A stretch of 64,000 nucleotides of DNA, taken from contig DASVBU010000021.1 in assembly GCA_036375695.1 (NCBI GenBank), forward strand, positions 27,329-91,328, in the 5' to 3' direction. The notes below the pieces were generated by a model. That model was not told the origin of the DNA, did no database searches, and was given only the letters and a program-made list of their open reading frames with translations. Made by a program: the position numbers and the translations under genes. Shown piece by piece: positions 1-64,000 of the stretch; positions within the stretch are counted from its first letter, which is position 1, and every line of letters begins with the position of its first letter. This DNA comes from Acidimicrobiia bacterium. Lineage in GTDB: Bacteria > Actinomycetota > Acidimicrobiia > Spongiisociales > ZC4RG35.

Positions 1-745
1 CGCCAAGGCCCTGTCCCTGGCGATCGACCGGGAGGAACTGACCCGGGTCGGTTATGGCGTCGCCGGTAAGCCAACCTGCAACGTCTGGCCTTCCCCGCCG
101 GCAGTGTCCACCACGCACGACTGGTGCTTGACCCAGGACATCGATCAGGCGAATGCCATCCTCGATGGTCTGGGCTACATGGACACCAATGGCGACGGGA
201 CCCGTGAGCATCCGGAGTTCGGCGAGTTGATCTTCGACTTCAACACGTCGACCAACGGCGTCCGCCAGAGCTTCCAGCAGCTCATCGAGTCCTACTGGGG
301 GCAGATCGGAATCGGCGCCCGGATGCGGAACACCGATGCCAGCGTCTACTTCGGCAACGAAGACGGTGCTGACAACATCAACCGGTTCGTCGGCGACATC
401 CAGATGTACACCTTCGTGCCGCTGCCGGGTGGGCAGTCCCACTTCGCGCAGTACACGACTGCTGAGATCACGGGTGCGTTCAACAACTACGGTGGGTCGA
501 ACCTGGTTCGTTACTCGAACCCCGAGTTCGACGCTCTCTTCGATCAACTGAGCACCACCACCGATCAGGATGAGCGCAACGAGATCATCAAGCAGCTGAG
601 TGACCTGGTCGTCGGCGACGGCGCGGTGATCCCGCTCGTCTGGCGTGCTTCCGCCTCTGCGTTCAAGAACGACATCAAGGGCTACGGCACGCTCAACGGC
701 TGGGACTCCGAGCTCTGGAACATCGCGGACTGGTATCGCGAATAG
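1..745 (+). CDS. ABC transporter substrate-binding protein, family 5 (peptide/nickel DppA/NikA-like), 5'-truncated by window edge
   Basis: Reading frame is open from position 2 upstream of the track ATG at 104 (AKALSLAIDREELT...); C-terminal region typical of SBP_bac_5; followed by DppB/DppC-like permeases. Confidence 0.7.
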   Translation, partial: AKALSLAIDREELTRVGYGVAGKPTCNVWPSPPAVSTTHDWCLTQDIDQANAILDGLGYMDTNGDGTREHPEFGELIFDFNTSTNGVRQSFQQLIESYWGQIGIGARMRNTDASVYFGNEDGADNINRFVGDIQMYTFVPLPGGQSHFAQYTTAEITGAFNNYGGSNLVRYSNPEFDALFDQLSTTTDQDERNEIIKQLSDLVVGDGAVIPLVWRASASAFKNDIKGYGTLNGWDSELWNIADWYRE

Positions 746-840
746 CCCAGAGGTTGGTCTAGTCCCCCAATAGAGGTGCGGAGGGCCTCTCAGGGTCACC
801 TGGGAGGCCCTCCCGCTCCCGCCTACGAGCCGAGGAGACC

Positions 841-1860
841 ATGGGCCGCTACGTGATACGTCGCCTCTTGCTGGCGATCCCGACCGTGATCGCGATCGGG
901 TTCGTCATCTTCGCCATCCTGGATCTGGCGCCGGGCGACCCCACGTCCAACCTGCCCCTCAACATCCCTCCGGAGACCCGGGAGCAGATCCGACGCGCCC
1001 TCGGTCTCGATCAGCCCTTCGTCATCCGATGGCTCAAGTGGATGCAGCTCATGTTCATCAACGAGCCGCTCCACATGATCGAGTCGATCTTCAACATCTG
1101 CATCGGCGACTGCGAGAACCGGGTCCGCATCGTCTCGTGGGCCGGCAGGGCCCCTGCCCTCGACATCATCTGGGGCCGTCTCCCTCAGACCCTCTGGGTC
1201 CTGGGCACCGCCTTCATCATCGGGATCCTCATCGCGGTCCCGACCGGCATCCTCTCCGCCTACAAGCAGTACTCGTGGTTCGACAACGTGGGGACCTTCT
1301 TCTCCATGGTCGGGTTCTCCGTGCCCACCTTCTTCACCGGTCTGGTGGCGATCGTGATCTTCGCCGTCAACCTGAGGTGGTTCCCGTCGATCTACGACAC
1401 GACCCACCACGTCGACTGGACCGACTGGAACAGCATCCTGATCCAGATCAAACAGATGATCATGCCGGTGGCGGTCCTGTCTCTCTTCAACGCCGCCGCC
1501 CTGACCCGTTTCACCCGCGCCTCGGTCCTCGACAACCTCAACGAGGACTACGTCCGCACGGCGCGCTCCAAGGGTCTCGGTGAGCGGCCGGTGGTGACGG
1601 TTCACGTGTTGCGCAACAGCATGATCCCGGTGGTCACCCTGATCGCCCTCCAGATCCCGGGCATCTTCGCCGGGGCGATCATCACCGAGCAGATCTTCCG
1701 GATCAACGGTCTGGGGGCGCTGCTGATCACCGCCATCGGCCAGTCGGACGTGCCGATGGTGCAGACGCTGACGTTCATCTTCGCCGTGCTCATCGTGGTG
1801 TTCAATCTCGTCGCCGACGTCACGTACGGCCTGCTCGATCCGCGGATCCGGTACGACTGA
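841..1860 (+). CDS. ABC transporter permease, DppB/OppB/NikB-like
   Basis: N-terminus MGRYVIRRLLLAIPTVIAIGFVIFAILDLAPGDP is the classic DppB signature; multi-TM; good SD (gaggagacc ATG). Confidence 0.85.
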   Translation: MGRYVIRRLLLAIPTVIAIGFVIFAILDLAPGDPTSNLPLNIPPETREQIRRALGLDQPFVIRWLKWMQLMFINEPLHMIESIFNICIGDCENRVRIVSWAGRAPALDIIWGRLPQTLWVLGTAFIIGILIAVPTGILSAYKQYSWFDNVGTFFSMVGFSVPTFFTGLVAIVIFAVNLRWFPSIYDTTHHVDWTDWNSILIQIKQMIMPVAVLSLFNAAALTRFTRASVLDNLNEDYVRTARSKGLGERPVVTVHVLRNSMIPVVTLIALQIPGIFAGAIITEQIFRINGLGALLITAIGQSDVPMVQTLTFIFAVLIVVFNLVADVTYGLLDPRIRYD

Positions 1861-1871
1861 GAGGAGGGATC

Positions 1872-2810
1872 ATGTCGACCACCCAGGAGCGTCTCGACGT
1901 CGAACAGGCGGCCACTGCGACCCCGGAGAGGTACCGCTCCCTCCGTTCCGACGTTTGGCGCCAGTTCCGCCGTCACAAGGGCGCCATCGTCGGTCTCGCT
2001 CTCATGGCGATCGTGGTCTTCGCCATCCTGGTCGGCCCGTTCCTGTGGGGCGGTGACGGTGTCACCCCCGACACCCTCAACGCCAACAAGACGCCGTCGT
2101 GGGAGCACCCGATGGGGACCGACAACCTCGGTCGCGACGTGATGGCCCGGGTCCTGGTCGGTGGTCGGATATCGCTCGCCGTCGGCGTCACCGCCATGGT
2201 GGTGGGGATCACCCTGGGCACGAGTGTCGGTGTCCTCTCCGGTTTCTTCCGCAAGCTGGACGGTCCGCTGATGCGGCTCACCGACCTGTTCCTGGCGTTG
2301 CCCGTCCTACCCCTGCTCCTGGTGGTGATGATGCTGTTCCGGGAGCCGCTGACCGAGACGTTCGGTCAGAACGCGGGGATCTTCCTCCTGGTGGTGAGCA
2401 TCATCGGCGCCACGTCCTGGATGACCACCGCCCGGGTGGTCCGCGGCCAGGTGCTCACCGTGAAGGAGAAGGAGTTCGTCCTCGCGGCCAACAGCATCGG
2501 GACGCGGAAGCGGAACATCGTGATGCGGCACATCCTCCCCAACGTGCTCAGCCCCGTCATGGTGGCGGCCGCGCTCGGAGTCGCCCAGGCCATCATCACG
2601 GAGTCGGCCTTGTCGTTCCTCGGTCTGGGATTCCCGCCCAGCTTCCCCACCTGGGGACGTCTGCTCTTCGACGCCAAGGACTACCTGCCCACCAACCCGT
2701 GGCGGGTGATCTGGCCGGGCATCATGATCTCGCTCACCGTGATCTCGGTGAATTTCATCGGCGACGGTCTCCGGGACGCCCTCGACCCGAAGCTCCGCAG
2801 CAAGAGCTAG
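1872..2810 (+). CDS. ABC transporter permease, DppC/OppC/NikC-like
   Basis: Binding-protein-dependent transport permease fold; directly follows the DppB-like gene; GGAGGG SD. Confidence 0.85.
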   Translation: MSTTQERLDVEQAATATPERYRSLRSDVWRQFRRHKGAIVGLALMAIVVFAILVGPFLWGGDGVTPDTLNANKTPSWEHPMGTDNLGRDVMARVLVGGRISLAVGVTAMVVGITLGTSVGVLSGFFRKLDGPLMRLTDLFLALPVLPLLLVVMMLFREPLTETFGQNAGIFLLVVSIIGATSWMTTARVVRGQVLTVKEKEFVLAANSIGTRKRNIVMRHILPNVLSPVMVAAALGVAQAIITESALSFLGLGFPPSFPTWGRLLFDAKDYLPTNPWRVIWPGIMISLTVISVNFIGDGLRDALDPKLRSKS

Positions 2811-3913
2811 AGCACCTTCTCCATTCGCTCCAGGATGGCCAGCAGCGTCGCCTCGTCGGTGGCGAAGTTGAATCTGGCGTGGCCCTCGCCACCCGGCCCG
2901 AATGGGAGACCGCCGCTCAGGGCCACCCGCGCCTCGTCCAACAGCACCGCGGCCGGGTCGTCCCACCCGTAGTCGGTGAAGTCGAGCCAGGCCAGGAACG
3001 TGGCCTCGGGCAGATGCATCCGCACCCTGGGAAGACGCTCGTCGATGAAGGAGGCGAGGAGGTCGCGGTTGTGCCGGAGACGCATCAGGACCTCGTCGAG
3101 CCATCCCTCCCCCTCCGCATATGCGGCGGCGCCTGCGATCAGCCCGAAGGTGCCCACCCCGATCTTCTCCGGGGTGAAGTAGTCGCGCCAGAATTCGAGG
3201 TCGCGGTCGTTGGTGAGGACGACCTGGGCGCACTTGAGCCCGGGAAGGTTGAACGCCTTCGACGCCGAGGTGATGGTGATGACCACATCGGGGGCGAGGG
3301 GCGCGGCCATCGTGTGGCTCCGCCCGTCGTAGAGGATGGCGGCATGGATCTCGTCGGCGATGACCCGGGCCCCATGCCGGGCCGCCACCGACACGACGTC
3401 CGAGACCTCGTCGACGCTGAGTGCCCGGGCCACCGGGTTCCACGGATTGCAAAGGACGACCGACCCGGCACCTTCGGCGAACGCACGATCCAGCCCGTCG
3501 ATGTCGATGCGGAAGCCGGCCTCCTCTTCGATGGAGGGCACCTCGATCACTTCGCGCCCGGCGCGCTCCACCATGGAGTAGAACGGGAAGTAGACAGGTG
3601 GGTGGAGGATCACCGGGCTCCCCGGCTCGGTGAGATGCATGATCGCCCGCCGACCTGCCTCGATGACGTCAGGGGCCGGGAACACGCCGGCCGGATCGAT
3701 GTCCGCGCCGAACCGCCGCTTCCAGAATCCCGTCGCCGCGACCGCGGCTGCCTCCTCGAGCCCGGGGTACGGGTATCCGGTGTCGCCGAGGTCGACGGCC
3801 TCGTGAAGCGCTTTGCTCACCGGCGGCGCCAACCCGAAGTCCATCTCCGCCACCCAGGCGCAGAGAACGTCCGGCTCGTAGTAGTTCCATTTCAGGCAGG
3901 GGCGGCTGGTCAT
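2807..3913 (-). CDS. MalY/PatB-type PLP-dependent aminotransferase / cystathionine beta-lyase (class I/II)
   Basis: 368 aa; WNYYEPD...AEMDF N-terminus and overall aminotransferase I/II organisation typical of PatB/MalY C-S lyases; convergent with dppC, stops overlap. Confidence 0.75.
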   Translation of the reverse strand: MTSRPCLKWNYYEPDVLCAWVAEMDFGLAPPVSKALHEAVDLGDTGYPYPGLEEAAAVAATGFWKRRFGADIDPAGVFPAPDVIEAGRRAIMHLTEPGSPVILHPPVYFPFYSMVERAGREVIEVPSIEEEAGFRIDIDGLDRAFAEGAGSVVLCNPWNPVARALSVDEVSDVVSVAARHGARVIADEIHAAILYDGRSHTMAAPLAPDVVITITSASKAFNLPGLKCAQVVLTNDRDLEFWRDYFTPEKIGVGTFGLIAGAAAYAEGEGWLDEVLMRLRHNRDLLASFIDERLPRVRMHLPEATFLAWLDFTDYGWDDPAAVLLDEARVALSGGLPFGPGGEGHARFNFATDEATLLAILERMEKVL

Positions 3914-3933
3914 GCGCCCATCATCGCGGAAGT

Positions 3934-4779
3934 TCAGGCCCCGATGGCAGATGCCGCGGTGCGGAACCTCCCGGCGATGGCGCGGCCGAAGAGGACCACG
4001 AAGAAGAACGCCACCGCGAACAGGGCGATGGTGGCGGAGCCGGCCGTGCCGGCGTGATAGCTGACGATCAAGCCCGTCACCACCGACAGGCCGCCGATGA
4101 CGACCGCCAGACCCATGATCATCGGGACCCGGCGGGCGATCAGCGATGCGGTGGCCGGGGGTCCGACGAGCAGCCCGAAGACGAGGAGGGTCCCCACCGT
4201 TCGGAAGGAGCCCACGATCACCAGGGTGATCAGTGCCAGCATGACGAAATGGGCGAGACGCGGTCGTAGGCCCAGGAGCCGGGCCTTGTCCTCGTTGAAG
4301 GAGAGGACGAGGAAGGGGCGATGGAACGCGATGGTCGCCACCACCGAGAGCCCGGCGATGAGGGCGAGGAGCACGATGTCGCCCCTCGTCACGCCGAGGG
4401 TGTCACCGAAGAGGACCGCCGCCAGCGTTCCCGCATAGGCGGGCGTGATGGAGAGGAGGATCACACCGAGGGCGAGCATCCCCACGAAGAGGAGGCCGAT
4501 CCCGGTGTCGTCTCCGAAGGACGTGCGGCTCCGGACGTAGTTGATCCCCAGGATCATCATCAGCGCGGCCCCGGCCGCCCCGATGAGCGGGTTGAAATCG
4601 AGGAGGACAGCGAGGGCGATCCCGGGGATGACGCCGTGGACGAGGGCGTCGCCCAGGAACGCCATGCCCCGGATCACCACCCAGGTGCCGACCAGGGCGA
4701 GAGCCATCGCGGCGAGGACGCCCGCCACAAGGGCTCGTTGCTGGAAGGCCAGCGCGAAGGGTTCGGTGAGCCAGTCCAT
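3934..4779 (-). CDS. znuB: metal (Zn/Mn) ABC transporter permease, ZnuB/TroC family
   Basis: 281 aa polytopic; ABC-3 family sequence; immediately downstream of a ZnuA-like SBP gene. Confidence 0.8.
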   Translation of the reverse strand: MDWLTEPFALAFQQRALVAGVLAAMALALVGTWVVIRGMAFLGDALVHGVIPGIALAVLLDFNPLIGAAGAALMMILGINYVRSRTSFGDDTGIGLLFVGMLALGVILLSITPAYAGTLAAVLFGDTLGVTRGDIVLLALIAGLSVVATIAFHRPFLVLSFNEDKARLLGLRPRLAHFVMLALITLVIVGSFRTVGTLLVFGLLVGPPATASLIARRVPMIMGLAVVIGGLSVVTGLIVSYHAGTAGSATIALFAVAFFFVVLFGRAIAGRFRTAASAIGA

Positions 4780-4788
4780 GAGGGCAAG

Positions 4789-5676
4789 CTATCCGCTGGC
4801 CGCCCGCGCGATCTCGCGGGCGTTGTGGCGGAGCAGATCGACCAGCGTCGGAGCAGGGCCGCCGGGGCCCGTCAGCGACTCGGTGTGCAGCGTCACCACA
4901 TCGACCCCTCCCACCTCCGCGGCGACGGTCCGGGCGACATCGTCGTTGCGGGTGGCGTCGACGAAGATCGCCGGCAGGTCCCGCGAGCGGATCAGCCGAA
5001 CGAGCTCGGCGAGGTCTCCCGAGCTGGGCGCCCCCGTGGACGAGCCCCCGGGGATGACGGTGGCGAGGACGTCCCACCCGTATCGGTCGGCGAAGTAGCC
5101 CATGGTGGCGTGATTGGTGACCAGCACCCGACGGTCGGGGGGCACCGCCTCCAGTATCCCCTCGATCTCCACATGGACGGCACGCAGCCGCTCGGCGTAG
5201 GCCAGGGCACGCTCCTCCCAGCCGACCTCGGGGTCGATCCGGGAAAGCTCGCCGGCGACCAGCCCGGCAGCATCCGCCATCCGGAGCGGATCCATCCAGA
5301 CATGGGGGTCGAGGCTGTGATCGTCACCTTCGACCACCTCGATGGGATCGAGGAGGGGTGCGACCTCGAACACCGCCACACCGTCGGCGGCCACGGATTC
5401 GAGGACGCCGGCCAGGGCCTCTTCCAGACCCAGGCCGTTGGCCACGACGAGGTCGGCCCGGGCCATGGCAGCCACCTGTGCCGAGGATGGCTGGAACTCG
5501 TGGGGGTCGGCGCCCGCAGGGATCAGGACCTCGACGGTCGCCCCGTCGCCGACGACGTTCGCCACGAGGTCGCCGAGGATGTTGGTCGTGACGACGATGC
5601 GCGGCTGGCCCGCGCCATCGTTGCCGCATGCCGCGACCAGGAGGGCGAGGACGATGGTGGCGGTTGCCCTTTTCAT
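4789..5676 (-). CDS. znuA: metal ABC transporter substrate-binding lipoprotein, ZnuA/TroA family
   Basis: Start moved to ATG at 5674-5676 (MKRATATIVLALLVAACG lipobox). The track's first 10 codons start at TTG and translate an AT-rich operator region. Acidic/His-rich stretch typical of ZnuA. Confidence 0.8.
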   Translation of the reverse strand: MKRATATIVLALLVAACGNDGAGQPRIVVTTNILGDLVANVVGDGATVEVLIPAGADPHEFQPSSAQVAAMARADLVVANGLGLEEALAGVLESVAADGVAVFEVAPLLDPIEVVEGDDHSLDPHVWMDPLRMADAAGLVAGELSRIDPEVGWEERALAYAERLRAVHVEIEGILEAVPPDRRVLVTNHATMGYFADRYGWDVLATVIPGGSSTGAPSSGDLAELVRLIRSRDLPAIFVDATRNDDVARTVAAEVGGVDVVTLHTESLTGPGGPAPTLVDLLRHNAREIARAASG

Positions 5677-5687
5677 CTCGATACCTA

Positions 5688-5712
5688 TAATGAGAATCGT
5701 TATCAACTAGAT
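5688..5712. promoter_or_regulatory. AT-rich divergent promoter/operator between znuA and zur with a candidate Zur box (ATGAGAATCGTTATCA) and a perfect TATAAT
   Basis: About 45 bp island of <40% GC in a 70% GC genome; imperfect palindrome resembling actinobacterial Zur boxes (TGAAAATCATTTTCA-like); coordinates approximate. Confidence 0.4.
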
Positions 5713-5725
5713 TATCACGAACAGA

Positions 5726-6169
5726 GTGACCGTCGCCAGCCACCATCGCCAGGTCGAGAGCCGTCTCGCCGAGTCCCAGGTCCGCTATACGAAGGGGCGG
5801 CGGGCGGTGGTCGATCTCCTCGCCTCCGCCGAGGGGCCCCTGGGCGCGGCCGAGATCCACGAGCGGCTCGAGGGTCAGGTCCCGCTCTCGTCGGTGTATC
5901 GCACCCTCTCGGTCCTCGAGGAGGCCGGCGTGCTCATCCCCCACTTCGCCCAGAAGGGCCTCACCCGGTACGAGCTCGCCGAATGGCTTCGGGGGCACCA
6001 CCATCATCTCGTGTGCGTCGTCTGTGGCGGCGTCGAAGACTTCACCCTGCCCGAGAGGTTGGAGGCGGAGATGGACCGCATCGTGCGCGACATCGGCTCC
6101 CTCGCCCGCTTCCGGGCGGTCAACCACTCGCTGGAGATCGAGGGGAGGTGCACCCGGTGCGACGCCTGA
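5726..6169 (+). CDS. zur: Fur-family transcriptional regulator, zinc uptake regulator (Zur)-like
   Basis: 147 aa; winged-helix N-terminus; His-rich HHHH then CxxC...CxxC metal-site motifs; divergent from znuA and followed by znuC; GTG start. Confidence 0.75.
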   Translation: MTVASHHRQVESRLAESQVRYTKGRRAVVDLLASAEGPLGAAEIHERLEGQVPLSSVYRTLSVLEEAGVLIPHFAQKGLTRYELAEWLRGHHHHLVCVVCGGVEDFTLPERLEAEMDRIVRDIGSLARFRAVNHSLEIEGRCTRCDA

Positions 6170-6924
6170 ACGGTGTCGCGGTCCGGGCCCGCGACCTGGT
6201 CCTCGGCTACGGCTCGTTCGTCGCAATCCGCCAGGCCACGTTCGCCATCCCTTTCGGGACCCTCACCGCGGTGATCGGCCCCAACGGCTCGGGGAAGTCC
6301 ACGCTGCTCAACTCGATCGCCGGGCTGGTCACACCGATGGCGGGATCCATCGAGGTGGCGGTGCCGCCGAAGCGGATCGCCTACGTGATGCAGTCGACAA
6401 AGGTTCCGGAGGCACTCCCGGTGTCGGTGCGCGAGGTGGTGACCATGGGTCGCTATGCCACCAGCGGGCCGGCGCGGCGTCTCACCGCGGAGGATCGCCG
6501 GGCCGTCTCCGATGCCATGGAGCGTCTCGGGATCACGGACCTGGCCCACCGACAGATCAGCAAGCTCTCCGGCGGCCAGCGTCAGCGGGCCTTCGTCGCC
6601 CAGGGTCTGGCACAGGACCACGACATCCTGTTGTTGGACGAGCCCCTGACGGGGATCGACATCACCACGGCCGGCGCCATCGACGAGGTGATCCACCACG
6701 AGATCGAGGAGGGCTGTGCGGTGGTGATGACAACCCACGATCTCACCGAGGCGGCCGTGGCGGGGCACGTCATCCTCGTCTCCGGAGGAGTGGTGGCATC
6801 TGGCCCACCTGCGGACGTGCTAACGGCGGAGAACTTGCGTCGTGCCTACGGTCCCGCGCTCCTCCATGCCGGCGAGGATCGGGTCTTCCTCGACGACCCG
6901 GCGCACTTCCCCGTGCAGGAGTAG
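6157..6924 (+). CDS. znuC: metal ABC transporter ATP-binding protein, ZnuC-like
   Basis: GTG start at 6157 in the same frame as the 867-aa track ORF, whose upstream part is artefact. Walker A GPNGSGKST, LSGGQRQR signature, Walker B LLLDEP; overlaps zur stop by 13 nt. Confidence 0.8.
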   Translation: MRRLNGVAVRARDLVLGYGSFVAIRQATFAIPFGTLTAVIGPNGSGKSTLLNSIAGLVTPMAGSIEVAVPPKRIAYVMQSTKVPEALPVSVREVVTMGRYATSGPARRLTAEDRRAVSDAMERLGITDLAHRQISKLSGGQRQRAFVAQGLAQDHDILLLDEPLTGIDITTAGAIDEVIHHEIEEGCAVVMTTHDLTEAAVAGHVILVSGGVVASGPPADVLTAENLRRAYGPALLHAGEDRVFLDDPAHFPVQE

Positions 6925-6935
6925 GGGACTTGCCG

Positions 6936-7037
6936 CCCCCTAACCCCCCGGCTCCGGCACCGGACGGGTTCCCCCTACCCCCGGCTCCGCTCCGCTTCGC
7001 CGGCGGTACCTTCCCCCAGCCTGGCTGGGGGACTAAT
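6936..7037. repeat. GC-rich hairpin repeat element, copy 1, with two CCCCCTA(A)CCCCCGGCTCCG sub-repeats
   Basis: Core CGGCGGTACCTTCCCCC-(loop)-GGGGGACTAATC; recurs at about 10004, 10090, 41848, 43041, 63888 and 63954; lies between convergent znuC and the ECF ATPase gene. Confidence 0.7.
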
Positions 7038-7770
7038 CATGGGCCAGGGTGAAGCCGTACGGCAGCTCCAGCCGATGCTCCGCCAGGAGATCCGGCCTGG
7101 AGAGCAGTTCCGGGGTCGGCATGTCGACCACGACCCGGCCCCCGTCCATCACCACGGAACGAGGGCAAAGCTCCAGGGCGAGCGGGAGGTCGTGGGTGAT
7201 CACCACCATGGTGACGTCGAGAACGGACAGCGTCTCGATGAGGGTGCGTCGGCCGGCCGGGTCGAGACCGGAGCCCGGTTCGTCGAGGACCAGGATCTCC
7301 GGGCCCATGGCAAGCACCGTCGCCAGGGCGGCGAGACGCTTCTCACCACCGCTGAGATGATGCGGAGGCCGACTCGCCAGATCGGAGGCACCCACCCGGT
7401 GCAGGGCCTCTTCGACCACCGCGTCCAGGTCCCGGCCACGGACACCGAGATTGGCCGGGCCGAATGCGACGTCGTCGGCGACGGTGGGCATGAAGAGCTG
7501 GTCGTTGGGATCCTGGAAGACGAGACCGACCCGACGGCGGATCTCCGTCACGGTGTCGTCGGTGAGTGACACACCCCCGACGAGGACCTCTCCAGAGGCG
7601 CCACGGAGGAGGCCGTTGAGATGGAGGGCGAGCGTGGTCTTGCCGGCGCCATTGGGACCGAGGAGCGCGACCCTCTCGCCCTCGGCGACCGTCAGATCGA
7701 CACCCCGCAGCGCCTCCCGCCCATCCGGGTAGGAGAACCGGAGACCGCGGACTTCCAACACAGGGATCAC
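7033..7770 (-). CDS. cbiO: ECF transporter ATPase (CbiO/NikO, EcfA-like)
   Basis: Walker [18 protein letters not shown] signature, Walker B ILVLDEP; start chosen at GTG at 7768-7770 (VIPVLEVRGLRFSY) giving a GTGA overlap with cbiQ; stop codon lies inside the repeat element. Confidence 0.8.
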   Translation of the reverse strand: MIPVLEVRGLRFSYPDGREALRGVDLTVAEGERVALLGPNGAGKTTLALHLNGLLRGASGEVLVGGVSLTDDTVTEIRRRVGLVFQDPNDQLFMPTVADDVAFGPANLGVRGRDLDAVVEEALHRVGASDLASRPPHHLSGGEKRLAALATVLAMGPEILVLDEPGSGLDPAGRRTLIETLSVLDVTMVVITHDLPLALELCPRSVVMDGGRVVVDMPTPELLSRPDLLAEHRLELPYGFTLAHD

Positions 7771-8531
7771 GAGCCCACCAACGCCATCACCGCCACAACC
7801 ACGGCCACCGTGGGTGCGACCAGGGCGACGAGCCACTGGGTCCTCGTGGCCCGTCGCCGCTCCAGCACCGGCATCTCACCGGTGTAGCCACGGGCCATCA
7901 TCGCCGAGTGGACCCGCTCCCCCCGCTCGTACGCCCTGACGAACAGCGCCCCGGACGCGGACGCGATCGGCCGGGCCTGCCACAGCCATCTCGCGTCGTG
8001 ACCACGAGCAACCATCGCCTGGCGCATCCTCGACATCTCGTCTGCGATCAGCTCCAGGTAACGGACCATGAATCCGGCGATGGACACCAGCACCGACGGA
8101 GCCTTCAGCGTGCGCAACCCTTCGAGGATTCTCGACACCTCGGTGGTGGCCACCAAGACGATCGCCGCCCCCGCACCCAGGGTGGTCTTGGCGATGATCC
8201 CCCACGCCGCCCACAGCCCGTCGCGGCTGACCGTCACCCAGCCCACGTCGACTCGCTCCCCAGACCCGACCAACGGGACCATCAAGGCGAGCAGGATGAA
8301 CGGGAGGGCGCCGGTCAACCGGAGTATGAAGAAGCGAAGCGGGATCCGGCCGACCACCAGAGCGACCGCCAGGATCACTGCGTAGACGGCGAACGCCCAG
8401 ACCTGGCGTGGCGGTGTCACCGCCACCGACAGGGCGAACAGGAGCACCGCCGCCACCTTGGTCTCGGGCGGGGCGTGATGGAGGGCACTGTGCTCGTGGA
8501 CGTAGAGGGCGTGGGCGTGGCCGGCGCCCAC
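7767..8531 (-). CDS. cbiQ: ECF transporter transmembrane T component (CbiQ/NikQ)
   Basis: 254 aa polytopic membrane protein between the CbiM and CbiO homologues. Confidence 0.8.
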   Translation of the reverse strand: MGAGHAHALYVHEHSALHHAPPETKVAAVLLFALSVAVTPPRQVWAFAVYAVILAVALVVGRIPLRFFILRLTGALPFILLALMVPLVGSGERVDVGWVTVSRDGLWAAWGIIAKTTLGAGAAIVLVATTEVSRILEGLRTLKAPSVLVSIAGFMVRYLELIADEMSRMRQAMVARGHDARWLWQARPIASASGALFVRAYERGERVHSAMMARGYTGEMPVLERRRATRTQWLVALVAPTVAVVVAVMALVGS

Positions 8532-8534
8532 GTC

Positions 8535-9509
8535 TCAGCCTGTCGCTCGGGGCGAGCGCTCCCGGAACGCCCGGAAGATCCCCCAGGCGACCAGCAGGGT
8601 GATGAGCGTCCCGGCCACGCCGGCGATGGCCAGGCTCATCCTCTCGTCCTCGATGCCCCTGGTGGCGTAGTCGGCGAAGAGGAAGTCCGACCAGGCGTGG
8701 TCCCGACCCTGGTCGGCGAAGCCCTCGGTCTGGGCCACCCGCTCCAGACCGTCGGGGGCATCGGCGGCGAACTGGCTCACCACGGTGGCGAAGACCACCG
8801 TCACCAACAAGCCACCCAGGACGAAGACGCGAGTCGGGACCTTGCCACGTCCACTGCGCAGATCGACGCCCGCGGCACCGTGGACCAGGTCGGGCCGGGA
8901 GGCGAGCACCGCTCCCACGGCGATGGAGCTGATCACCGCCTCACCGATCCCGATCAGGGCGTGGATGCCGACCATGGCGCCGAAGACGCGGGTGAACGGG
9001 ATCGGCGCCGTCGCCCCGAAGAGCCACTCGATGGAGAAGGCCGCCGCCGACAGCACGACGGAGGCCCATGAGGCGAGAGCGGTCGCCCCGAGGATGCCGC
9101 CTCGACCCGCCGGCAGGAGCTTCTTGAAGATGCCGAAGAGGGCATACCCGGCGTAGGCGGGGACGATCGCCATGTTGAGGATGTTGTAGCCGAGGGCGGT
9201 GAGCCCACCGTCGGCGAAGAACATCGCCTGCACGGCCACGACGACCGTGACGACGAGGGCGCCCAGATGCGGCCCGAGGAGGATGGCTGCCAGCGCGCCC
9301 CCCATGAGATGGCCGGTGGTGCCTGCGGCCACGGGGAAGTTGAACATCTGGGCGGCGAACACGAATGCGGCGGTGATCCCAGCCACCGGGACCACCTTCT
9401 CGCTCATGGTCTGCCTGAGCTGACGGAGGGCAGCGCCGACGGTGCCGACGCTGACGACGCCGGTGGCCACGGCGGTCCCTGCATTGAGAAACCCGTCAGG
9501 TGCGTGCAA
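8535..9509 (-). CDS. cbiMN: ECF substrate-capture component, CbiM/NikM fused to CbiN/NikN-like C-terminal domain
   Basis: Start re-set to TTG at 9507-9509, giving fMet-His-Ala-Pro-Asp-Gly-Phe-Leu (the conserved M1-H2 metal-binding N-terminus of CbiM/NikM) with GGAGGA 5 nt upstream. The upstream 180 codons of the track ORF are artefact. The C-terminal ~100 aa with 2 TM resemble CbiN. Confidence 0.75.
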   Translation of the reverse strand: MHAPDGFLNAGTAVATGVVSVGTVGAALRQLRQTMSEKVVPVAGITAAFVFAAQMFNFPVAAGTTGHLMGGALAAILLGPHLGALVVTVVVAVQAMFFADGGLTALGYNILNMAIVPAYAGYALFGIFKKLLPAGRGGILGATALASWASVVLSAAAFSIEWLFGATAPIPFTRVFGAMVGIHALIGIGEAVISSIAVGAVLASRPDLVHGAAGVDLRSGRGKVPTRVFVLGGLLVTVVFATVVSQFAADAPDGLERVAQTEGFADQGRDHAWSDFLFADYATRGIEDERMSLAIAGVAGTLITLLVAWGIFRAFRERSPRATG

Positions 9510-9536
9510 TTCGTCCTCCTGATGCCAGGCCATCGC

Positions 9537-9557
9537 AATTGCGAACTGCTTGCAGCA
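9537..9557. promoter_or_regulatory. Candidate Nur (nickel-responsive Fur) box TTGCGA-ACTGC-TTGCAG in the cbiMN / fur-paralog divergent intergenic region
   Basis: Matches the tTGCaa-N5-tTGCAA architecture reported for Streptomyces Nur operators. Lies ~25-45 nt upstream of the cbiMN TTG start and ~20-40 nt upstream of the Fur-paralog GTG start; coordinates +/-2. Confidence 0.45.
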
Positions 9558-9578
9558 AAAGGAGTATAGGTTTGCGCC

Positions 9579-10001
9579 GTGATCATCGACGATCCCTTGC
9601 GGAGCGCCCTGGAACGGGAGGGTCACCGGATGACCGCGCCGCGTCGCGCCGTGTGGCAGGTCGTCTCCACCGCGGAGCGCCATCTCACCGCAGACGAGAT
9701 CGCGGCCCGGGTTCGCTCCGAGTACCCGGACGTCAACCTGTCCTCGATCTATCGGTCGCTGACCCTCTTCGCCGATCTGGGCCTGGTCAGGGAGTCCAGC
9801 CTCGACAGCGGCGGGCCGGCGCATTGGGAGCCGGCGCACCCCGACGACGACTTCCACCTCCGCTGCCGGCGGTGCGGGAGGATCGACCACCACACCGGTG
9901 ACCTCGTCGACCGGGTGCGCAGCCACCTCGAGGGCGAGCACGGCTGGATCCCCGAGCAGGTGGAGCTGCTTGTGACCGGTCTCTGCCCGGACTGCGCCTG
10001 A
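9579..10001 (+). CDS. Fur-family transcriptional regulator, second paralog, Nur-like candidate
   Basis: 140 aa; HTH N-terminus; H..H..CRRC..........CPDC metal-site motifs; divergent from cbiMNQO. Nickel versus cobalt specificity not determinable from sequence. Confidence 0.7.
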   Translation: MIIDDPLRSALEREGHRMTAPRRAVWQVVSTAERHLTADEIAARVRSEYPDVNLSSIYRSLTLFADLGLVRESSLDSGGPAHWEPAHPDDDFHLRCRRCGRIDHHTGDLVDRVRSHLEGEHGWIPEQVELLVTGLCPDCA

Positions 10002-10003
10002 GC

Positions 10004-10138
10004 CCCCTACCCCCGGCCTCCGGCCGGCGGTACCTTCCCCCATGCTTCGCATGGGGGACTGATCCTTTCACCGGCCCCCGGGAACCATGGGCCGCCGTAC
10101 CTTCCCCCATGCTTCACATGGGGGACGCTGCAGCCCCG
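10004..10138. repeat. GC-rich hairpin repeat element, copies 2 (full) and 3 (core only), in tandem
   Basis: CCCCCTACCCCCGGCCTCCGGCCGGCGGTACCTTCCCCCATGCTTCGCATGGGGGACTGATCC then GCCGCCGTACCTTCCCCCATGCTTCACATGGGGGACGCTG; 9-bp perfect stem CCCCCATGC/GCATGGGGG; between convergent fur paralog and the acyl-CoA dehydrogenase. Confidence 0.7.
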
Positions 10139-10165
10139 CCCCGGCGACCTTGGCGTCGAGGTCCA

Positions 10166-11290
10166 TCAGAGCCCGAGGACGTCCCCCAGGCGCTGGCGAT
10201 GGAACCGGGGGTCGCCGAGGAGAAGCGACGACGTCTTGGCCCGCTTCAGGTAGAGGTGGGCGTCGTGCTCCCAGGTGAACCCGATCCCGCCGTGGAGTTG
10301 GATGTTCTCCCCGGCCGCCCACACGTAAGCCTCCGAGGCCACCGACGCGGCGAGGGGGGCGGCGATGGCAAACTCCTGCTCGTCGTCCGTGACCCGGACG
10401 GCGTGATACGCCACCGACTTGGCATGCTCCACCTTGACCAGCATCCGGGCACATCGGTGCTTGACCGCCTGGAACGACCCGATGGGCCGGCCGAACTGGT
10501 GGCGGGTCTTGGCGTACTCGGTCGACATCTCGAGACAGCGCTGGGCCCCACCGACCTGCTCGTTGGCGAGCAGCGACGACGCCATCGCGAGAGCCTTCTT
10601 CAACCCGTCGGCGGCCGGTCCGCCGCCGAGCGGTCGTCCCGCGGCCACACCCTCGAAGGCGACGTTGCCCTGGCGTCGGGTCGGGTCGAGGACGTCCACC
10701 TGCTCGACGCCGACCCCGGTCTCGCCGGCGCGGACCGGGAAGACGGCGACACCGTCGTCGGTGCGGGCCGCGACCAGGAACAGGTCGGCGAGATGACCGT
10801 CGAGGACGTGCTTCTTGACGCCCGAGATCATCCAACGGTCACCGTCCCGGGTGGCGGTGGTCTCGATCGCCTCGAGCCCCCAGTCGCGGGATCCCTCGAA
10901 GACGGCCAGCGTGGCGATGGTCTCGCCCGATGCGATGCCGGGGAGGAGCTCCGCCTTCTGCTCGTCGTCGGCGAGCGTCATGATCACGGGGGTGGCCAGC
11001 CCCACTGTGGCGAAGAAGGGGCCCGGGGTGACCATCCGGCCCATCTCCTCGAAGATCACCGACAGCTCCACGGGGCCGTAGCCGGCGCCGCCGTGCTCTT
11101 CGGGGATGGCGAGACCCGTCCAGCCGAGGTCTGCCATCTCCTTCCACAGCGAGCGATCGAACCCCTCGGGGGTCATCATCAGCTCCCGCACCGTCGGGAT
11201 CGGGAGCCGGTCGTCGAGGAACTCCCGCGCCGTGTTGCGGAGCAGCGTCACCTCCTCGGTCGGCGCATAGGAGACACGGGCCTCAGCCAC
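10166..11290 (-). CDS. acyl-CoA dehydrogenase family protein, probable non-catalytic partner subunit
   Basis: 374 aa ACAD fold (GGIGFTWEHDAHLY C-terminal helix); no recognisable C-terminal YEGT/IEGG catalytic-Glu motif; overlaps upstream ACAD gene by 8 nt. Confidence 0.75.
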   Translation of the reverse strand: MAEARVSYAPTEEVTLLRNTAREFLDDRLPIPTVRELMMTPEGFDRSLWKEMADLGWTGLAIPEEHGGAGYGPVELSVIFEEMGRMVTPGPFFATVGLATPVIMTLADDEQKAELLPGIASGETIATLAVFEGSRDWGLEAIETTATRDGDRWMISGVKKHVLDGHLADLFLVAARTDDGVAVFPVRAGETGVGVEQVDVLDPTRRQGNVAFEGVAAGRPLGGGPAADGLKKALAMASSLLANEQVGGAQRCLEMSTEYAKTRHQFGRPIGSFQAVKHRCARMLVKVEHAKSVAYHAVRVTDDEQEFAIAAPLAASVASEAYVWAAGENIQLHGGIGFTWEHDAHLYLKRAKTSSLLLGDPRFHRQRLGDVLGL

Positions 11291-12467
11291 GCGGCACCTC
11301 CCTCCACGGCACGTCCTTGTCCACCCTGGGGTCTCCGGGGAGGCCGAGGACCCGCTCCGCCAGGATGTTGAGCATCACCTCGGAGGTGCCACCCTCGATG
11401 GAATTGGCCCGGGTGCGAAGGAAGCCGTGCTGAGGCGGCCTGCCCTCGAAGACGGCCGGGCGGACGAGCTGATAGCCGCCCGGGTAGAGCGTCCCATCGA
11501 GGCCCATCAGCTCGAGGGTGAAGGACATCACCGCCTTGTTGTTGTCCGCCCAGGCCAGCTTGCCCGTGGACCCCTCGGGGCCCGGGATCCCGGCCTCCGC
11601 CATCTCGTCGGCGCGAATGGCGGTCAGACGTGCCGCCTCCACCTCGGCCCAGAGCCGGACGAGCTCGTCACGCATCACAGGGTCGCCGTCCCCGTACTCC
11701 TTCCAGGCGCCGATCGCCTCGGCGATCCGACCCGCGCCCCTCGGGACCGTGTTCCCGCCGATGGCCACCCGCTCGTTCATCAGGGTGGTGAGGGCGACAC
11801 GCCACCCGGCCCCGACGGCGTCGATCCGGTTGGCATCGGGAATCCTGGCGTCGTTGAAGAAGACCTCGTTGAACTCCGCCTCGCCGGTGATCTGATAGAG
11901 GGGGCGCACCTCGACACCGGGCGACTCCATGTCGACGACGAAGTAGGTCAGACCCTGGTGCTTGGGCACGTCGGGGTTCGTCCTGGCGACGAGCATCCCC
12001 CACTTGGCGAGGTGGGCCAGGGTGGTCCAAACCTTCTGCCCGTTGACCACCCACTCGTCGCCGTCACGGACGGCCATCGTGGCCAGGCCGGCCACATCGG
12101 AGCCGGCGCCGGGCTCGGAGAACATCTGGCACCAGATCTCCTCGGTGGTGAACATGGGACGCAGCCACCGCTGTTTCTGCTCGGAGGTGCCATGGGTGGT
12201 CAGCACACCGGCGCCCATGCCGATGCCGAGGACATTGCGGGCCCGGTTGTCGATGCTGGCACCCGCCTCGACGAGGCGGCGGTTGATGATCGTCTGATAG
12301 CGCCGCGGAAGCCCGAGCCCGCCCTCCCCTTCGGGATGCCATACCCAGGCGAGACCGAGGTCGTACTGGGCGCCCCAGAACTCCTTGTCGGGGGTCTCGG
12401 CCGGAGGGTGCCCCTCGAGGAGCTGCCGGATCAGGCCTTCGACCCGTTCCAGGTCATGGTCGCTCAT
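11283..12467 (-). CDS. acyl-CoA dehydrogenase (FadE-like)
   Basis: 394 aa; C-terminal SIEGGTSEVMLNI supplies the catalytic-base Glu; typical ACAD N-, middle and C-terminal domains. Confidence 0.85.
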   Translation of the reverse strand: MSDHDLERVEGLIRQLLEGHPPAETPDKEFWGAQYDLGLAWVWHPEGEGGLGLPRRYQTIINRRLVEAGASIDNRARNVLGIGMGAGVLTTHGTSEQKQRWLRPMFTTEEIWCQMFSEPGAGSDVAGLATMAVRDGDEWVVNGQKVWTTLAHLAKWGMLVARTNPDVPKHQGLTYFVVDMESPGVEVRPLYQITGEAEFNEVFFNDARIPDANRIDAVGAGWRVALTTLMNERVAIGGNTVPRGAGRIAEAIGAWKEYGDGDPVMRDELVRLWAEVEAARLTAIRADEMAEAGIPGPEGSTGKLAWADNNKAVMSFTLELMGLDGTLYPGGYQLVRPAVFEGRPPQHGFLRTRANSIEGGTSEVMLNILAERVLGLPGDPRVDKDVPWREVPRG

Positions 12468-12503
12468 ATGCCGCCAAGGTACAGCCGCCGGCCGAAGCTC
12501 GCG

Positions 12504-14132
12504 TCAGGGGATCGCCGGTTCGATGATGGCGTCGAGGTCGAGACCGGAAGGCAACGTGCCATAGAGGTGGCCCCAGTGGCCATCGAGACGGCTGGCGGCG
12601 AAGGCATCGAAGACCTCGGGCGAGGCGTGCTCGGCGAGCAGGACACCTGCCGCGGCCAGGGCCATCCGCTCCGTGATGATCCGCCCCGCGGCCTCGGCGT
12701 CGCTCATGTCGTAGCTCCCGAATGCGGCGTCCAGGGCCCGGTCGAGCCGCGGATCGTGCCCTCGCGCCTCTTCAAGTTCGTTCTGCAGCTCCTTGACCGC
12801 CGCCGGCTCGCGGGCCAGGACGCGGAGCACGTCGAGAGCGATCACGTTCCCACTCCCCTCCCAGATGGCGTTTACCGGGGACTCCCGATAGAGACGGGGC
12901 ATGATCGACTCCTCGACGTAGCCGTTCCCACCGAGACACTCCATTGCCTCCCGCACCACCTCGCTGCAGCGCTTGGTGACCCAGTACTTGGCCACGGGGG
13001 TGAGCAGCCGCTTGACCAGGTCCTCGTGGTCGTCGAGCGCCGCCCGGTCGAATGAGCCCGCCACCCGCATCATCAGGACCACGGCCGCCTCGGTCTCGAT
13101 CTCGAGATCGGCGAGGACGTTGCGCATCAGGGGCTTGGCGACCAGCTCGGCGCCGAACGCCGACCGGTGACGGGCGTGGTGGAAGGCCTGGGTGACGGCT
13201 TGCCGCATGAGGGCGGCGGAGCCGGTGATGCAGTCGAGACGGGTGTGGGCGACCATCTCGATGATCGACGCCACGCCCCGGCCCTCCTCCCCGACCAGAC
13301 GGCCCCAGGCGCCGTCGAACTCGACCTCCGACGAGGCGTTGGATCGGTTCCCCAGCTTGTCCTTGAGACGCTGGAGACGGATGGCGTTCACTTCGCCATC
13401 GGGGGTGAACCTGGGCACCAGGAAGCAAGAGAGCCCACCGGGCGCCTGGGCGAGGACGAGGAAGGCATCGCACATGGGCGCCGACATGAACCACTTGTGA
13501 CCCGTGAGGCTGAACTCGCCGTCGACTCCGGTCGGCGCCGCGGTCGTCGTGTTGGAGCGGACGTCGGAGCCGCCCTGCTTCTCGGTCATCCCCATCCCGA
13601 TGGTGACACCGGTCTTCTCCGCAGCCGGCCGGAAGGCCGGGTCGTACTTGCGGCTCACGATCCGGCGCTCCCACTCCTCGGCGACTTCCCGGGTGAGCCG
13701 GATGGTCGGGACGGCCCCACATGTCATGGAGATGGGGCAGAAGTGTCCCGCCTCGACCTGGGAGACGATGAAGGTCAGTGCGGCCCGCGCCGGGAACCCA
13801 CCCTCGCCCGGTTCCGTCTCCCACGGTATGGAGTGGAGACCGTTGGCGGTGGCCAGGTCCATGAGGTTGTGCCAGGCCGGATGGAACTCGACGGTGTCGG
13901 AGCGGCACCCGTAACGGTCGTGAGTGCGCAGACGGGGCGGGTTCTCGTTGGCGGCGAAGCCCCAGCCGTAGACCTCTTCGGTGGACATCTTCCGACCCAA
14001 CGCCTCCACCTGATCACGGGCCCACCCCGCACCCTCCCTTTCCAGGCCGGGCAGGAGAAGGGGGTCGGCGGCCGCCATGTCGTAGTCGACGAGGGGAGGC
14101 GTCTGATTGAAGACCTCGTGTGTGACGCCCAT
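12504..14132 (-). CDS. AidB-like / long acyl-CoA dehydrogenase
   Basis: 542 aa; ACAD core with IWEGSGNV catalytic motif and extra N- and C-terminal extensions as in AidB/ACAD10-11 type enzymes. Confidence 0.75.
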   Translation of the reverse strand: MGVTHEVFNQTPPLVDYDMAAADPLLLPGLEREGAGWARDQVEALGRKMSTEEVYGWGFAANENPPRLRTHDRYGCRSDTVEFHPAWHNLMDLATANGLHSIPWETEPGEGGFPARAALTFIVSQVEAGHFCPISMTCGAVPTIRLTREVAEEWERRIVSRKYDPAFRPAAEKTGVTIGMGMTEKQGGSDVRSNTTTAAPTGVDGEFSLTGHKWFMSAPMCDAFLVLAQAPGGLSCFLVPRFTPDGEVNAIRLQRLKDKLGNRSNASSEVEFDGAWGRLVGEEGRGVASIIEMVAHTRLDCITGSAALMRQAVTQAFHHARHRSAFGAELVAKPLMRNVLADLEIETEAAVVLMMRVAGSFDRAALDDHEDLVKRLLTPVAKYWVTKRCSEVVREAMECLGGNGYVEESIMPRLYRESPVNAIWEGSGNVIALDVLRVLAREPAAVKELQNELEEARGHDPRLDRALDAAFGSYDMSDAEAAGRIITERMALAAAGVLLAEHASPEVFDAFAASRLDGHWGHLYGTLPSGLDLDAIIEPAIP

Positions 14133-14209
14133 GGCGGAAGGCTAATCCCGGGGTGTAGGGCCCCGACCAGGGCCGTTGGGCCCTGGCGCGCCTGTGCCAT
14201 CCTTGCGAC

Positions 14210-14614
14210 ATGGCGGAACCCGCAGCCTTCGTCCACGAGTCCATGCCCCTGACGCGCACCCTGGGCATCACCACGGAAAAGCTCGACGCGTCCGAAGTCG
14301 TCCTGCGTCTCGAGTGGGCGCCAGAGCTGTGCACGGCCGGTGGCATCCTCCACGGTGGCGCCCTCATGGCTCTGGCGGACTCGGCCGGCGCCGTCTGCGC
14401 GTTCCTCAACCTCCCGGAGGGCGCCACGGCGACGAGCACGATCGAGTCGAAGACCAATTTCCTCGGGGCGGTGCGGGAAGGTTCCGTCACCGCCCGGGCG
14501 ACGGTGCTCCACGCCGGACGGACCACCATCGTGGTGGAGACGACGATCACCGGCCAGGACGAGCGGCTGGTGGCGAAGACCATCCAGACCCAGGCCGTGC
14601 TGGGCGGCTCCTGA
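14210..14614 (+). CDS. PaaI-family hotdog-fold thioesterase
   Basis: 134 aa; GGILHGGALMALADSAGA matches the PaaI/YbgC hotdog thioesterase active-site region. Confidence 0.8.
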   Translation: MAEPAAFVHESMPLTRTLGITTEKLDASEVVLRLEWAPELCTAGGILHGGALMALADSAGAVCAFLNLPEGATATSTIESKTNFLGAVREGSVTARATVLHAGRTTIVVETTITGQDERLVAKTIQTQAVLGGS

Positions 14615-14637
14615 GGTCTCCGGACTAAGTTCGCCTG

Positions 14638-15057
14638 ATGGAGCAGCGCATCAGCCTCGTCACCCTCGGCGTCCGTGACCTGAACAGGGCCAGGGCGTTC
14701 TACGAAGCGATGGGATGGCAGCCGGCACAGGACCTGGGCGAGGTCCTCTTCTATCAGACGGGCGGCATGGTCCTCGCCCTGTGGGGTCGGGCCGACCTTG
14801 CCGAGGACAGCCGGGTCGAAGACTCGGGTGGATGGGGCGGTGTGGCGCTGGCCTACAACGTGCGCTCGCCGGAGGACGTCGACGCCACGATCGAAGAGGC
14901 CCGCCAAGCCGGCGCCGTGATCAGCAAGGAGCCCGGCCCAACGGAGTGGGGCGGCTACCAGGGCGTGTTCATCGACCCGGAAGGGCATCCCTGGGAGGTC
15001 GCCCACAACCCCTTCTGGCCGATCGACGACGACGGCAGCATCAGGCTCGCGGGTTAG
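14638..15057 (+). CDS. VOC-family protein (glyoxalase / bleomycin-resistance fold)
   Basis: 139 aa; N-terminus ISLVTLGVRDLNRARAFYEAMGW typical of VOC proteins. Confidence 0.75.
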   Translation: MEQRISLVTLGVRDLNRARAFYEAMGWQPAQDLGEVLFYQTGGMVLALWGRADLAEDSRVEDSGGWGGVALAYNVRSPEDVDATIEEARQAGAVISKEPGPTEWGGYQGVFIDPEGHPWEVAHNPFWPIDDDGSIRLAG

Positions 15058-15992
15058 AGGTCGAGATCCCAGTTCTGGCCGACGAGGTCGTGCCCGAAGC
15101 TGTGGTGGCGATCCTCCTCGACCAGCGTGAACCCGGCCGACTCGTAGATCCGCCGCGCCGAGACCAGCACGTCGTTGGTCCACAGCATCATCTTCCGGTA
15201 GCCCGCGGAGCGGGCGAAGGCGATGCACTCCTCGACGAGGCGACTGCCGATCCCCCGCCCCCGCGCCCAAGGCTCGACCAGGAGGGTCCGGAGCTGGGCC
15301 GTGTCCGCATCCCGCTCCACGCAGAAGACGCAGCCGGCGCGGGCCCCGTCGATCTCGGCGATCCAGGCGTTCTCCCGACCGGGCCGGAAGTTGGCCTGGA
15401 AGTCGGCCATGATCCTCGCCACCAGGCCCTCGAACTCCTCGTTCCACCCGTACTCCTGGGCGTAGATGGCGCCATGGCGTGAGACGACCCAGCCCAGGTC
15501 GCCAGGTTCGAGACCCCGTACCACCACGTCGCCGCCGGCGTCCTCGGGACGAAGGAGGTGGAGTATCACCCCCATCGCCTCGACGAGCGCCCTCCGCTGA
15601 TCGTCGGTCAACGGCCCGACCAGGTCGGTGACCTGGTCCACGGACCTCTCGTCGAGGACGGCGAACGCGTCCCGACCCTCCGGGGTCAGCTCCAGGACCA
15701 GGGCGCGCCCGTCGTCCGGCGAGGGCGCCGACTCGACCAGGCCCTTCTCCTCGAGACGGGTCAGGACCCGGGTGAGGAAGCTGGCATCGATGCCGAGACG
15801 GGCGCGCAGGTCGGACCGCTCCCAACGCTCCCGCTGGGCGAGCTCGAAGAGCACCCGCGCCTCGGTGAGGGAGTGCTCGGTTTGGAGGAGACCCGAGTCG
15901 AGCAGGCCGATGATCTCGGTCCATGCCCGGCTGAAGCGTCGGAAGCGATCCACGACCGTCATGGCCGGAAAGTAGTGGACGGAGTCCACCAA
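15054..15992 (-). CDS. MarR-family HTH fused to GNAT N-acetyltransferase
   Basis: N-terminal MarR winged helix (ARVLFELAQ...LTRLEEKGLV); C-terminal GNAT motif A (RGRGIGSRLVEECIAFARSAGYRKMMLWT); alternative ATG start at 15960-15962. Confidence 0.7.
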   Translation of the reverse strand: MVDSVHYFPAMTVVDRFRRFSRAWTEIIGLLDSGLLQTEHSLTEARVLFELAQRERWERSDLRARLGIDASFLTRVLTRLEEKGLVESAPSPDDGRALVLELTPEGRDAFAVLDERSVDQVTDLVGPLTDDQRRALVEAMGVILHLLRPEDAGGDVVVRGLEPGDLGWVVSRHGAIYAQEYGWNEEFEGLVARIMADFQANFRPGRENAWIAEIDGARAGCVFCVERDADTAQLRTLLVEPWARGRGIGSRLVEECIAFARSAGYRKMMLWTNDVLVSARRIYESAGFTLVEEDRHHSFGHDLVGQNWDLDL

Positions 15993-16019
15993 ATCAAGCG
16001 GACGGGGTCCACTTTCTCC

Positions 16020-17618
16020 TCAGCCCACCCACGGGACGTCCCGGGTCCGGAACCGGGCCAGACCGGCGAAGGTGAGGGTCAGGGCCACCCCGACGAGCCA
16101 GAGCACCGGAGCCGGCTCGAACGGCTCCACCGGGACCGCAGGCACGTGGGTGAACGGCGAGAGGTTCATGGCCCACTGCGGCAGACCGAGGATCGGGCCG
16201 AGCTGACCGAGGAAGAGGAACGCGACCAGGGCGGCCCAGGCCACCCCGGTCAGCCCGGGCGCCGCCCCGTACAACGCCATGGCGACACCCGCCATGACCC
16301 ACACCGCCGGCAGATGGGCGAGCGCCGCGGAGGCGATCCGGGCGGCCTCGGCGAACGGCTGGCCGGCGGACAGCCCGTACACGATGCCGGCCACGGCGCC
16401 CGAGACCGCGAGCATCACGGCCGGCCCCGCGAGGGCGAATATCAGATGGGATCCGGCCAGGCGCGCGCGGGTGGTCGCGGTGGAGAGGATGAACTCGGTG
16501 CGAAGCAGCTCCTCCTCCTGCTGGAGCCGGAGCACCGTGCGGATCGCATAGCCCGAGACGAGGATCGCCACGATGCCGACGATGCTCATGAAGAAGGCGT
16601 CGGTGATGCCCTCGACTCCACCGAGCATGGCGAGGATCTCGGCCAGCTGCGGGCTGTCGGCGACGAGGCCGCCGATGCTCTCGGCGAAGGAGCCCATGAC
16701 CACGCCCATCACCGCCACGGCGACGCACCAGCCGACGAGGCCCGCCCGATGCTGACGCCAGGCGAGGCCGAGCGGGCCGCGAAGCCCGGCCCCGGCGCGG
16801 GCCACGCCGGCGCGCCGGGCGAGCCACCCCTCCCCCACGTCCCTCCGGGAGGAGAGCGCCAGGGCCAGCCCGCACAGGGCGAGGAAGCCGGCGAGCCACG
16901 CGACCACCACCCACCACCGCTCGCCCGCGAACGGTGACAGCTCGACCGCCCAACCGAAGGGGGTGAGCCACGCCAGCGCCCCGACGCCCGTGCTCTCCGA
17001 GACGATCCGGAGCAGGAAGAAGGCACCCAGCGCGCCGAGGCCGATGCCCCGGGTGACGCCGGTCGACGCGCTGAGTTGCGCCGCCACCGCGGCGACACCG
17101 GCGAAGAACGTCCCCATGCCTGCCGTGGCCAGGGCGAAGGCGACCGACCCGGGGGCCTCCAACCCGACGCCGATCAGGCCGGCGAGCTGGACGATCCCGG
17201 CGACGAGGGCGGCCGCCACCGTGACCAGGATCGCGGCTGCCAGCGGGCCGTGGCGGCCGACCACGGTCGAGCCGAGCAGCTCCCGCCGCCCGGTCTCCTC
17301 CTCGAGTCTCGTGTGCCGGATCATGGTGAGCACGGCCATCACGCCGACGAGGGTCCCGATGATGACGAGGAGCCGCCACGTGGTGAGCGCGCCGATGCTC
17401 GACCCCCGCAACGGGCCGAGGATCGCGGAGAACGCCGGGTTGGAGCCGATGGTGGCCGCCAGCTCCCGGCGCGACGCCTCCGTCGAGTAGAGCTCGAGGA
17501 AGGACTGCGCGGTGATCGCGGGCAGCGATCCCAGGGCGAGCACCCAGAAGGCCAGCTTGACGCGCTCCTGGCGCAGGATGAGCCGGGCGAGCCTGCCGGT
17601 TCCGGTGAAGGCGCTCAC
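16020..17618 (-). CDS. ABC-2 type exporter permease (duplicated 6+6 TM)
   Basis: 532 aa very hydrophobic; translationally coupled (4-nt overlap) to the upstream ABC ATPase gene. Confidence 0.7.
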
Positions 17619-18502
17619 GGCTCCTCGCGGTAGTGACGCATGAACAGCTCCTCGAGGGTGGGGGGCTGGCTCACGATGGCCTCCACCCCCATCCCCGCGA
17701 GGATCCCCACCACCTCACCGACCTGGTCGGAGTCCACCTCGAAGGTGGCCCGGGCGCCGGACACGTCGAGGTCGTGGACCCCGGGGACCCCGGCGAGCGC
17801 CGCCGGGTCGGACCGGAGGGTGACGTCGAACGTGGTCCTCGTCAGGTGTCTGAGCTCCTCGAGGGTGCCCGACTCGACCACCTTGCCGTGGCGGATGATG
17901 CTCACGCGATCACAGAGGGCCTCGACCTCGGCGAGGATGTGGCTGGCCAGCAGAACGGTGCGTCCGTTCTCCTTGTCCTCGCGGATCACCTCACGGAAGC
18001 GGGCCTCCATGAGCGGGTCGAGACCGGCGGTCGGCTCGTCGAGGATCAGCAGCTCCACGTCGGAGGCGAGGGCCGCGACGAGCGCCACCTTCTGGCGGTT
18101 GCCCTTGGAGTAGGTGGCCGCCTTCTTGGTGGGATCGAGGTCGAAGCGCTCGATCAGCTCCGCCCGGCGCCGCTCGTCGAGCCCGCCCCGGAGCCGTCCG
18201 AGCAGGTCGATGACCTCGCCGCCGGTGAGGCCGGGCCACAGCGTGACGTCCCCCGGCACATAGGCGAGACGGCGGTGGAGCTCGGTGGCCTCGGACCACG
18301 GGTCGCCCCCGAAGAGCCGCACCTCGCCGGAATCGTGATGGAGCAGGCCGAGGAGGATGCGGATCGTGGTGGTCTTCCCGGCCCCGTTGGGTCCGAGGAA
18401 GCCGTGGACCTCACCCGGCGCCACCTCGAGGTCGAGCCCGTCGAGGGCCCGTACGTGCCCGAAGCTCTTCACCAGGTCGAAGATCGATATGACTGCGGTC
18501 AC
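17615..18502 (-). CDS. ABC transporter ATP-binding protein (exporter type)
   Basis: Walker [12 protein letters not shown]-loop, [12 protein letters not shown] signature-like region, Walker B LILDEP. Confidence 0.85.
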
Positions 18503-18525
18503 GACACTCCCGATCGACTGAACAG

Positions 18526-19176
18526 TTGTTTAGCATACTGATCGTGCGTTCAGCAATCGCCCCGCCCGAAGACCTCACCACCCGGGCCCGGATCCGTGAT
18601 GCGGCCATGCGGCTCTTCCCCGAGCTGGGCTACGACGCCGCCTCGGTGCGACGGATCGCCAGGGAGGCCGGTGTCTCCCCTGCCCTCGTCCTCCACCACT
18701 ACGGCTCCAAGGAGGGGTTGCTACAGGCGTGCGACCACCACCTGGTGGAGCGCTACCGGCAGATCAAGGACGACGCCATCGCCGGCGGCATGTTCAACCC
18801 GGCGTTCATGAGCTCCGCCATGGCGGAGTCGAGGACCCTGATGAAGTACCTGGCGTGGGCGATGGCGTCGAACCGACCGGACGCCGCCGCCCTGTTCGAC
18901 GAGATGATGGCGGAGGCCGTGACGGTGAGCCGGGTCTCCATCGAGAAGGGGTACCTCACCGGCTCGCATGACCTGGAGGCCCGCACCGCGCTGCAGCTGG
19001 CGATGCAGATCGGGCTCGCCGTCCTCCACGAGCACGTGGAGCGGGTCACCGGGATCGACCTCTTCTCCGAGGAGGGGATCCGCCGGGCGACGCCCCTCCT
19101 TCTCGAGATCTACTCCGGGCTCTTCGACCCCGACCTGCTGGCCGAGCTCGTCGAGACACTCCCCGGACGCGCCTAG
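18526..19176 (+). CDS. TetR/AcrR-family transcriptional regulator
   Basis: N-terminal HTH ([45 protein letters not shown]); divergent from the ABC exporter operon; true start may be an internal GTG. Confidence 0.8.
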
Positions 19177-19185
19177 ATTCGGGGT

Positions 19186-19614
19186 GTGACACTCCCCGGT
19201 GAGATCCCGACGCGGCCCCACGAAGCGGCCAACCCCTGGGGCGACGCCGCCACCCCGTACGAGGAGTTGGGCGGCGACTCCCGGGTGCGGGAAGTGGTCG
19301 CAGCCTTCTACGACGTCATCGAGGAGGAGTCACCCGTCCTCCGGGCGATGCTCCCCAAGAACACCTCGGGATCCCGTCAGAAGCTCTACGAGTACCTGTC
19401 CGGCTGGCTCGGCGGGCCACCGTTGTACACCCAGAATCGGGGCCATCCCCGGCTGCGGATGCGCCATCTCCCCTTCCCCATCGGCGCCGACGAGGCCCGG
19501 GAGTGGATGCGATGCTTCCGGAAGGCCATGGACCGAACCGGTGTAGCTGGCCCGATCCGGGACTTCCTCGACTCCAAGCTGGCGCCCCTCGCCGCCCACA
19601 TGATCAACAGGTAG
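19186..19614 (+). CDS. group II truncated haemoglobin (trHbO/GlbO-like)
   Basis: 142 aa; 2/2 globin length and motifs (VVAAFYDVI..., Y/W-rich distal region). Confidence 0.7.
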   Translation: MTLPGEIPTRPHEAANPWGDAATPYEELGGDSRVREVVAAFYDVIEEESPVLRAMLPKNTSGSRQKLYEYLSGWLGGPPLYTQNRGHPRLRMRHLPFPIGADEAREWMRCFRKAMDRTGVAGPIRDFLDSKLAPLAAHMINR

Positions 19615-19709
19615 CGCCGGGTCGCTCCTGGTACCTTCTCCCCCGTTGCGATGACCGACAGCGAAGACCCTTCAGGTAGACGCATCGTCACCTCTAGGAC
19701 CCGAGGCCT

Positions 19710-20987
19710 GTGGCCATGAGCGAGATCTGGCCGCAACTGACCCTGATCGCAGTCCTCATCCTGGTGAACGCGGTCTTCGCCGGCACCGAGTTGGCTCTCG
19801 TCTCGCTCAGGGAGGGCCAGCTCCAGAGGCTCGAAGCCCGGGGCCGCCGGGGCGCGCTCCTCGCCCGTCTCGCCCGGGACCCGAACCGCTTCCTGGCCAC
19901 CATCCAGATCGTGATCACCCTGTCGGGCTTCTTCGCGTCGGCGTCGGCGGCGGTGACGCTGTCCGAGCCCCTCGCCGAGTCGCTCGAGTTCCTGGGACGG
20001 GCAGCCTCCCCCGTCGCGCTCGTCGTCGTCACGCTGGCGATCTCCTATCTGACGCTCGTCCTCGGCGAGCTGGCACCGAAGCGGCTCGCCATGCAGAACG
20101 CCGAGTCGTGGGGCTTGGTGATGGCGCGCCCCTTGAACGTGATCGCCCGTCTGTCGACACCGCTGGTGTGGGTCCTCTCCCGCAGCTCCGACCTGGTGGT
20201 CCGTCTCCTCGGCGGGGACCCTGCCAGGCTCGGTGAGGAAGTGACCCGGGAGGAGATTCGGGAGCTCATCATCACCCAGACCGGGTTCACCCCCCAGCAG
20301 CAGGTGATCATCTCCGGGGCGCTAGACATCTCGGAACGTTCGCTCCGCGAGTTGCTCCGCCCCCGCCGCGAGGTGGTGACGATCGACGCCTCGGCGTCGG
20401 TCGATGAGGGGATCCGCATCCTCCTCGACAGTGGCCACTCCCGCGCTCCCGTCGCCGTCCGTGGCGACCTCGACGAGGTGGTCGGCGTGGTCCACCTCCG
20501 CGACCTGATCGGCGAGACCGGCGCGGTGGCCGACCATGCCATGGAGCCCCTCTTCTTCCCCGAGACCGCCAGTGCCCTGGCCGCGCTCAGGGTGATGCAG
20601 CAGCGCCGGCAGCACCTCGCCATCGTGATCAGCGAACACGGGTCGGGCGAGGGCATCGTCACCATCGAGGACCTGCTCGAGGAGCTGGTCGGGGAGATCT
20701 ACGACGAGTACGACCGGGACGTCATAGCCGTGGAGCGCCGAGCCGACGGGAGCATCGACATCCCGGGCCGGTTCCCGGTGCACGACCTCATCGACCTCGG
20801 AATCGACGTGCCTGCCGGGGAGTACGCCACCGTCGCCGGGATGGTGTTGGAGAGCCTCGGCCGTCTCCCCCAGGAGCCCGGCGACACCGTCGTCGTCGGC
20901 GACTGGGAGGCCACCGTCCTCGAGGTGGCGGACCGGGCGCTCACCCGGATCAGGCTGCGTCGCCGACCCGGCACCGAGGACGAGTGA
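19710..20987 (+). CDS. CNNM/CorC/TlyC-family protein (DUF21 TM domain + CBS pair + CorC_HlyC)
   Basis: 425 aa; N-terminal 4-TM DUF21, central CBS pair, C-terminal transporter-associated domain. Confidence 0.85.
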   Translation: MAMSEIWPQLTLIAVLILVNAVFAGTELALVSLREGQLQRLEARGRRGALLARLARDPNRFLATIQIVITLSGFFASASAAVTLSEPLAESLEFLGRAASPVALVVVTLAISYLTLVLGELAPKRLAMQNAESWGLVMARPLNVIARLSTPLVWVLSRSSDLVVRLLGGDPARLGEEVTREEIRELIITQTGFTPQQQVIISGALDISERSLRELLRPRREVVTIDASASVDEGIRILLDSGHSRAPVAVRGDLDEVVGVVHLRDLIGETGAVADHAMEPLFFPETASALAALRVMQQRRQHLAIVISEHGSGEGIVTIEDLLEELVGEIYDEYDRDVIAVERRADGSIDIPGRFPVHDLIDLGIDVPAGEYATVAGMVLESLGRLPQEPGDTVVVGDWEATVLEVADRALTRIRLRRRPGTEDE

Positions 20988-20990
20988 TCC

Positions 20991-22004
20991 TCAGCCCGGG
21001 AAGACGGTCACGGCGTCGACGTCTACCTCCACCCGGTCGCCCGGGCTGAAGTGGTCGCCAGGGCCGAGCCGGGACCGGATCAGGGTGCCGTCGTCGAACG
21101 CCACCGTGACCAGCTGGTCGTGGCCGAAGAACTCGCGGCCCTTCACCACCGCCTTGCCCCTGGGGTCGGCGACCAGACGGACCGACTCCGGCCGGACCAT
21201 GACCCAGACCTCCCCTTCGCCGTCGCCCCGGAAGGCGCCGAGCACCGACTCGACACTCCCCCCGTGACCCCTCCCGCGGATGAAGTTGGCGTCGCCGATG
21301 AACTGGCCCACCCAGGCGCTGGCGGGCGACCAGTACAGCTCCTGCGGCGTGGCCATCTGGACGATGCGCCCGCGGTTCATCACTGCGACCAGGTCGGAGA
21401 TGGAGAGTGCCTCTTCCTGGTCGTGGGTGATGAAGAGGGCGGTGGTGCCGGCACCCCGGAGGATGCTGATGATCTCGCCCCGCACGCGTGACCGCAGCGT
21501 GTCGTCGAGGTTGGAGAACGGCTCGTCGAGGATGAGGACGTCGGGACGAGGGGCCATGGCCCGGGCCAGGGCGACCCTCTGTTGCTGACCGCCCGACAAC
21601 TCGTGCGGGTAGCGCTTCCCCAGACCGGTGAGACCGACCACCTCGAGGATCTCGTCGACCCGCGCCTCCCGGTCCTTTGCCTTGGCCAGGCCGTACCCGA
21701 CGTTGGCCCGCACGTCCATGTGCGGGAAGAGGGCGTAGTCCTGGAGGACGACCCCGACTCTTCTCTCTTCAGGCGGGACGAAGACGCCCGGCCCGACGAC
21801 ACGGCGGCCACGGATGTCCACGGTGCCTGCATCGGGGCGGTCGAAGCCGGCGAGGACCCGGAGCATGGTGCTCTTCCCGGTGCCCGACGGACCGAGGAGG
21901 GTGACCACGGCGCCGGCGGGCACGCTGAGATCGCATCCGTCGAGCGCCACGGTCTCGCCGTAGCGCTTGGTGATCCCGACCGCGTCGATGACCAGTTCAG
22001 TCAT
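20991..22004 (-). CDS. ABC transporter ATP-binding protein with TOBE domain, iron(III)/polyamine type (FbpC/PotA-like)
   Basis: Walker A GPSGTGKST, LSGGQQQRVALAR signature, Walker B LILDEP; C-terminal TOBE-like domain. Confidence 0.8.
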   Translation of the reverse strand: MTELVIDAVGITKRYGETVALDGCDLSVPAGAVVTLLGPSGTGKSTMLRVLAGFDRPDAGTVDIRGRRVVGPGVFVPPEERRVGVVLQDYALFPHMDVRANVGYGLAKAKDREARVDEILEVVGLTGLGKRYPHELSGGQQQRVALARAMAPRPDVLILDEPFSNLDDTLRSRVRGEIISILRGAGTTALFITHDQEEALSISDLVAVMNRGRIVQMATPQELYWSPASAWVGQFIGDANFIRGRGHGGSVESVLGAFRGDGEGEVWVMVRPESVRLVADPRGKAVVKGREFFGHDQLVTVAFDDGTLIRSRLGPGDHFSPGDRVEVDVDAVTVFPG

Positions 22005-23604
22005 GGATGTCCTTGACCACGAAGAAGTACAGGGGCGCCGCCGACACCAGGATCAGGGCCAAAGCGGCAAAGCTGGCCTGACTGTAGAAGACCTCGTTGG
22101 TTGCGCTCCAGATGCGCACCGGGAGCGTGTCGAACTCCGTGGGACGTAGCAGGAGCGTGGCCGGCAGCTCCTTCATCACCGACAGGAAGACCAGAGCCGC
22201 CCCCGCCAGCGCGGAGCGCCGCATCATCGGGATGGTGACCCGCCGCATCGTCGCCCATTGGCCCATGCCGAGGCTGCGGGACACCTCCTCCAACGCGGGA
22301 CCGATCCTCCTCATCCCGCTCTCCACCGCGGCCAGGGCCTGAGGCAGGAACATCGCCAGATAGACGATGATCAGCAGGGGGATCGTCTGGTAGATGGGGC
22401 GGAACCACTGGACGGTGAGGACCAGGAAGGCGAGACCGACAGCCAGGTGGGGAAGCGAGTAGGTGAGCCACGGGATGCCCTCGAGCACCCGGGTGACCGA
22501 GTTGCGGTGCCTGGTGGCGAGGATCCCCAGTGGCACCGCCGCCGCGCCCACCACCAAGGCCGCCACCGCCGAGAGCCCGATCGACCTCAGTGTCTGCGGC
22601 ACCACACCGAGAAGGGAGGCACCCTGGGCGATGCCGCGGACCATCCACCACACCATCGTCGAGATCGGCAGGAGAAGGGCCAGGAGGGCCAGGAGCCCCA
22701 GAAACGAGTGGGCCACAACCCGGCCGGCGGGGCTCAGGTTGTGCAGCGAGACCCGACGCGCCGGTCGTGCGCCGTAGAGGGCGGCCCGGCCCCGGGCCAC
22801 CTGCTGCAAGACCACCAGGACCAGAGCACCGGACGAGAGCACACCCGCCAGGAAGAGGGCAGGGCCGGGGTCGAGACGGCCCGCGAACTGGGTGTAGATG
22901 GTGCGGGTGAACGTGTCGAACCGGAGCATCGAGACCGCCCCGAACTCGGCGATGACGTAGAGGGCCACGAGCAGGGCGCCGGAGGCGAGGGCAGGCCGAA
23001 GTTGCGGTATGACCACTTTCCGGATGGTGCGCCACCGCCCGGCGCCCAAGCCCCGGGACACGTCCTCCAGAGCCGGGTCGAGCCGACGTAGCACCGGCAC
23101 CGCCAGCAGGTGGATGAAGGAGAAGTTCCACAGGCTCAGCGCGGCCCACGCCGCCCAAAAGCCCTGGAACACCGGGAGACCCGGGAGGCCGAGCTTCTCG
23201 AGGAAAAGGGTGAGGGTGCCCCCGTTTCCCGATGCCGACAGCATCGCCAGGGCGCCGACATAGGAAGGGATGACCAGGGGCAAGGTCATCAACGTCGACC
23301 AGATCCGGGAGCCACCGAGATCGGTCCGGGTCGTCAGCCAGGCGGTGGTCAGACCGAGCGCCAACGTGGTGGCGGTCACGGTCACCGTGAGCAGACCCGT
23401 CGAGACCGCCAGTTCCCGGAGCCTCTCTCCGGTGAAGCCGCCGGCGTCGAACCCGCCCGGTCGCAGCACCACCCACAGGAGGTAGACGATGGGGATCGCC
23501 GCCGGGAGGACAACGGCGACCCCGGCCACCCAGAGGGCGGCCGGGGCCTCGGGTCGCCTGGTTGTCCCGGCGGGCGTCGTCAGACGATGGGCGAGTTCGA
23601 CCAA
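21997..23604 (-). CDS. iron(III) ABC transporter permease, two fused permease domains (FbpB-like)
   Basis: 535 aa, about 12 TM; sits between the FbpC-like and FbpA-like genes. Confidence 0.8.
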   Translation of the reverse strand: MVELAHRLTTPAGTTRRPEAPAALWVAGVAVVLPAAIPIVYLLWVVLRPGGFDAGGFTGERLRELAVSTGLLTVTVTATTLALGLTTAWLTTRTDLGGSRIWSTLMTLPLVIPSYVGALAMLSASGNGGTLTLFLEKLGLPGLPVFQGFWAAWAALSLWNFSFIHLLAVPVLRRLDPALEDVSRGLGAGRWRTIRKVVIPQLRPALASGALLVALYVIAEFGAVSMLRFDTFTRTIYTQFAGRLDPGPALFLAGVLSSGALVLVVLQQVARGRAALYGARPARRVSLHNLSPAGRVVAHSFLGLLALLALLLPISTMVWWMVRGIAQGASLLGVVPQTLRSIGLSAVAALVVGAAAVPLGILATRHRNSVTRVLEGIPWLTYSLPHLAVGLAFLVLTVQWFRPIYQTIPLLIIVYLAMFLPQALAAVESGMRRIGPALEEVSRSLGMGQWATMRRVTIPMMRRSALAGAALVFLSVMKELPATLLLRPTEFDTLPVRIWSATNEVFYSQASFAALALILVSAAPLYFFVVKDIHD

Positions 23605-23614
23605 TTCGTCGTCC

Positions 23615-24643
23615 TCAGCTCAGACCGACCTCCGCGATCAGGTCGACGGCGCTGTCCAGGTAGTCGGCCAGATCCGAGAGGTTGATGTCGGGGCCCCGCA
23701 ACTCCGAGAGTGGCTTCTGGCCCTCGGGTGTGAAGTCGCCTTCGATGAGACCGTACTCGTGGAGGTTCTCCGAGAAGTGCCGCTGGGCGTCCTCGGCGAG
23801 CAGGTAGCGGATGAACTCCAGCGCCGCCTCCTTGTTGTCCGAGGGCTCGAGGACACCCACGCCGGTGGCCGCCACCAGGGCGCCCGGGTCACCGGGGGCC
23901 AGGTAGTGGTTCTTGGCGGTGGCCGAGCCCTGGTCGTCGATCAGGCCGAGTAGGTAGTAGTGATTGACCAGCCCGGCGTCGAGGTCGCCGGCGTCGACGG
24001 CCTGGACGATCGGGCCGTTGCTCGGGAAGATCTGGGGGTCGTTGGCGACCATTCCCTCCAGCCACTCCCGCGTCTTCTCGGTGCCGTCGACCAGTTCCAT
24101 CGCCGAGACGAAGGCTATGAACGAGGCATTGGTCGGAGCGATGCCGATGCGCCCCTTCCACTTGGGATCGGTCAGCTCATAGACGCTGGCGGGCAACTCG
24201 TCCTCGGAGACCAGCTCCGGGTTGTAGACGAGGACACGGCTCCGGCCGGTGACCCCGACCCAATGCCCATCCGCGTCGCGGTAATGCTCGGGGACCAGGG
24301 AGAGGATGTCCTCGGGGAGCTCGGCGAGCAGCCCCTCGTCACCGATTGCGCCGATCCATGCCGGGTCCTGGGCCCAGAACACGTCGGCGTCGGTGGTCTC
24401 GCCCTCGTTGAGGATCGTCGTGGCGAGGTCACTGGTGCCATCGCCGTAGCGGACCCGGACATCGATGCCGGTGTCCGCCTCGAACTCCTCGATGATCGGG
24501 GTGACGAAGTTCTCGTTCCTGCCCGAGTAGACGGTCAGCGTGCCGGACCCGAGCGTGGTGTCGGTGGACTGCTCCCCGCAAGCGGCCACCGCGACGACCA
24601 GCGCCAGGACGGCGGTCGCCAACCTGGATGTGCTTCGAACCAT
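23615..24643 (-). CDS. iron(III)-binding periplasmic lipoprotein (FbpA/AfuA family SBP)
   Basis: Start re-set to ATG at 24641-24643 (MVRSTSRLATAVLALVVAVAACG lipoprotein signal). The track's extra 47 N-terminal codons would otherwise overlap the upstream gene. Confidence 0.75.
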   Translation of the reverse strand: MVRSTSRLATAVLALVVAVAACGEQSTDTTLGSGTLTVYSGRNENFVTPIIEEFEADTGIDVRVRYGDGTSDLATTILNEGETTDADVFWAQDPAWIGAIGDEGLLAELPEDILSLVPEHYRDADGHWVGVTGRSRVLVYNPELVSEDELPASVYELTDPKWKGRIGIAPTNASFIAFVSAMELVDGTEKTREWLEGMVANDPQIFPSNGPIVQAVDAGDLDAGLVNHYYLLGLIDDQGSATAKNHYLAPGDPGALVAATGVGVLEPSDNKEAALEFIRYLLAEDAQRHFSENLHEYGLIEGDFTPEGQKPLSELRGPDINLSDLADYLDSAVDLIAEVGLS

Positions 24644-24680
24644 GACTCGCAAGGTATAAACACTATGGCCATAGTGCAAA

Positions 24681-26669
24681 TTACCGGGCGAAGCCGAGCA
24701 GGTGGAGCTCGGAGGGGAGAAGTGCCTGCGGCCCGTCCGACAGCGCCTCCTCGGGACGGGGATGGATCTCCACCATGAGGCCATGGGCGCCGGCTGCGAG
24801 ACCCGCCCGGCCCAGGGGGATGACCAGGGGTCGCACCCCGGCTGCGTGCGACGGATCCACGATCACCGGGAGATGGGTCAACTGCCGCAGCACCGGCACC
24901 GCGGCCACGTCGAGGGTGCTCCTGGTGGCGGTCTCGAAGGTGCGAATGCCTCGCTCGCACAGGATCACCTGGCGGTTGCCCTCGGCCAGTATGTACTCCG
25001 CCGCCTGGAGGAACTCCTCGATGGTGGCGCTCATACCCCGCTTGAGCAGAACAGGTTTGCGCACCTTGCCCACGGCCGACAGGAGGGCGAAGTTCTGCAT
25101 GTTGCGGGTCCCGATCTGGAGGACGTCGGCGACCTCCGCCATCGGCGCCACGTGCTCGGGCGCGAGGACCTCGGTGACGACGGGGAGCCCGTGGGCCCTT
25201 CCCGCCTCGGCGAGCAACTCCAGAGCCTCGAAGCCGAGCCCCTGGAAGCTGTAGGGCGAAGTCCTGGGCTTGAAACAGCCACCCCTCAGCACGCTTCCTC
25301 CCGCCTCCCGCGTCGCCCGGGCGCACTCCATGACCTGCGCCCGGTTCTCCACGGCACAGGGGCCGGCGATGAGGACCGGGTCGGCATCGCCGCCGATTCG
25401 GACGCCCGCCACCTCGACAACGGTGTCCCCCGTACCAGCCCGGCGCGCCAGCTTGGGGACGCCGACGTCGCGGATCGTCGTCGCCGGCGACTCCTCGGGC
25501 ACGACTCCGGTGGCCGGAGGCGCCAGGGGTCGCCGCCTGTGAGGCCGGAGGTCGGAGGACGGGTACGACCCGAGCACGCGCATGAACCGCGCCTTCCGTC
25601 CGACGCCCTCGAGCGCCCGGACCACTGCCTCGTCGGACACGTTGCCCTCGAAGTCGAGGATGAACGTCTCCTCCCAGGGGTCGTCGGGGTTGGGCCGTGA
25701 CTCCAGCTTGACCAGTGGGATGCCCTCACGGGCGAATTCCGCCAGGACCTCCATGAGGGAGCCGGGCTCGTTCCCCACCGAGAGGACGATCGTGGTCTTG
25801 ACGGGGACACCGGGTGTGACATCGATCCGCGCCCTGGAGACCGCCAGGAACCGGGTGAAGTTGTCCGGCCGGTCGGTGATCGACGGGTGCAGGACGTGGA
25901 GACCCCTGGACAACGCGGCCTCCTCCGCGGCCACGGCCGCCACGGACGGGTCGCCGAGCAGGCGGACCTCCTCGGCGGCGCCCGCCGTGTCCCAGCTGTA
26001 GACCACCTCGGCTCCGAGACCGCGCAGGAAGTCGGAGCACTGTGCAACGGCCTGCGGGTGTGCCAGGACGCGGGCGATGCCATCCAGGCTGGCGCCCGGG
26101 AGACCGATGAGCCGATGGGCCACCGGCAACCTGACCTCCCCGGTCACCGCCAGATCGTTGGCGATGAGCAGGTCGTAGACCTCGACGATGCTCCCCGACG
26201 TCGAGTTCTCCACCGGGAGGACCGCCGCGTCCGCCCGCCCCTTCCCCACCTCGGCGACGGCGTCGGCGAAGGTGGTGGTGCCCGCGAACTCGACCCCTTC
26301 GTCACCGAAGAGTCGCCGGGCGGCGACGTGACTGAAGGCACCCGGAGCCCCCTGGAAGGTCACTCGTCTCACCCTCCCGGCGAGTCGCCGCTCACCCACC
26401 AGGTCGAGCTGGACCCGGAGGGAGTCGTCGAGGATCTGCTCCCAGAGACGCACCACCACCCCTGCGTCGAGCCCGTATTCCCGCGCCACCGCCACCCGCT
26501 CGGCGAGGAGACGCTCCTCGCGCTCGGCGTCGTGGAAAGCAAGACCGTTTTGGACCTTCTCTGCGGCGATGTCGGTCACCAGACGGCGACGCTCGGCGAG
26601 CAGCTCGAGGATGCGACGGTCCACGTCGTCGATCCCGGCTCGGTGTGAATCCAATGGTGAAGGGGTCAT
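24681..26669 (-). CDS. tri-domain fusion: chorismate mutase + prephenate dehydratase (with ACT) + DAHP synthase type I-beta
   Basis: N-terminal CM_2 ([25 protein letters not shown]); PDT motifs ([11 protein letters not shown]...ENSTSGSI...); ACT ([32 protein letters not shown]); C-terminal DAHPS I-beta (IAGPCAVEN...[14 protein letters not shown]); GGGAG SD 7 nt upstream. Confidence 0.8.
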
Positions 26670-26754
26670 GGGTGTCTCCCGGGGTGATGCCCGCGACGCG
26701 GGAAATGAAGAGTGAACGAACGATGGAGAAACGGAGGGGTGTGGTGATCGGCGC

Positions 26755-26817
26755 TTACGCGCCGAAATAGGCGCGGCCGAAATAGCGATAGACGAAGCTA
26801 TGGCCGAAACGCCTCAT
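26755..26817 (-). CDS. candidate aromatic amino-acid leader peptide [20 protein letters not shown] (20 aa)
   Basis: Sits 85 nt upstream of the CM-PDT-DAHPS gene on the same strand. 4 Phe and 3 Tyr in 20 codons, all three Tyr as rare TAT codons, rare TAA stop. Followed by hairpins GGCGCGTAAGCGCC and CCCGCGTCGCGGG and a CCUCC stretch that could pair with the downstream SD. Weak SD of its own. Confidence 0.45.
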
Positions 26818-26870
26818 GAAGTCACTATAGCCCCGATCTCCCATGGTGTCTCGGGCCTAACCTCGCCCGG

Positions 26871-27890
26871 TTGACGGGAACGGCTCTCATCTCCGGAACC
26901 GGCCTGATCGGCACATCGATCGGGCTCGGGCTGCGCTCCGCGGGCTGGCAGGTCGTCGGCTGGGACCCAGATCCCGCCACTACCGCGGAGGCGCGGCGTC
27001 GCGGCGCGCTCGACCGGGTCACGGATCACCCGGAGGATCACTCGGGCATCGATCTCGTCGTCCTCGCCGGCCCTCTACCAGCGATCGTGGCCACGCTGAG
27101 GAGCCTGCGAAGCGGCGCTCTGATCACCGACGTCGCCGGTGTCAAGACCCCCGTCGTGGAGGCCGCCGCCAACCTCCCCCGGTTCGTCGGTGGTCATCCC
27201 ATGGCGGGCGGAGCCACCCGCGGCCCGGACCTCGCCTCTGCCCACCTCTTCCACGGAGCTGCCTGGGTGCTGACCACGGACGGAGCCTCGGAGGGTGACC
27301 TGGAGACCATCGAGGAGGTGGTCCGGACGCTGGGCGCAAACCCGCTGCGGATGACCGCCGACGAGCACGACTCGGCCGTCGCCCGGGTCAGCCATCTCCC
27401 CCATCTCCTCGCCGGGGCGCTGGTCAGGATCGCGGCGAGGCGGGAGGCGATGGGTCTGGCCGGAGGTGGCTTCCGCGACCTGACCCGCGTCGCCGCGTCC
27501 GACACGTCGTGGTGGCCGGACGTCCTCCAGGCAAACGCCACCGAGGTGGCTGACGCCATCTCGGAGCTGCAGGCGGACCTGGAGGGGGCCCGGGCACGGC
27601 TCCTCGCCGGCGACAAGGTCGCCATCACCGGGTCGCTCGAGGAGGCGCGGGCCATCCGATCCTCGCTCGGCGAGCACCATGCCCAGATCCGGGTCATCCT
27701 CATCGATCGTCCGGGAGAGTTGGCGCGGGTGGGACATGCCCTGGAGGCGAGCCACGCGGACGTGCGGGACATCCAGCTCCGTCATGGGGAGCACGGGGGT
27801 GGCGGCGTCCTCACCATCTCGGTCACGCCGCGGTCGGCCCGGGCACTGCGTGAGGCGCTGGAGGCCGAGGGCTTCACCCTCGAAGTCTGA
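26871..27890 (+). CDS. tyrA: prephenate/arogenate dehydrogenase (TyrA) with C-terminal ACT domain
   Basis: Rossmann N-terminus ISGTGLIGTSIGLGL; PDH catalytic region GGHPMAGG; TTG start per track; divergent from the leader/CM-PDT-DAHPS unit. Confidence 0.8.
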   Translation: MTGTALISGTGLIGTSIGLGLRSAGWQVVGWDPDPATTAEARRRGALDRVTDHPEDHSGIDLVVLAGPLPAIVATLRSLRSGALITDVAGVKTPVVEAAANLPRFVGGHPMAGGATRGPDLASAHLFHGAAWVLTTDGASEGDLETIEEVVRTLGANPLRMTADEHDSAVARVSHLPHLLAGALVRIAARREAMGLAGGGFRDLTRVAASDTSWWPDVLQANATEVADAISELQADLEGARARLLAGDKVAITGSLEEARAIRSSLGEHHAQIRVILIDRPGELARVGHALEASHADVRDIQLRHGEHGGGGVLTISVTPRSARALREALEAEGFTLEV

Positions 27891-27913
27891 GACCCCACAT
27901 AGAGTCGTCGCCA

Positions 27914-28216
27914 ATGCAGCCGTGGATCAGGGATGCCGATGGGGGCGCCGAGTTGCTGATCCACGTCCAGCCGGGGGCCCGAAGATCCGGTGTCGCCGGG
28001 ACCCATGGGGACGCGCTGAAGATCGCGGTACGGGAGAAGGCCACGGGCGGTGCGGCCAACCGCGCCGTCTGCGAACTCGTCGCCGACCTGCTCGAGGTCC
28101 CTCGTTCCACCGTGGAGCTGGTGTCCGGGCACCGCAGTCGTCGCAAACGCCTCCGTGTCGGCGGGGTGGATGCGACCAGCGTCGAGGCCGCGATCTCGGG
28201 CCTCGTGGCCGATTGA
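27914..28216 (+). CDS. DUF167 (YggU/UPF0235) family protein
   Basis: 100 aa; LLIHVQPGARRSGVAGTHGDALKIAVREKATGGAANRAVCELVADLL is characteristic of DUF167. Confidence 0.7.
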   Translation: MQPWIRDADGGAELLIHVQPGARRSGVAGTHGDALKIAVREKATGGAANRAVCELVADLLEVPRSTVELVSGHRSRRKRLRVGGVDATSVEAAISGLVAD

Positions 28217-28324
28217 GGCCATTTCGGCTTTTTGCTCCCTCCCAAACGCCCCATGGTTACACTCCCCCGAATCGGTGGCGGGTTCGCTCGCGCACCGAGC
28301 AATCAAATGGAGGAAAAGGAAGAC

Positions 28325-29710
28325 ATGAGTCGCAATTTCAGATCGCGACACCTGCTGATCCTGACGGTGGTCCTCGCCTTCATCGTTGCCGCATGTGGCA
28401 ATGGTGGCGAGGGGACGACGACCACCACCGGAGGTGGGGACACGACCACCACCGAAGGTGGGATGACGACCACCACGGAAGGCGGCGGGGGTCCCGAAGA
28501 CGACCCGCTCGGTGTCTGGGAGATCGCCCCTGGCGAGGCCATCCAGATCCGGGCGCTCCAGTCCCAGACCGGTGACGCCGGGCCCCTGGGCATCGACCAG
28601 ATCCGGGGCGTCCAGCTCGCCATCGCCGACTTCGGTCCGGTGGCCGGCGAGTGGGAAGTCGACCTCGGCACACCCGAGGACGACCTGTGCAACGCCGAAG
28701 GCGGCCAGGCCGGCGCCCAGGCCATCGTGGCCCAGGAGAACGTGATCGCCGTGATCGGCACCACCTGCTCCGGAGCCGCGTACGCCGCGGCCCCGGTCAT
28801 CACGGGTGCCAACATGGTGATGTTCTCGGGCTCGAACACGGCTCCGAACCTGACCTCTGACCTGCAGGGCAATGCGGGCGAGCAGCACTTCGAGGGCTAC
28901 TACCGCACGGCCCACAACGACCTGTTCCAGGGCGCCGCGGTGGCCAGCTTCGTGTTCAACGACCTGGGTCTGACCCGTGCGGTCGCCATCCATGACGGCG
29001 ACCCCTACACGGAGGGTCTCGTCGACGCCTTCATCGCGGCGTTCGAGACTCTCGGCGGCGAAGTCCCGCTGAAGACGGCCACGACCGGCCAGCAGGGCCA
29101 GGATCAGACGGCGCTCCTCTCCGAGGTCGCCGCTGCCGAGCCCGAGGTCGTGTTCTTCCCGATCTTCCCGCAGACGGGTGGCCCGGAGATCATCCAGCAG
29201 AAGGACGGCGTCGCCGGCCTCGAGGACGTGATCTGGATCGGTGCTGACGGCCTGTTCGTCAACAGCTTCATCACCATCCCGCAGTCCGTGGGCATGTACT
29301 TCTCCGGTCCGGACCTCGACTTCGGTGGCAACACCAGCGCCACTGGTAAGACCTACCAGGAGATGGTGGATGCCTATGTCGCCGAGTTCGGTGAGGAGCC
29401 CACTGCTCCGTTCCACGCCCACACCTACGACGCCACCGTGCTGGTGCTCACCGCCATCCAGGAGGTGGGTGTCGTCGGTGACGACGGCGTGCTGCGGATC
29501 GGCAAGCAGGCCCTGCGCGACTACCTGAACAACGTCTCGGACTTCGACGGTCTGATCGGCAAGATCACCTGCGACGAGTTCGGTGACTGCGGTAGCCAGC
29601 GGGTCCAGGTCGCCCACCACGACGACGCCGCCGTGGACAACATCGCCGACGTGGAGGTCGTCGCTCAGTACGCACGTGCTGACCTGATCGATCTCATCAC
29701 CGGCGGCTGA
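28325..29710 (+). CDS. ABC transporter substrate-binding lipoprotein, Leu/Ile/Val-binding (Peripla_BP_6) family, system 1
   Basis: Start re-set to ATG at 28325 (MSRNFRSRHLLILTVVLAFIVAACG lipobox, AGGAAAAGGAAG SD). Thr/Gly-rich tandem linker TTTTTGGGDTTTTEGGMTTTTEGGGG. LivK-like fold. Confidence 0.8.
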   Translation: MSRNFRSRHLLILTVVLAFIVAACGNGGEGTTTTTGGGDTTTTEGGMTTTTEGGGGPEDDPLGVWEIAPGEAIQIRALQSQTGDAGPLGIDQIRGVQLAIADFGPVAGEWEVDLGTPEDDLCNAEGGQAGAQAIVAQENVIAVIGTTCSGAAYAAAPVITGANMVMFSGSNTAPNLTSDLQGNAGEQHFEGYYRTAHNDLFQGAAVASFVFNDLGLTRAVAIHDGDPYTEGLVDAFIAAFETLGGEVPLKTATTGQQGQDQTALLSEVAAAEPEVVFFPIFPQTGGPEIIQQKDGVAGLEDVIWIGADGLFVNSFITIPQSVGMYFSGPDLDFGGNTSATGKTYQEMVDAYVAEFGEEPTAPFHAHTYDATVLVLTAIQEVGVVGDDGVLRIGKQALRDYLNNVSDFDGLIGKITCDEFGDCGSQRVQVAHHDDAAVDNIADVEVVAQYARADLIDLITGG

Positions 29711-29732
29711 TCCCGACGGATCCAACGATCTG

Positions 29733-29766
29733 AAAGGGGCCCGGCTCGAGCCGGGCCCCTTTCTCA
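29733..29766 (+). terminator. intrinsic terminator-like perfect hairpin after the SBP gene
   Basis: AAAGGGGCCCGGCTCGAGCCGGGCCCCTTTCT: 12-bp GC stem flanked by an A-tract and a T-tract. Confidence 0.6.
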
Positions 29767-29874
29767 CGCCCCGAAACCGGTTCACCCGTTGGGCGAATCC
29801 CTCGATCCGATACGACATGGGCGAAGTCAGTCCGCTATCGTGCCGCAACCTCCAAGGCGCGGACTGGAGTTCAC

Positions 29875-31164
29875 TTGGCTACCGAGAGCATCAGAGTGGA
29901 ACAAAGACGTGTGTCGGCGGACACACCGACCGTCGCCGTCGACGTCTTCATCAACGCCCTCAAGGTGTTCCTCGGCTTCTTCGCCCTCTGGGCCCTCGTG
30001 GGCGCCATCAGCCTCCAGATAGAGGGAAGACTCATCTCGGGCGCCGCCTGGCGGGACGTCCTCACCGGTGGGTTCGTCCAGGGCGCCATGTACGGCCTGG
30101 TCGCCCTGGGATACTCGATGGTCTACGGCATCCTCGGGTTCATCAACTTCGCGCATGGCGAGGTCTTCATGACCGGGATGTTCGGCGCCATGTTCGTGGC
30201 CCACGGGTTGGCCGACAACGGGATGCTGGAGTCGAACTTCTTCCTGGCCATGCTCATCATGATCGTCGCCGCCATGATCGTCTCGTCGGTGGTGGCGGTG
30301 GTGATCGAGAGAGTGGCCTATCGCCCGCTGCGGGGCGCTCCCCGCCTCATCCCCCTGATCACCTCGATCGGCGTCTCGTTCTTCCTCCAGTACGCCGTCA
30401 GCGGTCTCTTCGGCGCGGGTGTGAAGCGCTTCCCCGAGCTCCCTGCAGCCATGCAGCAGCGCTACAACATCCTCGGGCTCCTGGTCAACGGGAGCCAGAT
30501 CCTCGTCGTCGTGGTCACCGCCATCTCGGTGGTCGGCCTCTGGTGGTTCGTCACCCGCTCCAAGACCGGGCGCGCCATCAGGGCGGTAGCCGAGGACAAG
30601 GAGATCGCAGGGCTCATGGGCATCGACGTCGACCGGACCGTGGTCATGACCTTCCTCGTCGGCGGCGCGATGGCGGGTGTGGCTGCGGCGATGTGGGCAT
30701 TCCTCTACAAGAACGTCTTCTTCTTGTCCGGCTTCCTCCCCGGGATCAAGGCGTTCACCGCCGCAGTCCTGGGCGGCATCGGCAACCTGCCAGGCGCCCT
30801 GCTCGGAGGCATGACACTCGGTCTCGTCGAAGCCGCCGGGCCCACCTTCATGACCGCCTGGCGCTGGGCGATCCCCGACGTCGTCGCCTATGTGCTCGGG
30901 GTGATCTCGCTGGCGCTCGCCGTCTTCGGCGCCTACCGGCTCCGTCGGCGAGTCATCGTGCAGACCAGCACCAACATCTCCCTGATCGTCCTCGGTGTCC
31001 TGTTCGCGGTATTGGCCTTCACGGTCATCCCCGGGTTCCAGGTCGTGATCCCCGGCGCATCCCAGCTCAAGGACATGATCGCCTTCATAGTGCTGATCGG
31101 CGTCCTCATGATCCGCCCGATCGGGCTCCTGGGCGAGAGGCTCGCCGTGGAGGAGAGGGGCTGA
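29875..31164 (+). CDS. branched-chain amino-acid-type ABC permease, LivH-like, system 1
   Basis: LVALGYSMVYGILGFINFAHGEVFM matches the LivH N-terminal motif; start uncertain (N-terminal extension in track ORF). Confidence 0.7.
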   Translation: MATESIRVEQRRVSADTPTVAVDVFINALKVFLGFFALWALVGAISLQIEGRLISGAAWRDVLTGGFVQGAMYGLVALGYSMVYGILGFINFAHGEVFMTGMFGAMFVAHGLADNGMLESNFFLAMLIMIVAAMIVSSVVAVVIERVAYRPLRGAPRLIPLITSIGVSFFLQYAVSGLFGAGVKRFPELPAAMQQRYNILGLLVNGSQILVVVVTAISVVGLWWFVTRSKTGRAIRAVAEDKEIAGLMGIDVDRTVVMTFLVGGAMAGVAAAMWAFLYKNVFFLSGFLPGIKAFTAAVLGGIGNLPGALLGGMTLGLVEAAGPTFMTAWRWAIPDVVAYVLGVISLALAVFGAYRLRRRVIVQTSTNISLIVLGVLFAVLAFTVIPGFQVVIPGASQLKDMIAFIVLIGVLMIRPIGLLGERLAVEERG

Positions 31165-31165
31165 G

Positions 31166-33123
<1,958 letters not shown>

Positions 33124-33124
<1 letters not shown>

Positions 33125-33912
33125 TGGCGGAGCACATGATGGAGACCCGAGCGCTGGCGAAGCGGTTCGGCGGTCTCAACGCGCTCGCCGGTGTCGACTT
33201 CCACATCGACCGCGGGGAGATCGTGAGCATCATCGGGCCCAATGGCGCCGGGAAGACGACCTTCTTCAATGCCGTCAGCGGCATGTACCCGCCGGACTCC
33301 GGTGACGCCCTGTTCAAGGGCCAGAGCATCGCCGGGCTGAGCCCCGACCAGATCACCAAGATCGGCATCGCCCGGACGTTCCAGAACGTGCGGCTCTTCC
33401 CCAACATGACGGTGCTGGAGAACGTGATGGTCGCCCGTCACTGCCGCACCCACAAGAGCGTCCTGCCCACCATCTTCCGGAGCCCGGGGTTCCTCGCCGA
33501 GGAGAAGGAGATCGAGGACCGGGCCAAGGAGATCCTGTCGTTCTTCGGCAAGAGGCTCCACGGCTACCGCTGGGAGCAGCCCGCCTATGTGCTCTCCTAC
33601 GCCAACCGCCGTCGTCTCGAGATCGCCCGGGCCATGGCGACCGACCCCGAGCTGCTCCTGCTCGACGAGCCGACCGCAGGCATGAACCCCCGGGAGAGCA
33701 TGGAGCTGCGCGAGCTGATCGGCCGGCTCCGGGACGAGTGGGGCTTCACCATCATCATCATCGAGCACGACATGCGGGTGGTCCGTGACGTCTCCGACCG
33801 GGTGGTGGTGCTCGACCACGGAGAGAAGCTCACGGAGGGCACGTACGATCAGGTCTCGACCAACCCGCAGGTGATCGAGGCCTACCTGGGCCGACAGGCG
33901 GATCAGGGCTGA
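33124..33912 (+). CDS. ABC ATP-binding protein LivG-like, system 1
   Basis: Start at ATG at 33124 overlapping the LivM stop (TGATG); Walker [10 protein letters not shown]; LivG-type C-terminal extension. Confidence 0.85.
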
Positions 33913-34643
33913 TGACCGAAGATCGCACCCCCCTCCTCGAATTCAAGGACGTGAACACCTACTACGGGCTGGTTCACATCCTCAAGGACGTCAACCTCAA
34001 GATCTACCCGGGCGAGATCGTCTGTCTCCTCGGCGGCAACGCCTCGGGGAAGAGCACCACGCTGAAGACGATCCTGGGCATGGTCATCCCCGCCTCGGGA
34101 ACCGTGTACATCGACGGCATGGACGTGACCAAATGGTCGACCAGCCAGCGTGTCGAGCACGGGATCTCGATGGTCCCGGAGAACCGTCGCCTGTTCAAGC
34201 GGATGACGGTGAGGGAGAACCTCGAGATCGGCGCCTACCTGCGCAAGGACAGGGAGAACCTTCAGGCCGAGATGGAGCGGATCTTCGAGCTGTTCCCCAG
34301 GGTCAAGGAGCGGCTCAACCAGAAGGCCGGGACCCTCTCCGGTGGCGAGCAGCAGATGGTGGCCGTGGGCCGTGCCCTCATGTCCAACCCCAAGCTCCTC
34401 CTCATGGACGAGCCGTCGATGGGTCTGGCCCCGATCCTGGTCGCCCAGAGCTTCGAGATCATCCAGCAGATCCACGAGGCCGGGACCTCGGTGTTCGTGG
34501 TGGAGCAGAACGCCAACATGGCGCTCTCCATCGCCGACCGGGGCTATGTGCTCCAGACCGGCCAGATCGTGCTCTCCGACACGGCCCAGGCGCTTCTGGA
34601 GAACCCGCAGATGCGCCAGGCCTACCTCGGCGAAGTCTCCTAG
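33912..34643 (+). CDS. ABC ATP-binding protein LivF-like, system 1
   Basis: Walker A GGNASGKST, LSGGEQQMVAVGRAL signature; ATGA overlap with LivG. Confidence 0.85.
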   Translation: MTEDRTPLLEFKDVNTYYGLVHILKDVNLKIYPGEIVCLLGGNASGKSTTLKTILGMVIPASGTVYIDGMDVTKWSTSQRVEHGISMVPENRRLFKRMTVRENLEIGAYLRKDRENLQAEMERIFELFPRVKERLNQKAGTLSGGEQQMVAVGRALMSNPKLLLMDEPSMGLAPILVAQSFEIIQQIHEAGTSVFVVEQNANMALSIADRGYVLQTGQIVLSDTAQALLENPQMRQAYLGEVS

Positions 34644-34756
34644 ACCAGCCCTCCGGGCGCCGAGAAGTACCTGTCCGATTACCCCTTCGACTATCGGGCA
34701 CGCGTAAGGTCACGCCGCTACCCTCGCCACGCCCCGGCAGGGGCGCTGGAGGAGGA

Positions 34757-35526
<770 letters not shown>

Positions 35527-35539
<13 letters not shown>

Positions 35540-36378
35540 GGGCACGACTTCTCGGCGAAGTCCTCCCCCGGGCGGAGGGACACGACGTCGTCCTCTCGGT
35601 CGAGGGCCTCCACCTCTCCTTCCACGCGGTGAAGGCCATCGAAGGTGTCGGCTTCACCGTCCACGACGGGGAGATCTTCGCCATCATCGGGCCCAACGGC
35701 GCCGGGAAGACCTCGGTGTTCAACTGCATCTCCGGCTTCTATCGCCCCGACTCGGGCACGATCGGCTTCGATGGTCGTGACCTCGTCGGCCTCAAGCCAC
35801 ACAGGATCGCCAACCTCGGCGTCGCCCGGACGTTCCAGAACATCGAGCTCTTCCCCCAGATGACCGTGCTCGACAACCTCATGCTGGGCCGGCACCGCCA
35901 CCTTCGCTACGGGTCGCTCGCCGCCATGCTCCGGGTGGGCAAGGCGATTCGGCAGGAGGTGCACAACCGAGAGGTCGTCGAAGCCATCGTCGAATTCCTC
36001 GAACTGGAGCCATATCGCAAGTCCTACGTGGCGATGCTCCCGTATGGTGTGCAGAAGAGGGTCGAGCTGGGCCGGGCCCTCGCCACGGAGCCTCGCATCC
36101 TGCTCCTCGACGAGCCGGCCGCCGGCATGAACCTCGAGGAGACCGAAGACATGGCGCGCTACATCACCGACATCCGGCGGGAGTTGGGGATTGGCGTGAT
36201 CCTCGTCGACCACGACATGCGTCTGGTGATGGACCTCGCCGACACGGTCCTCGCCCTCGAGTTCGGCCGGCACATCGCCACCGGCTCACCCGATGCCATC
36301 CAATCCAACCCAGACGTGATCCGCGCCTATCTGGGCGAGGGTCAGCAGTCCGCGACGATCCCGGGAGGTTCCGCATGA
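35527..36378 (+). CDS. ABC ATP-binding protein LivG-like, system 2
   Basis: Walker [10 protein letters not shown]; LivG-type; GTG start overlapping the previous stop. Confidence 0.85.
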
Positions 36379-38225
36379 CCACCACACTCGAGCCGAGAAC
36401 CCGTCTGCGCACACCGGCGGCGCGACTGGTCGAGCACGCCGAGCTCACGCCGAACAAGGTGGCCCTCAGGGAGAAGTACCACGGCGTCTGGAGAGAGATC
36501 ACCTGGGGTGAGTACTGGGACAACGTGGAGACGTTCGCCCACGCCCTCATGGCGTACGGGATCGAGAAGGGCGACCGGGTGGCCATCCAATCCGAGAACC
36601 GGCCCGAGTGGCTGTACACCGACCTGGGATCGATGTCCGCCGGCGCCATCTGCGTCGGTCTCTATCCCACCAACCCGACCGCCGAGATCGAGTACCTCCT
36701 CTCCAACTCCGGCTCCAAGGTCCACGTGGTCGAGGATCAGGAGCAGGCAGACAAGGTCCTGGCCATCCCGCCGGACAGGCTCCCGGAGCTGAAGCACATC
36801 ATCTACATCGAGCACCGGGGAGTGGACAACATCGACGACCCGCGGCTCATCTCCTGGGACGAATTCATGGCTGCCGGCCGGGAGCACCGTGAAGCCCATC
36901 CCGACGCGGTGGCCCGGAGCCTCGACGAGGCGGAGCCCGACGACGTCGTCTACCTCATCTACACATCCGGCACCACCGGGCCACCCAAGGGCGCCATGCT
37001 CACCATGGGCAACCTGGTCTACGCCACGGAGTTGATCACCGGCCATCGCGCGCTGATCCGCCCTCCGGCCGGCCCCAAGGACCTCCTCGTCTCCTATCTG
37101 CCGTTGTGCCACATCTACGAGAAGGTGTTCTCGGTGCTGATCGGCATCGGCGGCGGCGCCACGGTGCATTTCGGCGAGTCGCTGGACACGCTGATCACCG
37201 ACCTTCGCGAGGTCCAGCCCACGATCATGCAGGGCGTCCCGCGGATCTGGGAGCGGATCCACGCATCCTCGATGGTGCGGATGGCATCCGCCTCCCCGCT
37301 GAAGAGGCTCAACGCCGGGATCTGGCTGGCAGCCGCCCGCCACATCGGGGCCACCAAGGTGAAGCGGAACGGCCACCACACCGTGTCGACCAAGATCCTC
37401 GCCGCCCTCGGCGAGGTCTTCTTGTTCCGGGCGCTAAAGGACCGCGCGGGCCTGCGGCGTGTCCGCACGGCCATCTCCGGCGCCGCGCCGATCGCCCCCG
37501 AGATCCTCGAGTTCTACATGGGCATCGGGGTCCCGCTGTTCGAGGCCTACGGGATGACCGAGAACACCGCCATCGCCACTGCCAACCCGCCGGACGACGT
37601 CAAGGTGGGGACGGTCGGGCCGCCCTATGAGGGGACCGAGCTCGAGATCGACCCCGAGACCGGGGAGATCCTGGTCCGGCATGGCGCGGTGTTCGCCGGC
37701 TACTGGAACATGCCCGAGGCCACGGCGCGGACGCTCGATGCCGACGGCTGGCTCCACACCGGCGACGTCGGCGAGTGGGTGGACGGGACCCACGTCAAGA
37801 TCGTCGACCGGATCAAGGACATCATCATCACCAGTGGGGGCAAGAACATCTCCCCCTCGGAGCTCGAGAACTCCTTGAAGGCGTCGCCGTACATCAAGGA
37901 GGCGATCGTCATCGGGGACCGGCGCAAGTACCTGACGGCCCTCATCGGGATCGACTACGAGGTCGTCTCCGAGTGGGCGCAGCGTCGCAACATCCCCCAC
38001 ACCACCTACCGCGACCTCTCCGAGAAGCCGGAGGTGGTCGCCCTGGTGGACAAGGCGGTCAAGGAGGTGAACGAGAAGTTCGCCCGGGTCGAGCAGATCA
38101 AGGCGTTCCGGCTCATCACCAAGGAGCTCGACCACGAGGACGGCGAGCTCACCGCCACCCAGAAGGTGAAGCGAACCATCATCGAGTCCCGATTCGCCGA
38201 CCTAATCGAGTCGATGTACGAATGA
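36375..38225 (+). CDS. long-chain fatty-acid-CoA ligase (AMP-dependent synthetase/ligase), embedded in ABC system 2
   Basis: 616 aa; AMP-binding motif YTSGTTGPPKGAML; FACL-type linker and C-terminal domain; overlaps flanking genes by 4 nt on each side. Confidence 0.85.
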   Translation: MTTTLEPRTRLRTPAARLVEHAELTPNKVALREKYHGVWREITWGEYWDNVETFAHALMAYGIEKGDRVAIQSENRPEWLYTDLGSMSAGAICVGLYPTNPTAEIEYLLSNSGSKVHVVEDQEQADKVLAIPPDRLPELKHIIYIEHRGVDNIDDPRLISWDEFMAAGREHREAHPDAVARSLDEAEPDDVVYLIYTSGTTGPPKGAMLTMGNLVYATELITGHRALIRPPAGPKDLLVSYLPLCHIYEKVFSVLIGIGGGATVHFGESLDTLITDLREVQPTIMQGVPRIWERIHASSMVRMASASPLKRLNAGIWLAAARHIGATKVKRNGHHTVSTKILAALGEVFLFRALKDRAGLRRVRTAISGAAPIAPEILEFYMGIGVPLFEAYGMTENTAIATANPPDDVKVGTVGPPYEGTELEIDPETGEILVRHGAVFAGYWNMPEATARTLDADGWLHTGDVGEWVDGTHVKIVDRIKDIIITSGGKNISPSELENSLKASPYIKEAIVIGDRRKYLTALIGIDYEVVSEWAQRRNIPHTTYRDLSEKPEVVALVDKAVKEVNEKFARVEQIKAFRLITKELDHEDGELTATQKVKRTIIESRFADLIESMYE

Positions 38226-39115
38226 CCCAGTTCATCCAGGTGGTCCTGAACGGGGTGGCCCAGGCCGCCGTCTACGCCCTGGTGGCGGTGGGCTTCGTCA
38301 TCATCTTCAAGTCCACCCAGGTGCTCAACTTCGCCCAGCCGGCCTTGCTCCTCTTCGGTGCGCTGTGGGTGACGTACTTCGCCACCTCGGTGGGTCTCCC
38401 GTTCTGGCTGTCCGTGATCATCGCGGTCGTCCTCTCGGCCGCCACCGGCATCGCCGTGGAGCGCACGGCTCTTCGGCCCATGGTCGGGAAGCCGATCTTC
38501 GCCGTGGCGATCATGACGATCGGGCTGAACACGGTGCTCACGGTGCTCGCCCTTGCCGGCCTCGGCATCGACCTCCGACCCATCGGCGACCCCTGGGGGA
38601 TCAAGACCGTCCGGCTCGGCGGCTTCGCCCTCGCCCAGCACCAGGTGGCGGCGATCATCACGGCCGTCGTCCTGGTCTCGGCGCTGCTCGTCTTCTTCAA
38701 GTACTCCCGGATGGGGCTTGCGATGCGGGCGGCGGCATTCGACCAGGAGGTGGCCCTCACCCAAGGCGTCTCGGTCGCCTCTGTGTTCGCCCTGTCCTGG
38801 GCGCTGTCGGCGGTGCTCGCCATGTTCGGCGGTGTCTTCGTCGGCGCCGGGGTGGGCATCGACCGGAGCGCCCAGGTGGTTGCCCTCAAGGCCCTGCCGG
38901 TGGTCATCGTGGGAGGCCTCGACTCGATCGGGGGCGCTCTCGTCGGCGCGATCATCATCGGGATCACCGAGGCGCTCGCCCAGAACTACCAGCCCACCCT
39001 GGCACCCGGGCTGGGTCGGAACTTCTCCCAGGTCGTGCCGTACCTGGTGATGTTCATCGTGCTGCTGATCCGGCCGACGGGTCTGTTCGGCACCGAGGAG
39101 GTGGAGAGGGTATGA
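38222..39115 (+). CDS. branched-chain amino-acid-type ABC permease, LivH-like, system 2
   Basis: Start at ATG at 38222 (ATGA overlap with ligase stop); MTQFIQVVLNGVAQAAVYALVAVGFVIIF is LivH-like. Confidence 0.8.
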   Translation: MTQFIQVVLNGVAQAAVYALVAVGFVIIFKSTQVLNFAQPALLLFGALWVTYFATSVGLPFWLSVIIAVVLSAATGIAVERTALRPMVGKPIFAVAIMTIGLNTVLTVLALAGLGIDLRPIGDPWGIKTVRLGGFALAQHQVAAIITAVVLVSALLVFFKYSRMGLAMRAAAFDQEVALTQGVSVASVFALSWALSAVLAMFGGVFVGAGVGIDRSAQVVALKALPVVIVGGLDSIGGALVGAIIIGITEALAQNYQPTLAPGLGRNFSQVVPYLVMFIVLLIRPTGLFGTEEVERV

Positions 39116-40311
39116 GGCTGGGTCGGCCGGGGCTCATCTCCGACTACGCCACGGACACGGCCATCTTCCGGAGCAACGTCGCCCGTTTCTGGTTCACCGT
39201 GCTCCTCGTCGTCGTCGTGGTACTCGGTCTCGGAGGGGCCATCCCGCTCGGGTTCATGACCCTGTCCCTCGACGGGGAGGCGATGTTCCTCCTCGTCACC
39301 GCCCTGTTCGCTTCGGTGGCCGCCATCGGGCTCAACATCGTCACCGGTATCGCCGGCCAGGTCTCCCTGGGCCACGCCTTCTTCCTCGGTCTGGGCGCAT
39401 TCACCGCCGCCCTGCTCGGGGGTGTCGGGGAGACCCGCCAGGTCTTCGACCTCGAGACCGGACAGTTCGTACAGCAGACCCTGCTCTTGGGCTTCGAACT
39501 CGACATGCTCATCTGGCTGCCCGCAGCCGGCATCGTCGCCGCGCTCGCCGGCCTGATCGTGGCCCCGGTCGCCTTCCGGCTCCGGGGCCTCTACCTGGCA
39601 GTGGTCACGCTCGGTCTGGTGTTCCTCGGCGAGCACCTGTTCCGGGAGTGGGACGTGCTCACGGGCGGAGTGGGCATCGGCCGGCCGACTCCCTCGCTAT
39701 CCCTTCTCGGCTTTCGATTCGACCAACCCGGCGAGGTGCTGGGCTTCATGCTCGACCGGCAAGAGAAGCTGTTCGTGCTCGGCCTCATCCTGCTCCTCAT
39801 CTTCGGCCTGGCAGCCAAGAACCTGACCCGCTCCAAGATCGGCCGCGCCCTCTCGGCGATCAGGGACAGGGACATCGCGGCTTCGATGATGGGGATCGAC
39901 CTCTCCAGGTACAAGACCGTCGCCTTCGTCATCTCGTCGTTCTACGCGGGGGTCGCCGGTGCCCTGCTCTACACGGTGATCGGGCGCCTCCAACCCGAGT
40001 CGTTCAACCTCCTGCTCTCCGTGGAGTACATCGCCATGATCCTCATCGGTGGCGTCGCCACGGTCTCGGGCGCGATCATGGGGGCGGCGTTCATCACCTT
40101 CCTGCCCCTCGTGGTCAGGTGGCTGGCCGGGTTCCCGGTCTTCGGGTTCATCTCCACCGCACCGGGGGGCAACTTCCCCACGGTCGCCCACATCGAGGAG
40201 ATCCTGTTTGGCGTCCTCATCGTGGTGTTCCTCATATTCGAGCCTCTCGGTCTGTACGGAATCTGGATACGCATTCGCAACTACTGGAAGGCTTGGCCGT
40301 TCAGTTATTGA
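39112..40311 (+). CDS. branched-chain amino-acid-type ABC permease, LivM-like, system 2
   Basis: Start at ATG at 39112 (ATGA overlap); NIVTGIAGQVSLGHAFFLGLGAFTAALL is LivM-like. Confidence 0.8.
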   Translation: MRLGRPGLISDYATDTAIFRSNVARFWFTVLLVVVVVLGLGGAIPLGFMTLSLDGEAMFLLVTALFASVAAIGLNIVTGIAGQVSLGHAFFLGLGAFTAALLGGVGETRQVFDLETGQFVQQTLLLGFELDMLIWLPAAGIVAALAGLIVAPVAFRLRGLYLAVVTLGLVFLGEHLFREWDVLTGGVGIGRPTPSLSLLGFRFDQPGEVLGFMLDRQEKLFVLGLILLLIFGLAAKNLTRSKIGRALSAIRDRDIAASMMGIDLSRYKTVAFVISSFYAGVAGALLYTVIGRLQPESFNLLLSVEYIAMILIGGVATVSGAIMGAAFITFLPLVVRWLAGFPVFGFISTAPGGNFPTVAHIEEILFGVLIVVFLIFEPLGLYGIWIRIRNYWKAWPFSY

Positions 40312-40381
40312 GCAGAGAGATAAAGTTGGCGGACGGTCGGATAGGACCGCGTCCGTCATGGACAACTAGGAGGAGAAGGAC

Positions 40382-41791
40382 ATGAAGTCACGATGGCTAT
40401 TGAGCCTGGTGGCCTTGTCGCTCGTGATCGCCGCCTGCGGAGGGAATGGTGGTGCCACCACCACGACCGCCGCGCCCGAGGAGACGACCACGACGGGTGG
40501 TGGTGACACCACGACAACCACCACGGGCTCGGGTGAGATCGAGTACGACGTGGGTGTCACGCCCGCTCCATGTGAGGACGCGGTCAACGATGGGAACGGG
40601 TGTATCTACCTGGGGATCATCTCCGACCTCACGACCGGGCCGTTCGCCGCTCTCGGTGTCCCGCTGACCGCCGCCCAGCGCCATTTCTGGAACCAGGTCA
40701 ACGCCGACGGCGGGCTCGACGGATTCGACGTCATCATCCGTGACGACGACGTCATCGACGCCCACTACACCCCGGAGGACACCGCGGCCGGCTACGAGAC
40801 CATCCGCGGCCGGGTCCTGGCATTGGCCCAATCGCTGGGCACGCCACAGACCCAGAGCATCATCGACCGGATGGAGGAAGACAACGTCGTCGCCGCACCG
40901 GCCACGTGGTGGTCCGGATGGAACTTCCCCGAGGAGGAAAACGGCCTCATCCTCGAGTCGGGTGCCTCGTACTGCATCGAGGCCATGAACGGGATGTCGT
41001 TCATGTCGACGGTGATGCCGGAAGGGTTCACCTGGGCGCTCGTTCGCTTCCCGGGCGACTACGGCGGCGACTACGGCGCCGGCGCTCTCATCGCAGCCTC
41101 GATGCTCGGTCTGGGCGACCCGTTGTTCGACCTCCAGCTGGTCCCGATCTCGGCCGGTGGCGCCGTCACCGAGGCGGTGGGGCGGATCGTCGCCGAGAAG
41201 CCGGACCTGATCGTCCTCGTCTCGGGCCCGGTGGAGATGGCACAGATCGCGGCGGGCACCTTCCAGGGTGGCCACACCGAGTTCCAGATCCTGGGCGCCA
41301 GCCCGACCTGGAACGTGGCCCTGAAGGCCAACGCCGACCTGATGCCGCTCCTCGAGGGCGTGTACAAGGGCACAACGCCGTGGGGCGGTTGGACCACCGA
41401 CACCCCCGGTCATGCCGCCATGCGGGCCTCCGCGGAGGAGAACTGGTTCGACCCGAACTCAGAGCCGCCCCGCGGCCCGAACGGCGCCTACTCCGCCGGT
41501 TGGACCTGGCAGTACCCGATCAAGGCGCTCCTCGAGGCGGCCATCGCCTCCGGTGACCTGACTCGGGCCAACGTGGCCTCGATCGCGAAATCGCTGGACG
41601 GTGTGGACTACCAGGGCATCCTGCCCACCCGCAACTACTCCGGCACGGCCAACGACAACGCGGTGCGAACCACCTTCATCAACAAGGCGGACTCCGCCTC
41701 CGAAGACGGTCTGTCGCCGATCTCCGATGGCGCCTACACGGCGGACATCGTCGCCGACTTCGACTACCAGGGGCCCTGCTTCACGGGCTGA
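40382..41791 (+). CDS. ABC transporter substrate-binding lipoprotein (Peripla_BP_6-like), system 2
   Basis: Lipobox LVIAACG; Thr/Gly-rich linker GGATTTTAAPEETTTTGGGDTTTTTTGSG; AGGAGGAGAAGGAC SD. Confidence 0.8.
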   Translation: MKSRWLLSLVALSLVIAACGGNGGATTTTAAPEETTTTGGGDTTTTTTGSGEIEYDVGVTPAPCEDAVNDGNGCIYLGIISDLTTGPFAALGVPLTAAQRHFWNQVNADGGLDGFDVIIRDDDVIDAHYTPEDTAAGYETIRGRVLALAQSLGTPQTQSIIDRMEEDNVVAAPATWWSGWNFPEEENGLILESGASYCIEAMNGMSFMSTVMPEGFTWALVRFPGDYGGDYGAGALIAASMLGLGDPLFDLQLVPISAGGAVTEAVGRIVAEKPDLIVLVSGPVEMAQIAAGTFQGGHTEFQILGASPTWNVALKANADLMPLLEGVYKGTTPWGGWTTDTPGHAAMRASAEENWFDPNSEPPRGPNGAYSAGWTWQYPIKALLEAAIASGDLTRANVASIAKSLDGVDYQGILPTRNYSGTANDNAVRTTFINKADSASEDGLSPISDGAYTADIVADFDYQGPCFTG

Positions 41792-41801
41792 ACGAGGTGC
41801 G

Positions 41802-41845
41802 AAAAAAGGACGAAGGGCCGGTCATGCCGGCCCTTCGTCCTTTCG
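41802..41845 (+). terminator. intrinsic terminator-like hairpin after SBP gene 2
   Basis: AAAAAGGACGAAGGGCCGG-tcatg-CCGGCCCTTCGTCCTTTCGC: 15-bp stem with an A-tract before it. Confidence 0.6.
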
Positions 41846-41847
41846 CA

Positions 41848-41920
41848 GGATCAGTCCCCCACGACCGGAGGGAGTGGGGGAAGGCACCGCCGGCTAGCAA
41901 AGCGGAGCCGGGGGTAGAGC
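41848..41920. repeat. GC-rich hairpin repeat element, copy 4 (inverted orientation)
   Basis: GATCAGTCCCCCACGACCGGAGGGAGTGGGGGAAGGCACCGCC...GGAGCCGGGGGTAGAG is the reverse complement of the copy 1/2 consensus. Confidence 0.65.
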
Positions 41921-41941
41921 CACCAGGCGAAGGGATCGGAG

Positions 41942-42382
41942 ATGGCAGTGCTGCGGATGGACAACGTCCTGGTCGTCGTGAGTGACCTCGAGGCCGCGAT
42001 CGGCTTCTTCCTCGAGCTGGGGATGGAGCTCGAAGGCCGTGCCGAATTGCAAGGGCCCTGGGTGGACCGGGTCATCGGCATCGACGACGCCCACGACGAG
42101 ATCGCCATGCTCCGGACACCCGACGGCCACTCCCGTCTGGAGCTGACCCGGTTCCACAACCCGGAGGCGGTGGACCCTTCGCCCCGGGACCTTCCGGTGA
42201 ATGCACTCGGCTACCGCCGCATCATGTTCGCCATCGACGACCTCGACGACACGCTGGAACGTCTACGTCCCCACGGCGGCGAGCTGGTGCGCGACATCGT
42301 CGAGTACGAGGACCAATACCGCCTCTGCTTCGTCCGGGGGCCGGACGGGATCATCGTCGGGCTCGCCCAGCCCCTGTCCTAG
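41942..42382 (+). CDS. VOC-family (glyoxalase-like) protein
   Basis: 146 aa; MDNVLVVVSDLEAAIGFFLELGMEL N-terminus typical of the VOC fold. Confidence 0.75.
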   Translation: MAVLRMDNVLVVVSDLEAAIGFFLELGMELEGRAELQGPWVDRVIGIDDAHDEIAMLRTPDGHSRLELTRFHNPEAVDPSPRDLPVNALGYRRIMFAIDDLDDTLERLRPHGGELVRDIVEYEDQYRLCFVRGPDGIIVGLAQPLS

Positions 42383-42391
42383 CATCACCGG

Positions 42392-43012
42392 GTGCCCCGC
42401 AAGCTCATCGTCAGCAATTTCCAGACCCTCGACGGCTTCTACGAGTCGACGGACAAGACGTTTCACCGCTTCTTCGACTACTTCCTCCCCGAGTACGGGC
42501 GGAACGATGCCTTCGACGCGCACAACCGGGACCTGCTGCGGGACGCGGGCACCCTGATCATCAGCGGCCGGGAGTCGTTCCTCGGGAACAAGGGCTATTG
42601 GACGAGCGTGCCCGACGATCCCGATGCGACCGAGGTCCGTCGGGAGTTCGCGGACCTCATGGCCGGGACCGAGAAGGTCGTGGTCTCCAACACCATCCAG
42701 CCGGACGACCTGGCGCCATGGGACGACACGACACGCATCGTCCGCGGAGACGACCTGATCCCCGAGATGAGGGCGCTCAAGGAACGGCCTGGCGGCGACA
42801 TCCTCATCCTCCAGGGCCGCCGGTTGTGGAACGAGCTGCTCCTCCACGGTCTGGTCGACGAGCTCCAGATCACGATCTTCCCGGTGATCGGTGGTGAGGG
42901 GATCCCTCTGTTCACCGGCAGGCCGCCGGTGTCGCTTCGTCTCGTCTCCACCCGTACCTACGAGGGCTCGGGGAACATCCTCGCCGTCTACCAGCCGATC
43001 CTGGCCGGATAG
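42392..43012 (+). CDS. dihydrofolate reductase-like (RibD C-terminal domain) family protein
   Basis: 206 aa; [16 protein letters not shown]...[36 protein letters not shown] matches RibD_C/YwjB-type proteins. Confidence 0.75.
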
Positions 43013-43040
43013 GCACGTCCGAGGCATCGGACCGGTACGG

Positions 43041-43104
43041 CACCCCCTATCCCCGCCCTTCGGGCAGCGGTACCTTCCCCGAGCCCCCGGCGGGGGCTAA
43101 TCCT
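43041..43104. repeat. GC-rich hairpin repeat element, copy 5
   Basis: CACCCCCTATCCCCGCCCTTCGGGCAGCGGTACCTTCCCCGAGCCCCCGGCGGGGGCTAATCC; the stop codon of the converging minus-strand gene lies inside GGGGGCTAATC. Confidence 0.65.
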
Positions 43105-44281
43105 TGGCGAGGCGTTTGCCCAGCGGTGACGGGAAGCGTGGCATGACCACCCGCTCTTCGAGCCACTCCCCCAGTGCCTCGGCCTCTTCGGCGATCCGAC
43201 GGGCGACCCGATCTCCCACCTCGTCGAGCACCTCGTGGACCACGGAGCCGTCGGCACGCTGTCCCCAGCCTCCCACTATTCGGCCACCGACCCAGACCGT
43301 CGGACCGGCGTTCCCCACGCTGTCGAACACCTCGCCTCCGTGGGGGCCCAAATACCAGGCGCGCTCCTTCCAACCCATCGTGGACGAGTCCAACGCCGGG
43401 AGGAAGGCCACGACGTCTCGCCCGGAGCCATCGACCCCGGGATCGTCGGGCAGGACATACGCCGCGGATCCGTCCTCCAGCTCCACCTCCACCGCCTCGA
43501 CGCCGACGAGCGCCTCTCGTGCGAACTTGGCCGTCCAACCGGTCCACCACCGGATGTCGGTGAGAGTCGCCGGGGCGTGTGTCTCCAGATAGCGGCGGAG
43601 GATCATCACCCTGCCCTCCTCGGGCTCGGCTCGTGGCAGCGGGTCGCCTAGCCACTCGTCGGACCGGGCCCACCGGTATTGACTCGACCGCCAGGTCCCT
43701 GCGGGCCGGGCGCGGACCACGAGACCGTCCAGGGCGAGGATCAGAAGCAGACGTGTCGACACCGGCACCTTGGCCACCCATTTCCCCGACCCGATCTCGA
43801 TCTCCTGGGCGAGACCGGGGATCAGATGGGCCAATTCACGGGTCGACAGGACGCGCCCCGAGAGTGTCTCCATCACAGCCTCGCTGAGCCGCTCCACGTG
43901 CGACGCGATTCGCTCAGCCGGCATCACCGCGGCCAGCCAGCCGTAGAAGCGCTCCCGCTCCTTGCTGGCGATGTCACGGGTGGCCCCGGCGTGGAACCAG
44001 ACGGCGTCGTCCCGGTCGAACAAGAAGAGGGTGCGACGGATCGAGTGCATCCGGATCAGGCTGCGCCGGTCGTAGAGGGAGTGCTCCAGGTCGCCGATCT
44101 CGAACCCCGGGACACGGGTCCACATGGAGATGTAGGGGGTCGCAGGGTCCGTCGAGTGCAGAGCTGCCACCGATCGGACCACATCCTCCGGCGTCCCCGC
44201 GGTCCTTTGGTGCAGATGGCGCGCCACCATGCGTCCTCGCCGCTCGGCATCTGAGATCTTCAACCGCCGACCCCGGCCCAT
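43097..44281 (-). CDS. winged-helix DNA-binding protein, AlkZ/YcaQ (HTH_42) family candidate
   Basis: About 394 aa from ATG at 44279-44281 (MGRGRRLKISDAERRGRMVARHLHQ...); N-terminal motif and length resemble the AlkZ/YcaQ DNA glycosylase family; assignment is moderate. Confidence 0.55.
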   Translation of the reverse strand: MGRGRRLKISDAERRGRMVARHLHQRTAGTPEDVVRSVAALHSTDPATPYISMWTRVPGFEIGDLEHSLYDRRSLIRMHSIRRTLFLFDRDDAVWFHAGATRDIASKERERFYGWLAAVMPAERIASHVERLSEAVMETLSGRVLSTRELAHLIPGLAQEIEIGSGKWVAKVPVSTRLLLILALDGLVVRARPAGTWRSSQYRWARSDEWLGDPLPRAEPEEGRVMILRRYLETHAPATLTDIRWWTGWTAKFAREALVGVEAVEVELEDGSAAYVLPDDPGVDGSGRDVVAFLPALDSSTMGWKERAWYLGPHGGEVFDSVGNAGPTVWVGGRIVGGWGQRADGSVVHEVLDEVGDRVARRIAEEAEALGEWLEERVVMPRFPSPLGKRLAKD

Positions 44282-45177
44282 TTCAGGACTCGCGCCGCGC
44301 GCAGGGTGTTCCAGCGGCTCGGCTTGCCCGCTCCATCCTCCATCTCGAAATGGACCAGCCCTCGATGCGTGTTCTGCAGGTTCCACCTGCCGTCCCGCCG
44401 CCTCTTCGCCTGGATCACCTCGAGGGCCTCCTCACAACGAGAGTCGGGGCGGGGCAGGGCCAGTCGCATGTAGTCCATGCCGCGGAGCAGGTCGTAATGC
44501 CAGCGCGGCGGGAAGGAGAACATCGGAAATGAGCGGTGAGCCGGCTCGCCCGTGCTCTTGGTCCGAAACATGCGACGCTCCAGCAGGTACTCATGGCCGG
44601 AACGTCGCGGCGTCGAGGCGGCGCCGGCGTCGGGGCCATCCGAGGCCTGGTAGGCGTGCAGCGCCTCCAGTACCGAGATGGTGGTGTGGAACGACCCGCG
44701 GCTCGACCGCTCGTCACAGTTCCACCCCCCATCGGGGCGCTGCTGCTCCAATAGCCAATCCAGGGAGTCGGTCGACCAGTCGGGATGACCGAAGTACGAC
44801 GCGATCGCAACCGTCATCGCCGTGACGCAGGGCTCGCCGATCACGCTGAAGTACGGGCCCGCCCAAGGTCGTCTCCATCGAACCTTGTCCCGGACGTCGC
44901 GGACGACCCGCTGCGACTCGGCAACGCGCGGCGGCAGACCCATGTGGATCAGGAGGAGAAGGGTGTAGGTGGTCGAGGTCCATTTCGGGACATAGGTGCC
45001 CCCACCCCATTGCCCGGTGGCCTCATCCCTCAGGTCGAGCAGGCGGCGCCCCCAACCCTCCTTCGCCACCCGAGAGCGCTCGTCGCCGACGGCCTGCTCC
45101 GTTTCGTCGGTGAGATCCGCCATCACCTGCCATCGGATGGCGGGATCGCCCTCCATGAGCCACGCCAAGACGTCCAT
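44260..45177 (-). CDS. hypothetical protein with prenyltransferase/terpene-cyclase-like alpha-alpha toroid repeats
   Basis: 305 aa; repeated Q..DGGW-type motifs (LLEQQRPDGGWN, RRRDGRWN); no confident family assignment. Confidence 0.4.
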   Translation of the reverse strand: MDVLAWLMEGDPAIRWQVMADLTDETEQAVGDERSRVAKEGWGRRLLDLRDEATGQWGGGTYVPKWTSTTYTLLLLIHMGLPPRVAESQRVVRDVRDKVRWRRPWAGPYFSVIGEPCVTAMTVAIASYFGHPDWSTDSLDWLLEQQRPDGGWNCDERSSRGSFHTTISVLEALHAYQASDGPDAGAASTPRRSGHEYLLERRMFRTKSTGEPAHRSFPMFSFPPRWHYDLLRGMDYMRLALPRPDSRCEEALEVIQAKRRRDGRWNLQNTHRGLVHFEMEDGAGKPSRWNTLRAARVLKWAGVGG

Positions 45178-45262
45178 CTCGCCAGCCTACGAGCCGACCA
45201 GGACAGCAGCCGACCTCGAATCCGGACGGAGCCGGCGAGAGGGAAGCCGGTGCTGCGAGCCC

Positions 45263-45655
45263 TCAGAGAGCCGGTTCGCGGCCTTGCGTCACACCCCAGA
45301 GCACGTCCTTGATGCTGAGCACGCCGAGCAGCTTGCCCGACTCGTTCCGGACGAGCAGATGCCGATAGCCGGCGGCCAGCATCCAGTCGGCGGCGTACCG
45401 CACGTCGACGTCCGGCTCGAGGTAGTCGGGATCCGGCGTCATCACCTCGGATACGGACGTGATCTCGGGGTCGCCCTCGTCGGCGATCAACTCGAGAACA
45501 TCTCGCTCGGTGACGATCCCGATCAGGTCGCCGTCACCGTCCACGACCGCGAGGGAGCCGGTTTCGTGCGCCACCATCAGCTTGGCCGCCTCTGTGAGTG
45601 TGGTGTCGGGTGTGCAGCTTGCGACCTCCGCGCTGATGAGTTCGTTGACCTGCAT
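45263..45655 (-). CDS. CBS-pair domain protein
   Basis: Start re-set to ATG at 45653-45655 with GGAGG SD; 130 aa with two CBS motifs; the upstream 83 codons of the track ORF are low-complexity artefact. Confidence 0.75.
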   Translation of the reverse strand: MQVNELISAEVASCTPDTTLTEAAKLMVAHETGSLAVVDGDGDLIGIVTERDVLELIADEGDPEITSVSEVMTPDPDYLEPDVDVRYAADWMLAAGYRHLLVRNESGKLLGVLSIKDVLWGVTQGREPAL

Positions 45656-45719
45656 GGAGAACCTCCTTCTTCCCCGAATGGTGGTCGGGAAAGCACTGAA
45701 CCGGTAAGGCCGAACGACC

Positions 45720-46064
45720 CTAATCCCGGGAGCCGTGCGATGGTGCCTGGGGAGCCCCCTCGACGAAGAAGAAGAGCGATTCCGGATAGCACCACCACCA
45801 GTCCTCACCGGGCTCGAAGGAGCGGACCACCGGGTGCCCCGCCTCTTCGTGATGGGCCGATGCGTGCTTCCCGGGCGAGGCGTTGCAGCACCCGACGTGC
45901 CCACAGGTCATGCAGATGCGGAGATGGACCCACCAGCCCCCGGACTGCTCGCACTCGTAGCAGCCCTGCGAGGAGGGCTCGACGTCGGTGAGAACCTGAT
46001 CCAGATGTGCGCACTCGGCCACGACGGCGGCACACACTACAGCCGAGGCGGCGTCATGCCCCAT
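45720..46064 (-). CDS. UBP-type zinc-finger (zf-UBP) protein
   Basis: 114 aa from ATG at 46062-46064; CYECEQSGGWWVHLRICMTCGHVGCCNASPGKHASAHHEE is the zf-UBP Cys/His pattern. Confidence 0.7.
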   Translation of the reverse strand: MGHDAASAVVCAAVVAECAHLDQVLTDVEPSSQGCYECEQSGGWWVHLRICMTCGHVGCCNASPGKHASAHHEEAGHPVVRSFEPGEDWWWCYPESLFFFVEGAPQAPSHGSRD

Positions 46065-46074
46065 ACTTGTCGTC

Positions 46075-46746
46075 GTGAGCCGCGCTCTCCTCCTCGTCCA
46101 CAGCCCACTCCTCGGGCCCAGCTCGTGGGCGCCGATGGCATCCGCCGCGGTCGACCGGGGCCACGAGGTCGGAGTCGCCGACCTGCGACCGGCCCTGGAG
46201 CTCGACGGTCCCCTCTGGCCCGAGATGGTCCGCCTCGCCCGGATCGCAGGCCGACACCTCAGGGAACCGGTCGACGTGATCGCCCACTCCGGTGCGGGCG
46301 CCCTTCTGCCGGGGATCGGCGCCGCCATGGGCCCATCCTTGGGCCGGTTGGTCTTCGTCGACGCCGTGCTCCCGCCCGCATCTGGCCCGCATCGGTTCCA
46401 GGGTCTGTTGCAGAAGGTCGAGGAACTGGCGGGAGGCGCCGACCGACTCCCCTCCTGGTGGGAATGGTGGCCAGAGGACACCGTGGCCCGGTTGGTCCCC
46501 GACCGGTCGCTCCGGAAGACGCTCCAGGCGGACACGCCGAGGGTCCCCGTCGAATGGTGGCGTCAGGAGATTCCGACACCCACCGCCTGGGCGGAGCGGC
46601 GGCATCTCTATGTGCGGCTCAGCACGCCCTACGACGAGGACGCCGAGCGTGCCCGGTCGATGGGGTTCGACGTGGTCACCCTCGACTCCCACCACCTCGC
46701 CATCGCCACGGACCCCGAGGGTGTACTGGATGCAGTCCTCGCCTAG
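46075..46746 (+). CDS. alpha/beta-hydrolase-fold protein
   Basis: 223 aa; LLVHSPLLG...DVIAHSGAG nucleophile-elbow-like motif; GTG start 10 bp from the divergent zf-UBP gene. Confidence 0.5.
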   Translation: MSRALLLVHSPLLGPSSWAPMASAAVDRGHEVGVADLRPALELDGPLWPEMVRLARIAGRHLREPVDVIAHSGAGALLPGIGAAMGPSLGRLVFVDAVLPPASGPHRFQGLLQKVEELAGGADRLPSWWEWWPEDTVARLVPDRSLRKTLQADTPRVPVEWWRQEIPTPTAWAERRHLYVRLSTPYDEDAERARSMGFDVVTLDSHHLAIATDPEGVLDAVLA

Positions 46747-47243
46747 AGCAGCATCAGCACGAGGGCGGCCAGCCACATGAAGCCCTCGATGTTCATCGCC
46801 GCGGACACCCGGTTGGCCGCGGCGATCGCCTCCGGCCGCTTGCCGGCCGCCAGCGCGGTGCGCAGCCCGCGTCGCGCCGGTGTCGTCACCAGGATGGCCA
46901 CCACGACGATCCCCAGCGCGACGGCAGCGCCCGCCCAGGCCAGGAGATCCACCTCTCCCACTCCCAGCCGATAGACGAGCAGGCCCCCGGTCACGGCGAC
47001 TCCGGCGGCGCCGACGATGTCCATGCCGACGGACCGGCGCAGCCGCCTCACCAGTCCGTCCTCCGGCCCATCCATGTCACGGATGGTCTCCCTCATGTCG
47101 GACGGAAGCCCGAGCTTGTTCCCGAACCACACCGATGCGAACGCGAAATGGAGCGCGCGTATCACGACATCCAGGACGTCCACCATCTCCTCCCGGCCTT
47201 CATGGCGCGATGATCGCAGGTTGGCCCGACGCCGGTCGGTCAT
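46743..47243 (-). CDS. hypothetical membrane protein (3-4 TM)
   Basis: 166 aa; hydrophobic segments; no family assignable. Confidence 0.4.
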
Positions 47244-47272
47244 CCGGGAAATCCCGTACGCTGTCGGGCGAG

Positions 47273-48835
47273 ATGACGACTCCGCGCCGATCGGATCCTG
47301 TACTGGCCGGGATCCTGGCCACCGATCAGTACCAGCTCACCATGGCCCAGCTCTACTGGAAGGAGGGGCTGGGTGACCGGATGGCCCAGTTCGACTACTT
47401 CTTCCGCAGCTACCCCGACTACGGGGACCACCAGGCGGGTTACTGCATCGCCGCCGGCCTCGGATGGCTCCTGGAGTGGATGGAGGGGGCCAGGTTCACG
47501 AGAGACGACGTGGAGATCCTCGCGGCGCAGCGCACCGTCACCGGCGAGCCCCGGTTCGATCCCGAGTTCATCGCCTGGCTGGAGAAGTACGGCGACTTCT
47601 CCCAGCTGGAGATCCGGGCGATACCAGAAGGCCGGGTGGTCCACCCCAACGCACCGGTCGCCTCCGTGACCGGGCCTCTGGCCATCGCCCAGATCCTGGA
47701 GACCCACCTCCTCAACCGGCTCAATTACCCCACCCTCATCGCCACAAAGGCCTCCCGGGCCAAGGAGGCAGCCCGCGGTGGCGCCGTCCTCGAGTTCGGC
47801 CTCCGACGCGGCCCGGAGTCCGGGTCCCACGCCGGAGGGTACGGGGCCCTGATCGGTGGCGCCGACTTCACCTCCAACACCGCCCTGTCCACGGTCATGG
47901 GGCTCGACCCGAAGGGGACGCACGCCCACTCGATGGTGCAGGCGTTCATGGCACTGGGGATGGGCGAGTTGGAGGCATTCCGCCGCTTCGCCGAGCTCTA
48001 CCCCGACGAGTGCATCCTGCTGGTCGACACGGTGGACGTCCTCACGTCAGGGATCCCCAACGCCATCAAGGTGTTCGAGGAACTGCAGGCGAATGGTCAC
48101 AAGCCCGGCGGGATCCGTCTCGACTCGGGAGACCTCGCCTATCTCGCCATCCAATCGGCGGTCCTTCTCGACGAGGCCGGTTTCACCGATGTGCCCATCG
48201 TCCTCTCCTCCGACCTCGACGAGCTCGTCATCTGGCAGATCCTCTCCCAGATCGACTCCGAGGCGCCCCGCTATGGAGTGGATCCCCAGAGGCTGGCGTC
48301 GAGGCTGGTCTACGGCGTCGGCACCCGTCTCATCACCTCGGAGGGCGACGGCGCCCTGGGCGGCGTCTACAAGCTGGTGGCGGTGGCCGACGAGTCCGGC
48401 GAGATGGTCCCGGCGATCAAGGTCTCGGAGGACGTGGCCAAGGTCCCGATCCCGGGGGTGAAGCGCGTGTTCCGCGTCTACGACCGGCGCGGCCTGGCCA
48501 CCGCCGACCTGGTCGCCCTGGCCGACGAGGACCCCGCCTCGATGTCCCAGCTGCAGCTCCATCACCCGCACCTGGGTCTGCAACGCGTCCTCACTCCGGC
48601 CGACATCTCCGAGATCGAGGAGCTGATGGTCCCGGCTTTCTCCGAGGGCCGCCGTCTCGACGGGTCACCGGACCTCGAGGAGTTGAGGCGCCGTCGAGAC
48701 GCCGACCTGGAGCGGCTCGACCCCGGTGTGCGGCGTTTGGTCAACCCGCACGTCTATCACGTGTCGGTGACCGCGGCGATGCACCAGATGCAGCGGAGCC
48801 TCCTCGACGAGGCGCTCAACGGCGCCGAGATCTAG
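47273..48835 (+). CDS. pncB: nicotinate phosphoribosyltransferase
   Basis: Start at ATG at 47273 ([29 protein letters not shown] is the NAPRTase N-terminal signature); 520 aa; upstream part of the track ORF is artefact. Confidence 0.85.
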
Positions 48836-49419
48836 GCGACGTCGACGCCGGCCTCGGCGAGCTCGGCGGCGGCACGGACACCGTCGCCGGGAGACAGGTT
48901 CACCGCCCTGCAGCAGTCGGCGAGCACGGTGGTCTCGAACCCCTCGGCGACGGCGTCGAGAGCCGACGCCTTGACGCAGTAGTCGAGGGCCAGACCGACG
49001 ACGACCACGCGCTCGATCCCCATCGCGCGCAGCTGCTCGGCGAGCCCGGTGGAGGTCACCTCGCCGGTCTCCGGGTCACTCACGTTGAAGGCCGAGTAGC
49101 CGTCCTCACCTCCGGTGCCCTTCTTGACGAACAGGGCGTCGTCGAGGACACGGAGACTCGGGTGGAACTCGGCTCCCTTGGTGCCGCCCACACAATGGAC
49201 CGGCCAGATGCCACCGTCCTTTTCGAAGTGGGGCGTCGTGTCGGGATGCCAGTCCTGGGTGTACACGATGGTCGCACCGGCCCGGCGGGCCTGTTCGATC
49301 TCGAGGTTGACGAAGGAGATGGCCTCCTCGGCGCCGGGTACGTAGAGGCTGCCCTCCGGGTCGGCGAAGTCGTTCTGCACGTCGACCACGATGAGAGCGG
49401 TTCCGTTGTCGTAGTCCAT
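48832..49419 (-). CDS. pncA: nicotinamidase / isochorismatase-family hydrolase
   Basis: Start at ATG at 49417-49419; [11 protein letters not shown]...TQDWHP...C (catalytic Cys in LDYCVKAS) typical of PncA. Confidence 0.85.
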
Positions 49420-49445
49420 GGCCCTCCGAGGGTACCGTCGACCTC

Positions 49446-50255
49446 TCAGCCTTCGAACGTGTTGCACGCGGCCGGGTTGCCCTCCTCCCAGCCACGGGTG
49501 AACCACTCGACACGCTGGTCGGCGGAACCGTGGGTCCAGGACTCCGGGTTCACCTGACCCTGGATCCGTTCCTGGATGCGGTCGTCACCGACCGCCGCTG
49601 CCGCATCGATCGCCTCCCGGATCTCACCCTGCTCGAAGACGCCCGCCTCCCGGATCGAGAATGCCCACACCCCGGCGAAGCAGTCCGCCTGGAGCTCCAA
49701 CCTCACCGAGAGTGCGTTGGCCTCGGCCTGGGAGGAGGCCGCCTGCTGGGCGCGCTGCACCTCCTCCATGATCCCGAGACGGTTCTGGACGTGGTGCCCG
49801 ACCTCGTGGGCGATGACATACGCCTCGGCGACATCACCCCCGGATGCGCCGAATCGCCCCACCAGCTCGTCGAAGAAGGTCTCGTCGATGTAGATGGTCT
49901 CGTCCGGCGGGCAATAGTGCGGCCCGACCGCCGAGGTCGCCCCTCCGCAGGCGGACGTCGTGCTGCCCCGGAAGAGCACGACCAGCGGCTCGACATAGTC
50001 CTGCCCCCAGTCGGCGAAGATGGCGTTCCAGGTGTCGTCGGTCGAGCCGAGCACCAGCTCCACGAACTCTTCGTACTCGTCCTCGCCGGCGAACTCGTCG
50101 GGTTGGACACCGGGCTGGGCCGGGGCCTGGGCGTTCTGCAGCTGGTCGAGCATCTGGTCGAGCCCGCCGCCGCCACCACCGAACAGGCTGATGAGGAGGA
50201 AGACGATCAGCCCCACACCCCCCAAACCGCCGATCGCCAGCCCGCCCCCGCCCAT
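49446..50255 (-). CDS. neutral zinc metallopeptidase (YpfJ family), membrane-anchored
   Basis: Start at ATG at 50253-50255 before a TM helix (GGLGGVGLIVFLLISLF); HEVGHHVQN HExxH motif. Confidence 0.75.
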   Translation of the reverse strand: MGGGGLAIGGLGGVGLIVFLLISLFGGGGGGLDQMLDQLQNAQAPAQPGVQPDEFAGEDEYEEFVELVLGSTDDTWNAIFADWGQDYVEPLVVLFRGSTTSACGGATSAVGPHYCPPDETIYIDETFFDELVGRFGASGGDVAEAYVIAHEVGHHVQNRLGIMEEVQRAQQAASSQAEANALSVRLELQADCFAGVWAFSIREAGVFEQGEIREAIDAAAAVGDDRIQERIQGQVNPESWTHGSADQRVEWFTRGWEEGNPAACNTFEG

Positions 50256-50394
50256 GCCGCGGCGGTCTTCCACCCTGCCGCGGGTGCTGAGCCGATCCCA
50301 TCGTGCCAAATCAAGACCTCCCTTAATCTGCACCAACCTACCCACCATCAGCCTCAAGCAAGCCTGACCTTCGGCCCTATCGGGCGAAGAGGGA

Positions 50395-50859
50395 GTGGCA
50401 GACACTGGTGCCATGAGCACCGCAGAGCCACGAGCCGGCCTGGAACGAGCCCGCGATCGCCGTCAAGACCTTCGTCTCGCCATGGAGACCCTGGAAAAGG
50501 CCCTGGCCGCGCCGGCGGACACGGACACCTGGCTGAAAGGTGTCCGTGCCGCGGCCTCCGACCTGACCATGGCCCTCCGAGCCCACATCGACGAAGTCGA
50601 GGGGCCGCGGGGGCTGCTCGCCGAGATCCGGCTCGACGCCCCCCGGTTGTGCCACCTCGTCGACGAGCTCACCGCCGAACACCCCGAGCTGCTGCGCTCC
50701 TGCGAGCGGCTGCGACAGTCGATGGATGACGAGGCCCCCGACTTCCGCCAGGTGCGACGCCGGGCGATGAGCCTCCTCGGGCGTCTCTCCCTGCACCGCC
50801 AGACCGGATCCGACCTCGTCTACGAGGCCTACCACGTGGACATCGGCGGGGAGAACTGA
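50395..50859 (+). CDS. hypothetical protein (predicted all-helical)
   Basis: 154 aa ORF with consistent GC3 codon bias; no recognisable motif. Confidence 0.4.
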   Translation: MADTGAMSTAEPRAGLERARDRRQDLRLAMETLEKALAAPADTDTWLKGVRAAASDLTMALRAHIDEVEGPRGLLAEIRLDAPRLCHLVDELTAEHPELLRSCERLRQSMDDEAPDFRQVRRRAMSLLGRLSLHRQTGSDLVYEAYHVDIGGEN

Positions 50860-50860
50860 G

Positions 50861-51880
50861 TCAGGCGAAGAACCAGGCCGCGTCCCGGAAGACATCCGGA
50901 TCGAGGGCCCGCGGTTCACGACACGCATCGAGTATGTCCACCTCGGTCATCCGATCTCCGCGCACCGACACCATCACCCCGGACTTTCCGGCGATGGTCA
51001 GCTCGGCGGCGTGGACGCCCATCCTCGTGGCCAGCACCCGGTCGAAGGCGGTCGGAGTCCCTCCACGTTGCAGATGACCCAGCGTCACCACCCGGGCCTC
51101 GTACCCGGTGAGACGCTCCAACTCCCGGGCGACCATGCTCCCGGCGCCACCGAGACGCTCGAAGCCGAAGGCGTCCACCCCGCTGGTCACGTAGCCCTCG
51201 GGCCCCGGGATGCCCTCGGCGACCACCACGAGGGAGTAGGTCCGCCCCGCCTCGTGCCGGGCCGTGATCCGCGCAGCCACGTCCTCGACATCCCGGCCGA
51301 CCTCGGGTACCAGGATCGCCTCCGCTCCCCCGGCGAGGCCCGCGTAGGCCGCGATCCAACCGGCGGTCCTCCCCATCGTCTCCACGACCATGATCCGGTC
51401 ATGGGACTCCGCCGTCGTGGTGAGCCGATCGATTGCGTCGGTGACCACCTGGACCGCCGTGTGGAAGCCAAAAGTGACGTCGGTGCCGCCGATGTCGTTG
51501 TCGATCGTCTTGGGTATGCCGACCACCTTGAGGCCCTCCTCGGCGAGCTGGGCCGCGGAGCGGAGGCTCCCGTCACCACCGATCACCACGAGGGAGTCGA
51601 TTCCAAGTGCCTCGACCGTGGGTCGGACCGACTCGTACCCGTTGCCGTGGACATAGGGGTCGAGTCGCGAACTGCCCAGGATCGTCCCGCCCCGGGCGAT
51701 GATCCCGCGGACGCTGTCCCGGGTGAGCGGACGGGTCTTCCCCTCCATCAGGCCCTTCCAGCCCTTCTCCACCCCGACGACCGACCAACCCTCGGCATCG
51801 AGGCGCGCCACGACACCCCTGATCGCGGCGTTGGTACCGGGGCAGTCGCCACCGGCAGTCACCAGTCCCACGGTGGGCAC
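50861..51880 (-). CDS. pfkA: 6-phosphofructokinase
   Basis: 339 aa; GLVTAGGDCPGTNAAIRGVV, VVIGGDGS and MGR motifs of the PFK_A family. Confidence 0.85.
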   Translation of the reverse strand: MPTVGLVTAGGDCPGTNAAIRGVVARLDAEGWSVVGVEKGWKGLMEGKTRPLTRDSVRGIIARGGTILGSSRLDPYVHGNGYESVRPTVEALGIDSLVVIGGDGSLRSAAQLAEEGLKVVGIPKTIDNDIGGTDVTFGFHTAVQVVTDAIDRLTTTAESHDRIMVVETMGRTAGWIAAYAGLAGGAEAILVPEVGRDVEDVAARITARHEAGRTYSLVVVAEGIPGPEGYVTSGVDAFGFERLGGAGSMVARELERLTGYEARVVTLGHLQRGGTPTAFDRVLATRMGVHAAELTIAGKSGVMVSVRGDRMTEVDILDACREPRALDPDVFRDAAWFFA

Positions 51881-51987
51881 TCAACCCTCCAAGGTCGCGC
51901 TCATCGACCCCAGGGTATGCGCGCTTCGGGGTCAGGTCGCGCATCGCCCTGGCGTCCAGCCGCACGACCGGCCATATCCTGCGGCGA

Positions 51988-54618
51988 ATGAGGCCCAACG
52001 GAGAGGAGGATCGCACAGGCCCGTCGCCGCCGGCCTGGCATGCCCTCCCGACCGAGGAGGCGGCCCGCGCCCTGGGCACCGATCCCGACACCGGGCTGGG
52101 GTCGGCCGTCGCCAGACAGCGCCTCACCGAGCACGGGCCCAACCGGATCACCCCGGCGCAGCGTTGGGTGCGTCTCCGAATCCTCCTCCGACAGTTCGCC
52201 GACGTTCTCATATGGCTGCTCGTCGGCGCGGCCCTGATCAGCGGATTCCTCCTCGACTCCTGGGTGGACGCAGGAGCCATCGGGGCGATCGTGATCCTCA
52301 ACGCCGCCCTCGGCTACTGGCACGAATCGCGCGCCCGGACGGCATTGGAGCGGCTCTCCGACCTCCAGGCACCCATGGCACGCGTGATCCGCGAGGGGAC
52401 CACACGCGACATCCCCGCCTCCGAGGTCGTGCCGGGGGACCTCGTCGTCCTCGAGCCCGGCGACCGTGTGCCTGCCGACGGGAGGGTGGTGAACGCCATC
52501 CGTCTCCTCGTCGACGAGTCCAGCCTCACCGGCGAGTCGGCGGCCACTCCGAAGACGCCGAATCCCGTGCCCGCCGACGCTCCGCTCGGTGACCGGGTGT
52601 CGATGGTCCACGCCGGGACGCTGGTCGTCGGCGGGAGGGGTCGATGCGTCATCACTGCAACCGGGCTTCGGACCGAAGTCGGCCGTATCGCCGAGCTGGC
52701 GGCGGGTGCGATCCCGCTGACGCCTCTCGAGGTGGCGGTGCGGCGCATCGGCCGCCGGATCGCCGTGCTCGCAGCGGCGACCGCGGGCCTGGTGTTCACG
52801 ATCGGGCTCGCCCGCGGGTTCGGCCCCGAGCCGATGCTCCTCGTGGCCATCGCCCTGGCGGTGGCGGCGATCCCGGAGGGCCTCCCCGCAGTCATCACGG
52901 TGAGTCTCGCCGGCGGGTTGCAGCGGATGGCGAAGCGGAACGCGGTGGTCCGGCGTCTCGCCGCCGTCGAGGCCCTCGGTGCGGTCGACGTGATCTGCAC
53001 CGACAAGACCGGGACCCTCACCGCTCCCAGGCTCGAGGTCGTGAACGTCCTCATGGCGGACGGACGGCAGGGCATCGACCTCCTCTCCGTGCCGACGGGA
53101 GCGCCCCGTCTGCTCGCCCTGACCGCCGCCCTCTGCAACGACGCCTACCGGGCGCCGGAGGGCTGGGCAGGTGACCCGGTCGAGATCGCGCTCGTCGAGG
53201 CGGTGAGCCGCGCCGGAGTCGACCCGTTCGAGCTGAGGTCCCGGCACCCCCGTCTCGACGAGGCCGGATTCGATGGCGACCGCAAGCGGATGTCAACCGT
53301 CCACGAGATCGAGGGGCGGACCGTGCTCCTGGTCAAGGGCGCACCGGAGGTGCTCATCTCCCTCGCCGCGTCGGTGTTCGCCGGGGCGAAGCCCACCGAT
53401 CTCGACGACGCGGCGCGGGAGTGGGTCCTGGCTTCGGCCGAGAGGCTGGCTTCCGGAGGGCTGAGGACACTGGGCTTCGCCGTCCGCCTGCTGGACGGGC
53501 CTCCCCGCGACCCGGCGGGCGAGGAGCAGGACCTGATCTATCTGGGGATGGTGGCGATGCGGGAGCAGATCCGCCCCGAGGTTCCCGAGGCCGTGGCCGC
53601 CGCGGAGCGCGCCGGCGTACGCACGGTGATGGTGACCGGCGACCACGCCACGACGGCGGAGGCGATCGCCGACGCGGTCGGGATCACCAAGGGCGAGGTC
53701 ATGACCGGCGCCACGCTGGCCCGGATCGCGCAAGAAGACCTGACCAGGAGCATCCACCGCTACCGGGTGTTCGCCCGGGTCGACCCGGTCCACAAGGTCA
53801 AGATCGTCGACGCCTGGAAGGGCGCCGGGGCCCTGGTGGCCATGACCGGTGATGGAGTCAACGACGCTCCGGCACTCCGCCGGGCCGACATCGGGGTGGC
53901 GATGGGGTCCGGGACCGACGTGGCACGTGAGGCGGCGGCGCTGATCCTCACCGACGACAACTACGCCACGATCGTCTCCGCCATCGCAGAGGGGAGGCGC
54001 TTGTTCTCCGGCCTCCGCAACGTTGTCCACTATCTGCTCTCGGCCAACGTGTCGGAGGTGCTCTACATCCTCGCCGGATTCGCCATCTTCGGACACCTGG
54101 GCGAGCCGCTCCTCCCGGTGCAGCTCCTCTGGATCAACCTGGTCTCCGACTCACTGCCCGCCGTCGCCCTGGGGGCGGACCGGCCGGCCGGCAACGTCCT
54201 CGAGATGCCGCCGGGCACGGGCCGGGACGTGCTCTCCGGCGCCAACCTGTTGCGGCTCGGGATCCAGGGTGCGGTGCTCGCCATGGGAGCCATGGCCGCG
54301 TTCCTGGGCGGCGCCTACTTCTTCGATCTCGGAGGGAGCGGTTCGCAGACCATGGTGTTCACGACCCTGGTCCTGTCCCAGCTGCTCCACGCCCTCAGCG
54401 TCCGCTCCGACAGACCCGGCACGGGGCCACCCGGGCGATGGCTGATCGCCGCCCTCCTCGGTTCCGCGGCCATCCACATGGCCGTGGTCTACAGCCCGAT
54501 CGGGGCCCGGGTGTTTCGCACGGTTCCCCTCCCACTCCTGCCCATGGCGTGGGCGGTCGGTGCCTCCCTGGCCACGATGATCGTCGTCCGGATCGTCAAT
54601 TGGTTCCTGCGCCGCTGA
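51988..54618 (+). CDS. cation-translocating P-type ATPase, P2 class (Ca2+/Mg2+-type)
   Basis: 876 aa; DKTGTLT phosphorylation site, TGDHATTAEAIA, GDGVNDAPAL; N-terminal cation_ATPase_N; 10-TM layout. Confidence 0.85.
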   Translation: MRPNGEEDRTGPSPPAWHALPTEEAARALGTDPDTGLGSAVARQRLTEHGPNRITPAQRWVRLRILLRQFADVLIWLLVGAALISGFLLDSWVDAGAIGAIVILNAALGYWHESRARTALERLSDLQAPMARVIREGTTRDIPASEVVPGDLVVLEPGDRVPADGRVVNAIRLLVDESSLTGESAATPKTPNPVPADAPLGDRVSMVHAGTLVVGGRGRCVITATGLRTEVGRIAELAAGAIPLTPLEVAVRRIGRRIAVLAAATAGLVFTIGLARGFGPEPMLLVAIALAVAAIPEGLPAVITVSLAGGLQRMAKRNAVVRRLAAVEALGAVDVICTDKTGTLTAPRLEVVNVLMADGRQGIDLLSVPTGAPRLLALTAALCNDAYRAPEGWAGDPVEIALVEAVSRAGVDPFELRSRHPRLDEAGFDGDRKRMSTVHEIEGRTVLLVKGAPEVLISLAASVFAGAKPTDLDDAAREWVLASAERLASGGLRTLGFAVRLLDGPPRDPAGEEQDLIYLGMVAMREQIRPEVPEAVAAAERAGVRTVMVTGDHATTAEAIADAVGITKGEVMTGATLARIAQEDLTRSIHRYRVFARVDPVHKVKIVDAWKGAGALVAMTGDGVNDAPALRRADIGVAMGSGTDVAREAAALILTDDNYATIVSAIAEGRRLFSGLRNVVHYLLSANVSEVLYILAGFAIFGHLGEPLLPVQLLWINLVSDSLPAVALGADRPAGNVLEMPPGTGRDVLSGANLLRLGIQGAVLAMGAMAAFLGGAYFFDLGGSGSQTMVFTTLVLSQLLHALSVRSDRPGTGPPGRWLIAALLGSAAIHMAVVYSPIGARVFRTVPLPLLPMAWAVGASLATMIVVRIVNWFLRR

Positions 54619-54639
54619 GGTCGGCGCGATACTCACCCG

Positions 54640-55884
54640 ATGCACGAGGCCGAATCCCCAGCCGCCGTCCGGGCCCAGTCGCCTGCCGCGGGACGGCTCA
54701 CCGCCACCCTCTTCGGTGGAGTGGCCCTCGCCTCCACGGCGTACATCGCCATGGCCACGCTCTCGTCGATCGCCATAGACGACCTGACGGGATCGGCGTC
54801 CCTCGCCGGTGTGCCCGGGGCAACCGCCGTGGTGGGAACTGCCGTCGGGACCACCGTGCTCAGCCTGGGTGTGGCGCGTCGTGGCCGGCGGCCCGGTCTG
54901 ATCGGTGGCTATACCGCGGCGGCCCTCGGGGCGGTGGTCGCCGGCCTGGCCGTGATCACCCGATCGGTGGCGCTCCTCTTCGTCGGGATGGCACTGGTCG
55001 GGCTGGGGAACGCCGCCTCCCACCTGGCCCGCTACGCCTCCGCCGATCTCTACGTCCCGACCCGAAGAGCCACCGCGCTCGCTTGGGTGGTCTGGGGCTC
55101 GACGATCGGCTCGGTGGCCGGCCCCACCCTCCTCGGCCCTGCGGGTCGGATCGCCGAATCCGTGGGCAGGTCGGAGTTGTTGGGCGGCTATGCCATCGGT
55201 GCCGGGTTCATGGCCCTGGCGGCATTGCTCTACTTCGTGGCACTCCGGCCGGATCCGGCCCGGGTGGCGGTGGAGCAGCCCACGGAACGGCGCATCGTCT
55301 TCGCCGACATCACGACCGCGTTCCGATCCTCGTCGGTGAAGGCAGGGCTGTCGGCCATGGTCGCCGGACAGGTGGTGATGGTGATGATCATGACCGCCAC
55401 CCCGTTGCACGTGCATCACCACGGCTCGGACCTCGGGTCGGTGGGAGTGGTGATGAGCGCCCACACCCTGGGCATGTTCGCCCTCGCCCCGCTCGTGGGA
55501 CGTATCGTGGACCGCGTCGGCGGGCTCAAGGTGGCATTGCTCGGGATGGCCGCCCTGGGGGTGGCTGCCCTAGGTGCCGCCTACGGTCCCAACGAGACGA
55601 TCCCGGGGCTGGTTGTCACGCTCTGGCTCCTCGGGCTCGGCTGGAACATGACTTTCGTGGCGGGCAGCTCGACCCTGGTGACGGGTCTCGACCCCGGCAT
55701 CAGGGCCAGGGTGCAGGGCACAGCGGACTCGCTCACCTGGCTCTCTTCGGCGGTCTCCGCCGTCGCCGCCGGTCTGCTCTACCAGGCGGCGGACTATCGG
55801 ACCCTCGGCCTCATCGGCCTCGCCCTGCTCGCTGCCCCTCTACTCGTCGTCCTTCGCCACCGACCGGCACCCACACCGGCCTGA
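54640..55884 (+). CDS. MFS transporter
   Basis: 414 aa, about 12 TM; MFS motif A-like GVARRGRRPGL between TM2 and TM3. Confidence 0.75.
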   Translation: MHEAESPAAVRAQSPAAGRLTATLFGGVALASTAYIAMATLSSIAIDDLTGSASLAGVPGATAVVGTAVGTTVLSLGVARRGRRPGLIGGYTAAALGAVVAGLAVITRSVALLFVGMALVGLGNAASHLARYASADLYVPTRRATALAWVVWGSTIGSVAGPTLLGPAGRIAESVGRSELLGGYAIGAGFMALAALLYFVALRPDPARVAVEQPTERRIVFADITTAFRSSSVKAGLSAMVAGQVVMVMIMTATPLHVHHHGSDLGSVGVVMSAHTLGMFALAPLVGRIVDRVGGLKVALLGMAALGVAALGAAYGPNETIPGLVVTLWLLGLGWNMTFVAGSSTLVTGLDPGIRARVQGTADSLTWLSSAVSAVAAGLLYQAADYRTLGLIGLALLAAPLLVVLRHRPAPTPA

Positions 55885-57006
55885 TCAGAACGCGTCGCGC
55901 AGACCCAGCTCGACATTGCGACGCACCCAGCGGGCCACATCCCTCGGTGTGATGATGCCGACGATCCGGCCGTCCTCGACGACGAGGACCCGGCTATCGG
56001 CGTCCTCCCGAAGCTGGGCCAGGACCTCGGTCATCGGCGCCTCGGGGGGCACGGTGGGCAGATCGGCCAACTCGGTCATCGCCGACCAGACCTGTCGCAC
56101 GTCCCAATAGTCCCTGGGGATTTGACGCACGGCCCGCAAGGTGAGCAGGCCCGTCCGCTCGTCGGACACGACCGGGAAGGCGGAGTGGTCGTAACGGAGG
56201 AAGAAGTCGTCCACGGCCTCGGCGATGGTGGCCTCGAAGGGGATGCTCACCGGGTCGGGCGACATGAGGTCGCTGGCGGTGACGTCCTCGAGGGCGGACC
56301 GGACGACCACCTCTCGTGCCTCGGCCGCGGCCGCCTGCATCAGGAACCATCCGATCGCCGCCATCCACAGGCCGCCGAGGTCGCCGGCGAAGACCGCGAA
56401 GAGCCCGAGGGCGATGAGACCGGTGGCGATGAAGGTCCCCACCCGGGCGGCGCCGGTGGTGGCCCGCGCCTGGCTTCCGGAACGGGCCCAGAGGATCGAC
56501 CGCAGGACCCTGCCCCCGTCCAGTGGGAAGCCGGGGAGGAGGTTGAAGACACCGAGGAGGAGGTTGAGCCAGCCGAGCGAGCCGACCGCCTCGAGGACCA
56601 AGGGAGCGAGAGCGCCCCTGCCCAGCGTCACCACGCCCCACAGCAGGGCGGCCAGGCCGAGGCTGGTCAGGGGGCCGACAACGGCGATGAGGAACTCGTC
56701 GCGGGGACGCGGGGCCTCCATCTTCATCCGGCTCACGCCGCCGAAGAGGAAGAGGGTTATCCCTTCCACGGGCACCCCGCGGGCCTGGGCCACCAGCGAG
56801 TGGCTGATCTCGTGGAGCAGCACCGAGGCGAAGAAGACGATGGCGGTGATGCCGGCCGCGACGATGAGGACAGCGGCCGACTGACTCGGGAATTCCTCCT
56901 GGAACTGGGCATAGAACGACCAGGCGAAGAGGAACACCACCACCAGCCAGGAGGGGTCGATCGAGATGTCGATCCCCAGGAAGCGGAACAGCTTGATCTC
57001 GTTCAT
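55885..57006 (-). CDS. site-2 protease (M50 family) with C-terminal CBS pair
   Basis: HEISH HExxH in a TM helix plus downstream LDG motif region; two CBS motifs at the C-terminus. Confidence 0.8.
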
Positions 57007-57039
57007 CTCGAGGGCTCCGCGATCATGGGCTCCCGGAGC

Positions 57040-57435
57040 TCACGTCCCCCACTCGGGCGGTGGCTCGTGACGGCCCGGCTCGAAATGCCAGTACTCGCGG
57101 AGTCGCACGCATCTCCAGTCGTCGTCGAAGTCGAGGAGGAGGCAGCCGGGGAGGGTGACCTCGTCGCGGTTCACCTTCATGTTGGTCCAGAACTCGACGG
57201 CGACCCGCCTCCCGTCGACGAAGGGCCTGCCCATCCGCACCGAGACGTCACTCTGGGCGGCGGTCACACCGGCCCAGTAGGCGGCGACACCCTCTGGCCC
57301 CTGATGGGGCTCGTCGAAGATGCGGTCGCGGTAGGTGGATCCCTCGGCGAACAGGGCCGCGGCAGCCTCGGGATCCCGGTTCTCCCATGCCTGGCGATAC
57401 GCCTCGACCCATTCCTCGACACTTCGCACTTTCAA
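57040..57435 (-). CDS. NTF2-like / SnoaL-like domain protein
   Basis: 131 aa; EEWVEAYRQAWENRDPEAAAALFAEGSTYRD is a typical SnoaL_2 N-terminus. Confidence 0.65.
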   Translation of the reverse strand: MKVRSVEEWVEAYRQAWENRDPEAAAALFAEGSTYRDRIFDEPHQGPEGVAAYWAGVTAAQSDVSVRMGRPFVDGRRVAVEFWTNMKVNRDEVTLPGCLLLDFDDDWRCVRLREYWHFEPGRHEPPPEWGT

Positions 57436-57480
57436 CCTCCTGGAGTTCGCCCCGAGCCTAGGCGTGCCCGACGAAGGCGC

Positions 57481-58281
57481 TCAGCCCTCCTTGGGCCCGT
57501 GGTGGAGGTGCCCCACCGCCCCTCTGGCCTCGGGGTCCTTGACGTAGGTGGGCCGGAGCTCGACGGGCTCGGCTGCCACGCGGCGCGCCCGCAGGTTGAG
57601 GGCCTCGACGAGAATCGAGAAGCCCATGGCGAAGTAGATGTAGCCCTTGGGGATGTGAAGCTCCCATCCCTCGGCCACGAGCGATGTTCCGATGAGGAGC
57701 AGGAACGCCAGCGCCAGCATCTTCACGGTTGGATGGCGATTGACGAAGTCGCTGATCGGGCCCGAGGAGAGCAGCATCACCCCGACCGCGATGACGACCG
57801 CGGCGATCATCACACCGAGGACATCGGACATGCCCACGGCGGTGATGACCGAGTCCAGGCTGAAGACGGCATCGATGAGCACGATCTGGGTGATCACCGC
57901 CCCGAAGGAGGCCGCCGCGCTCGTCGTCCGGGCGTGCTCCGGTTCCTCGCCCTCCAGCTTCTCATGGATCTCGAAGGTGGCCTTCCCGATGAGGAAGAGC
58001 CCGCCGAGGAGCAGGATCAGGTCGCGCCCCGAGATCTCGTTGCCGAAAACACCGAACAGGGGGGCGGTGAGGCCGATCACCCAGTTGATGGCGAGAAGGA
58101 GGGCGATCCTCATGCCCATGGCCAGGCTCAGGCCGATGGTGCGGGCGCGCTTCTGCTGGTTGGCGGGCAGGCGCCCCGAGAGGATCGAGAGGAAGACGAG
58201 GTTGTCGATGCCGAGGACGATCTCGAGGGTGGTCAGCGTGAGCAGTGCCACCCAGATGTCCGGGTCGGTGATCCAGTCCAT
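57481..58281 (-). CDS. TerC-family integral membrane protein
   Basis: LEIVLGIDNLVFLSIL signature of TerC/YkoY; 266 aa, about 7 TM. Confidence 0.8.
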   Translation of the reverse strand: MDWITDPDIWVALLTLTTLEIVLGIDNLVFLSILSGRLPANQQKRARTIGLSLAMGMRIALLLAINWVIGLTAPLFGVFGNEISGRDLILLLGGLFLIGKATFEIHEKLEGEEPEHARTTSAAASFGAVITQIVLIDAVFSLDSVITAVGMSDVLGVMIAAVVIAVGVMLLSSGPISDFVNRHPTVKMLALAFLLLIGTSLVAEGWELHIPKGYIYFAMGFSILVEALNLRARRVAAEPVELRPTYVKDPEARGAVGHLHHGPKEG

Positions 58282-58329
58282 GCCGGGACGATACGCAGGC
58301 GTGCCCGGGTATCCCGGAACCGGCCCCGA

Positions 58330-58767
58330 TCAAGGAATCAGCGAAGCGGCGAGGAACACCACGGCCAGGGAGACCCCTGCGCCGAATATCCCCAGGGCTC
58401 GAGAGAGGCGGCGTGAGGCCCGGGCGGCGACGAAGCCATGGACACCGGCCAGCACGAAGGAGACCAGGGCGAGGACGATCTTCACGGTCAGGGTCGTGCC
58501 ATAGCCCGGTGTCCTCAGACCGAGCAGCGTGACACCGCGGTGGTAGGCAAGGGCGAGCCCGGTGCCCAACAGCAACGGCATGAGGACCAGGAGGCCGATA
58601 CGCCCGAATCTCTCCCCCGCGGCGATGAACACCTCACGCCGCCGCTCGGGATCGTCGACCGAACGCTCCAGCGCCTGACGCACCACCACCGCCAGGGTGA
58701 GCTGCCCGCCGACCCAGAGCACCGCGCCGAAGAGGTGGAGGAACCGGACGATGGGCCAGATGCTCAC
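58330..58767 (-). CDS. hypothetical 4-TM membrane protein (CopD-like?)
   Basis: 145 aa; four hydrophobic helices; sits next to the copper ATPase module; family uncertain. Confidence 0.35.
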   Translation of the reverse strand: MSIWPIVRFLHLFGAVLWVGGQLTLAVVVRQALERSVDDPERRREVFIAAGERFGRIGLLVLMPLLLGTGLALAYHRGVTLLGLRTPGYGTTLTVKIVLALVSFVLAGVHGFVAARASRRLSRALGIFGAGVSLAVVFLAASLIP

Positions 58768-58970
58768 GGGTCGTTTCGTAATCCCCGCGGGGCCCCGGAG
58801 TCAAACCGGCCGGGGCCCGCTTCGCGACGATCGCCGCTCTGGTTGCCCTCACCCTCGCCGGGGTGAGTGGCTTCCTCGCCGGTCTGCTGTACAGCCGCAA
58901 CCGCTGACTTCCGGCCCTGGAGAACGGCACCGCCGGGGATGTACCTTGGCTCCGGAGAAAGGAGTCGACA

Positions 58971-59282
58971 TTGGCCGTTGTCATCCCCGACCTCGAGGCC
59001 GAGGTCTCCATCCCGCAGAACGGGACCCTGAGCCGTGTCCTCTATCAGGACGATCGCGTCCGGCTGGTCCTCTTCGCCTTCGACGAAGGTCAGGAGCTCA
59101 CGGAGCACCGGTCCAGCTCCGGCGCCGTCGTCCAGGTGGTGAAAGGGCGACTCCGATTCACCGCCAGTGGCGAGGAGCACGAGCTGGGACCGAGCAGCTG
59201 GCTGTGCATGGCCCCGGGTGAGGAGCACGCCCTGGAGGCGACCGAGCCCAGCCTGATGCTGCTCACATTGATCAGGAACTGA
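58971..59282 (+). CDS. cupin-domain protein
   Basis: 103 aa; cupin motif region (HRSSSGAVVQVVKGRL...GEEHALEA). Confidence 0.65.
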   Translation: MAVVIPDLEAEVSIPQNGTLSRVLYQDDRVRLVLFAFDEGQELTEHRSSSGAVVQVVKGRLRFTASGEEHELGPSSWLCMAPGEEHALEATEPSLMLLTLIRN

Positions 59283-61400
59283 CCCCGCCGGGTGACAGAT
59301 CGATCCGTCGCAGCAACTGGGCGTTGAGCGCCACGATCACAGTGGAGGCGCTCATCAGGATCGCGGCGGCCGCCGGGGCTAGTGCCAGCCCCGCCCAGGC
59401 CAGGGCGCCGGCGGCCAGCGGGATCGCCAGCACGTTGTAGCCGGCGGCCCAGACGAGGTTCTGGACCATCTTTCGATAGCCGGCCTCTGAGAGCTTCCGG
59501 ATCGCCACCACACCGCGCGGGTCGTCGGAGGCGAGGACGACACCGGCGGTCTCGATGGCCACGTCGGTGCCGGCGCCGATCGCGATCCCGACGTCGGCCT
59601 GGGCGAGCGCCGGGGCGTCGTTGACGCCGTCACCCACCATGGCGACCTTCCGCCCCTCCGCCTGGAGCTCGGCGACGCGGGCGTGCTTGTCCTCCGGGAG
59701 GACCTCGGCCAGCACGTAGTCGATCCCCAGCTCGGCGGCCACCGCCTCGGCCACCTGCTTGGCGTCACCGGTGATCATCCCCACGCTCACGCCCATCAGG
59801 TGGAGCTCGGCCACCGCCTGCCTCGATTCCGGCCTGACCTCGTCCTCCATGGCGATGGCTCCGGTGACACGACCGTCCTCCACGACATAGAGGACCGCCG
59901 CCCCCCTCGCCCGCCAGACCGCGATGCGCTCTCTCAGATCCGGAGGCTCGTCGATGCCCTGCTCCCGCAGGAGCGCCGGGCCGCCCACCGCGGAGACCAC
60001 GCCATCGACCACGGCCTCGACACCACGGCCACTCATCGCCCTGAAGCCGATGGCCTCCTTCACCGGCCCCCGCTTCGACGCCTCGGCCACGATGGCCCTG
60101 GCAAGGGGATGCTCCGAGTCGGACTCGACCGCGGCGGCTGTCGCCAGGAGCCGGTCGTCATCGCCATCCAGGGCGATCACGCCGCGCACCTGGTGTCGGC
60201 CCAGCGTCAAGGTGCCCGTTTTGTCGAACAGCACGGTGTCGACCCTGCGCATCTCCTCGAGGGCGAGACGGTCCTTGACCAGGATGCCGTTCCGCGCCGC
60301 CATGCCGGTGCTGATCGATATCACCAGTGGTATGGCCAGCCCCAGGGCGTGGGGGCAGGCGATGACCAGGACCGAGACGGTGCGGACGACCGCCTCGTCC
60401 GTCCGCCCCGCCAGGGCCCAGACGACCACCGTGATCACCGCGGCCCCCATCGCCACGTAGAAGAGCAGCGCGGCCGCCCGGTCGGCCAGCACCTGGGCGC
60501 GGGAACGGGACTCCTGGGCCTCGCCGACCAATCGCTGGATCCCGGCCAGGGCGGTCTCCTCCCCGACGGCGGTGACCTCGACGCGGATGGCGCTGTCGGT
60601 GGCCACCGAGCCGGCCACCACTCGATCGCCCGGGTCCTTTGTCACCGGGTTGGCCTCCCCGGTGATCATCGACTCGTCCATGGCGGCGGCTCCGTCGACG
60701 ACCTTCCCGTCGGCGGGCACCCGCGCACCGGGACGCACCAGCACCAGGTCACCGGGCCGCAGGGCGGCAAGCGGGATCCTCTCCACCTCGTTGCCCACGA
60801 TCCGCTCCGCCTCGTCGGGGAGGAGCTCGGCGAGGGCCGAAAGGGCGCGCTGTGCCTGCCCCACCGCCCGCATCTCCATCCAGTGCCCCAGGAGCATCAC
60901 GGTGATCAGGGCGGCCAGCTCCCACCAGAAATCGAGCTGGAACCATCCGAGGGTGGTGGCCGCCGAGGCCAGGAATGCGACGGTGATCGCCATGCCGATG
61001 AGGAGCATCATCCCGGGCCGGCGAGACCGGATCTCCGAGACCGCGCCGGCGAGGAACGGGGTGCCGCCGTAGACGAAGACGATCGTGCCCAACACCGGAG
61101 CCACCCATTCCGAGCCGGGGAAGTCCGGAGCCGTGTACCCGAACCAGGCCTGGATCATCCCCGAGTAGACGACCACCGGGATCGTGAGGGCGAGACACAG
61201 CCAGAAACGATCCCGGAACATCGCCACGTCATGGCCGGCGTGGGTGTCGTGTCCCTCATGGTCAGGATGGCCATGGGCGTCGCCGTGGTGGGCCGGGCTC
61301 TCGCGGACATGAGGCTCCAGCGGGTGGCCCTCACGACCAGGCTCGTGATGCTCGTCGCCTCGGTTCGGAGTCCCGTGCTCGGGGTATTGGCGGTCGGTCA
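59272..61400 (-). CDS. copB: copper-exporting P1B-type ATPase, CopB-like (P1B-3: CPH motif, His-rich N-terminus)
   Basis: IACPHALGLAIP CPH motif in TM6; DKTGTLT; GDGVNDAPAL; N-terminal region with about 12 His; start tentatively ATG at 61398-61400 (the track's TTG at 61440 is also possible). Confidence 0.8.
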
Positions 61401-61500
61401 TGACGTAGTCTCGATACCCCGGGGAACTCGACCCTACCAAGGGGACCGGGGTGTCGATCGGTGGCGAGGAGCAACAGCAGCCTTCACCGCAGCCGAGAGG

Positions 61501-62295
61501 TCAGCCGGCGCCAAGCGGCCGACGGGATCCACCGAGGAGTCGCCCCGTCCAGGAGCGACTCTTCCTGAAGTACGTCTCGATCAGGTTCCGGTCGGCGAGG
61601 ACACCTCTCGCCAGCACCCGCTCCGGCTGGGTGGCGACCCGGATGGTCAGTCCCAGCAGTCCGGCGAGCGTCTGCGCGTCCTCGGCGGCGAGCCCCATGG
61701 CATGCGCCCCACCATTTCGCGCCTCGTACTCGAGGTCGGGATCCAGCTCCCCGAAGAGCTGGAGGGCGGCCTCGGCGAGCGCCTCCGGGCTCGGGCCGGC
61801 CGCCTCCTGCGCCCCGACGACCCGGCTCTCGCAGACCACCGACACCTCGGCCCCGTCGGCGCGAACATCGAGGAGGAAGTGCGGGGACGAGGCGTCGACG
61901 TCGAGACCGAGACCCATGGCCATCGTCACGGGGCGCAGGAGCACGGCCGTTTCCCCCGGCAGGCGGTCACCCACCCGACGCCAGAGGAACTGGGCGCCGG
62001 TCGGGACCAGGAGGACCGTGGCCTTCCGACGCGCCGCGTGCGGCGCCTCGGTCACCAGCCACGACATGTAGGCCAGCGTCAGTTCCATCGACGACGACTC
62101 GACGGAGCTGAACGGGCTGACCAGCTCGTAATCGCCCCATTGTCCGGCAACCGAGGACAGGACCTCCTCGCCGAAGAACCGAGGACGACCGGCACGGTCG
62201 ACCGCGACGAGCGCGGGATGGATCGACAGGTCGCGACCGACCCATCGGAACGTGTCCGGTCCGGGGGCGACCACCACGAGCCGTTCCCGGACCAT
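61501..62295 (-). CDS. hypothetical protein, possibly degenerate ASKHA/actin-like fold (weak CoaX/Baf-like resemblance)
   Basis: 264 aa; N-terminal LVVVAPGPDTFRWV, middle GLGLDVDASSPHFLLDV and C-terminal GGAHAMG loosely echo the phosphate-1/phosphate-2/adenosine motifs but lack the conserved D/G/T residues. Confidence 0.3.
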   Translation of the reverse strand: MVRERLVVVAPGPDTFRWVGRDLSIHPALVAVDRAGRPRFFGEEVLSSVAGQWGDYELVSPFSSVESSSMELTLAYMSWLVTEAPHAARRKATVLLVPTGAQFLWRRVGDRLPGETAVLLRPVTMAMGLGLDVDASSPHFLLDVRADGAEVSVVCESRVVGAQEAAGPSPEALAEAALQLFGELDPDLEYEARNGGAHAMGLAAEDAQTLAGLLGLTIRVATQPERVLARGVLADRNLIETYFRKSRSWTGRLLGGSRRPLGAG

Positions 62296-62336
62296 CTCAC
62301 GATCCCCGCTTCACATCATGAGCCGGTCTGCCGTGG

Positions 62337-62642
62337 TCACTTCGATGCGCAGGCCACGCAGAAACGTGTCTGGGGGACGGCCTCGAGCCGGGCCGTGGAG
62401 ATGACGGACCGGCACCGTTCGCAGATCCCATACACCCCGGCGTCCATCCGCTCCAATGCGGCGGTGATCTCTTCCAGAGCCTTCTCGTTGATCTCCCGGA
62501 AGGCGAGTGCGATGTCGTCGTTCTCCGGCGCATCCTCGAGTTGGGCCAGGCGCGAGTCGCGAGCCGTCTCCAACTCCTCGCGGAGACGCTCGAGGAGATC
62601 GTCGGGGATGATCTCGCCAAATGCGTGCTGGGGTGCGGTCAT
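62337..62642 (-). CDS. DksA/TraR-family C4-type zinc-finger protein
   Basis: 101 aa from ATG at 62640-62642 with GGAGG SD; CERCRSVI...RFCVAC C4 finger after a coiled-coil region. Confidence 0.75.
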   Translation of the reverse strand: MTAPQHAFGEIIPDDLLERLREELETARDSRLAQLEDAPENDDIALAFREINEKALEEITAALERMDAGVYGICERCRSVISTARLEAVPQTRFCVACASK

Positions 62643-62727
62643 GTGGAAACCTCCATGAGCGAGTGCTCGGGACCATCTAACCGTTTGCTGCAAGGCAACT
62701 GGTTGGTGTATTAGCATCGCTAACAGA

Positions 62728-63834
62728 GTGACCCACCAGGCGGGCGATCTTCTCAGCACGGGTGACCCCGGTCTCGACCGTTTGCTCGGAGGTCTCCTCC
62801 CCGGTGACAACGTGGTCTGGATCGGCGATCGACCCGAGGTCCACGAGTCGATCGAGGCCGCCCTCGTCGCCACCGGGCCCACGACCCTGGTCCAGCTCGC
62901 CGACCACATGAGCATCCCTGCCGGTGTCGATCTGGTCGACGCCCGGGCCGGTCGGCCCCACGCCGACCTCAAGCTCACGGAACGCGAGATCGTGCAGCGC
63001 GGGCGGGAACGCGGGGCGAGGATCGTCGTCAGGGATCTCGACACCCTGGTGCGGCGTCTCGGCCCGGAGGGGGCACTGGCCTTCTTCACCCGCACCTGCC
63101 CGCGACTGTTCGACCTCGGCGCCATCGCCTACTGGCGGGCGACCCGGAGCGGAAGCGGCGCCATCCTCGAGGGCGTCCAACGGGTGACGCAGTGCGTCAT
63201 CGACCACACGGGAGGGCGTCTCCGGGTGCTCAAGGCAGAGAGCAGACCCGCCGCGGTGGGGCGGATCTTCGACGTCGCCGTGACCGCCGATGGTCTCGAC
63301 CTCGAGGAGGTGAGGGCCGCCAACCGTCTCGCCGAGGGTCTGCGCAGACTGAGGATGGCCCGCGGCCTGACCCAGACCGAGCTGGGCAGGCTCGCCGGTG
63401 TGTCACCCAGTGCGATCTCCCAGGCCGAGGCAGGCAAACGGGGACTGAGCCTGGACACGCTCCTCACGCTGGCCCAGGCCATGAACGTGTCCATCGACGA
63501 TCTGCTCAGCTACCACCCCGAGCCCGGCTACATCCTGGCCCGCCGCGACCGGATCCCGGCACGGCGCGGGGTGGTGCCATTGCTCGACGACCCGGGTGCC
63601 GGGCTCCGCGCCTATCTGGTGGTGCTCGGGCCGGGTGAGAGTGGCGAGCCGGGAGCGATCCACAAGGGAGCCGAGCTGGTGCTGGTGGGCAACGGTGTCG
63701 TCCAGATCATGCTCAACGAGGAGACACCCGTCCTGAGAGGGGGCGACGCCGTCCTGGTCACCCAGGACGCCATCCGCGGCTGGCACAACCTGCTTCCCGA
63801 GACGGCCCGCCTCTTCTGGATCGTCCGGGACTAG
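62728..63834 (+). CDS. three-domain regulator: degenerate RecA/KaiC-like N-terminal domain + XRE-family HTH + C-terminal cupin
   Basis: N-terminus GDPGLDRLLGGLLPGDNVVWIGDRPE resembles the KaiC/RadA fold but has no Walker A GKT/S; central LTQTELGRLAGVSPSAISQAEAGKRGLSLDTLLTLAQAM is a Cro/C1-type HTH; C-terminal about 100 aa cupin. Confidence 0.6.
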   Translation: MTHQAGDLLSTGDPGLDRLLGGLLPGDNVVWIGDRPEVHESIEAALVATGPTTLVQLADHMSIPAGVDLVDARAGRPHADLKLTEREIVQRGRERGARIVVRDLDTLVRRLGPEGALAFFTRTCPRLFDLGAIAYWRATRSGSGAILEGVQRVTQCVIDHTGGRLRVLKAESRPAAVGRIFDVAVTADGLDLEEVRAANRLAEGLRRLRMARGLTQTELGRLAGVSPSAISQAEAGKRGLSLDTLLTLAQAMNVSIDDLLSYHPEPGYILARRDRIPARRGVVPLLDDPGAGLRAYLVVLGPGESGEPGAIHKGAELVLVGNGVVQIMLNEETPVLRGGDAVLVTQDAIRGWHNLLPETARLFWIVRD

Positions 63835-63887
63835 CGACTCCGTCCCCCGAAACGGAAGCGAAGGAGGCAGGAGCCAGGACCAGTCCC

Positions 63888-64000
63888 CAACGACCGCAGG
63901 GAGTGGGGGAAGGTACCGCCGCCGAAGGCGGGGGTAGGGGCCAGGATCAGTCCCCCACGACCGCAGGGAGTGGGGGAAGGTACCGCCGCCGAAGGCGGGG
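63888..64000. repeat. GC-rich hairpin repeat element, copies 6 and 7 in direct tandem (about 66-bp period), second truncated by window end
   Basis: GGA(C/T)CAGTCCCC(A/C)ACGACCGCAGGGAGTGGGGGAAGGTACCGCCGCCGAAGGCGGGGGTAGGGG repeated twice; inverted orientation relative to copies 1-3. Confidence 0.7.

Follow-up and report, generated by a model that had tools for sequence, protein, structure and literature searches.

REP and REPIN sequences, the GTAG-tagged repeats associated with RAYT genes, are short GC-rich imperfect palindromes found in high copy number outside genes. Their stems are kept by compensatory changes, they prefer convergent and co-directional regions near the stop codons of upstream genes, they form head-to-head dimers, and they occasionally lie in frame within genes and leave no target-site duplication. 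E. coli REPs bind gyrase, IHF, and Pol I and are held to stabilize mRNA. The main published survey lists tagged REPs for eight phyla, and Actinomycetota is not among them. The repeat analyzed here occurs seven times in a 64-kb stretch of DNA from an Acidimicrobiia bacterium (the window, meaning the whole stretch that was analyzed) and shares the above structural and positional features with REP/REPIN sequences. However, each unit joins two different hairpins in a fixed head-to-tail arrangement, an unpaired GT[AG]G head is lacking, and the CTAC is partly paired and located on the opposite side of the hairpin. In a REPtron, a RAYT gene is flanked by inverted copies; no RAYT gene was seen beside copies of our repeat in the loci searched.

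Another group, the CGTC-tagged REPs of alpha-proteobacteria, Neisseria (dRS3), and Rickettsia (RPE-4/6), has a four-base tag, a stem of 8-9 bp that opens with two A/T pairs, and an unpaired tail of 3 nt; most dimers are head-to-head, some units lie within genes, and the families have no dedicated transposase associated with them. Hairpin 1 of our unit parallels this plan: its tag is CCCC, its foot T-A/A-T, its stem 9-10 bp long, and its tail CCT. Compared by description only, the two differ in their tags (CCCC(C) versus CGTC, TGTC, or CCTC), in the foot (TA versus AT), and in the loops (mostly 3 nt, TNC, versus 4-5 nt), and the C.C stem mismatch and the always coupled second hairpin are particular to our repeat.

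Three further systems bear on its possible function. TRIT, the Tuberculosis Rho-independent terminator of Mycobacterium, is the closest published analogue of a terminator reading: both are actinobacterial multi-copy motifs conserved in sequence and structure, located at gene termini, frequently overlapping stop codons, and lacking a U-tail. A motif of this type is largely palindromic and therefore bidirectional. TRIT overlaps only 2-4% of mapped termination sites, making its terminator role doubtful, and, again by description only, it is a single hairpin reported only in Mycobacterium, whereas our unit has two. The ends of IS200/IS605 elements resemble our repeat in having hairpins with conserved irregularities and strand-specific structural features, with neither inverted terminal repeats nor target duplication. 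The third is the DNA mini-hairpin d(GC-GNA-GC), a physico-chemical motif rather than a repeat family, described in N4 promoters and in the single-strand origins of phages and plasmids; such mini-hairpins exclude SSB and mark priming sites. On the G-rich strand, C(GNA)G usually caps both hairpins of our unit, from which we infer the use of this motif in a chromosomal interspersed repeat.

Seven copies in a 64-kb window

The seven repeats listed in the earlier note are real. A covariance model run over the whole window with filters off returned exactly seven matches at E<1e-4, comprising five full copies, one copy cut by the window end, and one consisting of hairpin 2 only; the eighth-best match, at 12.6 bits, is noise. 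The 12-mer core GGTACCTTCCCC, allowing at most one mismatch, occurs 9 times against 0.23 expected, a number reached in none of 100 shuffles, and a chance origin of the repeats is excluded. Seven of these nine matches are the reported copies, while the other two (at 19630 and 31875) have no hairpins and are due to chance.

The first full copy, 6969-7038 (plus strand, 58.9 bits, E 4e-18), lies between genes for an ABC ATPase (6148-6924, plus) and cbiO (7033-7770, minus), and its minimum free energy (MFE) fold gives two hairpins on both strands. The tip of its hairpin 1 reads (CTCCG)(CTCCG)(CTTCG), and its 3' end, ACTAATC, contains the cbiO stop codon (minus strand, 7033-7035, CTA=TAG). This copy had been drawn as 6936-7037, of which the part from 6969 stands; 6936-6968 (plus) is only a degenerate 5' fragment, CCCCCTAACCCCCCGG...CCGGACGGGTT, which resembles the first half of hairpin 1, abuts the full copy, and receives no separate copy score from the model. 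CCGGACGGGTT as an extra 5' module was not significant in the window.

The copy closest to the family consensus, 10001-10064 (plus, 65.7 bits, E 2e-20), begins on the final base of the fur stop codon (TGA, 9999-10001; 9579-10001 is a Pfam FUR match) and has fold z-scores of -4.7 as RNA and -5.1 as DNA. In tandem behind it lies a partial unit, 10093-10131 (plus), made of hairpin 2 only, CCGTACCTTCCCCC-ATGCTTCACAT-GGGGGAC; the corresponding covariance-model match (10073-10131, 20.5 bits) has hairpin 1 deleted in the alignment. An acyl-CoA dehydrogenase gene on the minus strand ends beside it at 10166.

The copy at 41849-41923 (minus, 41.4 bits) is situated between co-directional genes. Its 3' end adjoins a separate strong hairpin (41803-41846) that follows a binding-protein gene, and its 5' end is 18 nt before the ATG of a glyoxalase gene (41942). 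The copy at 43041-43102 (plus, 44.1 bits, four non-standard pairs) is full but decaying, with several stem mismatches and a fold z-score of -0.3, no better than shuffles; its 3' end contains the stop codon of an alkZ-like gene (minus strand, 43097-43099, CTA=TAG), whose end at 43097 is agreed by an independent gene call. The last two copies form a head-to-tail pair with 1-nt spacing: 63878-63943 (minus, 58.6 bits), 43 nt past the stop codon of an HTH-cupin gene (63832-63834), and 63945-64000 (minus), whose 5' end is cut by the window end (32.6 bits, or 51.2 bits scored as truncated). A 15-nt hairpin 2 tip is common to the dispersed copies at 41849-41923 and 63878-64000.

Orientations are mixed within the window. 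Four of the five loci had been described as convergent, which is demonstrably so for three, namely, ABC ATPase/cbiO, fur/acyl-CoA dehydrogenase, and ribD_C/alkZ-like; the locus at 41849-41923 is co-directional, and the fifth (63878-64000) is cut short by the window end.

Unit architecture and loop polarity

The unit is a non-coding sequence of 55-75 nt with two adjacent, different hairpins of ~20-35 nt each and can be written as CCCC-CTACCCCC-[variable tip]-GGCGGTAC-CTT-CCCCC-[variable tip]-GGGGGAC-TRW. Its 5' part consists of a C-tract tag, CCCC(C), and hairpin 1, whose foot is T-A/A-T, whose stem carries a conserved C.C mismatch, and whose tip varies with covariation; CTAC (GTAG on the opposite strand) overlaps the stem foot. 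The 3' part comprises a CCTT linker, hairpin 2 (foot C5/G5, tip again variable), and an ACT-R-W tail. Conservation falls on hairpin feet and linkers, not on the termini. The stems are not pure G:C, contrary to the earlier note, given the foot and mismatch of hairpin 1 and the A-T pairs contained in the tips. Several other identities were considered and dropped: a G-quadruplex or i-motif (only three G5/C5 tracts per unit), an integron attC site (no GTTRRRY core), CRISPR repeats (irregular spacing), and a tRNA-derived sequence (no tRNA found).

Both hairpins covary strongly, with 93% of cells paired, 11 of 16 pairs varying on both sides, and 232 compensatory cells; none of 500 shuffles matches this signal, which collapses once the partners are slid. 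MFE folding recovers this pair of hairpins on either strand. Stem mismatches of the G.T and A.C types are equally common (33 versus 29), a balance that does not speak for one strand over the other.

The loops show a strong polarity. Read along the C-rich strand, 120 triloops are C(TNC)G, equivalent to C(GNA)G on the G-rich strand, and 6 are C(GNA)G; TNC loops cap stems in 22 and 16 distinct contexts. Counted on the G-rich strand, GAA (55) is the most frequent loop, followed by GGA (37), GCA (22), and GTA (6), and GAA>GGA>GCA>GTA is also the published stability order of DNA mini-hairpins, of which RNA versions are far less stable. The G-rich strand folds ~3 kcal/mol better as DNA. Selected RNA hairpins typically carry GNRA or UNCG loops. 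The polar GNA/TNC loops, a very stable DNA mini-hairpin motif, point to single-stranded DNA as the working form, although the polarity could partly come from shared ancestry. Single-strand transposons are usually biased to one replication strand; the orientation of copies relative to the majority gene strand, a proxy for the replication strand, was 32 versus 20, which is not significant (p=0.13).

Distribution, placement, and mobility

The covariance model identified 156 copies with an identical core in 726 kb of selected loci from other genomes. The carriers are at least 35 species-level metagenome-assembled genomes (MAGs), nearly all labelled Acidimicrobiia, the window itself also coming from an Acidimicrobiia MAG, and the core GGCGGTACCTTCCCCC and the CCCCCTACCCCC motif are the same across at least 35 species-level assemblies, some with 45-75% protein identity at syntenic genes. 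The unpaired motifs and the C.C/G.G mismatch are likewise kept across at least 35 species, whereas REPs are typically specific to a species or genus and co-evolve with their RAYT; it is the tip and tail subfamilies that are genome-specific here. A similarity confined to the window, as would arise from local duplication, is thus not what is found, because the same element occurs at more than 100 loci of other genomes, and the family is therefore real.

The earlier note had found no matching described element, and none appears in Rfam or in the literature searched, so that the family is apparently undescribed so far. Rfam 15 gave no window match at the gathering threshold, and the best hit of a permissive scan was an unrelated Burkholderia sRNA (E-value 0.19; 19.7 bits versus a threshold of 112). 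In viral contigs the composite pattern had no match and the 16-mer core had seven, none confirmed by the covariance model, indicating that the element is not phage-borne in that collection. A set of 80 metagenome loci carrying CbiM relatives (58-71% identity), 468 kb in all, contained no element and was too divergent for comparing insertion boundaries; around RibD_C relatives at 80-88% identity, synteny was not conserved and elements were absent.

How are the copies placed relative to genes? Both neighboring genes are called for 81 intergenic regions that carry the element; of these, 30 are convergent, 42 co-directional, and 9 divergent, compared to 33, 174, and 87 for baseline intergenic regions (p=4e-8); the convergent share is 37% versus 11-13% at baseline. 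The median distance to a stop codon is 28-43 nt and that to a start codon 75-91 nt, and 147 of 150 copies lie outside called genes. The enrichment near stops and between convergent genes thus stands, but the claim that copies occur only at gene 3' ends is too strong, since besides the 9 divergent regions 60 of 162 element sides face a gene start, some copies are located just upstream of start codons (e.g., the window copy at 41849-41923), and intragenic copies exist. In co-directional regions, 26 copies are oriented with transcription and 29 against it, showing no preference. Arrays, tandem as well as inverted, are common, with 11 head-to-head pairs, at most three tail-to-tail pairs, and 23 direct arrays; direct arrays outnumber inverted pairs, unlike in REP/REPIN sequences.

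The element is not a classical U-tract transcription terminator. A canonical intrinsic terminator has a GC-rich hairpin directly followed by a U-tract of 7-9 nt; the hairpins are present and the U-tract is absent, the 3' flank being T-R-W-Y followed by mixed sequence and the 5' flank having no A-run. A scan with the intrinsic-terminator consensus flags no copy. With no T-run on either strand and random orientation, the suggestion of probable bidirectional terminators is unsupported as stated, and the position of copy 41849-41923 directly behind a separate strong hairpin weakens it further.

Mobility can be read from comparisons between species. In two pairs of orthologous intergenic regions, one species carries the element and the other lacks it (L083 versus L032 and L101 versus L071), and at one orthologous site the element has opposite orientations in two species. 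These differences indicate mobility, toward which the hairpin 2 tip shared by dispersed window copies also counts, and the genome-specific tip and tail subfamilies indicate ongoing amplification. In nuoG (locus L002), a copy forms an in-frame 19-codon insertion absent from 11 homologues, adding 16-19 residues in a variable inter-domain linker. Rickettsia palindromic elements (RPE) similarly insert in frame into conserved protein genes without destroying them, but they are longer, AT-richer, and often intragenic, whereas only 3 of 150 copies of our element overlap called genes by more than 15 nt. A gene's last codon and its stop codon can likewise come from the element (7033-7035 and 43097-43099 in the window). 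For the filled/empty pairs among the fetched loci, the intergenic DNA is too diverged to give nucleotide-precise insertion boundaries or a target, and the contigs encoding an identical glyoxalase protein are all 100% identical to the window and break at the repeats, offering no strain-level empty site. A search for target-site duplications in 113 copies gave no 2-4-mer matches clearly above expectation at any offset. Two orthologous copies (60 and 58 nt) are 100% identical in genomes that are 84% identical overall, with spacers diverged by indels, which suggests constraint; such perfect conservation is no less compatible with a host function than with a selfish element.

No transposase partner emerged from the loci analyzed. 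Neighbor-gene clustering showed no protein family recurring beside copies, and the genes bracketed by inverted copies are housekeeping genes by Pfam, with no transposase near or between copies. IS200/IS605 elements have a Y1/HUH transposase; phmmer searches of 1.28 Mb with IS200 TnpA and E. coli RAYT queries returned nothing, which is a weak negative, and the proxy for a replication-strand bias is not significant.

Competing explanations and significance

What kind of repeat is this? On balance, we favor a short non-coding interspersed double-hairpin repeat family, functionally of the REP kind, carried by many Acidimicrobiia. The element would be a non-autonomous mobile DNA whose G-rich strand may be recognized and copied as folded single-stranded DNA by a putative trans-acting enzyme, in the manner of REP/RAYT or IS200/IS605 ends. 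Insertions would survive chiefly where they are least harmful, that is, downstream of genes, and some resident copies may then have been retained by selection, probably as hairpin or cruciform barriers that work in either orientation where transcription units end. Such barriers might protect mRNA 3' ends or provide a supercoiling or protein-binding site, and they would not be canonical U-tract intrinsic terminators.

A real though minor possibility is that the hairpins act in transcripts instead, as bidirectional factor-independent terminators or as 3'-exonuclease barriers stabilizing upstream mRNA, with the conserved sequence reflecting a binding factor, as proposed for TRIT. The enrichment between convergent genes and near stop codons, the stable hairpins from both strands, the perfect conservation of two orthologous copies, the overlap with stop codons that TRIT also reports, and the mRNA-stabilizing role held for REPs are all consistent with it. 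Yet neither strand has a U-tract, which PMC3993855 describes as required by mycobacterial RNA polymerase, and TRIT predictions themselves rarely coincide with mapped termination sites. Nine of 81 regions are divergent, copies also lie just before starts and inside ORFs, and co-directional regions show no orientation preference. The GNA/TNC triloops favor DNA and are neither GNRA nor UNCG, and copy 41849-41923 lies behind another strong hairpin. Another reading is a domesticated DNA-level site that no longer moves and lies where transcription units end, bound or extruded for a host protein (gyrase, a nucleoid protein, or a replication or priming factor, for example). Orientation independent of gene direction, equally frequent G.T and A.C mismatches, the retention of the unpaired motifs and the C.C/G.G mismatch in at least 35 species, and perfect conservation at orthologous sites fit this reading, as do the binding of E. 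coli REPs by gyrase, IHF, and Pol I and the ability of mini-hairpins to exclude SSB and mark priming sites. We nevertheless consider it quite unlikely, given that presence/absence differences, the orientation flip, and intragenic insertions mark recent movement, the subfamilies imply ongoing amplification, the loci of CbiM relatives lack the element altogether, and the binding protein is only putative.

The earlier label "REP/MITE-like" holds for its first half: the element is REP-like in being short, GC-rich, structured, multi-copy, extragenic, and enriched near 3' ends. A classical MITE, an insertion-sequence deletion derivative moved by cut-and-paste through terminal inverted repeats, would also be small, multi-copy, intergenic, and non-coding, but we find this very improbable. 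The unit has no terminal inverted repeats, its ends ((A/C)CCCCCTACC... and ...GGGGGACTRWY) failing to match, and a target-site duplication is seen at no offset, so that the MITE label is unsupported; conservation in feet and linkers rather than termini and the lack of a transposase near or between copies also speak against it. A structured small-RNA gene or cis-regulatory RNA (riboswitch or ribozyme) present in several copies is barely credible, even though both helices covary strongly: Rfam yields no match, the copies lie in either orientation and in all gene contexts beside unrelated genes, tandem and inverted arrays are common, and the unit is just two simple hairpins. A more specific proposal than the REP-like family that we favor, and one that we hold as doubtful, is a class-wide host-selected single-stranded DNA signal, in which two GNA-capped mini-hairpins and the G.G mismatch on the G-rich strand would be recognized, and perhaps propagated, by a putative non-RAYT Acidimicrobiia protein.

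The REP-like family is new for Acidimicrobiia, an abundant and almost entirely uncultured group, and adds such a family to a phylum absent from the main REP survey. Its architecture is distinct, with two different hairpins per unit, a conserved mismatch, and a core unusually constant across species. For genome analysis, these repeats break metagenome assemblies, give rise to spurious ORFs, and provide real genes with stop codons or additional residues, and they could serve as a lineage marker exposing mis-binned contigs. The polar GNA/TNC loops provide a natural example of DNA mini-hairpins in a chromosomal repeat and offer a simple sequence-based argument for DNA-level over RNA-level function. 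If the host-selected signal were true, it would represent a new system of single-stranded DNA processing tied to replication, priming, or transcription-unit boundaries.

Copies of a double-hairpin repeat in the window

The element is a REP-like double-hairpin repeat of Acidimicrobiia. Its unit, derived by anchored extraction from the window and fetched loci and by alignment based on a covariance model (R1), reads on the C-rich strand (A/C)CCCC-CTACCCCC-[variable tip]-GGCGGTAC-CTT-CCCCC-[variable tip]-GGGGGAC-T-R-W-Y. R1 (58 positions, 16 base pairs, built from 43 copies), run on the whole window with filters off, gave exactly seven matches at E<1e-4, with the next best at 12.6 bits. Full copies lie at 6969-7038 (+), 10001-10064 (+), 41849-41923 (-), 43041-43102 (+, decaying), and 63878-63943 (-); that at 10073-10131 (+) consists of the second hairpin only, and that at 63945-64000 (-) is cut by the window end. 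Inspection of the sequences showed the same element at all seven places where an earlier note had reported it, with one boundary revised: the copy assigned to 6936-7037 is a full copy at 6969-7038, and the stretch 6936-6968 before it is only a degenerate 5' fragment. A 12-nt core, GGTACCTTCCCC, occurs nine times in the window with at most one mismatch, against an expectation of 0.23; in 100 shuffles, the count never gets to nine. Seven of these matches are the copies named in that note; the other two, at 19630 and 31875, lack hairpins and are due to chance. The repeat family is real.

The element is the sole non-coding dispersed repeat in the window, other repeat families being paralogous ABC-transporter gene segments and one short coding tandem repeat. 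Most repeats detected there stem from ABC transporter genes of the branched-chain-amino-acid type, which form a large cluster (28253-41791) containing two binding proteins, several permeases, an AMP-binding enzyme, and two paralogous ATPase pairs (33124-36378). A 24-nt unit, GGGACGACGACCACCACCGGAGGTGG, occurs three times in tandem at 28412-28485, near the 5' end of a periplasmic binding-protein gene, and probably encodes a Thr/Gly-rich linker following the signal peptide; a similar stretch lies at 40478-40503 in a paralogous binding-protein gene.

Covariation and loop polarity

Hairpin 1 starts from a T-A/A-T foot and continues through C-G pairs broken by a conserved C.C mismatch into a variable extension, and hairpin 2 passes from a C5/G5 foot into its own variable extension; MFE folding recovers both on either strand, as RNA or DNA. 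Among 149 distinct copies, standard pairs fill 93% of cells compared to 82% after shuffling, 11 of 16 pairs show double-sided changes, and compensatory cells number 232. These values are attained in 0 of 500 shuffles, and all covariation measures collapse once the 3' partners are slid by 1 to 3 columns. Sequence conservation extends to roughly position -5 at the 5' end and to +4 to +6 at the 3' end.

The terminal loops are mostly triloops and strongly polar. On the C-rich strand, C(TNC)G accounts for 68 of 81 triloops in hairpin 1 and 52 of 80 in hairpin 2, compared to 0 of 81 and 6 of 80 for C(GNA)G. TNC loops cap 22 and 16 distinct stem contexts, so the polarity does not reflect one inherited sequence. 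Read on the G-rich strand, these loops become C(GNA)G, the DNA mini-hairpin motif that a review terms "extraordinarily stable"; according to that review, it is formed by GNA triloops only, its stability follows the order A > G > C > T at N, its RNA counterparts are far less stable, and SSB binds it poorly. The G-rich-strand loop counts follow the same order (GAA, 55; GGA, 37; GCA, 22; GTA, 6). Long hairpin 1 tips are runs of one to three CTYCG pentamers (CGRAG on the other strand), as at 6989-7003 in the window and at many other loci, a pattern suggesting that the mini-hairpin unit has undergone replication slippage. Under DNA parameters, folding of the G-rich strand is more favorable by ~3 kcal/mol. 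Together, the loop polarity, the shared stability order, and this folding advantage point to selection acting on the G-rich strand in the form of folded single-stranded DNA. A simple single-strand model is opposed by nearly equal numbers of A.C and G.T stem mismatches (29 versus 33, register artefact removed) and by the lack of a link to gene direction (in co-directional regions, the element has the orientation of the genes 26 times and the opposite one 29 times) or to the majority gene strand (32 versus 20, p=0.13).

Placement at gene ends and the terminator question

Genes were called with a codon-usage model and weighted interval scheduling, which recovered the Pfam-supported genes of the window. 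An overlap of more than 15 nt with a called gene occurs in only 3 of 150 element matches. Both flanking genes were called for 81 intergenic regions with an element, of which 30 are convergent, 42 co-directional, and 9 divergent. This distribution differs from that of the other intergenic regions in the same loci, whether all lengths are counted (84, 441, and 108; p=3e-7) or only those of at least 50 nt (33, 174, and 87; p=4e-8). The sides of the elements point towards a stop codon in 102 of 162 cases and towards a start codon in 60 (p=0.001), at median distances of 28-43 nt and 75-91 nt, respectively. The earlier note had placed copies only at gene 3' ends; the preference is clear and is reported for REP families too, but exclusiveness does not hold, given the nine divergent regions and the 60 sides facing start codons. 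Of the five window loci, four of which it had placed between convergent genes, three are demonstrably convergent, one is co-directional and ends 18 nt ahead of the next ATG, and one is cut short by the window end. A four-gene block (7033-10001), made up of a cbiM(PDGLE)-cbiQ-cbiO cobalt/nickel uptake operon and a divergent Fur-family regulator gene, has the element at both ends in the same orientation.

Several copies touch or enter genes. Two minus-strand genes of the window, cbiO and an alkZ-like gene, take their stop codons (7033-7035 and 43097-43099, respectively) from the element's 3' end, both terminating GAT TAG, read from the element's CTAATC. Elsewhere, a copy at L012:862-933 spans the final ~22 codons of a SpoU methylase gene, and one at L002:3316-3373 forms part of the NuoE C-terminal tail. 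A further copy in the latter locus (L002:6815-6871) lies in frame within nuoG, with 19 codons between the Molybdopterin and Molydop_binding domains, translated as SPPTAASGDGTFPPAGGP. In the alignment, it appears as 16-19 extra residues in a variable linker, absent from 11 homologues; judged from these sequences, the insertion is a gain inside a conserved gene.

The suggestion that the copies are probable bidirectional terminators gained no support in that form. On both strands, the hairpins lack a following T-run, a consensus terminator scan flagged 0 element copies, and copy 41849-41923 lies directly behind a separate strong hairpin (41803-41846) with which the upstream gene ends. This hairpin, AAAGGACGAAGGGCCGG-TCAT-GCCGGCCCTTCGTCCTTT, is very strong, has A-rich and T-rich flanks, and abuts the element's 3' end after the binding-protein gene; it appears to be the actual terminator of that gene, though unflagged by the simple scan. 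Among published motifs, the closest counterpart for the terminator hypothesis is TRIT of Mycobacterium, which is present in 147 copies, is conserved and palindromic, lacks U residues, and overlaps stop codons. Of the termination sites mapped by Term-seq, TRIT predictions cover just 2-4%, and one study (PMC3993855) reports that the RNA polymerase of mycobacteria requires a U-tract. On these grounds, canonical intrinsic termination by the element is unlikely, and for want of a U-tract we reject its identity as a canonical terminator. It is possible that it acts as a 3' barrier or pause site.

Mobility, relatives, and distribution

Orthologous intergenic regions of different species occur in filled and element-free states (L083 versus L032, L101 versus L071), and upstream of clpB the element has opposite orientations in two related MAGs. 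At the "empty" site of L071, a different hairpin (1520-1590), built on the same frame, CTAC-GGCAGCGG...CCGCTGC-GTACC, is followed by GGTACC-like repeats and is perhaps a related or an ancestral type of repeat. Tip sequences recur among dispersed copies of one genome, for example a 15-nt tip in the copies at 41.8 kb and 63.9 kb of the window, and the 3' tail is lineage-specific. Short-read assemblies break exactly inside copies, both in the same strain (L109-L112; window 41855 and 43018) and in a related MAG (end of L076, start of L094), consistent with a high genomic copy number. Two genomes with 84% identity over 4.4 kb share an inverted pair of elements (60 and 58 nt) between convergent genes that is 100% identical, whereas the spacers around and between the pair have diverged with indels. 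Hence, the filled and empty sites, the orientation flip, the nuoG insertion, the shared tips, the tail differences, and the assembly breaks on the one hand, and this identical pair amid diverged spacers on the other, indicate that copies can move and that some resident copies are under constraint.

Like REPs, the element is structured, extragenic, and multi-copy, prefers gene 3' ends, is occasionally found in frame inside genes, generates no target duplication, and forms head-to-head dimers, the predominant REP dimer; 11 adjacent pairs are 5'-to-5' (spacing, 7-79 nt) and at most 3 are 3'-to-3', two of these being overlap artefacts. Unlike REPs, in which direct arrays are reported as negligible, it has 23 head-to-tail neighbors, often 0-6 nt apart, and it lacks two traits that define REPs, namely an unpaired tag (GT[AG]G or CGTC) and a species-specific sequence. 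Hairpin 1 shares the layout of CGTC families (4-nt tag, A/T foot, 9-bp stem, 3-nt tail), but its tag and loops differ. We found no terminal inverted repeats at the element ends and no signal of flanking target-site duplication; of the label REP/MITE-like, therefore, only the REP half survives.

No recurrent protein family neighbors the copies, and inverted copies bracket genes of the housekeeping type, among them nuoF, clpB, and one for a homocysteine methyltransferase. A phmmer search of 1.28 Mb of locus sequence with IS200 TnpA and E. coli RAYT, a weak negative based on approximate queries, gave 0 matches; CGTC-tagged REPs likewise have no dedicated transposase. As the most likely mechanism, to which we give somewhat better than even chances, the element would propagate in a structure-dependent manner as single-stranded DNA through a putative trans-acting enzyme, insertions would persist chiefly downstream of genes, and selection may keep some copies as orientation-independent hairpin barriers.

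A pattern scan across one genome per species gave at least 108 loci, and verification with R1 yielded carrier loci in at least 35 assemblies (156 matches in 726 kb, plus further ones), so the similarity is not confined to the window. L001, L003, L016, L058, and L082 proved to be chance or coding matches. The family appears undescribed, as the earlier note had proposed: no Rfam family matched, and a full-text literature search returned no description of it. Viral contigs hold no real copies, and neither 80 metagenome loci encoding CbiM relatives (58-71% identity; 468 kb) nor loci around RibD_C relatives contain any element; its presence is not universal among relatives. The window itself is part of a 103-kb contig labeled by NCBI "MAG TPA: Acidimicrobiia bacterium". 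Among the loci listed, nearly all carrier assemblies are labeled Acidimicrobiia, Acidimicrobiales, or Actinomycetes. Bona fide copies also lie on contigs binned as Gammaproteobacteria, Planctomycetaceae, and Pseudomonadota (L022, L068, and L078), which are probably mis-binned, since L022 is syntenic with the Acidimicrobiia contig L090 (67% nucleotide identity over 3.3 kb). The element could be a lineage marker.

Follow-up and report, generated by a model that had tools for sequence, protein, structure and literature searches.

Within the 64-kb stretch of Acidimicrobiia DNA analysed here (the window), two genes for proteins of the acyl-CoA dehydrogenase (ACAD) family, termed alpha and beta, lie in tandem on the minus strand (Table 1). 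An earlier note on this DNA described the genes as overlapping by 8 nt, and the list of open reading frames bears this out to the nucleotide. The overlap, preceded by a Shine-Dalgarno-like sequence, is consistent with translational coupling. Both reading frames have a third-position GC of 0.90–0.91, each product matches all three ACAD Pfam domains, and homologues number in the thousands for alpha and in the thousands for beta. Together with the recurrence of the gene order in other lineages, these properties indicate that alpha and beta are real genes.

Table 1. Features of the alpha-beta locus and adjoining genes, in window coordinates
Feature	Position	Strand	Remarks
beta gene	10166..11290	-	ORF, 374 aa, GTG start; contains HGGIGFTWEHDAHLYLKRAKTSSLLLGD
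Codon of beta L358	10217..10219	-	MCAD-type base position; LLLGD aligned with IYEGT
beta HGGIGFTWEH	10265..10294	-	second canonical FAD-adenosine contact (alignment)
beta RHQFGRPIGSFQ	10469..10504	-	canonical motif contacting the ADP part of the partner's FAD
Codon of beta E244	10559..10561	-	helix G, seven residues past the base position; family-conserved
Codon of beta A237	10580..10582	-	helix-G base position; aligns with the IVD catalytic Glu
alpha gene	11283..12467	-	ORF, 394 aa, ATG start; contains RANSIEGGTSEVML
8-nt overlap GTGGCTGA	11283..11290	-	alpha stop codon and beta GTG start
Shine-Dalgarno-like GGAGGGAGG	11297..11305	-	inside the alpha 3' end, 6 nt before the beta GTG
Codon of alpha E358 (SIEGGT)	11394..11396	-	one residue before the MCAD-type base position; Tcur3483 Gly363 column
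alpha-type insertion PGGYQLVRPAVFEGRPPQH	11427..11483	-	ahead of I-x-G-G-T (MAFFT L-INS-i alignment)
Codon of alpha E232 (LMNERVAIG)	11772..11774	-	helix G; predicted base of the IVD/LCAD/ChsE4 type
alpha SEPGAGSD	12096..12119	-	canonical flavin/substrate loop of the middle domain (alignment)
AidB-like ACAD gene	12504..14132	-	542 aa; AidB_N and ACAD domains; 36 nt upstream of alpha
Hotdog thioesterase gene	14210..14614	+	passes generic TIGR00369 only; divergent from the pair

The immediate neighbours do not lie where the earlier note had put them, as an AidB-like ACAD and a PaaI thioesterase downstream of the pair. The AidB-like gene, which scores 554 bits against NCBIfam PRK11561 (cut-off 545), shares the strand of alpha and lies upstream of it. 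The thioesterase gene is a divergent hotdog gene of the plus strand, and its candidacy as a PaaI equivalog was rejected at 40 bits against a cut-off of 118.9. The AidB-like gene is outside the conserved alpha-beta module and is possibly co-transcribed with the pair, in the window's lineage only. Among related loci, it lies 2 kb from the pair in L085, and none was found in the flanks read of L084, L086, L087/L088 and L089; the contig ends just upstream of alpha in L090/L091, and cut-off reading frames upstream of alpha in L001–L003 are probably the same AidB-like gene. Further neighbours are genes for metal transporters, Fur regulators, a MarR-GNAT fusion, an ABC-2 exporter, a TetR regulator and a globin, and orthologous loci have similar surroundings. 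In Acidimicrobiia the pair has the character of a self-contained module set among genes for metal uptake and other housekeeping functions, and the window's alpha-beta clade sits in housekeeping, non-steroid contexts in nearly all loci examined.

Complementary motif loss in alpha and beta

Pfam scores of the two proteins are reciprocal. In alpha the middle domain is the strongest (77 bits, versus 66 for the C-terminal and 38 for the N-terminal domain), whereas beta scores 96 bits for the C-terminal domain, 92 for the N-terminal domain and only 37 for the middle domain (cut-off 33). The same division is seen at the level of individual motifs, with SEPGAGSD, KVWTT and I.GGT.E found in alpha alone and RxQFGRPIGxFQ and HGGIGFT in beta alone. 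Where alpha has SEPGAGSD, beta has FEGSRDWG (10877–10900), and the alpha motifs KVWTT, NER and IEGGTSEV share their columns with KKHVLDG, MAS and LLLGDPRF of beta. In the other direction, RHQFGRPIGSFQ of beta aligns with YGDGDPV...MRDEL of alpha, a stretch that is likewise degenerate in ChsE4 and Tcur3483, and HGGIGFTWEH of beta aligns with MGLDGTLYPG. Across the five sites of complementary loss, the solved heteromeric enzymes sort in the same manner: ChsE4 and Tcur3483 side with alpha, and ChsE5 and Tcur3481 side with beta. Invariant residues of the beta family cluster in the ADP-contact motifs, comprising R263, Q265, F266, I270 and Q274 of the first and H333, G334 and G337 of the second in a 44-sequence family alignment; the flavin-contacting Thr column varies across the family and is occupied by L163 in beta. 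Because its own ADP-contact motifs are lost, alpha alone cannot complete a FAD site.

The closest solved structures agree with this division to differing degrees. The top PDB sequence matches of beta are Tcur3481 (154 bits, 34% identity), canonical 4l1f (133 bits) and ChsE5 (126 bits). Its AlphaFold model is of high quality (pLDDT 91.5), and the top three Foldseek matches are the Tcur3481 chains of 6wy8 and 6wy9, although this ranking discriminates weakly because all ACADs share one fold (TM-scores near 0.88). For alpha the model is poor (pLDDT 55), and PDB scores alone do not part heteromeric from homotetrameric enzymes, since Tcur3483 (117 bits), canonical homotetrameric 1ukw (116 bits) and ChsE4 (113 bits) lie close together. 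Alpha does carry an insertion, PGGYQLVRPAVFEGRPPQH, that aligns with PGAVLAGQ of Tcur3483 and PGALLRGR of ChsE4. This 9–13-residue insertion is common to ChsE4 and Tcur3483 and absent in canonical ACADs and beta chains; as a criterion for the alpha type it is drawn from the present alignment and is not a published definition.

These data bear on a further alternative, that alpha and beta work independently, each as a conventional homotetrameric ACAD with its own substrate, and are co-transcribed by chance. The presence of all three ACAD Pfam domains in both proteins and the near-equal scores of alpha on 1ukw and Tcur3483 fit such an arrangement. Neither protein, however, has the full set of FAD-site motifs, both known base positions of beta are without a candidate residue, and the motif loss is reciprocal and conserved across phyla; we consider chance co-transcription of two homotetramers very improbable. 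Assignment to the canonical MCAD/SCAD type was likewise rejected for each protein, as half of the FAD-site motifs are missing and the base column holds G359 in alpha and L358 in beta.

Candidate catalytic bases

Motif content predicts that alpha is the catalytic subunit, holding the flavin ring and the substrate. The earlier note had assigned the catalytic base to its SIEGGTSEV motif, an assignment that the alignments do not favor. HMMER and MAFFT, both without insertion or deletion near the site, place E358 in the column of the MCAD-type Tyr (Tyr375-equivalent) and G359 in the base column. Across 52 alpha-type partners position 358 is E, A, Y, G or S, with Glu confined to the window's clade bar one distant exception. 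The predicted base of alpha is instead E232 on helix G, which shares its column with E247 of ChsE4 (NHERVAL), the NHER Glu of Tcur3483 and the DYER Glu of isovaleryl-CoA dehydrogenase (IVD). The helix-G Glu is kept in 52/52 alpha-type partners and is invariant in a 41-sequence orthologue alignment (A3), and a motif scan found the helix-G ER motif in 119 of the 120 closest alpha homologues. The J-K loop has no Glu in either long-chain ACAD (LCAD), where it reads IYGGT, or IVD, where our alignment gives IGAGT. Both enzymes carry their catalytic Glu on helix G rather than in that loop (PMC11153573). IVD and LCAD differ from the window pair in being homotetramers with a full FAD site in each subunit.

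The same heteromer could still use E358, at or near the MCAD-type loop, as its base, with E232 in a structural or secondary role. Glu occupies the SIEGGT position in 120/120 of the closest alpha homologues by motif scan, E358 is invariant in the orthologue alignment, and the loop, which bears the base in most ACADs, adjoins the flavin-contacting GGT.E motif. Against this stand the one-residue offset in both alignments, the variability of position 358 in the 52 partners while the helix-G Glu is constant, IEGGT clade included, and the Gly that ChsE4 (TFGGGT, versus SIEGGT in alpha) and Tcur3483 carry at the E358 column. On balance E358 is unlikely to be the base, and E232 is the residue that we carry forward.

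Beta is predicted to lack catalytic function of its own and to complete the FAD site of its partner on the ADP-binding side. The statement that the downstream gene has no equivalent of YEGT or IEGG holds, given that LLLGD aligns with IYEGT, and at the MCAD-type position Glu and Asp are absent from all 138 family representatives (Leu or Phe in 131/138). The earlier note had named an intact base at a non-canonical position of the second protein, with helix G as its example, as the observation that would count against it. At the helix-G position beta has A237, and Glu or Asp occurs in 0/138 representatives, the residues present being A, G, S, V, T or L. A conserved Glu of this helix is E244, whose column holds Glu in 130/138 representatives and Asp in 5, but Phe in ChsE5 and Val in Tcur3481.

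Conservation, fusion proteins and unpaired beta genes

The alpha-then-beta order recurs in six other Acidimicrobiia lineages, and the flanking genes vary. As genes were called, junctions in these lineages are 8- or 17-nt overlaps or a 31-nt gap, with the same 8-nt overlap in L084, L085, L087/L088 and L089 and the 17-nt overlap in L086. Orthologues of alpha share 72–92% identity. Alpha is consistently more conserved than beta (84 versus 74%, 76 versus 65% and 76 versus 63% identity), a comparison in which equal lengths of the longest contig served as a proxy for both members of a hit pair lying on one contig.

Single-chain fusions occur in both orders, beta-alpha and alpha-beta, each half with one motif set, and some recur in independent assemblies. 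Beta-then-alpha fusions include P0292, P0270, P0281, P0350 and P0322. P0292, a single metagenomic sequence, is the fusion nearest to the window's clade and has NER and IEGGTSEV motifs as in the window's alpha. A fused enzyme has precedent in CasC of Rhodococcus jostii RHA1, a steroid ACAD in which FAD binding depends on the N-terminal ACAD domain and the catalytic Glu lies in the C-terminal one (PMC8399759). Compared by its published description, CasC has the beta-then-alpha layout of the five fusions just named; it acts on cholate side chains as one chain, whereas the window pair is made as two polypeptides.

Beta-like proteins are also widespread. More than 150 clusters (50% identity) score at least 280 bits to the window's beta, as against 154 bits for Tcur3481, and the wider beta-like family extends over Acidimicrobiia, Streptomyces, Pseudonocardia, Myxococcota, Rokubacteria, Methylomirabilota and Proteobacteria. 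In Acidimicrobiia, a large clade of beta-like genes shares these motifs and lacks any alpha gene within 10 kb; its conserved surroundings consist of an MBL-fold gene, suf genes and aceE. This orphan clade implies that a beta-type protein need not have a partner gene beside it and may serve some other purpose. Pairing in trans is still open to orphan genes, given that IpdE1 and IpdE2 of M. tuberculosis come from separate loci.

The orphan clade, with its conserved genomic context, and the conservation of E244 could be read as signs that beta is not an obligate partner, having its own non-dehydrogenase or regulatory role or using E244 as a base, so that the gene overlap reflects co-regulation. 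We judge this improbable. Beta is missing the flavin-ring contacts (L163 at the Thr column and a degenerate SEP..GSD loop), and E244 is seven residues, or some two turns of the helix, away from the base position. From the side of alpha, the loss of its own ADP-contact motifs creates a need for a partner to form the FAD site, and the fusion proteins argue for physical association.

Substrate class

The earlier note had proposed a steroid or other bulky acyl-CoA substrate, and this part of its proposal is not supported. The annotated genes of the window, which cover most of the 64 kb, include none for steroid catabolism or beta-oxidation, nor are there any beside the six orthologous pairs, and the flanking genes are not conserved. 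Alpha also has Glu358 where Tcur3483 has Gly363, which we take to be the 'key glycine' of steroid alpha subunits. The 6wy8 and 6wy9 chains themselves differ at this column (GGG versus AGG), 6wy9 being labelled a 'G363A variant'.

A role for the pair as an ACAD of steroid or bile-acid side chains or rings, in the manner of ChsE4-ChsE5, Tcur3481-Tcur3483 or IpdE1-IpdE2, nonetheless has several observations in its favor. The nearest solved structures are steroid ACADs, the top NCBIfam match of beta is IpdE2 (NF050027), and a distant Kribbella locus (L069) adjoins a MaoC-like hotdog pair, short-chain dehydrogenases and a thiolase. The IpdE2 match is partial and reaches 218 bits versus a cut-off of 450, on which ground IpdE2 identity was rejected for beta. 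Together with the absence of pathway genes at the loci named above and the exchange of the 'key glycine' for Glu358, the more than 150 beta-like clusters that are nearer to beta than any solved steroid beta chain make a steroid substrate improbable as well.

A non-steroid comparison is offered by PimC-PimD of Rhodopseudomonas palustris, a pimeloyl-CoA dehydrogenase with large and small subunits encoded by adjacent genes, and by related ACAD pairs for dicarboxylates. PimC-PimD may likewise be a heterotetramer (PMC12543098). The top NCBIfam match of alpha is pimC_large and the second-best of beta is pimD_small. Scores are far below the equivalog cut-offs (alpha 172 versus 624 bits for TIGR03204; beta 188 versus 653 bits for TIGR03203), and the pair is therefore not a PimC-PimD orthologue.

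Discussion

Alpha and beta probably form an obligate heteromeric ACAD, to judge from the solved relatives most likely an alpha2beta2 tetramer with two FAD. In the proposed enzyme, alpha would form the pocket for the acyl-CoA, hold the flavin ring and contribute Glu232 as catalytic base. Beta, in which both base positions and the flavin-ring contacts are lost, would retain two motifs that clamp the ADP-ribose. As these two motifs are exactly the ones that alpha has lost, a complete FAD site is expected only in the alpha-beta dimer, with one active site per dimer. The overlap of 8 nt, together with the ribosome-binding site inside alpha, would couple translation and favor equal amounts of the subunits. 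How many subunits and FAD the enzyme holds, which residue is the base and that the enzyme is active are what we infer from these sequence comparisons. The earlier note had likewise proposed an alpha2beta2 heteromer with one catalytic subunit. That core agreed with every sequence-level test made here, through motif loss, the closeness of beta in sequence and fold to its counterparts in 6WY8 and 4X28, the alpha insertion, gene order and fusions; the SIEGGT base and the steroid substrate were not supported.

The pair is most likely a member of a known two-subunit ACAD design, that of ChsE4-ChsE5, ChsE1-ChsE2 and Tcur3481-Tcur3483, from a branch without prior study. Alpha2beta2 ACADs were discovered in the M. 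tuberculosis cholesterol pathway and have mostly been discussed as steroid enzymes. In ChsE4-ChsE5 (FadE26-FadE27; 4X28), an alpha2beta2 enzyme, alpha binds the isoalloxazine and holds the catalytic Glu, and beta binds the ADP-ribose (PMC11153573). The window pair shares its motif pattern, the helix-G Glu (E247, equivalent to E232 of alpha) and similar subunit sizes (400/373 aa versus 394/374 aa). Matches to ChsE4 and ChsE5 reach only 113 and 126 bits, and ChsE4-ChsE5 is part of the cholesterol regulon, with a C8 sterol side chain as its substrate, a context that the window pair does not have. The other close model, Tcur3481-Tcur3483 of Thermomonospora curvata (6WY8, 6WY9), also consists of two ACAD-fold chains with the five-site motif pattern, and Tcur3483 resembles alpha in its NHER Glu and its alpha-type insertion. 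Identity to the window pair is only about 30–34%, the residues at the alpha E358 and beta E244 columns differ (Gly363 and Val, respectively), and the Thermomonospora enzyme comes from a steroid-degradation setting, outside of which the window pair lies.

A more speculative interpretation, which we hold to be doubtful, is that the IEGGT clade comprises distinct heteromeric ACADs with two active-site carboxylates, E232 and Glu358, and that the orphan beta proteins are exchangeable or free-standing partners. Glu358 would then be flavin-adjacent, at a position that is Gly in the two aligned steroid enzymes and Tyr in the aligned canonical ACADs, and the chemistry could extend to 1,4-dehydrogenation, isomerisation or charged substrates. 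If this were true, orphan beta-like proteins with an invariant E244 would imply a modular beta-subunit system without earlier description.

For the preferred reading, an obligate heteromer with E232 as base, the implications are chiefly for the family. The locus belongs to a large uncharacterised branch of beta-like proteins, and confirmation would yield simple annotation rules: a helix-G ER motif with SEP..GSD for alpha, and RxQFGRPIGxFQ with HGGxGFTWE, with no Glu at either base position, for beta. The practical gain would be modest. If confirmed, the split-FAD-site design would be a general solution among ACADs rather than a steroid speciality.

An overlapping pair of acyl-CoA dehydrogenase genes

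Two acyl-CoA dehydrogenase (ACAD) genes, alpha and beta, lie on the minus strand exactly where the earlier note had placed them and overlap by 8 nt (GTGGCTGA), with the run GGAGGGAGG positioned 6 nt ahead of the beta start. Third-position GC is 0.90-0.91 in both ORFs, all three ACAD Pfam domains are found in each product, and homologues of each number in the thousands. NCBI has a protein identical to alpha (P0121), encoded on a 103-kb contig of a metagenome-assembled Acidimicrobiia genome. The peptides quoted previously were verified in the two products, SIEGGTSEV for alpha and GGIGFTWEHDAHLYLKR for beta. When 9900-14700 was scanned for promoters and terminators, matches were no more numerous than expected by chance.

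Coordinates of features in the window and in compared loci
Feature	Sequence	Position	Strand	Remarks
Alpha	window	11283..12467	-	394 aa, ATG start
Beta	window	10166..11290	-	374 aa, GTG start
Beta E244 codon	window	10559-10561
AidB-like gene	window	12504..14132	-	36 nt upstream of alpha
Hotdog thioesterase	window	14210..14614	+	divergent from the pair
MarR-GNAT fusion	window	15054-15992	-	312 aa
Fur regulator	window	5726-6169	+
Fur regulator	window	9579-10001	+
CM_2-PDT-DAHP_synth_1 gene	window	24681-26669	-	662 aa, single chain
Prephenate dehydrogenase	window	26871-27890
Liv-type ABC cluster	window	28232-41791	+	16 kb from the ACAD pair
AMP-binding acyl-CoA ligase	window	36375-38225		inside Liv-type cluster
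Orphan beta-like gene	L018	10001-11116
Orphan beta-like gene	L006	9968-11119
Kribbella alpha, beta and flanks	L069	6002-13572
Orthologous locus with split beta	L085	5235-11310

Matches to solved structures

Among PDB sequences, beta matched best to Tcur3481 (154 bits), which is the non-catalytic partner in a heterotetramer of known structure, Tcur3481-Tcur3483. Next came a canonical ACAD (133 bits) and ChsE5 (126 bits), the beta-type chain of ChsE4-ChsE5. The best scores of alpha, 117 bits to Tcur3483, 116 to homotetrameric 1ukw and 113 to ChsE4, are so close for the first two that score alone leaves alpha unclassified. Tcur3481 chains were the top three Foldseek matches of the AlphaFold beta model (pLDDT 91.5), a ranking that tells ACAD subtypes apart poorly because all ACADs align at TM ~0.88. 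Low-confidence stretches of this model are the two FAD-ADP contact loops (residues ~261-275 and ~336-340). The AlphaFold2 alpha model (pLDDT 55.3) was too poor to use, although its alignment depth was similar to that of beta. Pfam scores for the middle domain were 77 bits in alpha versus 37 in beta, for the N-terminal domain 38 versus 92, and for the C-terminal domain 66 versus 96, a pattern that mirrors the reciprocity of motif sites between the two proteins.

Reciprocal motifs at the FAD site

We used MAFFT to align alpha, beta and the AidB-like neighbour with eight PDB chains, whose matched segments were rebuilt from HMMER output. Five sites are reciprocal between alpha and beta. The alpha-type chains ChsE4 and Tcur3483 agree with alpha at all five, and ChsE5 and Tcur3481 agree with beta, whereas canonical ACADs have an intact motif at each site except the helix-G base column. 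An insertion ahead of the I-x-G-G motif is common to alpha, ChsE4 and Tcur3483. In described heteromeric ACADs, the alpha subunit provides isoalloxazine binding, the Glu and the substrate site while beta touches the ADP-ribose (PMC11153573), and each alpha-beta dimer has one Glu and one FAD (PMC8399759). Judged by motifs, the predicted roles of the window's alpha and beta match this division of labour.

Sites reciprocal between alpha and beta
Site	Alpha	Beta
Middle-domain flavin/substrate loop	SEPGAGSD	FEGSRDWG
Flavin-contact strand	KVWTT	KKHVLDG
Helix-G base column	LMNE232R	LAMA237S
Partner-FAD ADP contact 1	YGDGDPV...MRDEL	RHQFGRPIGSFQ
Partner-FAD ADP contact 2	MGLDGTL	HGGIGFT

Catalytic base positions

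The SIEGGT Glu of alpha had been read as the equivalent of the YEGT Glu. This equivalence fails: HMMER and MAFFT, both anchored on the conserved G-T-x-E, place E358 at the Tyr column and G359 at the MCAD base column. At the E358 column lies the sole residue by which the chain of 6wy8 (GGG) differs from that of 6wy9 (AGG), and 6wy9 carries the label 'G363A variant'. Alpha E232, by comparison, aligns with ChsE4 E247 and the helix-G Glu of IVD. The helix-G ER Glu is unchanged in 52/52 ORFs for alpha-type partners found across 80 genomes, whereas position 358 in the same set is Glu only in the clade nearest the window, which includes Nitriliruptor, Kribbella, Pseudonocardia, Myxococcota, Rokubacteria and Methylomirabilota, plus one distant exception. 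Outside that clade the residue is A, Y, G or S, with TFGGG in the most distant ChsE4-like sequences. Based on alignment columns and on the invariance of the helix-G Glu against the variability of position 358, E232 is assigned as the predicted catalytic base, and we treat E358 as a putative clade-specific active-site feature.

Consistent with the proposal that the downstream protein is without a catalytic Glu, the IVD column is occupied in beta by A237 and the MCAD column by L358. A base at an alternative position in beta, for example in helix G, had been named beforehand as evidence against this proposal; it was looked for and not found, the helix-G position being A237. Glu or Asp occurs at either base column in 0/138 representatives of the beta-like family, drawn from 50%-identity clusters. 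A caveat is beta E244, also in helix G and seven residues past the base position: it is Glu in 130 of these 138 representatives, whereas the column is Phe in ChsE5 and Val in Tcur3481. We rejected E244 as a replacement base because it lies too far along the helix and because beta is also without the flavin-ring contacts.

Gene order, conservation and fusions

Six other Acidimicrobiia lineages have orthologous pairs in which alpha is again followed by beta, with a junction of 8- or 17-nt overlap, or a 31-nt gap as genes are called, and with a different gene upstream of alpha in each lineage. At one orthologous locus (L085), the beta call is broken into two ORFs (85 and 297 aa), reflecting a frameshift or a sequencing error. 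In a search of GTDB contigs, the best beta match among those listed was 53% identical; close orthologues were obtained by another search. Conservation of alpha exceeds that of beta by ~10 points in match pairs presumed to share a contig (equal lengths of the longest contig serving as proxy), and identity averaged over columns is 81% in alpha against 72% in beta.

Single-chain beta-alpha fusions of 727-805 aa occur in both orders with one motif set on each half (P0292, P0270, P0281 with P0390 and P0391, P0350, P0322, P0294, and P0341 with P0392). Fusions P0281 and P0341 were found again in independent assemblies; P0292, a single sequence, shares the NER and IEGGTSEV motifs of the window's alpha. 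Published precedent exists in CasC, a fused steroid ACAD (PMC8399759). Collectively, gene order, conservation and fusions lend independent support to a predicted physical pairing of alpha and beta.

Neighbouring genes and substrate

An AidB-like ACAD and a PaaI thioesterase were earlier described as lying downstream of the pair. The AidB-like gene is in fact upstream, and the thioesterase is divergently transcribed, as is a glyoxalase-fold gene; the thioesterase passes the generic TIGR00369 model only, not the PaaI equivalog. We considered the AidB-like gene as a conserved third component and rejected it, since it adjoins the pair only in the window's own lineage. At L085, a DUF222 gene separates the AidB-like gene from alpha. 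No further ACAD genes were found in the window.

Other neighbours of the pair are ZnuA/ABC-3 and CbiMNQO transporters, two Fur regulators, a MarR-GNAT fusion, an ABC-2 exporter, a TetR regulator and a globin. The Fur regulators bracket the metal-uptake genes (ZnuA/ABC-3, CbiM-PDGLE/CbiQ/CbiO), a cluster that accompanies the ACAD pair in all orthologous Acidimicrobiia loci with enough flanking DNA read. The MarR-GNAT gene, adjoining the thioesterase and glyoxalase genes, encodes a MarR-family HTH fused to a GNAT acetyltransferase domain.

A steroid substrate, raised in the earlier note, is unsupported: no steroid or beta-oxidation partner genes were found near the pair, the remainder of the window adds nothing relevant, flanks are not conserved, and the NCBIfam equivalogs PimC, PimD and IpdE2 were all missed by wide margins. 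Assigning a substrate by gene neighbourhood failed, as the flanks of pairs in the IEGGT clade (those nearest the window's, with a SIEGGT-type alpha motif) differ in every lineage, comprising an AMP-binding ligase, MBL-fold gene, ABC-2 exporter, polyketide cyclase with 2OG oxygenase, MFS transporter, esterase, or HAD with flavin reductase. The only beta-oxidation set found at an IEGGT-clade locus is in Kribbella; there, IEGGT-type alpha and beta are split by an opposite-strand SDR gene, and the flanking genes are a MaoC-like hotdog pair, a further SDR and a thiolase. The heteromeric family already has known or proposed members outside steroid metabolism, including FadE23-FadE24 and the PimCD-like dicarboxylate ACADs (PMC12543098).

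Elsewhere in the window, one gene encodes chorismate mutase (CM_2), prephenate dehydratase (PDT) and DAHP synthase (DAHP_synth_1) domains and adjoins a prephenate dehydrogenase gene. The Liv-type cluster encodes two ATPases and two Peripla_BP_6 binding proteins, together with two BPD_transp_2 permeases, one of which is 652 aa long and carries a DUF3185 insert.

Orphan beta-like genes and the heteromeric reading

A GTDB scan revealed, besides the wider beta-like family, a large Acidimicrobiia clade of beta-like genes (L004-L045) that share ~50% identity with the beta of the window. These genes have all beta-type motifs and Glu at neither base position, and no alpha-type gene was found within 10 kb of them. 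They sit in a conserved neighbourhood made up of a divergent MBL-fold gene, a 150-aa gene, an alpha/beta hydrolase, sufS/sufU/sufC and aceE. A 157-aa gene following beta at the orthologous locus L087 was compared with this 150-aa gene, and equivalence was rejected for want of homology. The window's beta groups with its orthologues in a clade distinct from this one and sister to a Nitriliruptor pair. The orphan proteins may find a partner in trans or act in a role of their own, and their existence is the main reason that our confidence in a heteromer stops short of certainty. Nonetheless, the proposal that alpha and beta form a heteromeric ACAD is well supported at the sequence level by reciprocal motifs, conserved gene order and fusions, and is probably correct. 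The pair is an uncharacterised new member of an already known enzyme architecture.

Follow-up and report, generated by a model that had tools for sequence, protein, structure and literature searches.

A type I-beta DAHP synthase fused to a P-protein module behind a conserved Phe/Tyr-rich leader in an Acidimicrobiia genome

The fusion gene and its modules

The window, which is the whole stretch of 64,000 nucleotides analysed here, carries on its minus strand a single uninterrupted reading frame in which domains of chorismate mutase (CM), prephenate dehydratase (PDT), ACT and type I-beta DAHP synthase (DAHPS) follow one another (Table 1). The initial annotation had proposed a single polypeptide with this domain order at positions 24681-26669; one ORF of 662 amino acids with exactly these coordinates was found, and the order agrees with the Pfam and NCBIfam scans. 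The start codon is ATG and the sequence GGGAG is located 6 nt upstream. A short leader ORF lies 5' of the gene, followed by a divergently transcribed gene for prephenate dehydrogenase (TyrA). No second gene for a DAHPS, a CM or a PDT was found within the 64-kb window.

Table 1. Features of the fusion gene and its upstream region (positions in the window; residues of the fusion protein)
Feature	Coordinates	Strand	Basis
Complete fusion ORF, 662 aa, CM-PDT-ACT-DAHPS(I-beta), stop codon included	24681..26669	-	ORF list; Pfam and NCBIfam scans
Type I-beta DAHP synthase (beta/alpha)8 barrel, residues 408-657	24699..25448	-	NF006421, TIGR01361, match to 1vs1
Inter-module linker, residues 371-407	25449..25559	-	pLDDT, conservation, gap in PDB matches
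ACT regulatory domain of the PDT module, residues about 290-370	25560..25802	-	Pfam ACT, AF2 model, Foldseek
Prephenate dehydratase catalytic domain, residues 103-280	25830..26363	-	Pfam PDT, 177.1 bits (cut-off 25.2)
AroQ-class chorismate mutase domain, residues 10-87	26409..26642	-	Pfam CM_2, 67.7 bits (cut-off 27)
C-rich, G-poor spacer from leader stop to fusion start codon	26670..26754	-	Composition
6-bp GC hairpin with leader stop codon in loop, CGGCGC-GUAA-GCGCCG	26749..26764	-	Present in 13/13 sequences
Leader peptide, 4 Phe and 3 Tyr in 20 residues	26755..26817	-	Translation
Promoter-like site GAGACA-17-TATAGT, ending 6 nt before the leader ATG	26824..26852	-	Promoter scan
Prephenate dehydrogenase (TyrA) with C-terminal ACT, divergently transcribed	26871..27890	+	Pfam PDH_N, PDH_C, ACT

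Three of the four domains anticipated in the initial annotation exceed their Pfam cut-offs (CM_2, PDT and DAHP_synth_1, the latter with 269.8 bits at residues 418-655 against a cut-off of 25.5), whereas ACT, at residues 292-356, remains slightly under its own (25.1 versus 27 bits). The ACT assignment was accepted nevertheless because three other observations agree on it. Matches to PDT-plus-ACT proteins extend over all of it (NCBIfam PRK11899 at residues 101-376 and PDB 2qmx at residues 103-369), AlphaFold predicts a beta-alpha-beta-beta-alpha-beta element at residues 290-370, and Foldseek superposes the model on the Phe-bound PDT structure 6vh5 with a TM-score of 0.87. The domain carries motifs typical of Phe-binding ACT domains of PDT: G303, S324 and R325 are invariant while E323 and P326 are conserved to 90% or more (motif E323-S324-R325-P326). 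Signs of Tyr sensing were not seen at the protein level, Tyr appearing only as codons of the leader peptide.

Residues 3-92 align without gaps to residues 4-93 of the E. coli CM chain (EcCM, 1ecm), bringing R10, R27, K38, D47, R50, E51, S83 and Q87 into register with EcCM R11, R28, K39, D48, R51, E52, S84 and Q88; these eight positions are invariant or at least 90% conserved among 43 homologues. The PDT module, which is matched by PDB entries 2qmx, 7alz and 6vh5, has the motif T272-R273-F274, invariant in the same alignment. The CM_2, PDT and ACT order, the CM catalytic residues and the TRF and ESRP motifs are those of a P-protein. The scores stay below the thresholds of the corresponding NCBI equivalogs, namely 265.8 bits versus a cut-off of 577 for the P-protein model PRK10622, 221 versus 359 for PRK11899 and 191 versus 219 for PRK11898. 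By the NCBI criterion the module is thus to be classed as a divergent relative of the P-protein and not as an equivalog.

The C-terminal barrel was assigned to the I-beta class in the initial annotation, in agreement with scores above both I-beta cut-offs: 405.1 bits for NF006421 (cut-off 335; profile positions 73-321 of 338 matched) and 373.2 bits for TIGR01361 (cut-off 267.75), while the best KDO8P synthase model attains 115 bits for a cut-off of 242. The Aeropyrum pernix DAHPS structure 1vs1 matches with an E-value of 1e-96 and, in Foldseek, with 64-65% identity and a TM-score of 0.89. C438, H608, E634 and D645 align with the metal ligands Cys102, His272, Glu298 and Asp309 of the Thermotoga maritima enzyme, and K467-P-R469 of the phosphate-binding KPR(S/T) motif is invariant, the residue roles being those of the T. 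maritima structure. Ten catalytic residues were checked in total; all ten are kept in the window protein and are invariant in the 43-homologue alignment. In a broader alignment of 118 sequences (117 homologues and the window protein), whose members are about 45-65% identical to one another, 98 sequences retain the complete set, and its preservation at such divergence points to purifying selection on catalysis. The barrel has no regulatory domain of its own. The score of the protein with the AroA(G)-type model PRK12595 (375.5 bits versus a cut-off of 279) exceeds the threshold and explains the NCBI name "bifunctional DAHPS/chorismate mutase". The protein does not have the two-domain layout of AroA(G), in which CM adjoins the barrel in about 360 amino acids, since PDT and ACT (residues 103-370) intervene in a chain of 662 residues. 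It also gave no Pfam match to DAHP_snth_FXD (PF18152), a model that detects P0138, P0155 and P0220, and its resemblance to the FXD-regulated DAHPS of the T. maritima type is a topological analogy only.

The two halves are connected by a linker that begins with a conserved S-x-D-L-R-P sequence (S371, D373, L374 and P376 are invariant), continuing into a variable Pro/Arg-rich stretch of non-consensus alignment columns. AlphaFold assigns a pLDDT below 50 to residues 384-403, which are predicted to be disordered, and residues 381-407 are covered by neither the PDT nor the DAHPS matches in the PDB, where no chain spans more than one module of the window protein. A low-complexity segment of this kind is where an assembly error or a frameshift joining pheA to an adjacent aroA(I-beta) gene could hide, and the initial annotation had pointed to such an accident as what would invalidate the fusion. 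The same join, however, recurs in the best 120 database matches, which come from many independent assemblies: PDT and DAHP_synth_1 are present in all of them and CM_2 in all but P0065, a fragment of 526 amino acids. The frame is stop-free over the whole match in 19 of 20 related genomic loci from different assemblies and several phyla, the conserved S-x-D-L-R-P sequence crosses the ACT-linker boundary, and a protein identical to the window protein is present in public collections, its sequence being found on several contigs (its 90% identity cluster includes HEX6946464.1). An artefactual junction is therefore extremely improbable and can be set aside. Note that an apparently larger fusion in the Planctomycetota locus L014 was discarded, its 1285-codon frame resulting from R/A-rich read-through upstream of the normal start.

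Leader peptide and upstream region

Seven of the 20 residues of the leader peptide are Phe or Tyr, the composition of a pheL-type upstream ORF rich in regulating codons. Equivalent ORFs are found upstream of the orthologue in 12 of 19 related loci, where they end with an F/Y run followed by (Y/S)FG(A/V) and the stop codon. The promoter-like site is the only one between positions 24500 and 27000 (shuffled sequences give a mean of 0.1), and TTGAC(G/A) and ACAAT-like hexamers occupy the same place in eight related loci. Its distance to the leader ATG indicates a predicted mRNA that is near-leaderless. The divergent arrangement with tyrA is also conserved, in 12 loci (L001-L007, L009, L017, L020, L021).

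The hairpin whose loop contains the leader stop codon has 100% of its alignment cells paired and shows two compensatory CG-to-UA changes, a result reached by 6 of 500 shuffles. The spacer that follows holds the 3' arm of this hairpin, a conserved CACC..CCCCGC-type motif and the Shine-Dalgarno sequence GGGAG (26676-26680). With 45% C and 19% G it has a C-minus-G skew of 0.26, which ranks in the top 0.2% of 85-nt windows of the sequence, and the same bias is found in all 13 loci compared (C 45-53%, G 13-23%). Leader, hairpin and spacer are all conserved.

The terminator/antiterminator with a U-tract that characterizes pheL was not found here: no terminator-like site was found between positions 24500 and 27000, and RNAalifold of the 13 spacers gave no consensus structure except the stop-codon hairpin. 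A classical attenuator was rejected, as single-sequence folding of the leader region is no better than that of shuffles (z -1.5) and a U-tract is lacking. Sequestration of the Shine-Dalgarno sequence was discarded as well; UUC-rich Phe codons pair with GGAG in several single-sequence folds, inconsistently across loci. A search of Rfam at permissive E-values returned one chance match to a lncRNA (E 0.27).

These features lead us to infer an attenuation mechanism of a different kind. Scarcity of charged tRNA-Phe or tRNA-Tyr would stall the ribosome at the terminal F/Y codons of the leader, and either early termination or blocking of the start site would thereby be relieved. Probable mediators of the response are the stop-codon hairpin and the C-rich spacer, which resembles a Rho-loading site, in place of a classical U-tract terminator. 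The two-layer aromatic control envisaged in the initial annotation is a reasonable reading, given a companion F/Y leader that is both real and conserved. In a 2005 survey, RNA-level control of Phe/Tyr genes was not found in Actinobacteria, a gap that this leader fills.

Distribution of the architecture and state of the barrel

The architecture had been held to be uncommon, a view that the search for it does not sustain. The exact CM-PDT-ACT-DAHPS order was found in at least 56 clusters at 50% identity among the 150 best cluster representatives, in assemblies labelled Acidimicrobiia, Acidobacteriota, Planctomycetota, Ignavibacteriota/Bacteroidota, Alphaproteobacteria and Gammaproteobacteria, and the same order was remarked in Shewanella oneidensis as early as 2005, its DAHPS part being called a pseudogene (PMC1173090). 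Shewanella is absent among the 120 listed matches of an Agarivorans query, so that its link to the family rests on that report and on Alteromonadales-type genera. DAHPS is also fused to branch enzymes in other arrangements (FXD-DAHPS-PDT-ACT, PDT-DAHPS-CM, DAHPS-TrpE and FXD-DAHPS-TyrA-ACT). Names given in public annotation within the family are inconsistent (DAHPS, chorismate mutase, prephenate dehydratase, even KDO8P aldolase) and pathway reconstructions for these phyla can consequently miss PheA or DAHPS. The family is widespread in little-studied bacteria.

This one architecture exists in two states, with a DAHPS that is either catalytically intact or degenerate. The intact fusion is abundant in Acidimicrobiia, Acidobacteriota, Planctomycetota and Ignavibacteriota and is found in cultured Iodidimonas and Stygiobacter, such as Iodidimonas gelatinilytica and Stygiobacter electus. 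Degenerate catalytic residues were found in about 36 of the 48 full-length cluster representatives, and all named gammaproteobacterial members belong to this group, keeping 0-6 of the 10 residues. That catalysis of the barrel was lost repeatedly and independently is a lead, to be read alongside a neighbour-joining tree of the CM-PDT-ACT part that is crude, star-like and devoid of support values.

The number of decayed barrels and the pseudogene designation in Shewanella (PMC1173090) raise the alternative that the window protein, too, has a pseudo-enzyme as its DAHPS domain, the whole being a P-protein that carries a regulatory or structural barrel at its C-terminus. The window protein shares the domain order of the Shewanella type but departs from it precisely in the residues that matter: all ten catalytic residues, including the four metal ligands, are present, the score of 405 bits is above the I-beta subfamily cut-off of 335, and identity to the crystallised A. 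pernix DAHPS is 64-65% (Foldseek). Degenerate members show no more than 23-55% identity in the DAHPS domain. A pseudo-enzyme is accordingly very unlikely here, and the window protein belongs to the intact group. It is a genuine enzyme, probably endowed with three activities, and an uncharacterised variant of known fusions. A described trifunctional CM/PDT/DAHPS enzyme, or a biochemical study of the family, was not found in the open-access literature.

Putative function and comparison with known systems

Flux into aromatic amino-acid synthesis is controlled at its entry by DAHP synthase, an enzyme whose modular allostery is a textbook example of regulation evolving by added domains. Retention of the catalytic residues suggests that the C-terminal barrel would make DAHP from PEP and erythrose-4-phosphate, and that the N-terminal P-protein module would turn chorismate into prephenate and this into phenylpyruvate. 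The fused steps are not consecutive, hence substrate channelling cannot be the purpose of the fusion, whose benefit would most likely be regulatory and stoichiometric. The P-protein module sits where regulated I-beta DAHPS enzymes carry their ACT-like or CM regulatory domain. On account of this position we propose that Phe bound to ACT, and possibly prephenate bound to CM, would shift the N-terminal module so that the DAHPS active site becomes less accessible. Control of DAHPS by Phe through a single ACT domain is plausible by analogy (the initial annotation envisaged feedback by Phe/Tyr), and gating of I-beta DAHPS by modules at the N-terminus has documented precedents (PMC8408635). If Phe were the only inhibitor of the DAHPS, synthesis of Tyr and Trp would be starved, except where inhibition is partial or a second DAHPS is present.

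Structure comparison is consistent with ACT-to-DAHPS allostery without defining its geometry. The ACT-linker-barrel portion aligns over about 370 columns with the ACT-regulated DAHPS of T. maritima and with the chimera 4grs in Foldseek. When ACT and barrel are superposed on T. maritima DAHPS the rmsd is 12-15 Å. The AF2 model has a pTM of 0.54 and a disordered linker, so that its inter-domain geometry is unreliable; no confident ACT-barrel interface emerges from either. These properties, together with the length of the linker, would also suit a fusion that serves co-expression, stoichiometry or oligomerisation only, the barrel being an active scaffold or tetramerisation domain that receives no signal from ACT or CM. 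Its retention in many lineages after catalytic loss does imply a non-catalytic value, possibly structural, and means that fusion alone does not imply regulation of DAHPS. Against this stand the engineered ACT-barrel chimera, which was crystallised (4grs) and reportedly gained allosteric regulation, and the repeated, apparently independent fusion of DAHPS to ACT- or FXD-bearing branch enzymes, which suggests selection for regulation. Moreover, all characterised I-beta DAHPS with an N-terminal extension use it for allosteric gating, and flexible linkers belong to the gating mechanism (PMC8408635). A purely structural or stoichiometric fusion is rather unlikely on this evidence. A trifunctional enzyme with an ACT/CM-gated DAHPS and leader-tuned expression is, taken as a whole, the likely explanation of the locus.

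A wider interpretation is put forward tentatively, as a possibility. The intact CM-PDT-ACT-DAHPS proteins may constitute an additional class, so far undescribed, of regulated I-beta DAHPS in which the whole P-protein acts as the allosteric module (with Phe through ACT and/or prephenate through CM; DAHPS substrates might in turn activate CM/PDT), the family would represent a series from enzyme to pseudoenzyme, and the leaderless leader of Acidimicrobiia might work in a Rho-dependent or translational manner. Fusion of an intact DAHPS to a complete P-protein is a configuration that was not found in the open-access literature; if the P-protein module does regulate the barrel, it adds to the known regulatory add-ons, which are the ACT-like domain, the N-terminal CM and the C-terminal CM. 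The coexistence of intact and decayed barrels in one architecture makes the family a ready system for the study of enzyme-to-pseudo-enzyme evolution.

Among known systems, E. coli P-protein (PheA) has the same CM-PDT-ACT order as residues 1-375 of the window protein, with the EcCM residues, TRF and G...ESRP, and feedback by Phe through the ACT domain would be expected by analogy. The window protein differs in its additional C-terminal DAHPS barrel of 250 residues and in its PheA equivalog score (266 versus 577 bits). Its leader mixes Phe and Tyr codons and, unlike E. coli pheL, is not followed by a U-tract terminator.

The T. maritima DAHPS (1rzm) and the chimera 4grs share with the window protein an ACT fold placed directly N-terminal to the barrel through a flexible linker. 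Here the ACT domain is of the PDT type (Pfam ACT) instead of DAHP_snth_FXD, it is embedded in a larger enzyme and its orientation relative to the barrel differs, as reflected in the rmsd given above. The ligand of the T. maritima enzyme is Tyr, whereas Phe is expected for the window ACT.

The AroA(G) enzymes of Bacillus, Listeria and Geobacillus (3nvt, 5j6f) have an I-beta barrel, matched with an E-value near 1e-82, and an N-terminal AroQ CM. Binding of prephenate to this CM gates the DAHPS active site (PMC8408635). In the window protein about 280 residues of PDT-ACT and a 35-residue linker separate CM from the barrel, and the geometry of any gating must therefore differ. The main CM activity of AroA(G) organisms is thought to come from a separate AroH-class enzyme (PMC8408635), whereas the window CM is found in a full P-protein context.

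Prevotella nigrescens DAH7PS-CM, with a C-terminal CM, and the M. tuberculosis DAHPS-CM complex couple pathway entry to the branch point with reciprocal allostery (PMC8408635). They resemble the window protein in that entry and branch-point enzymes are physically coupled; their domain order and partners are different, and PDT and ACT are absent. In M. tuberculosis the DAHPS is of type II and the association is non-covalent. A further known system is that of the Shewanella-type AroQ-PheA-pseudo-AroA(I-beta) proteins (PMC1173090) and their relatives in Agarivorans, Ferrimonas, Celerinatantimonas and others, which belong to the same homologous family with an identical order, a similar length and a collinear full-length match. 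In these members between 4 and 10 of the ten residues needed for DAHPS catalysis are gone, while the window protein has lost none.

Domain architecture and continuity of the fusion

Chorismate mutase (CM), prephenate dehydratase (PDT), ACT and DAHP synthase (DAHPS) domains are encoded in a single uninterrupted frame, in the order that the initial annotation had read from motifs and that the Pfam scan recovered (see the table below). Its ATG initiation codon is preceded by the Shine-Dalgarno sequence GGGAG 6 nt upstream. The ACT domain falls marginally under its cut-off but has further support: the region lies within full-length PDT-plus-ACT matches to NCBIfam PRK11899 (residues 101–376) and PDB 2qmx (103–369), forms a beta-alpha-beta-beta-alpha-beta unit at residues 290–370 of the AlphaFold model, and gives a TM of 0.87 to Phe-bound prephenate dehydratase 6vh5 (Foldseek). 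Profile scores with NF006421 (405 bits; cut-off 335) and TIGR01361 (373 bits; cut-off 267.75) identify the C-terminal domain as a DAHP synthase of type I-beta, as initially assigned. A KDO8P synthase identity was discarded, the best KDO8PS model reaching only 115 bits. The NF006421 match begins at profile position 73 of 338, so the barrel is without the N-terminal regulatory domain usual for this subfamily.

Features of the fusion gene, its product and its surroundings
Feature	Position	Strand	Remarks
Fusion ORF	24681..26669	−	662 codons
CM_2	residues 10–87		Pfam 67.7 bits, cut-off 27
PDT	residues 103–280		Pfam 177.1 bits, cut-off 25.2
ACT	residues 292–356		Pfam 25.1 bits, cut-off 27
DAHP_synth_1	residues 418–655		Pfam 269.8 bits, cut-off 25.5
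Leader peptide	26755..26817	−	F/Y-rich (4 Phe and 3 Tyr in 20 residues), ends YFGA-stop
Prephenate dehydrogenase (tyrA)	26871..27890	+	PDH_N, PDH_C, C-terminal ACT; divergent from fusion
ABC importer	20991-24643	−	SBP_bac_8-type lipoprotein, two-domain permease, ATPase with TOBE; directly downstream of fusion
DUF167/YggU-family gene	27914-28216	+	after tyrA
Peripla_BP_6 binding protein	28232-29710		branched-chain amino-acid-type; Thr/Gly-rich lipoprotein linker

The CM domain aligns without gaps with E. coli CM 1ecm (query 3–92 to chain 4–93), so that R10, R27, K38, D47, R50, E51, S83 and Q87 fall on R11, R28, K39, D48, R51, E52, S84 and Q88, the EcCM active-site residues; each of the eight positions is invariant or at least 90% conserved among 43 homologues. 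The PDT motif T272-R273-F274, the catalytic Thr motif, is invariant in the homologue alignment. So are G303, S324 and R325 of the ACT domain, where conservation at E323 and P326 is 90% or more; these belong to the GALV/ESRP Phe-site motifs of the P-protein. For the barrel, the match to A. pernix DAHPS 1vs1 has E 1e-96 (64–65% identity, TM 0.89 by Foldseek). Ten checked DAHPS residues (C438, K467, R469, R522, N523, K543, R573, H608, E634, D645) are invariant in close homologues; C438, H608, E634 and D645 line up exactly with T. maritima C102, H272, E298 and D309, its metal ligands. The fusion is real and conserved, and it is probably trifunctional.

A frameshift or assembly error joining two genes had been envisaged in the initial annotation. 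A search of 5.8 billion proteins gave 3215 matches at E ≤ 1e-20, and the best 120 represent many independent assemblies (NCBI, JGI, ENA and Logan). Nearly all of these 120 are 650–697 aa long; PDT and DAHP_synth_1 occur in every one, and CM_2 in every one except P0065, a 526-aa fragment. A GTDB species-genome scan identified 25 loci, 20 matching over most of the protein length, and the frame is stop-free over the whole match in 19 of the 20. Directly after the ACT domain S371, D373, L374 and P376 are invariant, the junction being kept among homologues. A protein identical to that of the window sits in a 90% cluster whose members, among them NCBI accession HEX6946464.1, occur on several contigs. 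On these results an artefactual join is excluded. The sole interruption is in L017 (positions 3881-5816 of a long-contig MAG labelled “uncultured bacterium”), where the orthologue frame is broken and the tyrA match is in three pieces; this locus is either pseudogenised or carries assembly indel errors.

Distribution of the architecture and state of the DAHPS barrel

An exhaustive HMMER search covered 1.84 billion cluster representatives, and the best 150 were classified by segment-wise phmmer. They comprise 56 clusters of CM-PDT-ACT-DAHPS, 56 of DAHPS alone, 11 of PDT-ACT-DAHPS (some truncated), 8 of the reverse order DAHPS-PDT-ACT, 6 of CM-DAHPS, 3 each of CM-PDT-DAHPS and DAHPS-CM, 2 of DAHPS-DAHPS, and one each of CM-ACT-DAHPS, DAHPS-PDT, PDT-DAHPS, PDT-DAHPS-CM and PDT-ACT-PDT-ACT. 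Loci and named proteins with the full architecture come from assemblies labelled Acidimicrobiia, Actinomycetes, Acidobacteriota (including Vicinamibacteria), Planctomycetota and Ignavibacteriota/Bacteroidota (including cultured Stygiobacter electus), and from Alphaproteobacteria (including cultured Iodidimonas gelatinilytica) and Gammaproteobacteria. With 56 of the best 150 clusters and several phyla it is not rare, contrary to the initial annotation, and Song et al. had already remarked in 2005 on the same order in Shewanella, calling the DAHPS part a pseudogene (PMC1173090). Model organisms simply do not carry it. Public names vary: “bifunctional DAHPS/chorismate mutase”, “3-deoxy-7-phosphoheptulonate synthase”, “chorismate mutase”, “prephenate dehydratase”, “chorismate mutase/prephenate dehydratase” and even “2-dehydro-3-deoxyphosphooctonate aldolase”.

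Key residues were tabulated for 48 full-length cluster representatives and five genomic loci, in which the CM, PDT and ACT motifs are kept almost everywhere. The window protein has the complete DAHPS catalytic set (10/10). So do the five loci and about ten of the representatives, whose DAHPS identity to it is 58–70%. About 36 representatives have an eroded set (23–55% identity), some intermediates keeping 5–6 of the ten. The named degenerate members, all Gammaproteobacteria (Agarivorans, Aliagarivorans, Alginatibacterium, Corallincola, Marinobacter, Celerinatantimonas and Ferrimonas), keep 0–6 residues, in agreement with the Shewanella remark. Many of the homologues P0128–P0250, P0142 and P0290–P0301 have lost 4–10 of the ten and retain the CM/PDT/ACT motifs; degenerate members are annotated as DAHPS despite probable loss of this activity. 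A second alignment, of 117 homologues with the window protein, shows the full set in 98 of its 118 sequences. Intact and degenerate members are interleaved in a crude neighbour-joining tree of the CM-PDT-ACT part, computed without support values, and there are hints of repeated decay of the barrel into a pseudo-enzyme. By its residues the window protein is clearly in the intact state. Other members retain a dead barrel, which shows that the barrel is also of use apart from catalysis, probably for oligomerisation or regulation.

Leader region and neighbouring genes

ORFs ending with an F/Y run and (Y/S)FG(A/V)-stop, like the leader of the window, precede the orthologue, ahead of position ~4001, in 12 of the 19 related loci: L001–L009, L017, L018 and L020, which comprise most of the Acidimicrobiia-labelled loci plus L008, L017 and L018. 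None was found in Vicinamibacteria- or Planctomycetota-labelled loci, L010 or L013, and the ORF filter missed any leader in L021. This conserved regulatory leader, at 26670-26852 (−) in the window, is organized as promoter-like site, near-leaderless peptide, stop-codon hairpin, CCCCCGC-containing spacer and Shine-Dalgarno sequence. GAGACA-17-TATAGT, the sole promoter-like site in 24500-27000, ends 6 nt before the leader ATG, so that the leader mRNA is probably leaderless. A 6-bp GC hairpin carries the leader stop codon in its loop; 100% of its cells are paired, and it has two compensatory CG-to-UA changes (reached by 6 of 500 shuffles). The spacer to the fusion gene measures 67–94 nt across loci, with 45–53% C and 13–23% G; in the window its C/G skew is within the top 0.2% of 85-nt windows. 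It has no Rfam match, no alternative hairpins are conserved among the related loci, and the scan of 24500-27000 found no U-tract terminator in the leader/spacer region. For this last reason the leader may act via Rho or translation rather than by classical attenuation. Speculatively, ribosome position on the leader would set Rho access to the C-rich tract; alternatively, the translation start might be occluded. For Actinobacteria, a 2005 survey had reported no regulatory RNA structures ahead of Phe or Tyr operons (PMC1262725).

The divergent tyrA arrangement is kept in 12 loci, including all those labelled Acidimicrobiia, Acidimicrobiales or Actinomycetes and L017, and is not kept in Acidobacteriota, Planctomycetota or Kiloniellaceae loci. 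Only ~53 nt separate the first possible tyrA start from the leader ATG, and the two promoters must therefore overlap or stand back to back. On the other side, the importer lipoprotein has its likely start (MVRSTS...) near 24643; the scan detected no terminator-like site separating importer and fusion gene, making co-transcription possible.

Possible control of DAHPS and comparison with known fusions

Channelling is not the rationale of the fusion because its three reactions are non-consecutive. To our knowledge, all regulated I-beta DAHPS enzymes characterised so far have a module N-terminal to the barrel that shifts on ligand binding and blocks the active site; the ACT-like domain of T. maritima DAHPS exerts this ligand-driven occlusion. 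Gating by CM is documented for the Geobacillus and Listeria enzymes (PMC8408635). In the fusion the PDT-type ACT adjoins the barrel through a ~35-residue linker of predicted disorder (pLDDT <50 at 384–403). Over ~370 columns this ACT-linker-barrel unit aligns both with 1rzm, the T. maritima DAHPS, and with an engineered ACT-barrel chimera (4grs), but the relative orientation differs (rmsd 12–15 Å). The inter-domain geometry of the AlphaFold model is unreliable (pTM 0.54). As characterised N-terminal modules gate and ACT precedes the barrel, the best mechanistic hypothesis is that Phe bound to ACT would gate the DAHPS active site, possibly together with prephenate on CM. The control of DAHPS through a single ACT domain put forward in the initial annotation is a hypothesis, which leaves that interpretation partly supported. 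As a caveat, if this DAHPS were the only one, inhibition by Phe alone would deprive Tyr and Trp synthesis of its supply; no second DAHPS was found within the 64-kb window.

Other I-beta DAHPS fusions with branch enzymes (representatives P0134, P0138, P0155, P0182, P0213 and P0220) include FXD-DAHPS-PDT-ACT, PDT-DAHPS-CM, DAHPS-anthranilate synthase component I and FXD-DAHPS-TyrA(prephenate dehydrogenase)-ACT, a diversity indicating that coupling of entry and branch enzymes is a recurrent solution. In the 2021 Parker lab overview, the only additions named for I-beta DAH7PS are discrete allosteric modules and a CM at the N or C terminus (PMC8408635). Full-text literature searches turned up no paper that describes or characterises an intact triple fusion, and no chain among the PDB matches covers more than one module. 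As a variant of aromatic-pathway fusions already known, the fusion is biochemically uncharacterised; it is not rare and had not gone entirely unnoticed. The present analysis adds the split between intact and pseudo-enzyme barrels within one architecture and a conserved Phe/Tyr leader.
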